DNA of 64,000 bases, taken from positions 43,648,001 to 43,712,000 of the forward strand of contig OZ231126.1 of the NCBI GenBank assembly GCA_965153355.1. The letters are read 5' to 3'. This DNA is from Flaccisagitta enflata (taxonomy: Eukaryota). Below, piece after piece: positions 1-64,000 of this stretch. The notes under the pieces were generated by a model, which saw only the letters and a program-made list of their open reading frames with translations, was not told where the DNA came from and ran no database searches. A program made the position numbers and the translations under genes. Position 1 is the first letter of the stretch; each line of letters opens with the position of its first letter.

Positions 1-1972
1 AGATAAAGATTGAACTAAGAACTACTCTGGATAATTGAAGTTATCTGAGGAGTATAAGTGACTGAGTCTATGTGAATATTCATCCATATATGTTGTGTCA
101 ATTAATATTCCCATGGACTCATTGAGTGTGACTACCTTCAGAATACAGAATGATAGATGAAGATTGTACTAAGAACTACTCTGGATAACTGAAGTGATCT
201 GAGGAGTATAAGTGACTGAGTCTATGTGAATATTCATCCATATATGTTGTGTCAATTAATATTCCCATTGACTCATAGTGTGTGACTACCTTCAGAATAC
301 AGAATGATAGATGAAGATTGAACTAAGAACTACTCTGGATAACTGAAGTGATCTGAGGAGTATAAGTGACTGAGTCTATGTGAATATTCATCCATATATG
401 TTGTGTCAATTAATATTCCCATTGACTCAAAGTGTGTGACTACCTCCAGAATACAGAATGATAGATAAAGATTGAACTAAGAACTTCTCTGGATAATTGA
501 AGTAATCTGAGGAGTATAAGTGACTGAGTCTATGTGAATATTCATCCATATATGTTGTGTCAATTAATATTCCCATTGACTCATAGAGTGTGACTACCTT
601 CAGAATACAGAATGATAGATGAAGATTGAACTAAGAACTACTCTGGATAACTGAAATGATCTGAGGAGTATAAGTGACTCAGTCTATGTGAATATTCATC
701 CATATATGTTGTGTCAATTAATATTCCCATTGACTCATTGAGTGTGACTACCTTCAGCATACAGAATGATAGATAAAAATTGAACTAAGAATTACTCTGG
801 ATAATTGAAGTAATCTGAGGAGTATAAGTTACTGAGTCTATGTGAATATTCATCCATATACGTTGTGTCAATTAATATTCCCATTGACTCATAGAGTGTG
901 ACTACCTTCAGAATGCAGAATGATAGATGAAGATTGAACTAAGAACTACTCTGGATAACTGAAGTGATCTGAGGAGTATAAGTGACTGAGTCTATGTGAA
1001 TATTCATCCATATATGTTGTGTCAATTAATATTCCCATTGACTCATTGAGTGTGACTACCTTCAGAATACAGAATGATTAGATGAAGATTGAACTAAGAA
1101 TTAATCTGGATAATTGAAGTAATCTGAGGAGTATAAGTGACTGAGTCTATGTGAATATTCATCCATATATGTTGTGTCAATTAATATTCCCATTGACTCA
1201 TTGAGTGTGACTACCTTCAGAATACAGAATGATAGATAAAGATTGAACTAAGAACTAATCTGGATAATTGAAGTAATCTGAGGAGTATAAGTGACTGAGT
1301 CTATGTGAATATTCATCCATATATGTTGTGTCAATTAATATTCCCATTGACTCATTGAGTGTGACTACCTTCAGAATACAGAATGATAGATGAAGATTGA
1401 ACTAAGAACTACTCTGGATAACTGAAGTGATCTGAGGAGTATAAGTGACTGAGTCTATGTGAATATTCATCCATATATGTTGTGTCAATCAATATTCCCA
1501 TTGACTCATAGTGTGTGACTACCTTCAGAATACAGAATGATAGATGAAGATTGAACTAAGAACTACTCTGGATAACTGAAGTGATCTGAGGAGTATAAGT
1601 GACTGAGTCTATGTGAATATTCATCCATATATGTTGTGTAAATTGATATTCCCATTGACTCAAAGTGTGTGACTACCTTCAGAATACAGAATGATAGATG
1701 AAGATTGAACTAAGAACTACTCTGGATAATTGAAGAAATCTGAGGAGTATAAGTGACTGATTCTATGTAAATATTCATCCATCTTTGTTGTGTCAATTAA
1801 TGTTCCCATTGACTCAAAGTGTTTGACTACCTTCAGAATACTGAATGATAGATGAAGATTGAACTAAGAACTACTCTGGATAATTGAAGTAATCTGAGGA
1901 GCATGAATGACTGAGTCTATGTGAATATTCATCCATCTTTGTTGTGTTAATTAATATTCATGTCGACTCAAC
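1..1972. repeat. 154-bp tandem satellite, about 12.8 copies, last copies degenerate
   Basis: Unit AGATRAAGATTGAACTAAGAACTACTCTGG...CAGAATGAT restarts at 1, 155, 309 and so on; the array runs off the window start. Confidence 0.97.
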
Positions 1973-1984
1973 AAATAAGTCGCT

Positions 1985-4165
1985 AGGTTTCATAATTTGG
2001 TTTTGGTTGGTAGGGTTGAGTTAGTTTGTTAGGGTTAGCATTAGGGTTAGGGTAGCAGTGGTAAGGTAAGGGTAAGTGGGTTTCAGTTGGGTTAGGGTTA
2101 GGGTTGCAGACCTATTAGAGTTAGGGTTAATGGGTTTGGGTTAAGCTTAGTGGGTTTGGCTTAGGGTCAGGGTTGGAGACCTAGTAACCCCAACCCTAAC
2201 TCAAACCCAGTAACCCTAACCCACTAACTCTTACATTTCCACTCTAACCCTAACCTTAATTATAACCTAGAGAGAGAAAGAGGGTTAGATAAGAGCTAGA
2301 GTTATGTTTAGGGTTAGTGGGGTTTGGTAAGAGTTAGTGAGTTAGGGTTAAGGTTAGGGTTGGAGACTTTCTAACCCTAACTATCTTGCCCTAACCCTAA
2401 GCTCAACCCCAACCTTTTTATTCCAACCCTAACCCTATCATCTCTCCTTAAACTCAAACCCTAACCCTAACATGCTAACCCTAACCCACATATCCTAACC
2501 CTAACCTTAAAAATATAACCCTAACCCTATCATCTATCCCTAAAATCAAACCCTAACCCTAAACTGTATGGATGAAGTTGCGGGGTATGGGTTAGGGTTA
2601 GATCTAATTTTTGAGGTACATAGATCTTACTGAAATGAAGGGTTAGGATCAGGGTTTGACTTCACTTTGGAGGGATGTTAAACTGAAATGAAGGGTTAGG
2701 GTTAGGGTTTGACTTCATATAGTGATACGAAGGGTTATGGTTAGACTTCACTTTGGAGGGACATCTTTCTGAAATGAAGAGTTAGGGTTAGGGTTTGACT
2801 TTACTTTGGAGGGATGTCCAACAGAAATGAAGGGTTAGGGTTATGGTTTGACTTCACTTTGGCGGGATGTCTTACTAAAATGAAAAGGAGGTTTGGGTTA
2901 GGGTTTGACTTCATATAGTGATACAAAGGGTTAGAGTTAGACTTCACTTTGGAGGGACATCTTACTGAAATTAAGGGTTAGGGTTAGGCTTTGACTTCAC
3001 CTACTGAAATGAAGTTAGGGTTAGAGTTTGACTTCACTTTTGAGGTATGTTTTACTGAAATAAATTGAAAGGTAAGGGTTACGGTTTGACTTCACATAGT
3101 GAAAAAAAAGAGTTAGACTTCACTTTTGAGGGACATCTTACTTACTAAAAGAAAAGGTTAGGGTTAGGGTCTTACTTCACTTTGGTGGGATGTCTTACTA
3201 AAATGAAGAGGTTAGGGTTAGGGTTTGACTTCATATAGTGATACGAAGGGTTAGGGTTAGACTTCACTTTGGAGGGACATCTTACTGAAATGAAGGGTTA
3301 AGGTTAGGGTTTGACTTCACTTACTGAAGTGAAGGATTAGAGTGAGACTTTGGAGGGATGTCTTAATAAAATAAAGGGTAAGGGTTAGGGTTAGGGTGCT
3401 AACCCTAACCCACATATCCTAACCCTCACCTTAAAAACATAACCCTAACCCTATCATCTATCCCAAAACTAAAACCCTAACCCTGAACTATATGGGTTAA
3501 GGTTAGACTCAACTTTAGAGAGACATCTTACTGAAATGAAGGGTTAGGGTTAGGGTTTAAACCGAAAGCGTAATAGTGCTATACTTTCTTATAACGCTAA
3601 CCCTAACCCTAACCCACGACGCTCATGAGCGTGTACATGGCGCTCACTTAGTGAAACATTAACCCTAACCCTAACCCTAACCCCCAAACCCTAACCCTAA
3701 CCTTGTTATTCAGCCCTAACCCTAACCCTAACCCTAACCCGAGAAACATAACCCTAACCCTAACCCAAGAAACATAACCCTAACCCTATCAGCTATCCTT
3801 AATCTCAAACCCTAACCCAAACCCTAACCCGTGCAACTGAAGTGCATTCGCGGGAATGGGTTTGAACCGAAAGCGAAATAGTGCTATAGTTTCTTATAAC
3901 GCTAACCCTAACCCTAACCCTAACGCTCATGAGCGTGTACATGCCGCTCACTTAGTGAAACATTAACCCTAACCCTAACCCTAACCCTAACCTCCAAACC
4001 CTAACCCTAACCTCATTATCCAGCCCTAACCCTAACCCTAACCCTAACCCGAGAAACACAACCCTAACCCTAACCCTAACCCTAACCCGAGAAACATAAC
4101 CCTAACCCTAACCCTAACCCTAACCCAAAAATATAACCCTAACCCTAACCCTAACCCTAACCCGT
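1985..4165. repeat. Interstitial telomere-like composite array; degenerate TTAGGG and CCCTAA tracts in alternating orientation
   Basis: G-rich tracts at ~1985-2176, 2281-2365, 2588-3397 and 3493-3558. C-rich tracts at ~2185-2268, 2371-2563, 3399-3485 and 3597-4163. Recurrent spacer GACTTCACTTTGGAGGGACATCTTACTGAAATGAAG. Confidence 0.95.
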
Positions 4166-4494
4166 ACAACAGAAGTGCATTCGCGGGAATGGGTTTGGTT
4201 TCATGCTAACGCTTTCTCTCGCCTAAGGCAACAATAGCGAGTTCACCACCGAGGCGGAGAGAAGCAGTCAGTTATCGGTAAGACCCTCGGATGGTCATTT
4301 CACCGATGCCTGCGATCGGCCAATGGCCGAGGTAGTGAGTTTCTTAACCGGCACGCGGGGAAGCGGGTTATTTTCGGTCAAGACTCGCGCATGGTCACCG
4401 AGCCTCTCTTTTCAGCTTCACCCTCATTTGACCGCTCCCGGTCACTACAACCGCGGGTCAATTTTCAACCACCGTTGGCCCGAGGAAGCGGCGG

Positions 4495-4502
4495 TATAAA
4501 AG
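4495..4502 (+). promoter_or_regulatory. Probable TATA box of the recombinase gene
   Basis: TATAAAAG in GC-rich context, 39 nt upstream of an ATG in Kozak-like context (GCCATG, ATG at 4534). Confidence 0.6.
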
Positions 4503-4533
4503 GCAGTCGGCTGCCGAAGTTTCATTCTTCGCC

Positions 4534-6347
4534 ATGAAACAATTTACCTGTCCGGTCTGCAAACGCCAAGAGCCGTGTACGTATGAAGGCGAGAATAAAA
4601 AGCCCACCATCCATTTGAACGTTCCTTGGCAGGGCCTTCCGTTAACAGTCACAAGCTCCGGCGAACAGTGCTACCCATGCCCGCGCTGCGAACTCGACGA
4701 GAACGGCGAGTCAAAGATCCGAACATGGACCCAAGCCGAGCTTCGAATTCACAAACGCCTGCGGCAACATTTCACCCGCCACCATCACGGCAAATTAGCC
4801 GATTTCTACACGCCCGAGGAGATAGTGAAATTTTATGATGACGCGCGTCGCCTACGATGCGAAGTGATCCACGGCCCCGAGATCGAGCAACGTGAAGAAC
4901 CGCCAACCAATTCATCCAAGGCTGAAAGCCCGGAACCACCACCAAAGCGCGTTTGGAAAATTTCATTGACTCCGTCAACCAACATTACCCTTCCTTCAAA
5001 CTTTGAAGGGTGGCTCGCCGGGGAAGTGAGTAAACTCACCGCTAAAACGTACAGCGGAGTGATCCGAATATTTCTCGAATTTCAACGAGCCAAGGGTGCG
5101 AAAGGCACCTTAGCGGATGTTTGGGACTTTGACGCCGTCAAATTATTCTTGGATGAAAAGAAGAGCCAGGCCAAGCCGTCGACCCTCTTTAATTACTTTT
5201 TCGCTTTGCAATCGGCGCAAAAATTCACGCAGCTTGAAGGGATCGCGGCACCAACAAAGCTCACGACGTTGAAGTTTGACTCTTTGGGAAAGCAACTTTG
5301 CCGGGCGAAGACGGCTCACTACAAGGTCATTGCTGCGGAAAAGCGCAAGAGCGGAATTAGTCTTCATCTCGTGAAAGAGAAGATCCTGGACGATCCCGCT
5401 CCTCGTACTCACTTTGACAAGCTCGTTCGTCAAGCTCAACAAGGGTTTTCGCTGACACCATCGGACTATCGCTGGGCAACGGGTTACGCGGCGTTCAACT
5501 TGCAGGCGAGTAACTTTAAGCGGAACGGGAATCTCGCCAAAATCTCGTACGAAACAGCAATCAAGCGCCTCAAGGCTGCGTTGAGGAAGGGCACCTCTTG
5601 CGAACTTGAGGTAACCGAAGCGACTAAGACAGGCGGAACCGAGGTCTTCTCAGTCATCCATTGTGACTGTATTGAAATCCTGCTTCATTACGGCAAATTC
5701 ATCCGGGCCAAGACAGCGAGCGGCTGACAGGACCCCGCTTTCTTTCTCAACAGCGTCGGGAAAAGGATTGGCAAAATCGCGCCGTTTATCAAGGCCGTGG
5801 CAAAATCGGTCGGCCTACCTTCACTCACCATCAAAGATTTGAGGTCTCAAATTGAGACAGAGGCTGCGTTTCGAGGTGATTTAGTCGACCGGGCAGAAAT
5901 CGCCAGTCATCTCGCTCATACAGAGGCAACGCGGGATCGTCACTACCTCCTCAACGACCACAGGCGCGTAGTCGAAAGGCGGCAAAGGAGCTAATTATGC
6001 TCTTAGACCGCGCAGAACCCGATGCTACAATGGACACGGACTCGGACGATGCGCAAGAAGGCGACTCGGATGAAGAAGCCGTAAGAGAATCGATCCCATC
6101 AACACCCACGGAGGATGCGGAGCCTACGGGGGAATCGAACCCTTTAACATCAGCGGAAGAGATCACAGAGCTACAGGAAAGCTCGCAAATAGATCGAAGT
6201 GTCACCGAGGAACCTGCCGAACTACCAACAGATGATTCAAGCTCAACGCCTGAAGAAGAGAACTCTTCCGTCAACATCCGTCACCTTCGAAGCGGGCGGA
6301 CCGTGACCTCGGAAATGAGGCCAAAGCCGAAGAAGAGACGTAGATGA
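4534..6347 (+). pseudogene. Intronless tyrosine recombinase (phage-integrase fold) with N-terminal Cys/His region, acidic tail and basic NLS-like end; about 603 aa if repaired
   Basis: ORFs 4534-5727 and 5797-5994 are one frame split by a single TGA (5725-5727); 5997-6347 joins after removing a CG at ~5965. Catalytic-type residues in order: R (NFKRNGNL, 5521), K (TKTG, 5626), KDLR at the HxxR position (5833-5844), H (LAH, 5917), Y (RHY, 5944). Core-binding-like helices (LTAKTYSGVIRIFLEF, KPSTLFNYFFAL). C-terminus RPKPKKRRR. Confidence 0.85.
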
Positions 6348-6528
6348 TCGCGGTGTTTTTTCTTTGTAATAGAACATGCCTACGTTTCTCCTATCACTGT
6401 TTATTTGCCCCATTCAGTCTCGGTCAAGGCGGTGGAACGCCGCAGTTTAACGGTCAATTTTTACCATCTTTCGGGTATGGGTCTAGTTAGATAACGAGGG
6501 TATCGGGTTTTCTCGTTAGAGTCGAAAG

Positions 6529-6581
6529 ATGGCCATGCACCACCATATGAGTCTGCCAATCCGTCAATTCCTTTAAGTTTC
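6529..6581 (-). rRNA. Two isolated conserved 18S motifs from the central and 3' part of the molecule
   Basis: GGCCATGCACCACCA (reverse of TGGTGGTGCATGGCC) and CCGTCAATTCCTTTAAGTTTC (reverse of GAAACTTAAAGGAATTGACGG). Confidence 0.8.
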
Positions 6582-6585
6582 GCAT

Positions 6586-7072
6586 CGTTATTGATCGTCA
6601 CTACATCCCCGTGCCGGGGGTGGGTAATTTGCGTGCCTGCTGCCTTCCTTGGATGTGGTAGCCGTTTCTCGTGCTCCCTCTCCGAAGTAGAACCCTTATT
6701 CCCCGCTACCCGTTATCACCACGGTAGGCCGGGCTCCTACCGTCGACAGTTGATAAGGCAGACATTTATTAGATCAGCCGCCGGCGCAAGGCCATGCGGT
6801 CAAGTGGAGTTATCCAGAGTTCATCAAACGGGACAGCCGCCACGGCGGAACCGCGGTGCGCCGATTGGTCTTGATGGGATAAAGACATCGCGACCCTTGC
6901 GGGCCCCGATGGCGATGGCATGTATTAGCTCTAGAATTACCACAGTTATCCAAACGCCGCATCCGAGGATGCGGCCGAAGATCTAAGGAACCATAGCTGA
7001 TTTAATGAGCTGTTCGCGGCTTAGCCATTTGGCTGACACTTGCATGGCTTTATCTTTGAGACAAGCATATGA
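6586..7072 (-). rRNA. 18S rRNA 5'-domain fragment, about 490 nt, truncated
   Basis: Reverse complement contains TCATATGCTTGTCTCAAAGAT, GGATAACTGTGGTAATTCTAGAGCTAATACATGC and ACGGCTACCACATCCAAGGAAGGCAGCAGGCACGCAAATTACCC, all conserved eukaryotic SSU motifs. Confidence 0.95.
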
Positions 7073-7318
7073 TCAGGAACGAGCAGTTGGCTCGCCACTA
7101 GAGGGATCCAAAGGGGAAAAGAAAGAAAAACTCGCTAGTCCCAACTAACGTCACCAGGGCGGACAAAGACAGGCTGCGGACGTGCAAACATCGGACAAGG
7201 GGAAAGGCCAACACCAACCCCAGCCCTCTTCAAAGAGGGATACGGTCTTAGCGGACAGAGGGACAGGCAAAGAAAGCAGCGAGTCAGAGAGAGAGAGAGA
7301 GAGAGAGAGCTGGAAGTA

Positions 7319-7380
7319 GGTAATTTGCGTGCCTGCTGCCTTCCTTGGATGTGGCTGCGGTTTCTCATGCTCCCTCTCGG
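7319..7380 (-). rRNA. Second short 18S fragment duplicating 6623-6684
   Basis: GGTAATTTGCGTGCCTGCTGCCTTCCTTGGATGTGG is identical in both copies, then they diverge. Confidence 0.9.
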
Positions 7381-7397
7381 TCGCAGGGACCGCGTCG

Positions 7398-8030
7398 CTG
7401 CCCCTCGCAAAAAAAACGGGGCGGGGTCACATCACCATCACCCTGGCCGCCTGGACAAGGGTGCTAGCCGGGACCCAGGAGAAGCGACAGGTCCATCGCG
7501 AGCCGATTTGAGGTGCGGCGACTCCCCGTGCTGCCAGCGAGGAATCGGGTTTTGGGTCTGAGAAAGCTCGTCGCATTGTTTTCATAGCCTCAGCCGTGAG
7601 GCTCGCGTATATGCCTCTCCCGATGGATGGATCGATCCAGGTCGCCCCATCGACGGTCGCTCGTAGTGTCGAGGCTCGGTCCCGTCGCCAACCGATCCCC
7701 GCTGATTTTTCGCCCCTACGGTGCTGGTCGCGTAAGATGGCGGTGCATCGTCGCGGACGGAAGAAGCCCATCGCGCTGCCTCTCCTACCCTCGGTCTCTC
7801 GTAGTGTCGAGGCTCGGTCCCGTCGCCAACCGATCCCCGCTGATTTTTCGCCCCTACGGTGCTGGTTGCGTACGACGGCGGTGCATCGTCGCGGACGGAA
7901 GAAGCCCATCGCGCTGCCTTTCATACCCTCGGCCAGGAAGCCCACTTCACTGCCCCTCCCGGAGAAAGGACGGGGCCGGGTCGTGTCGCCATCACCGGAG
8001 CCGCTTGGACAAGGGTGCTAGCCGGGACCC
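7398..8030. repeat. GC-rich subrepeats: ~80-bp direct repeat (7398-7476, 7950-8030) enclosing a 138-bp tandem duplication (7654-7932)
   Basis: Identical core TGGACAAGGGTGCTAGCCGGGACCC at 7452 and 8006; CGGTC(G/T)CTCGTAGTGTCGAGG starts at 7654 and 7792. Confidence 0.9.
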
Positions 8031-8154
8031 GCGGGTAGCGGTGAGACCGTCCGATGGTCTCTCTGGGCGGAAGGGAGGTCGCGGCGAATCCACCGGACCC
8101 GCCACACCAGGCGAGCCGAGGCCTCCCCTACCCAGTAAGGGAATTCCACGTGAC

Positions 8155-8350
8155 AAGAGGGGCTAGCGGGGTTGAAATCCATTATGAAGCAATTTGGCTT
8201 CTGGGTGATATTGACAGGTCAATTTGACAAAAAGTCCCTTATATATGTATCTCTATACATTATAAAGGCTATATAGAGCAAATCGGCCTGCCTATCTGAC
8301 CAACAAATGAAATCGCTTTAACATGGATTTCAACCCCGCTAGCCCCTCTT
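8155..8350. repeat. About 196-bp imperfect palindrome with perfect 28-bp outer arms
   Basis: AAGAGGGGCTAGCGGGGTTGAAATCCAT (8155-8182) is the reverse complement of 8323-8350. Imperfect symmetry continues inward to an AT-rich centre. Confidence 0.92.
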
Positions 8351-8392
8351 TTAACCCGGATCAAAAACGGGAACCCTTTATTTTCTATATAA

Positions 8393-9097
8393 ATTAGGGT
8401 TAGGGTTAGGGTTTGACTCACTTTGGAGGTACGTCCTTCTGAAACGAGTAAAAATGGGTTAGGGTTAGGGTTAGGGTTAGACTTCACTTTGGAGGTACAT
8501 GTTGCGGGTTAGGGTTAGGGTTAGGGTTAGGGTTTGACTTCACTTTTGAGGTACGTCCTTCTGAAACGAGTAAAAATGGGTTAGGGTTAGGGTTAGGGTT
8601 AGACTTCACTTTGGAGGTACATGTTGCGGGTTAGGGTTAGGGTTAGGGTTTGACTTCACTTTTGAGGTACGTCCTTCTGAAACGAGTAAAAATGGGTTAG
8701 GGTTAGGGTTAGGGTTAGACTTCACTTTGGAGGTACATGTTGCGGGTTAGGGTTAGGGTTAGGGTTAGACTTCACTTTGGAGGTACATGTTGCGGGTTAG
8801 GGTTAGGGTTAGGGTTAGGGTTAGACTTCACTTTGGAGGTACATGTTGCGGGTTAGGGTTAGGGTTAGGGTTAGGGTTAGACTTCACTTTGGAGGTACAT
8901 GTTGCGGGTTAGGGTTAGGGTTAGGGTTAGGGTTAGACTTCACTTTGGAGGTACATGTTGCGGGTTAGGGTTAGGGTTAGGGTTAGGGTTGGACTTCACT
9001 TTGGAGGTACATGTTGCGGGTTAGGGTTAGGGTTAGGGTTAGGGTTTGTATTCACTTTGGAGATACCTCTTACTGAAAGGAAGGGTTAGGGTTAGGG
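8393..9097 (+). repeat. Homogeneous composite telomere-like array, (TTAGGG)2-4 plus a fixed spacer
   Basis: Units GACTTCACTTTGGAGGTACATGTTGCG and GACTTCACTTTTGAGGTACGTCCTTCTGAAACGAGTAAAAATG between TTAGGG runs; same spacer family as 2590-3397. Confidence 0.95.
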
Positions 9098-9239
9098 GTG
9101 AAATATTCACATTGATTCAGTGCTCTTTGAATCACTTCAGATTGCCAGGGTAGATCTTAACTTAGATCCTATTCAAACATTCTCTATCTTGTCTCTTGAA
9201 ACATTTTTTGAGTCAATAGGAATATTAATAGACATTAAA

Positions 9240-9394
9240 GGTGTGTCTGCATTAATCAGCTTATTCGGATATTTTATTTGGATAATAATATCCGGATATT
9301 TCATGTAGTAAATCTTGTAAATTCACTATGTAGAATATCCGGATATTGATATCCAGACGAGATATCCAAATAAGATGGTGAATGCAGACGCACC
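9240..9394. mobile_element. Small MITE-like element with ~33-bp imperfect TIRs
   Basis: GGTGTGTCTGCATTAATCAGCTTATTCGGATAT versus ATATCCAAATAAGATGGTGAATGCAGACGCACC; internal TCCGGATAT repeats; no clear TSD. Confidence 0.6.
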
Positions 9395-9676
9395 ATCATT
9401 CCGAATAAGATTCCTTCTCTTCACCAACCTGTTACTGAACTGAACCAAACGTTTTTCTCATCCAGAGTAAAAATTTAAGAATTTGATTTTCCAAAAAGAT
9501 GAACATCGAAAAATATATTTTTGTGACTGTGCTAACTCCAAATACGTTTGTCTACCAGAACAAACCAAAACGGACTGTGCATTTAAATTAGGTAAGCCAG
9601 TATCATTTCGTCCATTAATTGTTATTGTCAGAATTGGGGTGATCTTGGAAATGATCATTCGAGATCTCTAATGTAA

Positions 9677-10312
<636 letters not shown>

Positions 10313-11364
10313 CTCTGGTGACAACTGATTTGTGTCAACCAATATGATTCTAACCAGCTTGCCCCATCTTAGTCGAGCAGAATATTCAATACCATAGATT
10401 TTAAATAATGAGTCTCTTGGAATATTTATTTTGTGATATGGTGCATGGTGCATGGGCTGTGGATCTCGCGATCTCTCATGAATGTACCATTTCCTTCACT
10501 TGGTCATCAAAGAAAAGCTGAGTCTATAACGAATTTCCTTCTGAAATGGAATTAATATTCCCATTGGCTTGAAGTGACTCTAAATTGCTGCATAATATTC
10601 CAATCGACCTGAATCGACCCAGAGCGACCCAAAGAGACTCAAAGGCGACTCATCGACTTATTGGATTGCATTGAAAATAATCTTCTCATGGACAATATGC
10701 GCGCTCTCTGGATGAGAGATTCGCAACCTAGATATGATTGATCTCCTGAGCTTCGACCCCGTCCTAAAGCCAGGCCTTCAATCTTTCTTTTCTCTTTTTT
10801 TAGGTGCGACAAAGCACCTCTATAACTGGCTCTGTCCGTCGGTTGGTCGGTTGGTTGGGTAACGCATTCGTTCGACGATCCACACGTCGCACCTTATTGG
10901 CCTACTTGGCCTTGTTCGTTTCCCTCTCCATTTCATTTGGGATTTTTTTTCGTGAGATCCTCACGTGAAGTCGAAATGTGAAACTGGATCTTGATTTTTT
11001 TTTTCGGGGGGGGGAGGGGGGAAAGAGAGAAGAAAGGAAAATTGGGCAGCCGCCACGAAAATTCAACTTGATGAGTTATGTAAATTCCATCGCGGGTGGG
11101 TAGGGGTGGGGATAGAAAAGGGTAACCAAGCATTTGGGCAGGAGCAAAAATGCAAAAAAAGCCGAAATCGCCGAAAAAAAGCGAAGTGTTAACCGACGGG
11201 CCGACCGACATAGCGGATTGTAGAGTCGCGTGCACGCGACTAAAAATGATAGGTGTCAGATTTTATCACTATGAACAATGACATACTGCACTAATTGAGG
11301 AATTTGGCATGCTTTGTGAATCCTTGTTTTGAGGTAACTCACAACCATTCAGTAGGATTTTTCT

Positions 11365-11547
11365 TGTAAGTCGCGTGCTACGCGACTCTACACCCCGCTT
11401 TGTCTGTCGGTCGGTCGGTCGGTTGGTTGGTTGGTTGGTCCCCTTTTTACTTTTTCGGCGTTTTTGAGCTTTTTGAGCCTACTGCTCCTGCCCAAATGTT
11501 CCGGTGACCTTCTCCTCCAGCACTGCCCCTGTGTATCCGGCCTTGTT
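11365..11547 (+). mobile_element. Representative copy of an abundant short interspersed family, DINE-1/HINE (Helentron-associated)-like
   Basis: 5' palindrome AGTCGCGTGC(T)ACGCGACT, (GTCG/GTCC)n tract and 3' GTGTATCCGGCCTTGTT. Related copies near 10800, 11100-11245 (-), 13240, 14098, 23500 (-), 25680 (-), 30375-30550 (-), 34275-34580 (-), 35940-36060 (-), 39968-40153, 46635-47110 and 48855. Family assignment is by architecture only. Confidence 0.6.
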
Positions 11548-12057
11548 TTAAGGAAATTTACGGTGTCGATGACCTATCAGTACAAATGGCCTTTCTCCAT
11601 CTTGGCAAAAAAAGCAGATGAAAAATCCTCGATTAAAATTTGTCAGACAAGACTGACACCCATTCGGTTTTTACGACTGCCCCTTAATTATCTCTGCCGG
11701 TGAGATCGGACTTTTTTTCTGAGTGGCGGACAGGCAACTATATAGTAGGCTGCGTCCTTCCGTTGGTCCGTCCTTTGAACCGTCGCGTCTGTCTGTCCGC
11801 CCATGATGCTTGAGTTGAAAGATGTGAAATCGCGCATTTTCGCCCCCGCCATCTATTCCACGAGTAGCTTAAATAATATATATTTTATTAAGCCATGGAC
11901 TAATATCGATGGGTTCACATCAAGCAAGACAGAGCGCAGTTGTGCGAAGTCAAAGGACCATTGTACGACGTGCGGCGTGGTCAATGGGCACAGAGAAGTG
12001 CAAGATTAAGAACTCTCTCTCTCTCTCTTTCTCTTTCTCTTTCTGTTTCTCTCTTTC

Positions 12058-12181
<124 letters not shown>

Positions 12182-12679
12182 GCGCGTTTAAACTTGTGCC
12201 TGTGTTTGAGTCGGGATGTTGTTGTTAAAAATGCTCATCTTCGTCTATCGCCCATCAATCGAGAAAGAGAGCAAATTTCATCTTCGCGTTTGCTTTAATT
12301 CTTTTTGATGTAAAAAAATACTTTTTTTTCCTTTTTAAAGAAAAAAAAAAAGATGCGCACCAATGATCGTGGCTTAATTGCTTGAAAATATTCATATAAC
12401 GTCTGGCCACAAATTGTTGTCATTTGAGGAAAAGACAATTGAAAAATATATTCAATCTTCTAATACAAACTTTATCTGAAACAACGTATATTTTTCTCTC
12501 TTTTTCATTTGTAGATAATCAATTTGCACAGTAAATGATCATCTTATTCTCTTCACAAATATGGGCATTAATGACGATAAATGCAAAGCAGATGTTATTT
12601 ACTGGTATGATGGTGATCTTGACTTTCATTTTGGTTGAAGAAAAAAGGAATTTGTGAAAGAAAAAAAAAGAATTAAGGC

Positions 12680-14613
12680 CAGGCCTGAGCTATATAGCAT
12701 TTTTGTCAACTATACAATACCAATACAATACTTTCAAGTATTGGGACAATACAATACAATACCAATACAATACAATATTCATCAAAATTCTATACAATAT
12801 ATTATTATAGCATAAAATACAATACAATATATATATATGATTTTATATACAGTGGGAACCCGATTTAACGACCTTGAAGGGACTGGGGAATTTTGGTCGT
12901 TAAATCCGAGTGTTGTTAAATCGAATTTATAGTTTTAGATACATATAGTTAAGATAGTTTTGAAATATATTTTCATATGTTTGTGTATGTACTCACCATA
13001 GCATTTGTATAACTGGTCAACAAACCATCACATAAGCTAAGAGGTAGTCTCTTTTAGTATTAGTATAACATATTTGTATGAAAAGTGGAACAAAATACCT
13101 CACTATATCCAAACTGAAATAACTGGAAGAGGGCCTTATGAACCCCCATTGAATATCACATGTAATGAGTTTTATATCAAATTGTTTCAAACAAAATTGA
13201 TTTCAAACCTCTTAGTCTATGATATGGCATCATTTTTAGTCTCTTGCTTCATGCCTCTACACCTTACATTGTCCGTTTGTCTATCCGTTGATTGGGCACA
13301 CTTTACTTTTTTTATGATTTTCATTCTTGCCTAAATGCTCTAGTGACCTCAAATATGGCCCCTGCCTACCCGCACGCGACTGGGGTAGCCGTGTATCTGA
13401 CTTTATTGTAAAATGTCTTCATGTTTGACCTCATGTTTGACCTTTTTGCATTTTTAGAGTATATTAAAACCTAAAAGTATTGAAATAAAAATTTTAGGTT
13501 ACAGAAAATTATCAATTAAGAGGTTGATGTCACTAAATCAGGTTACGGTCATCCATAGGACTTAAAAATAGCGACTTTAAATCAGGTTTGGATGTTAAAT
13601 CAGGTGTTGTTAAATCGAGTAGAATTAACATGACAAAAGCCTGTAAAGATTTGGGACTAAATAGACTTGGCTGTTAGATCCGAAATGTCGTTAAATCAGG
13701 TGCGGTAGTCCACTGTAGTTTTAATAATAAGTAATAAGTAGTAATATATATCAAATTGATTATAGTTAGATAATATACTAATAATTCTAAAAGAATATGA
13801 TGATTTTAATCATTATATAGATATTTTGTTATACAGGAATAACTGAAAAATTGTCAATTGATAAAAGTTTTTGATAAAAGTTTTGTTTCATTTTTTGTTA
13901 TTCTGTCTTTATCCATAGTACTTTTTTTCTTTTACACTTATCTATTTGTTTCTTTTTTTGTCTAGATCTGATTCTTTTTTTTTTATTTTGTGTTTCTTAT
14001 TATCTTTCCCTGTCTGTTTCTTTCTCTCTCCTATAGATTCTTTATTTTCCTCCTCATCCTTCCAGCTTCTGACCACTGATTGTTTCTTTCATAGATTTTT
14101 TGTCGCGGACTAGCGGATCTATAAGAGGCTTTGTCCGTCCGTCCGTCCATCGGTCGGTTGGTTGGTTGGTCCGTCATGCTCGAGTTGAAAAGTGGGAAAA
14201 CATGCATTTCCACCCCTGCCCACTCGTCCGCGACTGGTATTGGCCGTGTATCCGGCCTTGTTCTTCTTCTTCTTGTCTACCCACTTAATCTGTCATAAAT
14301 TCTTCTTCCTCTTCCTCTTTTCATCCTTCACCCACTTTTACTCTCAGCAAATCGTCGTCTGCTCCTTTTATCTTTCATCATCTCCACTTCTTTTGTTTTC
14401 CCTCAAACTTAGGGCTGCCCTTCCTCTTCCTCCTCATCTCCTTCAGTCTTTCTCTCATATATTTCACTTTGCTCAGATCAGTTTTTTCATAATATTGTAT
14501 AGTATTGTATTTTAGTGGAAAAATAACAAAATGAACTACATGTATTGGGAAAACCCAATACACAGGAATATTGTAAACCCAATACCAATACCCAATACAA
14601 TCGCTCAGGCCTG
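12680..14613. mobile_element. Non-autonomous hAT-like element
   Basis: TIR CAGGCCTGAGC at both ends; 8-bp TSD ATTAAGGC (12672-12679, 14614-14621); subterminal CAATA repeats. Confidence 0.85.
12850..13715. mobile_element. pogo/Tc1-mariner-like MITE nested in the hAT-like element
   Basis: TA|CAGTGG...GATTTAACGAC at the left and GTCGTTAAATC...CCACTG|TA at the right; repeated TTAAATC motifs. Confidence 0.7.
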
Positions 14614-14794
14614 ATTAAGGCAGCATCACTATAGAAATTTTTGCTTCCACATGACGAAAAATTGAAGGGTCTAAAATCTTTGAATGATTATTGTCCAGGA
14701 GATAGACTTTCTTCATTGACCAATAAAAAGTTTCTGTGATCATACATTTTTTATCGATTCTTTACGAAGCAAATAAAAAAACAAACACTAGACT

Positions 14795-18659
<3,865 letters not shown>

Positions 18660-19180
18660 TGATATGTCTTTTACTTGAAAATCGTGAGCAAAATGTAAAG
18701 AGGCTTACCAGTGGCAGTGGCCACCTTATGATGAGCTAGCTGCCAACAGTGTCATCAGGTTTCTTATTTGATGAGCTACTACCAGTGATATAAGCTTACT
18801 CATCAAACAATGATTAATAATGCTATGAATATTGATATCTGCTTGAATACTAACAGGTTTTACATAAAAAGTACCAAATTTCTTTAGATCTTGTTTCTTT
18901 TTTATGTAAGAGCTGTTATCGGATAAGTGTCCTTTGTTATGCCAGTTTTGATTGTTTTTGCTTGTTGAATGCATGAGTTTGAAATTCTTTTCTGATTATC
19001 ACTTGTTTGGCATCCATGGATTTAAATAATGACAAATCATAACAGACTCTGTTTGATGCTTCTTAGACAATAAGATCCATTGCGCTACGCTTCGGCAGCA
19101 GAATTTGTTGTTACGAAATCATGTGATTACTAAAAACCAATTTTTTAACCTACAAACTCTAATCAAACCACGCAACCACA

Positions 19181-19395
19181 ATGACCTCACCGATCCCGGA
19201 CGAAGATGCGGAGGAGGAGTCGGAGATTCCGACCGGAAGTGACGTCATCACGCCTTTCGATCGCTGCTTCCACGCCTCCATCAAGTACAAAGACTTTCCG
19301 GCCCTCGGAGCCGCACTCATGGCTCCAGACGCAGATCTCAATAAAATCTACCGGAAAAAGACGCCGCTCATATTAGCTATTCAGGTTGAGAAAAG

Positions 19396-19427
<32 letters not shown>

Positions 19428-20036
19428 AGGCATAGATTAGGCTGAACTGCAGTGCAACGCGACAACAGTCCCCCGACTCCCGAGCGTTGGTAAATATCCG
19501 TTATACTTTAAATCACGATCACGATCACGATCTCGATTACGCTTATATTTCATCATTTTAATTTCATCTCTTGAAGAAAAGCCTATTGCAGTTCATGAAG
19601 GTCACAGCATAAAAATTGAAAATGGACGTTTCGTTTCCTACCAAATCTAAATGATGCGTTATTTTGCGACGTTTTTCATCATAATCAGTGACTTGTCAAT
19701 AAGTCATTATCGACTATTCTATTGGGAAAAATATATCGGTGAGGGCGCGACAGCATTATGCAAATCAGATAAAAGTCGATCTTTATCTCGCGTATAACTA
19801 CAGACGGATTGGCTGGAAGGTGTGGAAGCGCTGTTGGGTTTGCGACCGCTTCCAAGCGGGAAGACGAATCCATCCGCCTCCAAAGTCGACATTAACGCCA
19901 AAGATGGCTACGGATTTGCGCCCCTGCACTACGCCGCGCTTAGAGGCGATATCAACATGGTCGACGCTATCGTCAAAAAAGGTCGTTTTAATGTCGTTGT
20001 AAATGTTGTTTAAGGGCGTCGATGATGACCGAATGT

Positions 20037-20131
<95 letters not shown>

Positions 20132-20224
20132 GGTTTTGTTGTTGTTGTTCGAAGCTATCGTCAAAAAAGGTCGTTTTAATGTCGTTGTAAATGTTGTTTA
20201 AGGGCGTCGATGATGACCGAATGT

Positions 20225-20316
<92 letters not shown>

Positions 20317-20321
20317 GCTGG

Positions 20322-20406
<85 letters not shown>

Positions 20407-20452
20407 GATGCTGGTGATGTTGTTGTTGTTGTTGTGGTTGTGGTCGTTGTCC

Positions 20453-20526
<74 letters not shown>

Positions 20527-20586
20527 ATTGTTATTGTTATTGTTGTTGTTGTTGTTGTTGTTATTGTTATTGTTATTGTTATTGTT

Positions 20587-20628
<42 letters not shown>

Positions 20629-22300
20629 GCTGTTGTTGTTGTTGTTGGAATTTTAATTTAAAATCAATCTTTCCCCTCCTTCAGAGGCTCGTTTGGACAC
20701 GACGACGCCGAAATGTCAGACTGCGCTCCACCTTTGCCTCCGTCGGGAAAACAAAGCCGCTTCCGATTCCGAGTATCGAGCAGTCGCCGCTTTTCTCGTC
20801 GACGCCGGAGCGCCCCTCGAAGCCGCCGACAAATGGGGATACACGCCGCTTCATAGGTGAATGCTTTTCTCGTAACTAGGTCAACCTTGTTTGGTCAGGT
20901 AATGAGTAGGGGCGGTAAGATACGAAAACAAAATCACAAAGAGTCACCGACGGACTAATCGCACGTCCAACCAATCAAACAATCGATGTCGTGACTGAGA
21001 GACAACAAAAACTTTTAAAATCAGACGAGTGCTGCTGAAGAATTATGCTGGAATCCCTTATATTGTGAAAAGCAACCACTATATGTGCTGGCTAGGTCTT
21101 CAAATTTTTTATCGAATCAAATCAAATGAAGTAATCTTAAATCTTGGTGTGCATTGGGCAGATGTTACTTGATGGAACATTGGGACATACAAACTCCATC
21201 CATTGCGAAAAGGGAAATTAAACTTGCATTCTTGAGCTCGCTATTCAAAAAAAAAAAAAAAAACTGATTTGCATAATGCTGTCAAAAGCTTTACGTCTTG
21301 CCTGCGAATAACACATTTCATAATAGTCAGTTGACACAACACAGGGAACAATTAATTATTTTTTGAGATTTAATGAGAATGATATTTTCTTATTGCAACT
21401 TGACTCGAATGCAGAAATCGTAAACCTTAGTTTGACATCCCATAAATTGGGTGGATCTTGTGGGATATAAACTTGTCGAAATTTTACTACGTCGTAATGG
21501 TAACAAGTGATCACTTTGAGACACGGTGATTCCTGGTCTCGTCGCCTAACGAGATGCGCGGGCTGTTATGGCTCTTTATCCATGAGGCTATGACCCTGTC
21601 GTGGTTAAGGCCAATCATGACCATTGCCATCAGCGACGGAAGGAAATCTCGTCCTTCCCGCACATGCACCTGAACTCAATCATTTCTACGTTTTCAGGGC
21701 TGCTGATCGCGGATTCACGGATTTATGCGTTCAAATCTTGTCCACGTGCACGCGGAGTTTGAACGCCGTTTGTGAGCGGCGTTGGGGTCGATTTTCTCCT
21801 CTGACGCGCGCCGTAATTCGCGGTCACGTGGACACGACGAGGACGCTGATGGAAAAAGGCGCCGATATACATCACAAAGGAGAAGACGGCAAAACACCGC
21901 TTAACTGGGCAGGTGAGGGGCGAGATTGACTTTTTTTGTTCCGAAGGGGGGGGGGGCGATCATGTAAAAATGCCGAAAACTGTCATGTAGCACAGCTTTA
22001 GTATATCCGGCGGTCACTCCATATCTTTGTCTCTTAACTTGATTGACGTTAAAGAGCAGAAGGCGTTACCAGACCTGTACATCTTGTAGTAGCGAGTAGC
22101 GCCGCTACTCGGAAGGGCTGAATGATACTCGGAAGGTTTGGATGGAAGGGAAGCAGGAAGGAAGGAAAGAAGGGAGGAAGGAAGGGAGGAAAGAAGGAAG
22201 GAAGGAAGGAAGGAAGGAAGGAAGGAAGGAAGGAAGGAAGGAAGGAAGGAAGGAGGGAGGTAAAGAAGAAAGAAAAGCCAAAGGCGAAAAAAGCGAAAGC

Positions 22301-22346
<46 letters not shown>

Positions 22347-25148
22347 ACATTTTTTGAGGGGGTTGTTTCAGGAAGAAAAGAGTTTCTTTCTATCGATCAA
22401 TTTATCAAGTGTTTTCTTGTGGTCTGCATATCTCATGTAAAGACAGAGATTAAGGACAATTATCTAAATGTTGCATAACTTTTGACCATGATTTTTGGCT
22501 CAAACGTCTAGAAGCATGACATAAGCGTGTATTTAAAATTTCAAGGCAATAGCATCAATATTTTAGAAATTACAGCCGTTTTTATATATGACAAGAAAAA
22601 AGAAAAACCGACAGTGTTTTTCTCCATTCTCTCACGGAACTTGCCCCCAATACAAATTTCAAATTTTTAAAAAAAAAGTATTTTCCAGGGTATTGGATCT
22701 AGGCAAATTAAGTCATTTCCTATCGATTGCACCCCACTTTTAAAGACAATTTTTGAAAAAAATATTTTGTAAAAATTTTTAGAGGCCCTAAGTAAAAATA
22801 CTCTAAAATTTTCGAGGATTTTTGAAAAAAAAAAAATTTTTCAGGGTATTGGATCTAGGCGAATTGGGTCATTTCCTATTAATTGCACCCTACTTTTGAA
22901 GACCATTTTCCAAAAAAAATTTTTTTTATTTTTTTTCATAAGGCCCCAAGTCGCGACAAAAAAATTTCAAAGTTTTTTTTTTTTAAAGTCAAATTTCAAG
23001 ATTTTGGATCTAGGCAAATTAGGTCATTTCCAATCTGTTTCAAAAAAAATTTTCTCTAGAGGTTTTTTTGGGGGCCCTTAGGGCCCCCTTAGAAGTTAAA
23101 ACATTTTGGCTCACTGAGAGAATGCCGCGTAAGAAATCGAATCTCTGTCAAACAAAACCAAGAACATCTACATCGGTGGTGATTTACGCCTGTCGTGAGT
23201 CTAGACACTTCAGGGGGCGAGTTTTTTTTCAAACAGAGATTCGAATCCAGCCTTATAATTTTAAAGTTGTAGCTTGTCCCCTAGGAAAGTTGTGATGGGT
23301 CCGGATTAAACACCTGTTAGAGCTCCAAAGGCTCTTGTCCTTATTTCAGATATTGTTGAGTAGTAACATTGTGAAACATTCATAGTTAGATATGAAAAGG
23401 CATATGAAAGCATAGGTTGACTAGTCGGAAGATTTTCAGGAAAAATATCTGCTACTCGGAAGGAAAGCAAGATGTACAGGTCTGGGCGTTACAACCATTA
23501 AGAACAAGGCCGTATACACTCCCCGCCAGTCGCGGACAGTGGGCAGGAGCGGAAAACCTCGAAAAACAACTTTGTGACTGAAAGACCGACCGATCGACCG
23601 GGAACGGGACGACCGGCTACATCAATACCTGAATGAAGCAAAAAAAAAAAAAAAAGAAGCAAAAATGAATACAAAACAAAACAAAAAACGAAGGATGGTC
23701 AATGGTCTATACCAAAGATACATAGATGCTCTTAATTCCCGCAGCTTCGCACGGGCATACTTACATCTGCAAACTTTTGATTGACGCTGGCGCGAATTTG
23801 GATGAGGTGGACGTCATCGGCGAAACTGCTCTTTTGTCCTCCATCAAAAACTACAAAACGCTTTCAGCCACTTATTTGCTCAATGAGGGCGCCAATCCCC
23901 ACGTCATGAACAATTTGGGGGAAGTGGCGCTTATGTGCGCCCTCAAATTTAGGTGAGCGCTTAAAGATTTCCGTTTCTTAACTCAAAATTTTTTAGTAAG
24001 TTGAGAATCTCAGGGGAAAATGGGCAAGAGTGTTTCTTAAACTTATTTATTCCTTGTTTAGTTCTTTGAAATCTTCTCATGAGACATGACTAGACTTAGT
24101 TCCTTGATATGCCATCCATAACATGATTACCGATTTCGTCATTCTTGATTTTTTTTTTTCAATCCCGTCAATTTGGAAAGGACGAATCACTAATGAACAA
24201 GTGGAATTTGGAGAGACTAGTTGCTTCAATAATTTCACCGTAATTTAACAGAAATCTAACTGTTGTTGAATTACAAAAGTCGTTTGCTGAGAGAAAGTTG
24301 TTCCATGTTCCATGTTCTTCTTTTTCAAAACCCGATGCCCGTTCTTTATCCAAACCCATGGCCACATTGCCTTCAGTCTTTTGTCAGCGTAATGTATCGT
24401 TTCCATTCTTGTGTCACCGTCTCTCTCTGTGTGCTCGCCATGTTCATTTCCAATTATTGATCATCGTCCTCGGATAGAATGCAGTTAAAAATATGAATGA
24501 ATACCAAATCTACACCGTGTCCTCCTTCGAACTAACAAAGAAATTGACAGATAAAAAACACATAACAACATTAATCGTCTCGTCTTTCATTAACAATGAT
24601 AAAACATTTGTTGTTTTTCTTCTTTCCCTTTTTCTTTGCCTTGTGGTGTGCGAAAGGTCCTTTGCTTGTTTTGGTTCCAGGTTCGAGACCGTCACTACGC
24701 AGCTCATAGAAGCCGGTGCCCACATACATCCCTTCGAAAATCACCTCAAGGTAGATGCTCGGCACGTGAGGCGCGTAGGATGACGTCAACATTTTTTTTT
24801 TCTGCACGTTCATTTTTCATGGCTCGCAATCAATTCTATACCACGGACCATGAAAGTTGACGCAGTTTACATGCCTTCACCAGTACTTTCTTCGTATTGA
24901 ATTGCCTTTTCCCTGTGACCGAAATGGTTTCTGCATCGCTACCCCTGCCCACCGAGGATGAAGAGGCTTTGTTTAGATTGTATTGCATGTGTCCTGCTGG
25001 CAAAATACATTGGGTCGTTGTTGTAACCGTTTTGTTCCGTTTTTTTTTTTCTTCTTGTGTCTCTATTTTGTGATTTTCTTCATTTGAAGCCGCTCGTGTT
25101 TATCATTTCTTCTTCTTTTTTTTTTTTTTTTTGCATGCGTTTGTGTGT

Positions 25149-25202
<54 letters not shown>

Positions 25203-27436
25203 ATGAGAGAGAGAATGAGAGAGAGAATGAGAGAGAGAGAGAGAGCTGGACTTTGGTAGTACTTTGATTATCATTTTGTTTTCTCCAGCAACGTTTGGAT
25301 CACCCGCTGATGACAGCGGCCTCGAGTGGCGACGAAAGAATCGTTGCTCTTTTGGTCTCAAAAGGCGCCAAAGTCGATGCTCGAGATCACCGCGGACTCA
25401 ACGCCATCTACATGGCAGTCAAAAACTCGCACAACGCAGTTGTAAAACAACTTGTGCAAAACGGTACTGGATACTAATTTGTTCTGAATCTTCAAAATTT
25501 ATACGTAATCCAAACACGTTGTTCAATTCATAGATTGGTTGGTGATTGATTGATTGATTGACTAATTGATCGATTTATTGATTGGTAAATGCATCACTTC
25601 AACGGTTAAATGATAAACAAGCCCGATCTGGCTACGATGCATCATCTGCGCGAGTTCTAAAGAGGCGTAATGACGGACCGATGGATGGACCGACCAACAG
25701 ACCCTCTTTACCTAGAGAGATACAATGACGCATCTTGAAATGTTTTGTGTATCAACCTTCGATTTGATAGGGGCCAATGTGAACAGTATGGATGAAGATG
25801 GCAGCACGATCCTGCATCACGTCATGCGCAGGAGAGACAAAGTTCTACCCGCCGAAGATGAACTTGACCATCTGCTCGAAAAGGCAAGTTAACAAAACTG
25901 ACTCTTATTCATTCTTGATTGACCAACAAATTTATTGCTGTCTGATTAATTGATTCATTGATCGACTGATTAAGTTATAACTTAATCAGTCGGTCAATGA
26001 ATCAATTGATCAGCGGTGAGATCGATAGATTGATTTCTACTCATTGCGGTGCAAATAATAACATGCACTTGGGAATTGTCTGCTGAGCTGAGATACATAT
26101 TCTCTAATTGAATGATCGATTGATTGATGTATTCCGCGTTAAGATGTGGCTACGTATTGATCTTTTGTCGTCAGGCCGTTGCTCGGGCGGCCGAAGAACG
26201 AGAAAGAAAAGAGGAAGAAAAACGTTTGGAGGAAGAGAAGAAAAAAGCCGAAGAGGAAAAAGAAAAAGACGAATGGGACAAAGACGACGAGGATGAGGAG
26301 GAGGAGGAAGAGGGAAAGAAAGGGAAGCAAGTCAAGTTGAAGTTCGAAAGGAGGAAAGCGATCCTGTCGGCGACGGACGAAAATGAGGACGACAAAATCG
26401 ACCGAACGCTCGAGGAAGAAGAGAAGGTAAGTATTTCTACAATGGAGAAATTGGGCTTCATTTTTGAATGTGTTTTAGGCACGCATAAGAACGAAACATT
26501 ACAACTCGGATCGTTCACGTTCGCCGTTTCTGCTGTCCATTCGTGTGAGCCATGAAGAATCAGTCAGGTTTTGTGCGTTGCATGTTTTAACAAGTCTAAA
26601 GTGCAACGATTGTCTTCGCCCAGAACCTGAATCCACAAAGATCGGGGTCATCATTCATTTTCCCTAAAAAAGGAGGAAGACGAGTCTTTGATCGAGACGA
26701 CTTCCGTGTTGGACGACGCCGATGCTCAGGATTTTCGGCGTCTCTTTAATTGGACGGATTACGTAGAAACGGCGGAAAAGAGAGAAATCTTCGCGCGACG
26801 TCTCTTCGCACTTGGAGCAGTCTCTGACTTGATCAACAATAGAGGGTAAGGTAAACTTGGAAGGAGTAGCTGTTATACGTTTTTGGTTCCTATTAGCAGT
26901 CAAATGCAACTGCAGTGGAACAGTCAATGAATTGATACGAACGGATTACGAATAAGAATGCACCGTTTGGCTGGTGTACCAACGGGTCATTGGGCGGACC
27001 AACAGATGGGCAACGGTCACAACTCTTTGTCTGAATCACTCTAGAGCCGTTGGAGCCGTTAGAGCCACATTCAAAATTGATTCTCTCTTATCTTCCTCAG
27101 CGACTCGTGTCTCGACGTGGCGCTGCAATCGAAGAATTGGCCTTGCGCCTATTTGCTGGTCTTGTCTGGCTGCGACTTGACGGACACGCAGCATCAATGG
27201 ATCGTCGAGCAAGAACAACTGCAAACGTTCTGGTGGGATCGACTTAAACCTGACGAAGATGACGAACTAGAATACGCCAGAGCTGAGCTTCATTTAGACA
27301 TGTTTAGGTAAATCGATACTTTCATCCTAAAATTCCATGTCTACTACATCGTGTTATTTTAAATAATTAACATTTACTCATATGCGCGCATGGCTCTCTG
27401 TCTGTCTGTCTCTGTCTGTCTCTGTCTCTGTCTGTC

Positions 27437-27516
<80 letters not shown>

Positions 27517-27696
27517 AGGGAAATGTTGACGCTTCGCAGCAATCCTCTTCCGCTGAAGCATCTTTGCCGCATATTCATCCGACGGCATTGGCGAGATCGG
27601 TTACGACAGTTGGCGGCCATGGCAGCGAAATCCACAGACTTTGACGCAGTTGAAATCCCAATATCACTTATCAACTTTATTTTCATGCAGCGTTAA
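19181..27696 (+). CDS. Ankyrin-repeat and SOCS-box protein (ASB-like E3 adaptor), 12 exons, about 714 aa
   Basis: Exons 19181-19384, 19804-19981, 20685-20856, 21698-21912, 23745-23952, 24681-24750, 25289-25463, 25771-25883, 26175-26426, 26673-26845, 27101-27307, 27519-27696 (2145 nt, phases consistent). Many ankyrin motifs (GFAPLHYAA, GYTPLHRAA, GKTPLNWAA). SOCS box PLPLKHLCRIFIRRHW...IPISLINFI. Confidence 0.9.
22070..23484. mobile_element. Non-autonomous hAT-like element in an ASB intron
   Basis: TIR CAGACCTGTACATCTTG; 8-bp TSD GGCGTTAC (22062-22069, 23485-23492). Confidence 0.88.
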
Positions 27697-27934
27697 TCAT
27701 CATTCATGTACATTCATGTGATAAGATATATGTGAATATATATAATATGTATATATATAGCTTTTTGTTGCAATTTCCCCTTAGAGATTGATGGAGCTGT
27801 AATTATCATATGAAAATATTTTTATCTGGTGGTGGGGTAAACAGATTAAGGATAGAGACCTCAGAGGGGGCCCATCTAGGGTCAGCTAAAGGACCAATCA
27901 GTCATAAATAACCAAAATCTTTGCATTTTCAGTT

Positions 27935-28567
27935 GTTTTTGGGCAGCGGCTCCGAAGGGGACGAAGTCCGGTGGAACATAGGGGGACTTTCGTCTGTTAG
28001 TCCATTTGTCTGTTTGTTTGTTTTCCTGCTTCTCAGGCTTCAAACTAGGCCTCTGAGGCCTCAAATCAGCTGTTTTAGGCCTCAAATCATCCCTCTCAGG
28101 CCAAAAATCAGCCCTCTCAAGCCTTAAATTATCTCTCTCAAGCCTCAAATCAGTCCTTTCAGGCCTTAAATCAAGCCCCTGAGGCCTCAAATCAGTCCTC
28201 TAAAGCCTCACTGATGAGTCATCAGTTCTCTTGAGCCGGAAATCATCACTCTTGGGCCTCAAATCATCACTCTTGGGCCTCAAATTGTCCCTCTCAGGCC
28301 TCAAATCAGCCCTCTCAAGCCTCAAGTGAGCTATCTAGGGCCTCAAATAAGCCCTCTCAGACCTGTATCAAGCCCTCTCAGGCTGTAAGTCTGCCCTCTC
28401 AGGCCTCAAACCATGTATAGACGAGCGAACAAATGAAAGTTCCCCTTTAATCTATAGGACTTTGTCCCCTTCCAGGCCACTGCCCTGCTTCCCCCCTCAA
28501 ATTCACAACCATGCAAAGCAGGGCATCGAGTATCGCTGACCACATATTGCCCTTGGGCGACTGGTTT
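27935..28567 (+). repeat. Interspersed repeat with an internal ~21-bp minisatellite (AGGCCTCAAATCAGCCCTCTC)
   Basis: Tandem units at ~28035-28410; related reverse-strand sequence near 29380-29580 and 40240-40770. Confidence 0.7.
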
Positions 28568-30716
28568 TCACTTTTAGGGCATTGAAGGGCCAATTTATTT
28601 ATTCAGACACTGCCATCTAGGGCAGGAGAGCTAGATGGGAATAAAAGAGCTGGTTTATGATCCTCTAAGGGCCCTTCCCGAGGGCTTAAGGGACCCAAAA
28701 CTTTCGGGAAAGACCAAAATCTTCCTATTTTTCATGTTTTATTTGTTTTGCTTCAAAGTCGATGAACTGGTTTATCACACCTGTATCATATTTTTGGAAA
28801 AGTAACTTCATTCATTCGTTCATACTTCCATCCAATCATTCATCCTTTTGTTTATTCATCCATTCATACATTGATTGATTTGTTGACTAATTCATTCTTA
28901 CATTCATTGTTTCACTGATTGATGAATGAAACAAGTTATTCACTCTTGGAAAAATTATCAATTTAGCTCTTTGCTTACACTTTTAATCCCAGACTTGCTA
29001 CTGGAACTGTAAAAAAAAATATTATTGCGTTGGTTTAACAGCTAGTTGCTGCCTCATTTACCATCTTTATTCCATTTTCAGCTGCCTATGTGTGGCAAGG
29101 ATATGAGGGCGGTTTAAAAGGGAGGGGAATGAAGCCTCCGATTTCAACATTTGAATTTTGTGAACGCAATCAATTATAAAATGAGAATTTTTCAATTCTC
29201 TCCAAACAATCATAGCGGAAGCTCAGGTTGATCAAGCTATAGAGTTGTGTGAGGGTGTAACGCTTGGACAAAAGACGAGAAACAATGCTGAAGTAAATCA
29301 GGTTGCCATTGGCACTTGGCACCTGAAAGAACAGGCAACGGAGGGAAGCGCAAGATTTGTGCTCTTGGATTTAGGCTTTAAAGCTGGATCTTGGGCCTTG
29401 ATGCTAGGTTTTGCGCCATGAGGCTAGGATGTGCGTCATGAGGCTGGGATCCGGGCCTTGAGACTCGAATGAGTGGGAGGGGGGGGGAGAAGAAGAAGAC
29501 GAAGAAGAAGAAGGAGAAAATTCCCCATATGTGTGAAGGCATGGATCATGAACACCTTTGGGTCTGCTGCCCAAAAACAGATTCACTAGCCTTGATTCAG
29601 GTGCCAGAAGACGGATCAATGACGGCTATTGAAAAAAAAATCCTAAGATCTTACTAAGGGTTAAATTTTATTGCTGAATTCGCTCTCTCTCTCTCTCTCT
29701 CTCTCTGTGATTAAAATTTGATTTATACCTTGTATGTCTTATTCATTATTGACTTGAGGCGCTAGACAGAAAAGTTGAAAAATTCAGATCACTAACTCTC
29801 CCTCCTCCTCCTCCTCCACAACCCCTACAACCCCTCAATCACTTAAGTTCCTCCTTCTATGTAATTGTCACGTCAATTGGGTCCATTAAAGTATCTATGG
29901 TTTTTTTCCAGAGTTTAATGAGGGCTGTTTACTGAAACCTAACTGGCACATATAGCGAAAATCTTGAAAATTCACGAAAATCTCATTTGCATATTGTGGT
30001 CAAATTCCGCGCAACTAGACCATTCAAAATTGACTCCAAACTGGTTCATTCTCATTCCTAAGACCCATACCCGTCATAAAAATCCCCCATGGGGTCTATG
30101 AAAATGAATCCCAACACCTGACTACGCCCTAATATATATGTATGTGAATATATTGATCTATTTATCATTATGATTTTGTGCAAATTCTCTGGGCCTTTGG
30201 CTCTGCAGTTTGCAAATAGCTAACACCGAAAATCAGCGATAATCGGGGAACACTTATATTTTCTTTAGTCTGGGACAAAGGTAGATATGACGGAAAAGTG
30301 ACAGGGAGTCGCATGAAATTCTGGATGCAGAGCGGGATGGCATGACTTCGAGCATGTTCTATCACGCCGCCTTACTAACAAGGCCGGATACACGGCTACC
30401 CTGGTCGCCTGCGGGTGGGCAGGGGCCGTGATTGAGGTCACCAGAACATTTGGGCAGGAGCATTGAGGCTAAAAACCAAAAAAGTAAAGTGTGACGGACG
30501 GACCGACGGACTGACAAAGCGGGGTGTAGAGTCGCGTAGCACGCGACTTAAAATACAAGCTAACTACTTGTTCGTGATCAGTACTTTTCTATTCATATCA
30601 AAATTGGAAAACGCATCATCATGATTCATCAAGCAGGCCAGTAAGTTGATATCGGCTTACAATGCCAAAGCTACCATTTTCAGAACCCCCAACCAACCCA
30701 TATCAAATATTGTTAT

Positions 30717-30808
<92 letters not shown>

Positions 30809-30889
30809 GAGGTTGCTTTCGCGTTTTTTGCTGCAATTGCTGTTGGCGTTCGTAATCAAACCCTTCTAATCGCCACTCATATCCCCTCG

Positions 30890-36729
<5,840 letters not shown>

Positions 36730-36913
36730 CAAAGAGGGCGTTCGCGATGGAGGAGCGGAGGAGTATGTGTCTATGTCCCTTTTGTTTTATTCGAGCAGAA
36801 GAAGAAGAAGAAGAAGAAGAAGAAGAAGAAGAAGAAGAAGAAGAAGAAGAAGAAAAAGAAAAGGAAGAAGAAGAAGAAGAAGAAGAAGAAGATGATGAAG
36901 AAGAAGTAAAAGA

Positions 36914-37002
<89 letters not shown>

Positions 37003-37061
37003 AGCTTTGACACGCTCCCGAGGTAACTTGAACGGACCTCGGGGAAGTACACACACACACA

Positions 37062-37146
<85 letters not shown>

Positions 37147-38149
37147 CTTGTTTCCCCCTGAGAGACAAGCACCTGTGGGAGAATCCACGTCTAAAATCCA
37201 TACTTTTCCGTGATATACTTCTTAGATTGAAAAATGGGAAGCTATAGCTTTTTTTTCTTCTCGCTTTAGAAATTCATTCGGGCCCGTTAACTTTCTTTCG
37301 ACACGTCAATATCCTACTGGAAGAAAGTAACCATTGTTCCAAGGCGCTGCTCTGAATTCTTTGAATTCCGTCTTCAGTTGCCAAAATTGATAGCCTTTAC
37401 CCTAAATCCAATGTTGTGTAACATTCGTCATCTGGGCTTATTTGTATGATCGTTACACTTAATTTGTCTAACGCCTGATTCCAATGACATCGAGTAAGTT
37501 ACAGTACGGTGGGAGCAATAAGGGCAGTACAAAGAGGGCCTTCTATATTCTTATTGTTTGAAGGAAGAACCTAAAGCTCTAGTTTTTCTGAAAGCTGATG
37601 GTCCAAGGTATAGAGTGAACATATAATTCCACATCGAGTGATTCAAAACAAAACTTAAGATTAAATATATTTTCGCTACATGTAGTACGATAGCTCTATT
37701 GATAGAGTGCTGAACTCGAGGGCAACAGTTTGTTCTCTTCAGAGTCACAGGTTCAATTCCAGAGAGGTGTTGCACTTTTTTTCTTTTTGGTCAAAAGTTA
37801 CAGCTAGAGGTATGAAACTATGTTCACTCAAAGCTCTTGCCCATCAGCTTTCAGAAAAACCATAGTTCAAGCTACTTCATTAAGAGCAGGAAATGACCCT
37901 CCATCTGAGGTCCTTATTGCTCCCATCGTACTGTACTACTTTCCTGAATCATTCAACAAACCATTCCTTCATCTGTTCATTCATCAATTCCCTAATTCAC
38001 TCATCCACATGTAAATACTCAGTACTACAGTATTTCTACTGTACATTGGCCATTGATTTTGTTCATCTGTCCGCCTCTCCTTGTTTTGCTGACATTTGAC
38101 AATGTGCTTGTATGTCAACGTATGTCTTTTCTTATGTATTTTTCTTATG

Positions 38150-38208
<59 letters not shown>

Positions 38209-38398
38209 CCCGTTTCAACATAATTCTCAAATTCCCGTGTATGCACGAGATAGATTTTCTCATTTTGTTCAAACATAGAAAATATTGATTTTTCTCTCTT
38301 TTCTATCATCTGTGTTTATTTTTCAACTTTGAGGCCGTTTTCCATAAAAGACGGTATTCAAAGTCAATTTTTGAAAAAAAAGACGCACCATTCCGAAA

Positions 38399-41222
38399 AT
38401 GACCACTCGGATCGGCGTCTCGGCATCCAACCATGTAAAAGTAGTCACCACGGTCACCAATAACTTATGTACCGGACGCAAGAATGATCATGACGATGTT
38501 CATGGCGCGTATTCGCTGACTGGAATTTGCGTTGATTTGTGGCAAAGAACGGCTAAAGATCTTAACTTGACGTACGATTTGAACATCGCGAAATCGTGGC
38601 AGGAGATGCTGATCAGCCTAGAAAACGGCAGCGCGGACGTCTTTATGGAAAGAATAAGTGATCGGACATTGACCATGGCAAATGCTTCTTACAAGTAAGA
38701 TTCCTTTGTTTAGAGTTGGGTAACATAGTATGACAAATAAAACAAATTACTCGCTTAACTAGGGTGTCTTGAGAAGGGGGTATTTGCAACAAGGTTATAG
38801 GCAGCCCTGATCTTAGCGATTTTTTCAAGCGGGCCAGTCGGGCCCGCTCCCAGAGATTTAAGCGTGCCCGACAGCAAAACAGCGGGCCCGACATAACTAC
38901 TGTTCTCCTGCTGCACAAATCTCTATATAATGTTACAACAAAACAACTGTTGTCTTTCTAGACTGTCATTAAGCAATTTGAATATGTTTGGCAAAAAAGG
39001 AAGTTGATTTAAGTTGCATGCTACGGGACTCTAGAACTCACTTTGTCCATCCATTGCTCTGTTGGTTAGTCCGTCCGTCACAAAGTTCCCTTTTCATCTT
39101 TAGACAGTTTGGTACAATTCCGAATGTTTGAAAGGCTTTTAAAGAGTCTTTTGTTCATTTTTACGTCTTCCCAATTTTTGTTAGCATTGTTTGAAAATTC
39201 CAAGGCATGCGAGCGTGTTTTTGTAAACCTTTTTTCAGCATCATGTGGAAGAGAAAAAAAACTATTTATGGGAGGGTAAGATTGTCTTAAGCAGTGATGC
39301 AAGGTGTTCATTTTTTTTTGTTTCTTGGCACTAAAGCCCAGTTGTGAAATGGCTTTGATTGTGTCATTTTTCAACCAAAAAAAAAACGCTCATGTTATAT
39401 AAATGAAGTGAGATCAAAGAAAAATCATCACCATTTTAGCATTCATGAAAATATACCAAGCAAAATGAGAGCGGGCCCGTCGGGCCCGCATCCCTGAAAA
39501 AAAGTGGGCCCGACAGCCAAAATACGGGCCTCGGGCCCGCGGGCCCGCTCTAAAATCAGGGCTGGTTATAGGGCATAAGAAGGGAGCATATTTTCTTGAT
39601 TGTGCATGTGTACAGGTAGAAAAATTTTTTTCACTCCTTTGTCTCAGATGTTGCAAGCAAAAGCTCATTTCATACATGTTGCGAATACCCGAAAAAACGG
39701 CAAAAATCGCGAAAAATCGCGGGATGAAAATGAAGATTAAAAAAATCATAACTCAAAGAATAATCGTCGTAGGGACCTTTGGTTGGTGTCATTTGAAAGA
39801 AAAAAACCCTCTCTTAGGTACAAATCTTAAAAATGATCTGATTTTCCTGATGACCTTATCATTGCGTAAAAATGATAATAGTAAACCTTTTTTATCCTGC
39901 GATAAGTCTAATTACATAGTTTGATTCTTTTCCTAACGGTAAGACAGGGATAAGTCAAGTAATTCATGTTTTTAGTTGCGGACACGCAACTCTATAAGAG
40001 CCTTTGTCCGTCCGTCCGTCCGTCCGTCCATCCGTCGGTCCGTCGGTCCATCCGTCCATTGGTTTGTGAGCATGAGTCGAAAAGTGTGAAAACGCGTATT
40101 TCCGCCCCTGCCCACCCGTCCGCAACTGTTATTGGCCGTGTATCCGGCCTTGTTGATTGTATGTATTACTCAAGAGCAAAATAAATGTGTGAGCAAAATA
40201 TGCTGAAATTTAGATTTATACCGGTACAGACAGTATCTATGCAATTGCGGGGCTAACACAGCTGATTTGAGGTCAGTGAAGGGCTGAAAGCAAATTTTGA
40301 CCAAGAGGCAGTCGATTTCGACTTGAGAAAACATTTGGGATCTGTTAAGATTGATTTGGGGGCCTGGTGGGGCAGATTTATAGCTTCCTAAGGCTGGTTT
40401 GGTGCCTAGTAAGGCTAATTTGAGGCCATTGATATTCAAGCCCCTGAGACCCTTATCCAGTTGGTAGAGACCCAGATCCAGGCTACTGAAACAATAGCAG
40501 CCCAAAGGCAGTAAGTGGTCAGCAGTACCTGTGCCCTGCTAAAGTAGTGTGCGATTTAAGTTGAGGAGGAATTCCTGTAGAAGAGGGGGAATCTGTCCAT
40601 CCATCCATCCATCCATCCGTCTGTCTGTACATCGGCGCTTCATGGCCTCAAATTAGCCTTACTAGGACAGTATCTATGAAATTGAGGGGCTAACATAGCT
40701 GATTTGAGGTCGTTGTTGGGCTGAAGGCAAATTTTGACCAAGAGACTGTTGATTTCGACTTGAGATGTACAGGATCTGGCCAGGATTCTGATGACCTTAT
40801 CATTGCCTAAAAATGATAATAGAAAACCTTTTTTATCCTGCAAAAAGTCTAATTACGTAGTTTGATTCATTTCCTAATGGTAAGACAGGGATAAGTCAAC
40901 TCACTTAGGTACAAATCTTAAAAATGAACTTATTTTCCTGATGATCTGGTTAACTGGAGTCAGGATTTGAATAGTGGTGGTTGGAACCTGGGTGGCCAGA
41001 AGCTATGATTTTGGACGGATGGTGAGGAAGGGATTGAAAAAAGAAATTTTTTTAAAATATAAAATGTAAATGAAATTCTTTGACACCTCAATATTTTAGC
41101 TGTAACAATAGAGCTTTTCTTTTTTTTTTTTTTTTTTTACCCTTTTATTCTTTGATTTTTCTTCTTTGTCTCCTTGTCATTCTTTTCTTGTCTTTCTCTC
41201 TTGCTTTCTTTCTAGCTTTTTC

Positions 41223-41266
<44 letters not shown>

Positions 41267-43314
41267 TTTTTCTTTCTTTCTTTCTTTCTATTTTCTCATT
41301 GCTATTTTTGTTTTCCTCTTCTTTTTTTTAAGTTGGGGGCTCTACCGCGGGCCTCCCCTCATCGCGGGGCCCCCTCATCGCGGGGCCCTAGGCTTAAGCC
41401 TCTTAAGCCTATTGGGAAGTCCGGCTCAGCCCTAGCCTTAACCCAAAGTGCAATTTTGTGGGAAAAGGTCCATGTGGATCCCTGCTGACAAGGAAATGAA
41501 CTTGCGCATCACTCCTTGTTTCCATGAAGTTAGACTTCATCTGCATTCTGAAGGAGGATGGATATTTCTAATATAAACTAAATAAGCTTTTATATTCCAC
41601 TATCATTGTGTGGTAAGTAAAATGACTAGATCTGCTGATGACATTTTCTTGTGCTACACATGAAATCAGGATTAATCTAACAGTAGCGACAGAAAATTTG
41701 ATACATAACTTTTTGACACTATCTTTTGACTTATTGATAACTTTGGTTATTATTCAATATCAAACAAAACATCATTTGAAAGTTTATCAAAGGTATTTCA
41801 AAAACTGACTTTATGCGAGCTGGTCAGTCCTTTGGTTTGACCTCAGTATTGAGATGAAGTATGGTAGTTTTGATTTTGCTACTCAGGATTGGAATTTATG
41901 TAACTGAACTTTGCATCTGTGTTTTACTACTCCAGCTTAAATTTACCTTAGAAAAATCAAAAAGGCAAAAATTCTTGAATACTATAGATCAGCAGATGAA
42001 ATGATTGACCAACTCATAGCCTGACACAGCAGCACAAGGAGCTGTGGAGCAAAAATGAAGTATAGAAGGATTTACAGATAAAATTCTTCTAAAATGATAA
42101 TCATTTGACCATCATGATCAAAATCATTATTGTGCCTAGACCTTACCAAATTACCTCCACAAGAAGAGCTTTTGAAGCACTTTGGAAGAGTTTTCAAATA
42201 AAATTCAATGCAGGGTTGAAAAATACTCTGATTAGCCATATATCCATGTGAGATGGCGATCAACTTTGTATCAAATTTTCTGTCGCTACTGTTATCTGCA
42301 CTAAAAGTCTTTGATCCATAACGAAACGCATGCTTTTCTTTCGACAGCTTCTACTTGTCTCCGGCCTTTACCATGGGTGGAATAAGAGCGTCTATGCTAT
42401 CGATATCTGGCTCCAGTTTCGCGACCATGTCCAAACCGCTCACTTTGGAGGTGTGGTTGTCTTACATCCTCTTGTGGTTTTTGTACGGCTTCGCGCTGTT
42501 CATCATCTCGAAAATGAGCAAGAAAATGTGCGAGGAAATACCCTCCGCTAGCCCAGTGGAGGAGGAATTCACCCTTTTTCAGGCGGTTTGGGCATTTTCC
42601 TTGTCGACCTTGCAGTATGGAGCGGATAAGAACACCAAGTCGCTGGGCGCGAAAATTTTGCAATTTTTTTGGTGTGGGTTTACCATCTTTTTCACGGCAA
42701 TTTACACGGCGAATCTCGTCGCTTTTTTGTCCAACGAACCTGAAAAACCATTGCAATCGGTCGAGGAAATTGGGGGTTCTGAGAGAGGCCTGATATTTTG
42801 GCGAGTTTCGAACGACTTAGACAAGTTGGATGATATTGTCGGTGACGACCAAGTAGGCATCCAGCTCAATGGCAATCTGACGAAGAAAGACGCAGTCGCT
42901 TTGAAAAAATGGCTGGATTCTGGGAAAGTTTTAATCGCTTACGACACCGACATCGATTTTGTTGGAGAGTATATCCCAAATCTGTACAAACTCGAAGGAT
43001 ATCTTAGCTTTGAGGCATTTGGATTCGCCGTGAGGAAAAATTGGGCTTTTGCCGACCAGATGAGAGGGGTGTTCGTGGGATACGGAAAGCGGGGATACTT
43101 CAATCAGCTTTACCGAAAGTTCGTAAAACGAGAGGTCAAAGCGTCTCAAAGAGCTCAGTCGATGAATTTTGAGAATGTTTATCCCGTTGTGATAGCGATG
43201 CTATGGGGAATGGGGTTTTCTATCGTTGTCACTTTTCTGTCAATTGTCATTGGAACTGGCAAAAGAAAAGTATCAACCATCAGACAGTTCAGAACATCAA
43301 CTCCGCCTTTTTAA
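38399..43314 (+). CDS. Divergent ionotropic glutamate receptor / IR-like channel lacking an ATD, 2 exons, about 420 aa
   Basis: Exons 38399-38694 and 42348-43314, joined by a phase-2 GT-AG intron. S1 (GICVDLW), M1 (KPLTLEVWL), pore loop (WAFSLSTLQYG), M3 YTANLVAFL (SYTANLAAF-like), S2 (FGFAVRK) and a C-terminal TM helix. Confidence 0.88.
38802..39564. mobile_element. Non-autonomous hAT-like element in the receptor intron
   Basis: TIR CAGCCCTGAT; 8-bp TSD GTTATAGG (38794-38801, 39565-39572); subterminal CGGGCCCG motifs. Confidence 0.88.
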
Positions 43315-43417
43315 ATGGGTCGTAGCATTTCCGTCGGTCCGATATTTTGTTCGTGGCCATATATGTAACCCAAAATAATCTAGACAAATTAATAAGTATA
43401 TCATTATTTCCTGGCAG

Positions 43418-43775
43418 CAAAATACAACCAGTAAACTACAACCAAGATAATACAACCATGAAAATACAACCAGGGAAATACAACCAGAAAAATACAACCA
43501 AGATGATACAACCAAGAAAATACAACCAGGGAAATACAACCAGAAAAATACAACCAAGAAAATACAACTAAGAAAATACAACCAGGGAGATACAACCAGG
43601 GAGGTACAGCCAAGAAAATACAACCAGGGAGATTTAACCAGGAAGATACAACCAGAGAAATACAACCAAGATAATGCAACCAAGAAAATACAACCAAGAA
43701 AATACAACCAAGAAAATACAACCAAGAAAATACAACCAGGGAGATACAACCAGAGAAATACAACCAGAGAAATAA
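43418..43775. repeat. 15-bp minisatellite (AAATACAACCAAGAA variants)
   Basis: Direct tandem repetition. Confidence 0.95.
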
Positions 43776-43779
43776 CGGG

Positions 43780-43925
43780 TGGGCATGTCGTCGGCATAAA
43801 ACAGCGCAGCTATGAAAATGCACCAATACATGGCAACCTTTGTCAAGCGATAACAACTTGCCGATAAGATCGTCGACGTATATAGAATAGAAGTCCGGTG
43901 AGAGGACGCCGCCTTGTCTGGTTAT
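43780..43925 (-). mobile_element. Non-LTR retrotransposon reverse-transcriptase fragment, frameshifted
   Basis: RQGGVLSPDFYSIYVDDL in one frame followed by LFYADDM in another. Confidence 0.8.
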
Positions 43926-44301
43926 GGAGCAACTAACGGACGTACCAACTGGTGCAAACATACATGTACGACAAGATGGATTTGAGGTCTGAGTTGTCTG
44001 AATTAAAAAGACCATGAGAGGGCAGATTTGGATTGGGATGTGAGAGGACTCGACTGGCTGGAGAGCGCGGAGGGCATGCACACACAGACGGTCATGCGGA
44101 AATTCACTTCATTGTTCTAGGAGGCATCGACCTTTTGGGTAGCTTTTAAAAAAATGAATGCAAATGAATGAATGAATGAATGAAAAAACGAATGAATGAG
44201 TGAAGGAACGATTGAATGAATGAATGAATGCGTTGGGATCAGATTTTAAATACAAACTACAGGCAAGAATGACAGTGTTTACAACTGGCCGTCACCAATA
44301 G

Positions 44302-47300
44302 TAAGGGAGTACGAGTGTAGGGCAAGTCAAAATCTCGCCTCAGATACTTGATTTTCATGTCAGTGGGCCCAAAATATGATGTTTTCCACCAATTTTGGGG
44401 CTGTCACTCAAAAAATACCCCGCGGATGGCCCCAAAAACCAATTTTCGCATTATGTTGTTTTATTGACGTTTTTTAGCGTTTTTTTTGTGAATGGCTAAA
44501 ACTTTTTTCCTTTTCAAACTACTTTTGTTCATGCCATGCCTTAGTAGCATTCTTCATCATTTTGAGAAAAAAATAACTAAAAATTTTAACTATCAGCAGG
44601 TAAAAAATGATAAAAATTCCAGAAAAATGGGCAAAAAGGGAACACTGTTACTGAAATAAATATATCTAGCTATTTAACTAGCTCCTAGCCATGATATCAA
44701 TAAAACCTAGCAAACTCTAAGTTAAGCTAGTGATCTGTAATGAAATAGTAATCGTTTTATCAATCAGATAACTTAATCCTAGTCAAACAAAGTTCTATGA
44801 AAGAGCAGTGCAATCATTCAATTCATAAGATTTGTGTAAGAGTAAGAGTCAGATCATGAATGGTCGTTAATTTTTCCTAACCTCTATTGTGCTACTAGTT
44901 CTGGGCATTAGAGGTGATTAGTTATCCCCACTGAGCCTCAATGACCTCTCTGTTGAGAAGTGCAAAGACCAAATCTTTTTGCATAATATTTTTGGCAAAT
45001 ATAACAAAGGGTGTGATTTCAAGCACATGCTTCTTTTCAAAGTGATCTACTACTTTTTCAGTTGGGAAAATCCAATATGTTTTCTCTAAATCATTTTTTG
45101 CACAAGTTTTCAGAGTGTTGAGGGCTTGAACAATAGTGTTATCTAGCTCCTACTATCTAGGCGGAAAAAATCTTTTGTCCTGTAACACAAACGTATTTAT
45201 TGACGAAAAAATGAATACTAGTCAATTACAAATCCATCAATAATTTGTGTGAGCTCCCTTTGACAAAATCAGAGCAGCCATTTGTTTCAGAAGCGATTTG
45301 TAGAGCTGTTTGAGTTACTCAGGAGTAAAGGCTCTCCAGATCTATCTCGTGATGTTTTTTGTCTATTCTTTCGCTACAATTAGACTCACTGCATTCAAAA
45401 GAATCATCAAATCATAGAAAAATTGGTGACCTTAATGAAGCCCTTCAAATTTGCAAGCAGGTAACGCAAATTGCATCTGTCTAGCTCAAGGTGTTTAGAA
45501 GTAATCAAAAAAAGAGTGAAATGATATTATCAGAAGATTGTGTAGAAATGGCGAAAGTGAAACTGAAGTATTTCAATAAAAGTTAAATAAATTTTGAACG
45601 CATAGAGCTAGAGGGATGCTGTTTGCGTCAATCTCTTGCAAATTTGAAGGGCTTTAATTCTCTCACCATTTTTTTGATGATTGGTTGATTCTAACCTAAG
45701 ATATGCATGTAAATGTACCGAAAGATTTTTTTCGCCTAGATAGTAGTTGTATGACTGGACTGACCCAAGGTTACAACCGTCTACTTTCAAACTAATAAGA
45801 AACTCTTCCTCCTGAAGTGGCCATTGGAAGTCCAGATCAGGATCAGCTGAAGTGGCTGCTGCAGATTTTTTTTTTGTTTGAGACTGTACTGTGGGTGAAT
45901 CAAGTATATTAGTTGCTTTATAAACATCATCAACTGTAATGAATTCTTGATTGCATTGATCAACATGTGTAAAGAAGAGCGCCGCTGTGGAAGCCTAAAA
46001 AGGGGCATTACCCTGCACATTTCAATTATTTTGAAAAAAGTTAATCATTTGAATTTTTTTTCTAAAGCTTAAGCGGAAAGGCAAAAACAATTTCTAATGA
46101 AGGGAACCACAAGACAACAACTCCCTTCCTCGACATTTCATCAGTTTTCAATGTTTAAGCATGTAGTTTCCTTATAATTTAGCATAAGAGACTGTTATGA
46201 TGTTAAAATCAAATAAGAAAAAAGCGACGGCATCTGAATTCCAGTATGCAGAATGTAATGCCAGAAGATTTTCATACATTTGTTTGAAACTGATATTACA
46301 TTGCTTGAAGTAAACAAAGTCACTAGGCAACTCAGAAAAAGTAATTTTTTTCAACTTGATTTTTCTGCACAAAATAGACAGTTAATTCTGCTCCTTCAAC
46401 ATCTTGATTCAATAGTAGCATTTGTGAAATTCATTTTGAGATATCAATGGAGCATCACATTTAGGTTTCTTGCCATTATATCGGCACGAAGCCATCACTC
46501 TGTTTTTTGACAGCTCTCTGGCTAGCTTATCTGCCTCTGGATCAGTGAGAGCAAGTTTAGACTTCATCAAATCCTTTTGGGCCCTGGACCAATCTGTATT
46601 AATTTCTGAAACTTCCTTTTGCTTGGCTTTCAATTTTTAGTCGCGTGAACGCGACTCTAGAAGCCGCTATGTCGGTCGGTCGGTCTGTCGGTAACTTTTT
46701 TGAAATATAGGCTTTATAGTCGTTTTAAAGAATATTGAAGGTTATTAACGGTAATTATAGGTAATTTTTGATAATTATAGGTGATTTTGGGTAATTTTAG
46801 GTAATCATAGGTAAATATAGGTATTTTAATAATCTTTATCATATAAGTCAGAAAAGTTGTCTCGGACTATAAATTGAGGTAATTGTAGGAAATATAGGAT
46901 ATAATGGGTAATTATAGGTGATTATAGATAATTTATGATAATTTATGATAATTTTAGGTAATTATAGGTATTTACAGGTAGTTATAGGTAAATGTGGGTA
47001 ATTATAGGAAGATAAAAGTACTTAGTTATCTTCATTATCTTTATTACCTTAATTACCTTAATTACCTTTATTACCCTTATTACCACGCGACTAAGGTTTG
47101 TTGACCTTGTTTGTCTTGGAGCATGCATTCAGCTACCTCTGCAAATGCTTTGTCTATCAATTTGAGTACCAATCTGTCACTTATGCCTAAAATGCTACAT
47201 CTCTGATAGCTTTAAGCTGTTATGAGAAGTGTCCAAAGTAGTTCTCTCCTGCTTTGCTGTCCATTGGAATCTTATTAAAGTTTATCCTCTGTGAATATTT

Positions 47301-47675
47301 CTGAAAGTGGCTTCAACTGTATCTTTCCATAAGTGCCTGTTGCTTTTTTCTCACAGTATTCCTTACACTCAAGATATGCTAAAAAGCTGTCTAGCTGGTC
47401 AATTGCCTTGCCTTGCCAATTCTTCCCTCCTTCATCAGCATAGCATCATTTTTACGTCCTCTTTGCTCTTTAAATGCACTGAATTCTTCAGCTCTGTTCC
47501 ATGAATTTGAAGAATTCTCCATTGCAACAAACTTCATAGCCAGGTCCTTTTGGCACCTAAGTTGTCTTTTACCTTGCTTTTGTCAGAAATGATAAGTAAG
47601 GCTAATTTGGCCTTCCAAATTTTCAAAGAAAGAAGATAGGTAAAATAAGAGAGGTAAACAAAGAGAGAGGGGTAA

Positions 47676-47712
<37 letters not shown>

Positions 47713-48324
47713 AAAAGAGAGAGAGAGAAAAGAAAGGAAAGAAAAGAAGGAGAGTGAGGGAGGAGAGGGGGTAACTGAAAAATAACTACTGAGCTAGTTT
47801 AAATTAACAAAATGGAGTTAATTCGGAAAGAAATGATTAAGATACAGTTGAGCTTCACTAGAGCGCATGCCAGGGGACTGAGCAAAATTATGTCTTATAG
47901 TGAAGCTGGCTTATTACCACTATAGACACCATTAAAAAAATCTCTCATGAAACCACAGGTTATATGCCTTGTTGGCGGGCATGCCTTATTAGCGGGTGCA
48001 CTTTAGCGGTGCTCCACTGTATATCTAAAGCACATGCTAAATTCATGTTTTTGAGAAATATTGATCCTACCTGGTTAGTGCTTTACTCTTTTTATGAAGT
48101 TGAATTTTGAATGAACAAATAAGCTTTAAAATCTGACTAAGTGCGAAAAATCGTCTAAGAATTAGTCGCCATGTGGTTTTTGAGCCCATCCACGGGGTTT
48201 TTTTTTACCGATTGAGTTCTGATTGGTGATTTGCCACTAAGTAGGGTCCCACTCATAGGTTTATCGAGTATCTGAGGCCGTTTTTTGAAGTTTGCTCATT
48301 TTTGGGAAATCTCGTACTCCCTTA
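44302..48324. mobile_element. Decayed ~4-kb TIR DNA transposon with a 7-bp TSD
   Basis: TIR TAAGGGAGTACGAG / CTCGTACTCCCTTA; TSD CCAATAG (44295-44301, 48325-48331); subterminal inverted GCCTCAGATACT; broken coding-like remnants at ~45.2-47.6 kb. Confidence 0.8.
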
Positions 48325-48467
48325 CCAATAGTGTATATAGACCACTACCCAACTATAGATCATCCTTTCTGACAGAGTAAAGCTTTTCAATAAAATAATT
48401 CCACGTATCCGCATTTAACACTTGTAAACAAACACACCTGGTAATCTGTAATAGAAAAATGTGAGGT

Positions 48468-48660
48468 TAATACCCGAGCAATACCCGAGCATACCCGAGC
48501 AATACCTAAGCAATATCCGAGCAATACCCAAACATACCCGAGCATACCCGAGCGATACCAAAGCAATACCAAAGTAATACCCGGGCATACCCAAAGAAAC
48601 CCAAGCAATACCCGAGCAATACCTAAGCAATACCCGAGCATACCCGAGTATACCCCGGGT
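48468..48660. repeat. 10-11-bp minisatellite (ATACCCGAGCA)
   Basis: Direct tandem repetition. Confidence 0.9.
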
Positions 48661-48989
48661 TTTAATCTCACCTCAGATTACGTGGTAAAACACCCTCTTA
48701 AACATTCTGATAGAAACTGAGAGTAGACCAAAACTTTTTTTTCTGTAAAAAGAAGATAACGGCAACGAAAAAAATTAAACGCAAATTTAGAAATCTTTGA
48801 TCGTTTAACTGGAGGTGAGTAACTTTTATCGTTTTTCCGATTTCCCTCTCATTTTTTTAGTCGCGTGCACGCGACTCTATAACCCGCTCCGTCGGTCCGT
48901 CGGTCGGTCGGTCGGTAACACTTAGCTTTTTTGTGTCTTTTTGGGTCGTCTGGAGTTATTTTGAGTCATTTTTTTGTTATTTTTGGCAA

Positions 48990-49619
48990 TTATTGGTTGC
49001 TTTTAGTTATTTTTGGTCATTTATGGTCATTTTGGTCATTTTGGTCATTTTGGTCATTTTGGTCATTTTGGTCATTTTGGTCATTTTTGATAAATTTTGA
49101 TCATTTTTGATCATTTTTTGTTATTTTTTTGTCATTTTTGGTCATTTTTGGTCATTTTTGATCATTTTTGGCCATTTCTAGTCATTTAGGTCATTTTGGT
49201 CATTTTGGTCATTTTGGTCATTCTGGCCATTTTTGATCATTTTTGATCATTTTTTGTCATTTTGGTCATTTTTGGTCACTTTTGGTCATTTTTGGTCATT
49301 TTTGGCCATTTTTGGTCATTTTGGTCGTTTTTGGTCATTTTTGATCATTTTGGTCATTTTTGATCATTTTTGATCATTTTTTGTCATTGTTGGTCATTTT
49401 GGTCATTTTGGTCATTTTTGGTCATTTTGGTCATTTTTGGTCATTTTTGGTCATTTTTGATCATTTTTGATCATTTTTGATCATTTTTGGTCATTGTTGG
49501 TCATTTTTGATCATTTTTGGTCATTTTTGGTCATTTTTGGTCATTTTTGGTCATTTTTGGTCATTTTGGTCATTTTGGTCATTTTTGATCATTTTTGGTC
49601 ATTTTTGGTCATTGTTGGT
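48990..49619. repeat. (TTTTGGTCA)n minisatellite inside a HINE-like copy; resumes at 63507-63705
   Basis: The same 9-10-bp unit lies on both sides of the nested insertions. Confidence 0.92.
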
Positions 49620-50191
49620 CACTGTGCTTTTAAAACAATTCTGAGTGAAAAGTCATATAACTGTGGGTTTTTCTGCACATTTGAGCAGTATTGCGGTGTA
49701 AGAGCATGTAACTAGCAAAATCAAAATCATTCCCTGAGCGCTTTTTGAGTAACCCTCAAAATCAGAAAAAATAGACCCAATTTCAATGTAGATTCTTCTG
49801 AGATGTGTTGACTAAATTTTTGATTCTTTAAAGTTAATCTTTGCAAAATTCCCTTTCATTTGATAGGTCGCACTCTATACTTTTGCAAAGTATTCAAATT
49901 TTCATTTTTTTAGTCACCGTTACAAAAAAGTAACGGTGGCTCAAAATATGAAAACCTAATTTCTATATAAAACCATAAAGTGTGACCTATCAAATGAAAG
50001 GAAATTTTGTATAGATTAACAATATGGAATCAAAAAATGAGCCAATACAGCTCATTAAAATCTGTATTAAAAATAGGTTTAATTGTTTTCTATTTTGAAG
50101 ATTACTCAAAAAGCGCTCGGGGAATGATTTTATTTTTGCTAGTTACATGCTCTTACATCCCAATACTGCTCAAAAATGCAGAAAAACCCAC

Positions 50192-51104
50192 TATAAGTTA
50201 CGCCCACGAGTTTCAACTGGCACTGTCTATGAGCGTCTATCTGACTGACGACTTGTGGTGAAAGAAAGTTGGCCGATTGGAAAATAGGAAGGCGATTGTC
50301 TCGTTTATTCCATGAAAATTTCAACAACTGAAGAGAGGGGAAAAAATGAAAGGGAAAGTGGGCGTTAATGGTGATCAGCAAACGCAAAAGATAACATGAA
50401 ATCGAGACAGGACACAATAAAGGACAGAAACAGCACATGACAACATGTTCATCTTCTTCAGAGCCCATGCCACCTGATAATACCTGCCCCTGCCCCGGCC
50501 TATCCCATTAAATTCATCCATATCATCCCCATAGTAAGCTGATCGGGCAAGCGATAAAAACCATACTAAAATCCGGCGATAAAAATGCAAAAAGGCAAAA
50601 GACAAGAATAACAGACCGGAAGACAAGATAAAAACAACGTTAATAAAAGCAAAGACGCGTCTATAAACTTACTTTTAGGCCCACTTTCGTTGGTTTCAAC
50701 CCACAGTCTGTCGAAGTCAAACTAACGTTAATTGTCCGTTCATAAGTTTATCTGCAATAAAAAGATGAGAGATTATTGAAATTAGTGAATTCCAAGGGCA
50801 CATTCAATCAATCACGAAAAGTCAATCAATCACTTTAGGAAGCAATGCCGCAAATAAATAAAAACAATCAATCCAAAATTGGATGACACGAAGACGAGTT
50901 ACGTATGTTTGTCTACGTAATAAAAACAAATGGCACAAAATACAAGGCGCAACCATATGGTTACCCATCTAGCGTTCAATATAAGAAATGGCGAGAAACA
51001 AAAGACGCCGGCATTGAATAATAGGAAAAGAAGAAAAGCCAAAAGCACGCAAAAGAAACAAAGGCACTCATACTTAATAGACGGACGGACATACATTTCT
51101 AACA
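50192..51104 (-). repeat. 3' LTR (913 bp)
   Basis: Direct repeat of 62549-63458 with roughly ten differences counted by eye. Confidence 0.95.
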
Positions 51105-52144
51105 TTCTGCCCCATTTTTGGAATTTCACGAATTTCAAAAATCCGACATCTAGTTTCCAGTCGGGGAAACCCTACTAAAAAACCGATACTACCTTCCTTA
51201 AAAAAATTTACATAGACACAGCCCCCGCCCCTCCCCCCCCGTCCACCGCCTCTTACATCCCCACCCTAACTATCAACAGATCGACGGCTGCACGAATGAT
51301 GACTCCCGTCCGGAAAGGATCCACCACCAGCAAATTTTCAACGATCACGATGGCGCGGATGGAAACGAGGCGGCGACGAGGAGGTTGAGGCACCGTTCTG
51401 TAAAAGTTAAGGGAAAAGGGGGGAAAGGGGAACGGGTTTTGGAGCACTCTGCCTGGGATTTGACTTGAGAGGAAATAATGAGTAGGGCATACTACATTAA
51501 ACATGTCATACGAAAGTATTCGTAATAATGACTAAAAAGACCATGTCTAAAACAAACACAACAAAAATGTACATGTTCCAAGGAACCAAACAAAACAAGA
51601 CAAAATTAAATAAATTACTAACTATGCATAAAAGCGAATCTGTAAAACAAGAGAAAATTAGTAAGCATCATGGAACGACCACATCACCTGCGCCTTCTCC
51701 ATTACAGAGACGAGCGGGTCATTCCGGGGCTCCAACATCTCGTCAAGCCGTGGGCGAAAGGCGATGAATGATGTCGTCAACGGCGACCGCATCGAAAGGC
51801 GCAGGTGGTGCAGCCGTCTGAGAATGAATCCTCCCCGAGGGGAAGAGAAAGAAAAAGAAAGAATAGGGGCAGATTGATTAGTAAAGTTCTTATCGTACAC
51901 AGATTCAAATTTACCACAAAAACTCAACCTCAACCCTTCCCAAACCATGACACTACGCGGGCGCGCCAGGCCCCGGGGCGGACGTCATTCCCACGCCCGG
52001 GTTGCGCCCACATGGCCGCCTGTCCATCGATGGGATGAGGATGTGATGTGGAAGACGATCCTCAGCGAATGGTGGCGCTCTCCACGCCATGTTGCAAATT
52101 GGTAGTTAAATTGAACAGCAACTGGGCGTGGCACCAATCAGTAT

Positions 52145-54224
52145 TTAACTGGCGGTCTGATTTTTCCAAGGCCTGGTTCGATTTTTCTTATTTCCAGGCT
52201 TGGGAGCGTCTTTTTGCGACAGGATCTGCTGACCGACTTTTTCTGCAGGAGAAGACGCTGGAGGTGGAGATGCTGCATCGCAATTCGGCGCCAGTCGAAA
52301 TTTAGGACGCACAGCGGACGCTGTTGTGAAGTCGACGGCCATAGCCGCCTTCGCGCGTTCCACAGCTTCCTCTTTCTTCTTAGCCTTCATCGCACAGGCC
52401 TGCTTCTCCTTTTCAAGCTGCTTCTCCAGTTCCACGACTCGCTTATTGCCTTTAACCACCTCATTGTCCGCAGCCATTGCTGCTTGACGAGCATCGTCTC
52501 TCTCCTTTTGGATGTTGCGACGAATCCTCTCGTCTAAGACTTGACGAGCCGCTTCAACTCGTTGACGCGGATTGAGCGACGCGAAGAAGTCTTTTGGAAG
52601 CCTTGATGCTAAATTCTTCACCACACCCAATGGAGCATTTGAGGTCAGTGAAGAGGCTTCTCGTAGCAATGACTCGGCGATGTGGTGTCCATGCGCAGGG
52701 TCAAAGGCTGGATCCGACGGGGGAGGCGGGTTTTGCACTTGCTGCAAACCTTGGGCAGACTCCGTCTGCTGACGAGGCGCTACACCAGCTTTAACAGATG
52801 CTGAAGCACCGCCAACTAGTTCGCTTCCTACCGCTGCTTTTGACGGCTGCGAGTGAAAGGAAGACGCTCCGCCTGCTGACCAGAGACTTCAGGCTGAACA
52901 GCGGACGCCGAAGCACCATGCAAGCAGAACCTCCTTGGTTGCTGCTGTGCCTTTTTCCAGCTCTCTTGGTCTTCCCTTTGCTGCCGCTGCCTAGGCGCCT
53001 GATTCAGCTTCTGGGTTGTGCCAATTGCCGACGAACCCACTTGAAGCTTCTCCTTGGCCTTTGGGCGTTACTGCTGCAGGGGGCGCGCCTGGAGGCGCTT
53101 GAAGAGGGCCTTTGCTTTTGGAATCTGGCCCTTTTTGTTGACTCGGCACATTGCGCTTTTGTGGAGTCTTTCCCCGACGTGATCTCTTCGATTGTTGTGA
53201 GGGAGTGACGTCACGAGGACCCTGTTGCTGCTGATTTGGGGGATGAACCAATCCAGGGCGCTGACGGCATTTATGACTGTAGAGTGAATTGCCGCTGATA
53301 GTTATGGCTGCGTCGGAGCACAAATACCGCTGGTGGAGTTGCGGAAGCGCCTGACGGAAGTTGCTGCAGATGCTGCAGTTGCATCAGGAGGCTTCGGAGC
53401 CGCATTCTTCCTCTTCGTCGCTTGACCATGCGACGAACCTCCTTATCATGCTCCTCCTTCTTTTGTTACTTTGGATTTGCGCTCCAGAGTCTCCGAGCCA
53501 AGCTCTGTTTGATAGCCGATGAGCGCATGAGAGTTGTTTATTGCAGCACACTGAAAGTTTTTCAAACTCTTTGAAGAGGAGAGATACTCCGACACCGACT
53601 GATGATACGATACCACCAACGTGCCTGCATCCGTTGGTGCTTCTCTTCCGGCGCCGCAGTGTCCACTTCCGGGTCAATGTCTTTTTCCACCACCTCCCCA
53701 TTCACCAACACCTCCTCTTCTGTTTCCATCCCCTCCTCCTCCGCTCCTGCTCCATCATTGACCAGTCTCTCTCTCTCTTCGCCCTCGCTGCGTTGATTTG
53801 CAGCTGCAGACGCTTGATCACGAGACGCCAGGCGATCGAAATCACGGCAAAAATGGCGAGGCGATGGGGGCAAATCCTCCGGCGTTGATGACGCTGTCGC
53901 GGAAGTGATGGATAAACCCGTCGACGGCCGATTGATCGAGATCCGCCTCGAACCTCCATCTCTGATGACCACCAATGGAGGAAGCGACGCGGGATCAACG
54001 GCGTTGGATGGCTGCTGGCGTTTTTCCAACGCATCATCTTGCTGACGCTTTTTATTCGCTATTTGCTGCCATAACGGAACGGCGTCGCCATTGAAGGCTG
54101 CCAACGCTGGCAGCGCCTTCCCTCTGCCCTTCAACAACGACGTCGGATGCAGATCCTTTTCCGAGCGGAGCCGCGCTGAAGAGTCGGCGCGGAGATCCAT
54201 GATCCTCACAGATGACGTCGACAC
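52145..54224 (-). pseudogene. Extra ORF region of unknown function between integrase and the 3' LTR
   Basis: Sense-strand ORF pieces 53562-54224, 52991-53323 and 52145-52747; acidic, Cys-containing, Q/P-rich and coiled-coil-like segments; no obvious TM helix. Confidence 0.55.
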
Positions 54225-54649
54225 GCTTGCTTCGCCTTCGAGACGCTGCTGACGGACATTCTGACTCGGACGAGCGACTTCAAGATGTAAACTGACTTCG
54301 TAGATGGAATGACGTCGTCAGCGGAAGCTTTGAAATGTTCGTAATCCAGAACTGATAATGGTAAGAACGGATTTTGGCACAATAATATGTACATATAGAC
54401 AGAGCGAATGAATCAGTGTTTTGATGTATGAGTGGAAATGGACAACATAATTTGACAAGAGGAAAGATGAAAGTATGGATAATCAGAACCAAATATGAAT
54501 TACCACAACACTTTGTAAATATAACAAGTCAGAGTTTCAATCACTCATATCTATAGTTACTAATGGACAGGCTTATGTGTTTTTTTTTCTTCCTCTAAAC
54601 TTAGCGTTTTTTATGTCCATTCCAGCCGCATTTGAAGCCATATGTGTCT

Positions 54650-57600
54650 TTCGTCACGATCTTCCCATCTTGGCGTCGAACATGAGCTCCGGAGCTGATG
54701 ATCCTTCGACGCCCATGACACGTCCTAAACTCCACCAGAGATGAGGCAGCGTTTCTGCCCAAGATGATGACTTATGCTCGCCAACCGCAAGTCTCTCTCG
54801 GATCTCGACCATTTGCTTAGCAAGGCCAAGTGAAGGAAAGGAGCAACATTCGACCCTCCACGATTTCCAAAACGCATCCACATCGCGGGACAAAGACGCT
54901 CCATTGAATTATGAGTCGGCGACAGAGTTGACGCCTTGTTGCACCAGATCCAGAGGGGCATGACCGGATGTTGATGGATTGAGGATATGATTCGGAGTGA
55001 GGGCCTCAGAGTCATTTGGATCATCGCTGAGCGCTGTCAGAGATCATCGATTGAGACTTCCTTCAACTTCGACGACAGCAGTGTTGAAGGCGCGACGTGG
55101 GAGGATGGCGCTGTCGAGATGGAAGCAAGATGGCGCTTGAAGAGAGCTGACTTGAGCCTTCCCCACACCCCTCCATAGTGCGTTCTCGGCGTGATGTGAA
55201 ATCCTGCACCGGCGCCGTGCCGCTGCAATTCGGGAGCTGGGACTGAGCTTTTGGTCCGTTCCATTTCCTTCTTGAGGATATTATTGGCTACTTGTAATTA
55301 GATCTGCCTCCACAGTTCGAGTGAATCATGGATTCCTGCTGCCTTGCTGCAAAGCGGATGATTTGTGATTTACTATCGTATCGGCTGACATATGAAGAGC
55401 AATTCCACATGGACGGCATGTGACACGAAACAGGTGAACATCAGCATCCACACCTGTGATCAGCACGCCTGCTCATTTCTGCGATGAATGCTCCTATGAC
55501 GTCCAATCCAGTCTCTGCAAAGACAGGCGCATGATTGACGCGATTTGATGGAAGATTGGCCATTTGCTGATTTATGTCTTCTTAAAGTTCTTCTGGGTGC
55601 CTAAAGCATGTGTTGACGATGCTCTTGACAGCCTGAAGACCTTATAATCCACACAGTCTGGCTTAATTGACACAATGTATGCTTCTTGCACCCGCGAAAA
55701 TCATTATGATGATAATGGCGAATTAATGATTTCACATCCTCGTCTTTTGGCGGCAGGATGAAGGGAAATTTAGCGTCATGTGCGATGTCGGCGTTTAATC
55801 GGCCGTCGATAGCTGGCGCGATACCGCTGCCGCCGGTTTAAAGGATTCAATTTCCGCATCTCCTTGTTCTTTATGATAAAGTCATGACGGCTTTCTGGTT
55901 TAAAGACTTTCCCAACTTCCAATTGTTCTAAGACGTCGGAATAATGATGCCACGCATTGATTTGACGCAGTTGTTTGCGCACTTCTCCAAAACGCTTTGG
56001 CGCTACTCTCCGGTTTAGGAAGAGATCCTTTGCTGCTCGTGTCTTCGCCCTTGATACGCTCTCCACCTTTGATCATGGCGAGAACTATGCCGGGCTGATC
56101 CGCAATTTATGCATCCATTTTCCCCGGAGAAGTTGCTATAAGAAGTATCGCGCCAGCCACTTGGTTTTTTCACTTTCAGCCACATACAGAGCGGCGACTT
56201 GTGCAGAAAAATAGGGCACGTCGCGATGTTCTGCCTTTGGCCATTGATCTTCAAGACGCAAAAATGCAGGACCGTGATGGAATTGACGCCATTTTTCGGC
56301 TTCATGGGCCTGAATGCCTCTGCTGCAGTGGTCCGCTGGGTTGTTTGACGAGTCAACCTAGCGCCTACTGTTGAGGATCAGACCCACTATGGATCTTGGA
56401 GAGACGATTGGCTAAGAATACAGGCCTCGGTTTTGCGGGATTGTAAATCATCTTCAGTGCAGATTCAGAATCAGACCAAAATCTAACGACAAGATTGTCC
56501 AAGTTGATGGTCCTTCCGACGAAGCGCTTGAGCTGCAATTCGCTTTTTCTGCGGATACACCACGCGTTGAACGCTGTTATGATGAGAGGCACGTTTTGGA
56601 TTGAGAGGAATGACGTGAGATTTGGAGGCAATGAATGAAATATGAACATCTCCATTTCGGCTGACTTGACGCCGATATGCAACTGCTCCATATCCGCCTT
56701 TTTGGAGCCGCAGACGTAGAATAACTCTGATTGTGATTTCCGCAATGTCGCTGTTGTGTCGACGCCGCCATTCCACCAGCGTTCAACTCGATATTGCTGT
56801 AGAAGAGGCCAAGATGAAGTGTAGCGGAAGAAAGATTCTTCGACGCTCTCTTCCAAGGGCGAATCCCAGGTCCCACTTCCTGTGGACGACACAGAGCTGG
56901 AAGATGTCGTCTGCCGATGTATGCGCTTGGGCCCCAAAATCCCAATGGATCATAAAGGTGTTTGGCTTCTATGGAGACCAGTTGACGAGAGGGTAAGTTT
57001 TTGCTCTAAGAGTTTTGGAATTCTCTGCCGCAGATGAAGATGAAGACGCCTTTCCGCCGAGGAAGCCATGAGACGCCCAACACCTTCGTCGGCGCATCAT
57101 CTTGCTTATCTGAAATGGGGATTGGCACACACGGATCTCCATCCATCAATTGTCGCTCGTTACTTTTCCACTTCACCAGATCCATCCTGCCTTTCACATC
57201 GCTGCCACTGAATCCACCTCAGCTGCAGTGCTTCGTCGACCGAACCAATTCTCACTTCCGTCGCCGACGAGAAGCCGTGGTGCGAATAAGAACGTAGACG
57301 TTGTAGGGATACTTGGGCCGGATTACTTCAGCATGCTGCTTCCTGACGGGAAAGATGTGACGAATGAGCTGGATTGGCTGCCGAAGACGCGGGATAGGAA
57401 CAGATTCCAAATGGCTTCTCGTAGAGTACGGTCTTTGAACTAAAAGAATCCGAATAGACCAGCGCCGCCAGGATGGATGCGGATTTCGTGGAAAACGCCT
57501 TTATATCACACATAAAGGCGATTTCCACCGACGAAAAACATGAGGATGTCCATTGCGCTATTCATCGTTTGGGCCCGACGCGCAAATTGTTGAGTGAGAT

Positions 57601-58675
57601 CCTGCCGGGTCGCCGCATGTGTGATCGCAGATGCCGCGCGTTTTTCCACGCAATTCCACTATATGAAGCGGTAAATACCAGCGCGGCTTCTCAATGCTGT
57701 CGTCGTCGTCGACGCTATCAATCTCAATCGCCACTCCCGTCTCGTAAAATTTCTCGATTTCACGGAAGACTCTTTCTTTGAAGGCTGGATCGCGCTTGAA
57801 GCGGAAACGTTGATTGCAGAGCCGCTTCATCGCAGTAGGTCGTGACCTCACTCTTCTCAGAATTTCCATGATTTTTTCGTGATGAAATTTCCATGTGACA
57901 GGAGCCAAATATTTTTTCACAATTGGGCAAAAATATGTCTTTTCCTCTAACATTTTGCACGCTCTGATATTTTCGGGAATCACCCATCTCCTCTTGCGAA
58001 ACGATTGATGATGCAAAGTCATGGTAGAAGATGCGGTCAATGTTGCTGTTGAGGACGCGATTGTCGAGGATGCGATCGATGTTGTCGTTAAGGACGCGGT
58101 CATCCGTTGCGATAGCGTTGATCGATGCAATATCTCGTCCTCTCTTCCCCGTCTTTCCACATACAGTCCAACCGAATAGACATCTGAAGCAAGTCAAAGA
58201 TCCTGAAGGCCCTCGGCGGATTTCTTGAGCGACGGCGGCATCCGCATGCGCCGCTCCGATGATCATCATCACACCGCCTTCAGCTTCTGGAAATTTATGT
58301 TCTGATGTGAGGTTGGCAGATAGGTCGCGGAGAAAAGGAGGAATATCGCGTTCACTGCTAACAAATCACCCACCAACGCGTCGTTGACGCCGACTACATA
58401 TTCCTCGTCGACCGATTGCATGGTGAATGATGTGATGAAACGATCCTCAACACACGATTTCCTACAGTAATCACCGTCATTTGCACTGTTTTTGTGGAAT
58501 CAGAAGACTGCGAATGACACTGGTACTGATCACGTCGCGATCAGCGCCTGAGTCGATCATAGCGTATATCGTCCTTCTGCGCACCCGAAGAATTGTTTAT
58601 GATAGTCACTGGAACGATCGGACGGACAACGCCGTCGAATGAAGAGACGGACCGCGACGTTGCCGTCGCCGCCAG
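54650..58675 (-). pseudogene. pol: BEL/Pao pol (protease, RT, RNase H region, integrase) with many stops and frameshifts
   Basis: YAMIDSGAD (~58550), WYLPLH, CDIKAF, LVKWKSN, KVLGVSW, FWSDSESAL, FLANRLSKI, TGLDVIGAF, GGVWGRL and FWKSWRVE, scattered across frames. Confidence 0.9.
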
Positions 58676-61600
58676 TCATGCCGTGGCGTTAGGAGAGATT
58701 ACTTCCGTTGGATCGGCTGCCTCCGTCGTCGACGGAGCTGTTGGTGCTGCTGCAGCCGCATCCTCTGACTTTTTGAAGGGAGCCAGCGGTACTTTATTTC
58801 CCTGCTTATTTCTCCTTTCTTCTCTTCCTTTTCTTTCTTTCTTGTAGGTGCGCCCGTGGAGAATTGTCGCGTGCCGCTTCTTACAGGTCTGGCAAGTTGG
58901 TCTGTTCGCGCATCCTTTGGCGTTGTGTCCTGGCGCGAGGCAGTGGAAGCAAAGACGACGAGACATGATCTTCTGAACTCTCGCGTCCACTTCCAACTCT
59001 AACAACTGATGACACTCTTCCGTTTGATGCATTCCACTGCAGACGTTGCAGCGGTCCGTCGACTGCACTTTTTGCTTGCCATTGGTCAAGGCATCCTCAT
59101 ATGATGAAGGCGCCTCTTTTTCTGTCGTCGCAACTGCTGCCACTGATGCTGTTTTGCAACTTGCGCCTTTGTTGCGCTGAATCACCGCCCATGTCTCGAT
59201 CATGTTGACCAAGTTGTCGAATGAAAATGATTGTCCATTTTGGGCTGCTTCATGTTGCTTTTCCCAGAATTTATCTGCAAGATGAGGGACCCTCTTATTG
59301 AGAATCTCCTGCAGCAGCTCGTCACGATAGCATTGTTGCACTTCTCCACAGGTCCTCGCAATCTTCTTTGCCTTTTGCAACCTTGCAGACAAATTGAAAT
59401 GCCTTGCATGGTCGGCCGACTGGATCTTCGCCTCCGCGACGATTTCGTTGAACAGCGCCGCAATGTTGCAGCGTCTTGCCATGAAGACGACGTCCATTTT
59501 TGCGAAGGCGTCGTCAATCTCTCCTCTTGCTGTCGCTTCAGTTGCCCCAATCGTCGCAGTTTCAATGATCTCCTTTGCCGGACCAGCAAACCACTTAGGC
59601 AATTCCAATAAGATGTCCATTTGCGTCAAGCCTTCATGCTTCTCAGCATCTTTGAACTTCCTCTTCCACATCATGAAGTCGGTGGATGAAAGCTCCTGCA
59701 GAGGCTTCTCGGGTCTTGCTCTCTCTAATGCTTTGAGGCCGACCTCCCTTGCTCGCATGTGATCGTTGTACGCCGCTCTTTCCAAAAACATGTCCAGAGC
59801 CGGATTGTTGGGCATCTGAACGTGGACTTCCGGTTGACGGGCTACTTGATGATGCTCCACTTGATGATACGCTGGGGGTTGTTGGGTAAACGCGTATTGA
59901 CCCCCGACTTTGACCGGAGATCTCTTTTTGGTGGTTTTTACACTCCACCCAACTTCTTCTTGCTGATTCATTTGTTGTTGACGATCATCTTGATGGAATC
60001 GGGGAGCATCAAAATCTTGGCGGACGTATTGTCGCTGTTGTTGTTCTTCTTTACGTTGTTTCTCTTCTTCTCTCGCTGCGGCAAGGTCAAAGTCTCTCTG
60101 CTGAATCTGCATCTTCAAACTATCCACTTCCTGCTGCAAACGTTGATTCTGCTGGATGACTTCCGCTTGAGGCGTTGCTAGAGGCGCTTGCGCTACTTTT
60201 GGCGCCTTCGGCTGCAATCCACTCATTGTCTTCTTGGGAGCGACTTTTCTTCTCTCCTTATCTTGCAGCTGCTGTGCCAACTTCGCGTCAGCGGCCTCCT
60301 GCCTCTGCCTCCTGCGCATCGCCTCCGTTGCATCACCTCCGCTTCCGGCTGTGTTGAAGACCTTTTCCTCTTGATGGGGAAGATCAGTCTCCCTTCTAGC
60401 AGAACCAATCTGCTTCTCGAAGATCACTTCCGGTGCGGTAGGGAGAATCGTTGCTGCTGGGGTTTGATGATGCTGATACTGATGCTGTTGCTGTTGTTGA
60501 AGCCGTTGCTGCTGCCACTGTTGATGTTGAAGCTGCTGTTGCTGGTCAGGATGCTGTTGCTGTTCATTCTGCTGCTGCAGTTGATGCTGACGCTGTCCTT
60601 GCTGCTGCTGCTGCTCCAAATGTTGCTGCTGCTGCATCGGCTGCTTGACGGACGTTTCCACTGACTGCACATGATGTTGCTGTAAGTTCGAATTGAACAG
60701 TCCCGGATTGAAGTTTTTGAAGATAGATCGACGGTCTTTTGGCGGATGCTGCGGCTGCTGCTTGTCCAGCTCAGACAGTTGTCTAAGCTTCACATCCCGC
60801 TGCTCTAAAGCTCCACCAATGCCGCCGTCGTTCAGGCTATTCCAGTGCTTTCGTTGCATTTCTGCCGCATTGTTGAATACTCCTGCTCTTCTATCTTCAT
60901 CTCGTTGCTGCTGCTGGCGAAAATTACACATTCTGTCGTATAACTCTTTGTCTTCTTGTGATGAGCTTCGCTGTTGGAATCCCAATGGCACCGCGATCGG
61001 CGCCTTTGGAGCTGCTGCTGCACCACCATCTTCACCTTCAGCCATCATGCGCAGACGTTGTTCTGCAAGGCGTTGCTGTCTCTCTTCTTCTGTTTCTTCA
61101 CTGACGTTCATGCTTTCGACAGGATGGTTATTTGACGCTGGAGGATCCACTACCACCGCTGGGATCGCGGCGGAAGGTTGCTGTTGCTGCTGCAGTTGCT
61201 GTTGCGTACGTTCATCTGCATTATTTTGCCGCTGTTGTTGTTGTTCATGCGGCTGCATTACCGGTTGATGTTGTTGCAGCCCTTGTTGTTGTTGCTGTTG
61301 TTGCTGCTGCTGCTGCTCGTGTTGTTGCTGTTGCTGAACCACAGGTTGTGGCACCGGCTGCAAGATTTGACGTTGTTGTTGGTCTTGTTGACGAAATTGT
61401 TGAAGTTGCTGCAACTGCTGCTGCTGCAACAGCTCTTGCTGCTGCCGTTGAGCTGTCGTTTGCTGCTGCTCCTGTGGTCGGTGGAGTTGACGTTGCTGTT
61501 GGAGTTGCTGCTGCTGCATCTGCAATTGATGCTGCTGCTGTTGCTCCTGTTGCCGTCGCTGCTCCTCCTCCCGTTGTTGCTGCTGCATATCATCTATCAG

Positions 61601-62368
61601 CCGACGGCCTTGTCGCATTTCCTCCTCCAGCTGCCTACCCCATCTGTCTCTCTCCGCACTCCTGTTGACGAAGCGTCGCCTCGCCCTCTCCTGCGGCGTC
61701 AGTCCGTTGATGATCCCACGACCTCTTGCAAGAGCATCGGCGTCGTCGAGATCCGCAAGCATGTCGTCAGCTTGCTCCATCGGAGACGCACGCGCAGGTT
61801 CAATTTCCGAGACCAAATCTGAGACCCACTGATTGACGGCATCTCCTCTTTGGATCGGCGGCAGATTTAAGAATTGGCCGCCAGTTGGAGATTGCGCGCC
61901 ATGTCGCGGGACCGGAAGTGGCAGATACTTGGATCCGTCGGGGTTTGGCGAAGACGTTCGCATCCTTGGAGTTGGAGCGCCAGTAACATTGTCACGGGCG
62001 GCGTGAGTATCAGTTGGGAGACTATTCCATGAGAATTCATTGATGGGTCTTTTACGATTCCCAATGTCATTGTGCATTGCGTTCACGATGTCGGCGTTGG
62101 AAGGAAAACCCTCTGGATAGTTTTCACGATCGAAGAAACGCATGGAGTTCCATTCGCGCCGGATTCGACGCAGAGTGGACGCCGCGAATCGAAGAGGGTC
62201 GCCGGGCATCGAGTCGAGCGCCATTTGCCTTGCGTATGATATGAAGTCGTAGACCATATCCCGAAGGCCGTGTCGAGCGCCATCTGATTCACATGCGGCG
62301 TCGTCGAAATCACATGACCCTTCGGCGCAAGCGGCAACGGCGTCGAAAAGGCGCCGGCATCCTTCCAT
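58676..62368 (-). CDS. gag: BEL/Pao Gag, 1230 aa, with a long Gln-rich region
   Basis: Open ORF ending in the BEL-type triple Cys-His cluster CNVCSGMHQTEEC, CFHCLAPGHNAKGC, CQTCKKRHATILH. Confidence 0.88.
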   Translation of the reverse strand: MEGCRRLFDAVAACAEGSCDFDDAACESDGARHGLRDMVYDFISYARQMALDSMPGDPLRFAASTLRRIRREWNSMRFFDRENYPEGFPSNADIVNAMHNDIGNRKRPINEFSWNSLPTDTHAARDNVTGAPTPRMRTSSPNPDGSKYLPLPVPRHGAQSPTGGQFLNLPPIQRGDAVNQWVSDLVSEIEPARASPMEQADDMLADLDDADALARGRGIINGLTPQERARRRFVNRSAERDRWGRQLEEEMRQGRRLIDDMQQQQREEEQRRQQEQQQQHQLQMQQQQLQQQRQLHRPQEQQQTTAQRQQQELLQQQQLQQLQQFRQQDQQQRQILQPVPQPVVQQQQQHEQQQQQQQQQQQGLQQHQPVMQPHEQQQQRQNNADERTQQQLQQQQQPSAAIPAVVVDPPASNNHPVESMNVSEETEEERQQRLAEQRLRMMAEGEDGGAAAAPKAPIAVPLGFQQRSSSQEDKELYDRMCNFRQQQQRDEDRRAGVFNNAAEMQRKHWNSLNDGGIGGALEQRDVKLRQLSELDKQQPQHPPKDRRSIFKNFNPGLFNSNLQQHHVQSVETSVKQPMQQQQHLEQQQQQGQRQHQLQQQNEQQQHPDQQQQLQHQQWQQQRLQQQQQHQYQHHQTPAATILPTAPEVIFEKQIGSARRETDLPHQEEKVFNTAGSGGDATEAMRRRQRQEAADAKLAQQLQDKERRKVAPKKTMSGLQPKAPKVAQAPLATPQAEVIQQNQRLQQEVDSLKMQIQQRDFDLAAAREEEKQRKEEQQQRQYVRQDFDAPRFHQDDRQQQMNQQEEVGWSVKTTKKRSPVKVGGQYAFTQQPPAYHQVEHHQVARQPEVHVQMPNNPALDMFLERAAYNDHMRAREVGLKALERARPEKPLQELSSTDFMMWKRKFKDAEKHEGLTQMDILLELPKWFAGPAKEIIETATIGATEATARGEIDDAFAKMDVVFMARRCNIAALFNEIVAEAKIQSADHARHFNLSARLQKAKKIARTCGEVQQCYRDELLQEILNKRVPHLADKFWEKQHEAAQNGQSFSFDNLVNMIETWAVIQRNKGASCKTASVAAVATTEKEAPSSYEDALTNGKQKVQSTDRCNVCSGMHQTEECHQLLELEVDARVQKIMSRRLCFHCLAPGHNAKGCANRPTCQTCKKRHATILHGRTYKKERKGREERRNKQGNKVPLAPFKKSEDAAAAAPTAPSTTEAADPTEVISPNATA

Positions 62369-62548
62369 CTCCGCCGTGATGTTCTTTCATCGCTACAAAC
62401 GATCCGACCTCGGACACTGATTCAAACCGAAGCGAGATACACGAGGACGTTAGCGGTCGAGACGGTGTCGCCGTTACGCGGCTGCCATTGTCCAATTTCG
62501 CTTTCGGAGGTCGAAGATGGAAAGAATGTGTCGCTTAAATTGTTGAAA

Positions 62549-63458
62549 TATAAGTTACGCCCACGAGTTTCAACTGGCACTGTCTATGAGCGTCTATCTG
62601 ACTGACGACTTGTGGTGAAAGAAAGTTGGCCGATTGGAAAATAGGAAGGCGATCGTCTCGCTTATTCCATGAAAATTTCAACAACTGGAAGAGAGGGGAA
62701 AAATGAAAGGGAAAGGGCGTTAATGGTGATCAGCAAACGCAAAGATAACATGAAATCGAGACAGGACACAATAAAGGACAGAAACAGCACATGACAACAT
62801 GTTCATCTTCTTCAGAGCCCATGCCACCTGATAATACCTGCCCCTGCCCCGGCCTATCCCATTAAATTCATCCATATCATCCCCATAGTAAGCTGATCGG
62901 GCAAGCGATAAAAACCATACTAAAATCCGGCGATAAAAATGCAAAAAAGCAAAAGACAAGAATAACAGACCGGAAGACAAGATAAAAACAACGTTAATAA
63001 AAGCAATGACGCGTCTATAAAACTTACTTTAGGCCCACTTTCGTTGGTTTCAACCCACAGTCTGTCGAAGTCAAACTAACGTTAATTGTCCGTTCATAAG
63101 TTTATCTGCAATAAAAAGATGAGAGATTATTGAAATTAGTGAATTCCAAGGGCACATTCAATCAATCACGAAAAGTCAATCAATCACTTTAGGAAGCAAT
63201 GCCGCAAATAAATAAAAACAATCAATCCAAAATTGGATGACACGAAGACGAGTTACGTATGTTTGTCTACGTAATAAAAACAAATGGCACAAAATACAAG
63301 GCGCAACCATATGGTTACCCATCTAGCGTTCAATATAAGAAATGGCGAGAAACAAAAGACGCCGGCATTGAATAATAGGAAAAGAAGAAAAGCCAAAAGC
63401 ACGCAAAAGAAACAAAGGCAGTCATACTTAATAGACGGACGGACATACATTTCTAACA
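62549..63458 (-). repeat. 5' LTR (910 bp)
   Basis: Begins TGTTAG and ends CTTATA on the minus strand. Confidence 0.95.
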
Positions 63459-63702
63459 CCCACAGTTATATGACTTTCCACTGAGAATCCTTTTAAAAGC
63501 ACAGTGTGGTCATTGTTGGTCATTTTTGGTCATTTTGGTCATTTCTGGTCATTATTGATCAGTTTTGATCATTTTTGATCATTTTTGATCATTTTTGGTC
63601 ATTTTGGTCATTTTGGTCATTTTTGGTCATTTTTGGTCATTTTTGATCATTTTGGTCATTTTTGGTCATTTTTGGTCATTTTTGGTCATTTTTGGTCATT
63701 TT

Positions 63703-64000
63703 TGGTTAAAGTCTGCTGGTTAAAGTCTGCTGGTTAAAGTCTGCTGGGTAAAGTCTGATGGTTAAAGTCTGCTGGTTTAAATCTGCTGGTTTAAATCTGC
63801 TGGTTTAAATCCAATGGGTTAAGTCTGCTGGTTAAAGTCTGCTGGTTAAAAATGCTGGTTTAAGTCTGCTGGTTTAAGTCTGCTGGTTTAAATCTAATGG
63901 TTTAAGTCTGCTGGTCTAATGGTTTAAGTCTGCTGGTTTAAGTCTACTGGTTAAAATGATATTAAAGATGAGTATGGTTTAAGTCTGGTTTAAGTCTGGT
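63703..64000. repeat. 14-bp minisatellite (GGTTAAAGTCTGCT)
   Basis: Direct tandem repetition to the window end. Confidence 0.93.

Follow-up and report, generated by a model that had tools for sequence, protein, structure and literature searches.

R1/R2, Pokey and SART/TRAS elements find a safe place to insert in multi-copy rDNA or in telomeric repeats, by means of a reverse transcriptase plus endonuclease or of a DDE transposase and not of a tyrosine recombinase (YR). Some Starships, elements driven by 'captain' recombinases (DUF3435), target rDNA (5S). Cryptons, as Goodwin reportedly described in 2003, are DNA transposons encoding only a YR. They occur in many animal phyla and, in animals, are devoid of terminal repeats (Kojima & Jurka 2011, PMC3212892); no telomeric or rDNA target is mentioned there, the terms rDNA and rRNA having 0 occurrences and 12 of 23 telomere passages, those considered, dealing with the origin of telomerase and with WOC instead of insertion sites. 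The YRs of nimaviruses, according to Kawato et al. 2023 (PMC10871703), consist of a C2H2-type zinc-binding part, a SAM-like domain and the YR proper, and insert into (TAACC/GGTTA)n or 28S rDNA. Related YRs without virus linkage are also carried by decapod genomes (PMC10871703).

The window analysed here, meaning the whole stretch of 64 kb, holds a GC-rich island at 4199-8392 (GC 0.51-0.64 across 4001-8000 vs 0.32-0.45 in most adjacent windows), with C-strand telomere-like repeats on its left and G-strand repeats on its right (Table 1). In order, the island contains a TATA box, an intronless YR gene, antisense 18S sequence, GC-rich subrepeats and a palindrome, all of which had been listed in an earlier note on this DNA and all of which were found in place. 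Both island edges are sharp composition shifts abutting telomere-like hexamers (...GGGAATGGGTTTG on the left, TTAGGGTTAGGG on the right), and the YR element occurs once in the window. The earlier impression that no reverse transcriptase, DDE transposase or capsid gene is present held in a Pfam search of the three pieces of the YR gene and 10 further island ORFs (98-196 aa), which returned no other domain, including none of an RNase H, methyltransferase or replication gene. The YR is the sole recognisable gene of the island and, with a tyrosine recombinase as the only enzyme, the architecture of the element is Crypton-like. No description of such an element was found in the papers searched.

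Table 1. Features of the island and of the repeats that surround it (positions in the window).
Feature	Position	Strand	Basis
154-bp satellite (12.7 copies) to the left of the telomere-like mosaic	1-1959	+	TRF
Mosaic of telomere-like blocks, alternating polarity	2010-3548	.	
G-type blocks of the mosaic	~2010-2175, 2285-2365, 2590-3395, 3485-3548		
C-type blocks of the mosaic	~2179-2260, 2370-2560, 3400-3480		
Two tandem ~320-bp units, ~91% alike, rich in CCCTAA runs	3549-4198	-	
5' non-coding region of the YR gene	4199-4533	+	
YR gene, intronless, disabled	4534-6347	+	Frame compared with intact relative P0001
Short diverged rRNA-like pieces, antisense, colinear with 18S	6440-6594	-	By reading
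rRNA-like piece CTAGTTAG	6483-6490		
rRNA-like piece GGCCATGCACCACC	6531-6544		
rRNA-like piece CCGTCAATTCCTTTAAGTTTC	6561-6581		
18S rRNA 5' domain, model positions 37-473	6595-7059	-	Rfam SSU_rRNA_eukarya, 300 and 292 bits
18S 5'-end remnant, then ETS-like spacer with (GA)n at ~7280-7309	7060-7315	-	
Second copy (92%) of the 18S piece 6620-6682	7316-7378	-	
GC-rich repeats	7395-8030	.	
Imperfect palindrome, 28-bp perfect arms, AT-rich centre of ~150 bp	8145-8360	.	
G-strand telomere-like satellite, 56-bp unit of (GGGTTA)3-5 + GACTTCACTTTGGAGGTACATGTTGCG	8394-9097	+	
Single inverted copy of the 154-bp satellite, diverged (67-69%)	9102-9234	-	

Compared with its intact relative P0001 (603 aa), the YR gene is identical at 469/478 and 124/126 residues, i.e. 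98%. The residues changed are 11 of 603, three of the changes being Arg codons turned into TGN, and the reading frame is broken by an in-frame stop at 5725-5727 and a frameshift at ~5967. A TATAAAA at 4495-4501, 33 bp upstream of the ATG at 4534, may represent the promoter; no direct repeats were detected in the 5' region. The encoded protein comprises an N-terminal Cys/His domain, a SAM-like core-binding domain, a catalytic domain, an acidic disordered tail and a basic C-terminus (...LRSGR...KKRRR).

The predicted structure (AlphaFold, mean pLDDT 75.8) has the two-domain YR fold, with a helical core-binding domain and a catalytic domain. Its best Foldseek matches in the PDB are XerD, Cre, XerA and lambda integrase, and in VIA the model, over residues 148-505, aligns at Z 12-13 with Brujita integrase, Cre, XerA and XerH, the alignments covering 260-283 residues. 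The catalytic residues, assigned through motif order and spacing and not through residue-level superposition, are R330, K365, K434xxR437, H462 and Y471 in P0001 numbering. Among 28 aligned family members R330, K365 and R437 are invariant and H462 and Y471 are conserved in at least 90%, the motif counts being NFKR 28/28, KTGG 27/28, HLAH...Y 27/28 and KDLR 26/28, in the last of which Lys replaces the first His of HxxR. The N-terminal domain, confidently modelled (pLDDT 90), has conserved residues C6, C9, C49, C52, H73, H79, H84 and C109. Its best Z against 48,161 solved chains is 2.6, with none at Z >=5, which does not by itself prove a new fold; as a domain without solved relative it is a candidate new DNA-targeting module. 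At the other end of the protein, an LRx(G)R motif is conserved in 25/28 members.

The 90% cluster of P0001 has 94 members, and 31 relatives at E<=1e-3 (identity 40-98%) were found among 7999 scored candidates. A profile built from 28 relatives recovered 194 representatives at E<=1e-3, 72 at <=1e-10 and 32 at <=1e-30. The family is abundant in marine samples and ranges from close relatives out to fishes and Trichoplax at low similarity. Nearly all members are unnamed and no Pfam model exists for them: PF12012 (DUF3504), PF00589 and PF11917 match 0/28 members at E<=1, and the Pfam matches obtained are all sub-threshold (weak SAM-like in 3/28, weak zf-C2H2_6 in 1/28). A PDB sequence search with the family profile gave one chance-level match (E 0.6), and scans of viral contigs (0/125 candidate stretches) and prokaryote genomes (0/600) yielded no relative. 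Fold, motifs and family search thus agree with the previous identification of the gene as a real tyrosine recombinase, and support its membership of a multi-copy, widespread, unannotated eukaryotic family.

A scan of metagenomes, with 580 pattern matches, led to one confirmed related locus (L001, 41% identity). Neither telomeric repeats nor rRNA matches occur at this locus in the 340 bp upstream of the gene or in the 1.3 kb downstream of it, and the likeness of its non-coding DNA to that of the island is not significant (5' region z 0.7, 3' region z 1.9). YR homologues in contexts free of telomeric or rDNA sequence, which the earlier note had held would speak against its reading, were found in the case of this distant locus only. 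Also, L001 and the island have GTGCTAGCCGG(G/T)ACCC in common (z 3.3; 2/200 shuffles reach this z), a sequence picked post hoc and to be taken as a lead only.

Beyond the YR gene the island is rDNA-like. The pieces at 6440-6594 are presumed to be rRNA from universal rRNA motifs; Rfam gave no rRNA match on 6340-6600, and a snoRNA-guide-like match at 6460-6476 marks rRNA complementarity. Within the GC-rich repeats an 84-bp pair (7395-7476 and 7947-8030, 81%) brackets a 138-bp unit present twice at 7654-7932 (95%), a layout suggestive of an rDNA intergenic spacer. This part of the island is multi-copy elsewhere: ORFs used as proxies of 7430-8163 lead to ENA clusters of 25, 28 and 21 members at 93% identity, with further ENA matches at 96%, 81% and 53-63%. 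The relatives in ENA have the same odd junction of 18S pieces and the start of the left palindrome arm, the junction of the duplicate piece at 7316-7378 being found in relative P0250. Folded as DNA, the palindrome reaches -47 kcal/mol (z -7.8). Its origin as a MITE insertion was rejected, there being no target-site duplication and no other copy in the window, and the left arm being common to the relatives.

The window has 68 occurrences of the hexamer-based sequence TTAGGGTTAGGG, where 0.01 would be expected, and 68/68 are between 2041 and 9097; those at 3601-4160 are on the minus strand (C-type), those at 8394-9097 on the plus strand (G-type). The polarity from which the island had been called telomere-bracketed, C-type on the left and G-type on the right, is therefore present, but the flanks consist of complex satellites and not of telomere arrays, no run exceeding about five hexamers, and the C-then-G order is not unique to the island, since C and G blocks switch several times within 2010-4198. 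Directly to the left of the island there are only 13 nt of degenerate G-type sequence, followed by the C-type units; each ~320-bp unit ends in ...GTGCATTCGCGGGAATGGGTTTG, and the island starts exactly where unit 2 stops. The G-type 'GACTTCACTTTGGAGG' satellite of the 2010-3548 mosaic is of the same family as the satellite to the right of the island. With the 154-bp satellite returning in inverted form at 9102-9234, the whole mosaic is bracketed by inverted satellite copies. The inverted likeness of the two flanks was discarded as a separate signal, as telomeric hexamers alone account for it. Given the opposite polarity of the flanks, simple site-specific insertion into one array would not produce them. 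The 64 kb also carry a host-type ion-channel exon, the telomere-like locus being interstitial.

Words of the island are present in part in 20/24 sequencing runs listed and at least half of them in 8, across 8 studies, with a share of up to 0.76 per run; the best DNA-holding runs may be of the same sample as the source of the window's assembly. RNA runs hold 0.42, 0.37 and 0.25 of the words, shares which refer to the island without distinction of its parts and are not counted as evidence of expression.

The reading considered probable is that 4534-6347 is a recently disabled gene copy of an undescribed, multi-copy family of YR-only elements of marine animals, having as its niche telomere-like hexamers and/or rDNA. 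It brings together what is observed of the fold, the conserved catalytic residues, the widespread multi-copy family, the stop and frameshift of this gene copy and the repeats around it, and the niche is proposed because the copy has a decayed rDNA fragment directly next to it and lies within an interstitial mosaic, 7 kb long, of telomere-like satellites. By comparison with known tyrosine recombinases, the 603-aa protein would bind sites at the element ends. The element would be excised as a circle via a Holliday junction, with R330, K365, R437 and H462 taking part and Y471 as the nucleophile, and site-specific recombination would re-insert the circle where the target has a short core matching its own, presumably with a preference of the family for telomere-like hexamers and/or rDNA.

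A possible, if doubtful, extension is that the island at 4199-8392, with YR gene, rDNA-derived module and palindrome, entered a G-strand telomere-like tract as a single mobile unit. Its rDNA module would have been gained through imprecise excision by an ancestor resident in rDNA, in the manner of specialised transduction. The sharp edges abutting telomere-like hexamers fit this proposal, as do the variants in which the rDNA-like part, itself multi-copy, keeps the odd junction and the start of the palindrome arm, and the runs whose share of island words exceeds what either half alone could supply. Among the P0001-cluster members listed, 11/15 are on contigs of 2322-3286 bp, a length close to what separates 4199 from the internal repeats at 6620-7476, which is circumstantial. 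However, true rDNA is likewise multi-copy and abundance is therefore no proof of linkage to the YR gene; the proxy ORFs are on contigs of at most 1.7 kb with no sign of the YR gene, the 1.3 kb downstream of the L001 gene have no rRNA match, and no junction-spanning copy was seen. Elements specific for rDNA, such as R1, R2 and Pokey, occupy a well-known niche, and the rDNA could instead be target and flank: a YR element would have entered the 18S 3' half or the 28S of an rDNA unit in antisense orientation, and this unit was then silenced, mostly deleted internally and embedded in subtelomere-like satellite. The rRNA-like pieces at 6440-7095 are in accordance with this, being colinear with an antisense rDNA unit and starting ~100 bp past the YR stop codon, and ETS-like spacer and spacer-type repeats lie upstream of 18S in the expected order; also, whispoviruses have a YR of a related kind for which 28S rDNA is the insertion target (PMC10871703). 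This history is nevertheless rather unlikely: to the left of the element, where the remaining gene should lie, there is no rDNA, only 8-21 nt pieces survive between 18S position ~490 and the gene, these by eye seem to have diverged further than the 5' domain, a difference not explained by one origin with later deletions, and L001 shows no rRNA.

The telomere-capped linear molecule, mini-replicon or episome that the earlier note had entertained is a weak reading. The order of the repeats, C-strand to the left and G-strand to the right, is that of a capped molecule, and three more C-then-G modules without insert at 2179-3548 could be seen as a row of very small capped units. Replication origins can be located in rDNA spacers, and the conserved LRx(G)R motif may resemble the chromatin-tethering arginine anchors of episomal viruses. 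Yet the flanks are satellites and not uninterrupted terminal arrays, polarity switches without any insert occur nearby, and the left island edge falls just where a tandem ~320-bp unit stops, within an interstitial locus that shares its 64 kb with a host-type exon. No replication gene accompanies the enzyme, which looks more like an integrase (the protelomerase TelA has a VIA Z of only 4.9 vs 12-13 for Cre, XerA and XerH), and the palindrome is made of two 28-bp arms ~150 bp apart and not of a continuous resolution site, so that an integrated linear mini-replicon is very unlikely. Very unlikely, too, is a chimeric join of reads from a transposon copy, rDNA and telomeric satellite in this repeat-rich region. 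Every component is a multi-copy repeat, inviting mis-joins, and the mosaic is bracketed by inverted satellite copies, but unrelated runs from several studies carry 0.46-0.76 of the island words and ENA contigs have the same internal junctions (18S piece/spacer, spacer/palindrome arm).

As a disabled copy from a YR-only family, the preferred reading, the element is comparable to Cryptons in its one intronless YR gene, its lack of reverse transcriptase and its few-kb size (Kojima & Jurka 2011, PMC3212892). The family differs from CryptonA in having no DUF3504 match, and from Cryptons in its extra N-terminal Cys/His domain, long acidic tail and conserved basic C-terminus. The DIRS, Ngaro and VIPER retrotransposons are mobile elements of eukaryotes that also use a YR, and they have internal and terminal repeats. 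In contrast to them, the island has no reverse transcriptase, RNase H or methyltransferase, and its YR family does not match PF00589, under which their YRs fall (PMC13465315). Starships are likewise eukaryotic YR-driven DNA elements, and language-model features place DUF3435 clusters among the look-alikes of the family (0.91), but Starships are fungal, giant and cargo-laden and the family is without PF11917 match. In the case of endogenous nimavirus YRs, compared by description and not by sequence, the likeness lies in the association with telomere-motif repeats and rDNA, and the proposed niche would be distantly comparable to their insertion into (TAACC)n and 28S rDNA; these YRs lie within crustacean viral genomes of 200-580 kb and have (TAACC)n as target (PMC10871703), whereas the unit of the island YR measures ~2-4 kb, has no other gene and belongs to an animal whose repeats are TTAGGG-type.

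A bolder version of these ideas, which we regard as tentative and on balance improbable, would see in the island a full ~4-kb copy of a new class of animal element. Its recombinase would have a novel zinc-binding N-terminal domain and insert into TTAGGG-type repeats, its rDNA-derived module (spacer-promoter-like repeats plus truncated 18S) would stem from an earlier life in rDNA, and a C-terminal arginine anchor would hold it to chromatin; such an element would be a cellular cousin, and perhaps the source, of the telomere and rDNA integrases of nimaviruses.

YR-driven elements are the least understood class of eukaryotic transposon. If the targeting of telomere-like repeats or rDNA is true, the family would provide an animal system, small and easily handled, in which site-specific integration into safe-haven repeats could be studied, and could indicate where the large DNA viruses of crustaceans got their integrases.

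As the earlier note had proposed, the GC-rich island (4199-8392) carries a tyrosine recombinase gene preceded by a TATA motif and free of introns: 4534-6347 aligns intron-free to P0001, an intact relative of 603 aa, with identities of 469/478 and 124/126. The copy in the window is interrupted by an in-frame stop at 5725-5727 and by a frameshift near 5967, and is therefore dead but young. Of its 11 differences from P0001, three convert arginine codons to TGN, a pattern that resembles CpG decay.

Pfam searches of 28 family members returned no match to PF00589, DUF3504 or DUF3435, and SAM-like matches in only three of them, all sub-threshold. The AlphaFold model (mean pLDDT 75.8) has a core of two domains matched in Foldseek by XerD, Cre, XerA and lambda integrase; over residues 148-505 the core gives Z scores of 12-13 with Brujita integrase, Cre, XerA and XerH, the protelomerase TelA reaching only 4.9. 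The catalytic motifs are kept across the family (NFKR in 28/28, KTGG in 27/28, KDLR in 26/28 and HLAH...Y in 27/28). Residues 1-121, which include conserved Cys and His, are confidently predicted to form a beta-plus-helix domain (pLDDT 90, pTM 0.82), to which none of 48,161 solved chains reaches Z 5. The protein also has a long tail, disordered and acidic, which in 25 of the 28 members closes with a basic motif of the form (V/T)(R/K)xLRx(G)R; this motif may resemble the arginine-anchor peptides that engage the acidic patch of nucleosomes.

The 90% cluster of P0001 comprises 94 members; most of the 15 listed are 603-604 aa long, on 1-25 contigs each. A word-seeded search recovered 31 relatives (40-98% identity), all from ENA, Logan or JGI assemblies, none of them named and none with a Pfam domain. 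A family profile built from 28 relatives and searched against 1.84 billion representatives matched 194 proteins at E<=1e-3, of which 72 reach <=1e-10 and 32 reach <=1e-30, including a second tier of 420-480-aa proteins without the N-terminal domain. Names were found for seven of 20 clusters looked up: five are fish and Trichoplax proteins labelled uncharacterised, hypothetical or unnamed, and the other two bear the bare label 'hypothetical protein'. Look-alikes in the protein atlas are 'hypothetical proteins' from eukaryotes; the phylum is known for few members, most often Chordata or Arthropoda. No relative was found in the viral contigs or prokaryote genomes scanned. Part of the island is present in 20 of 24 listed public sequencing runs, nearly all marine metagenomes, and at least half of its words in eight of the 24; the best-scoring runs may be the source sample. 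Among distant relatives, the P0107 cluster (E 1.5e-15) lies on contigs of 74-506 kb, against 2-5 kb in the close family, and its members could derive either from a large virus or from a well-assembled eukaryote. Six others, some from fishes (P0132, P0139, P0144, P0147, P0159 and P0162), have a SET domain at the C terminus (E 1e-10 to 1e-15), and we know of no such recombinase-methyltransferase fusion in the literature.

The antisense 18S rRNA of the earlier note was recovered by Rfam, and the GC-rich subrepeats and palindrome it described are also present (see table). The rRNA-like pieces next to the 18S match, unscored by Rfam, are colinear with 18S, most of the gene being absent between them, and we take them to be universal rRNA motifs. 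The order of repeats to the right of the 18S match is reminiscent of an rDNA spacer, in which a spacer promoter, enhancer repeats and the gene promoter follow one another. Ten further island ORFs have no Pfam match. Chance ORFs of 7430-8163, used as proxies for whether the rDNA-like part occurs elsewhere, matched ENA clusters of 25, 28 and 21 members at 93% identity, and others at 96%, 81% and 53-63%. One match, P0250, reads through the same junction from spacer to 63-bp 18S piece, and two other proxy relatives have the same stop, inside the left arm of the palindrome. Together, these matches mark 7316-8166 as a unit present in multiple, variant copies, a result that true rDNA would equally give. 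On the proxy contigs (<=1.7 kb) no recombinase gene was seen.

The island has a GC content of 0.51-0.64, against 0.32-0.45 in most adjacent windows. The window contains 68 copies of the dimer TTAGGGTTAGGG, against 0.01 from shuffles, and all of them fall within 2041-9097. Its strand agrees with the C-strand repeats previously placed to the left of the island and the G-strand repeats to its right; the flanks themselves are not telomere arrays, both being made of repeat units with spacers. The G-type 56-bp satellite of the right flank is also present to the left (2583-3322), and C and G blocks alternate at least four times in 2010-4198, three C-then-G junctions lacking any insert. The entire telomere-like mosaic is enclosed by a 154-bp satellite and an inverted copy of it, an arrangement that may reflect an ancient inversion or fold-back here. 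Farther along the contig, an exon of the ionotropic glutamate receptor type supports an animal host; the locus is therefore interstitial, apparently in an animal chromosome. The earlier suggestion that the island is a linear replicon is unlikely to hold. Elsewhere, an open frame of 1236 aa with glutamine-rich stretches, two CCHC-like knuckles near its end and no Pfam match is, together with adjacent ORFs, probably a retroelement gag/pol remnant, and microsatellites are unusually dense across the window.

Features of the window and their positions
Feature	Position	Strand	Remarks
154-bp satellite	1-1959		12.7 copies
TTAGGGTTAGGG dimers	2041-2103, 2696-3555, 8394-9097	plus	
TTAGGGTTAGGG dimers	2389-2562, 3601-4160	minus	
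Left flank, tandem pair of ~320-bp units	3549-4198		units about 91% alike; unique spacers alternate with runs of CCCTAA
TATAAAA	4495-4501		
ATG	4534		
Basic motif xLRx(G)R and K/R-rich end	6290-6344		
Short antisense pieces	6440-6594		between recombinase stop codon and 18S match; one is a 21-nt stretch, 6561-6581
18S positions 37-473	6595-7059	minus	Rfam, 300 bits
Remnant of 18S 5' end, then (GA)n			right of 18S match
Second copy of 63-bp 18S piece	7316-7378		92%
84-bp pair enclosing two 138-bp repeats			right of 63-bp copy
Palindrome			28-bp perfect arms; z -7.8; last feature of island
Right flank, 56-bp satellite			three to five hexamers plus 27-nt spacer
154-bp satellite, inverted copy	9102-9234		single, diverged, 67-69% identical
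Microsatellites (TC)n, (GT)n, (TTG)n, (AG)n	9680-10250, 12013-12179, 16972-17587, 20037-20647, 33084-33240		among others
Exon-like ORF, ligand-gated ion channel domain	42322-43311	plus	Lig_chan, PF00060, E 7.7e-20
Putative gag/pol remnant	56365-62386	minus	

The island may be a single composite unit, a reading favoured by three hints: both of its edges are sharp and adjoin telomere-like hexamers, some runs hold up to 0.76 of its words, exceeding what either half alone could supply, and, of the 15 listed contigs of the P0001 cluster, 11 have lengths (2.3-3.3 kb) close to the span between 4199 and the internal repeats. Edges, word shares and contig sizes do not in themselves demonstrate linkage of the parts. 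L001, the one related locus from the metagenome scan, is 3801 bp long, with 41% identity and an intact frame of 713 aa; it lacks telomeric repeats and shows no match to rRNA, and its non-coding DNA has no significant similarity to that of the island. At its positions 10-203, upstream of the recombinase gene, it has two to three direct repeats of ~29 nt (GATACTGCCTCGGTNAAACTCCTTNGACA), candidates for protein-binding sites; no counterpart repeat family was found in the 5' region of the island.

By architecture the element is Crypton-like; its family falls in none of the clades defined by Pfam as PMC13465315 summarises them, namely CryptonA (DUF3504), DIRS/Ngaro (PF00589) and Starship (DUF3435). 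A Crypton survey contains no mention of rDNA or rRNA, and those of its telomere passages that were examined deal with the origin of telomerase and with WOC and not with insertion sites (PMC3212892). The nearest documented analogy, a likeness by published description, is offered by the recombinases of endogenous nimaviruses, described as combining a zinc-binding part of C2H2 type with a SAM-like domain and as inserting into (TAACC/GGTTA)n or 28S rDNA with an 11-mer duplication; related recombinases outside viruses are noted in decapod genomes (PMC10871703). Full-text literature searches returned no small animal element with a tyrosine recombinase and a link to telomeric repeats or 18S.

A mechanism may be proposed from the integrase-type fold, the catalytic residues intact family-wide, the many diverged copies and the decayed copy within repeats. 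Following the established chemistry of tyrosine recombinases, the enzyme would excise the element as a circle, which would then reinsert site-specifically at a short core common to both sites.
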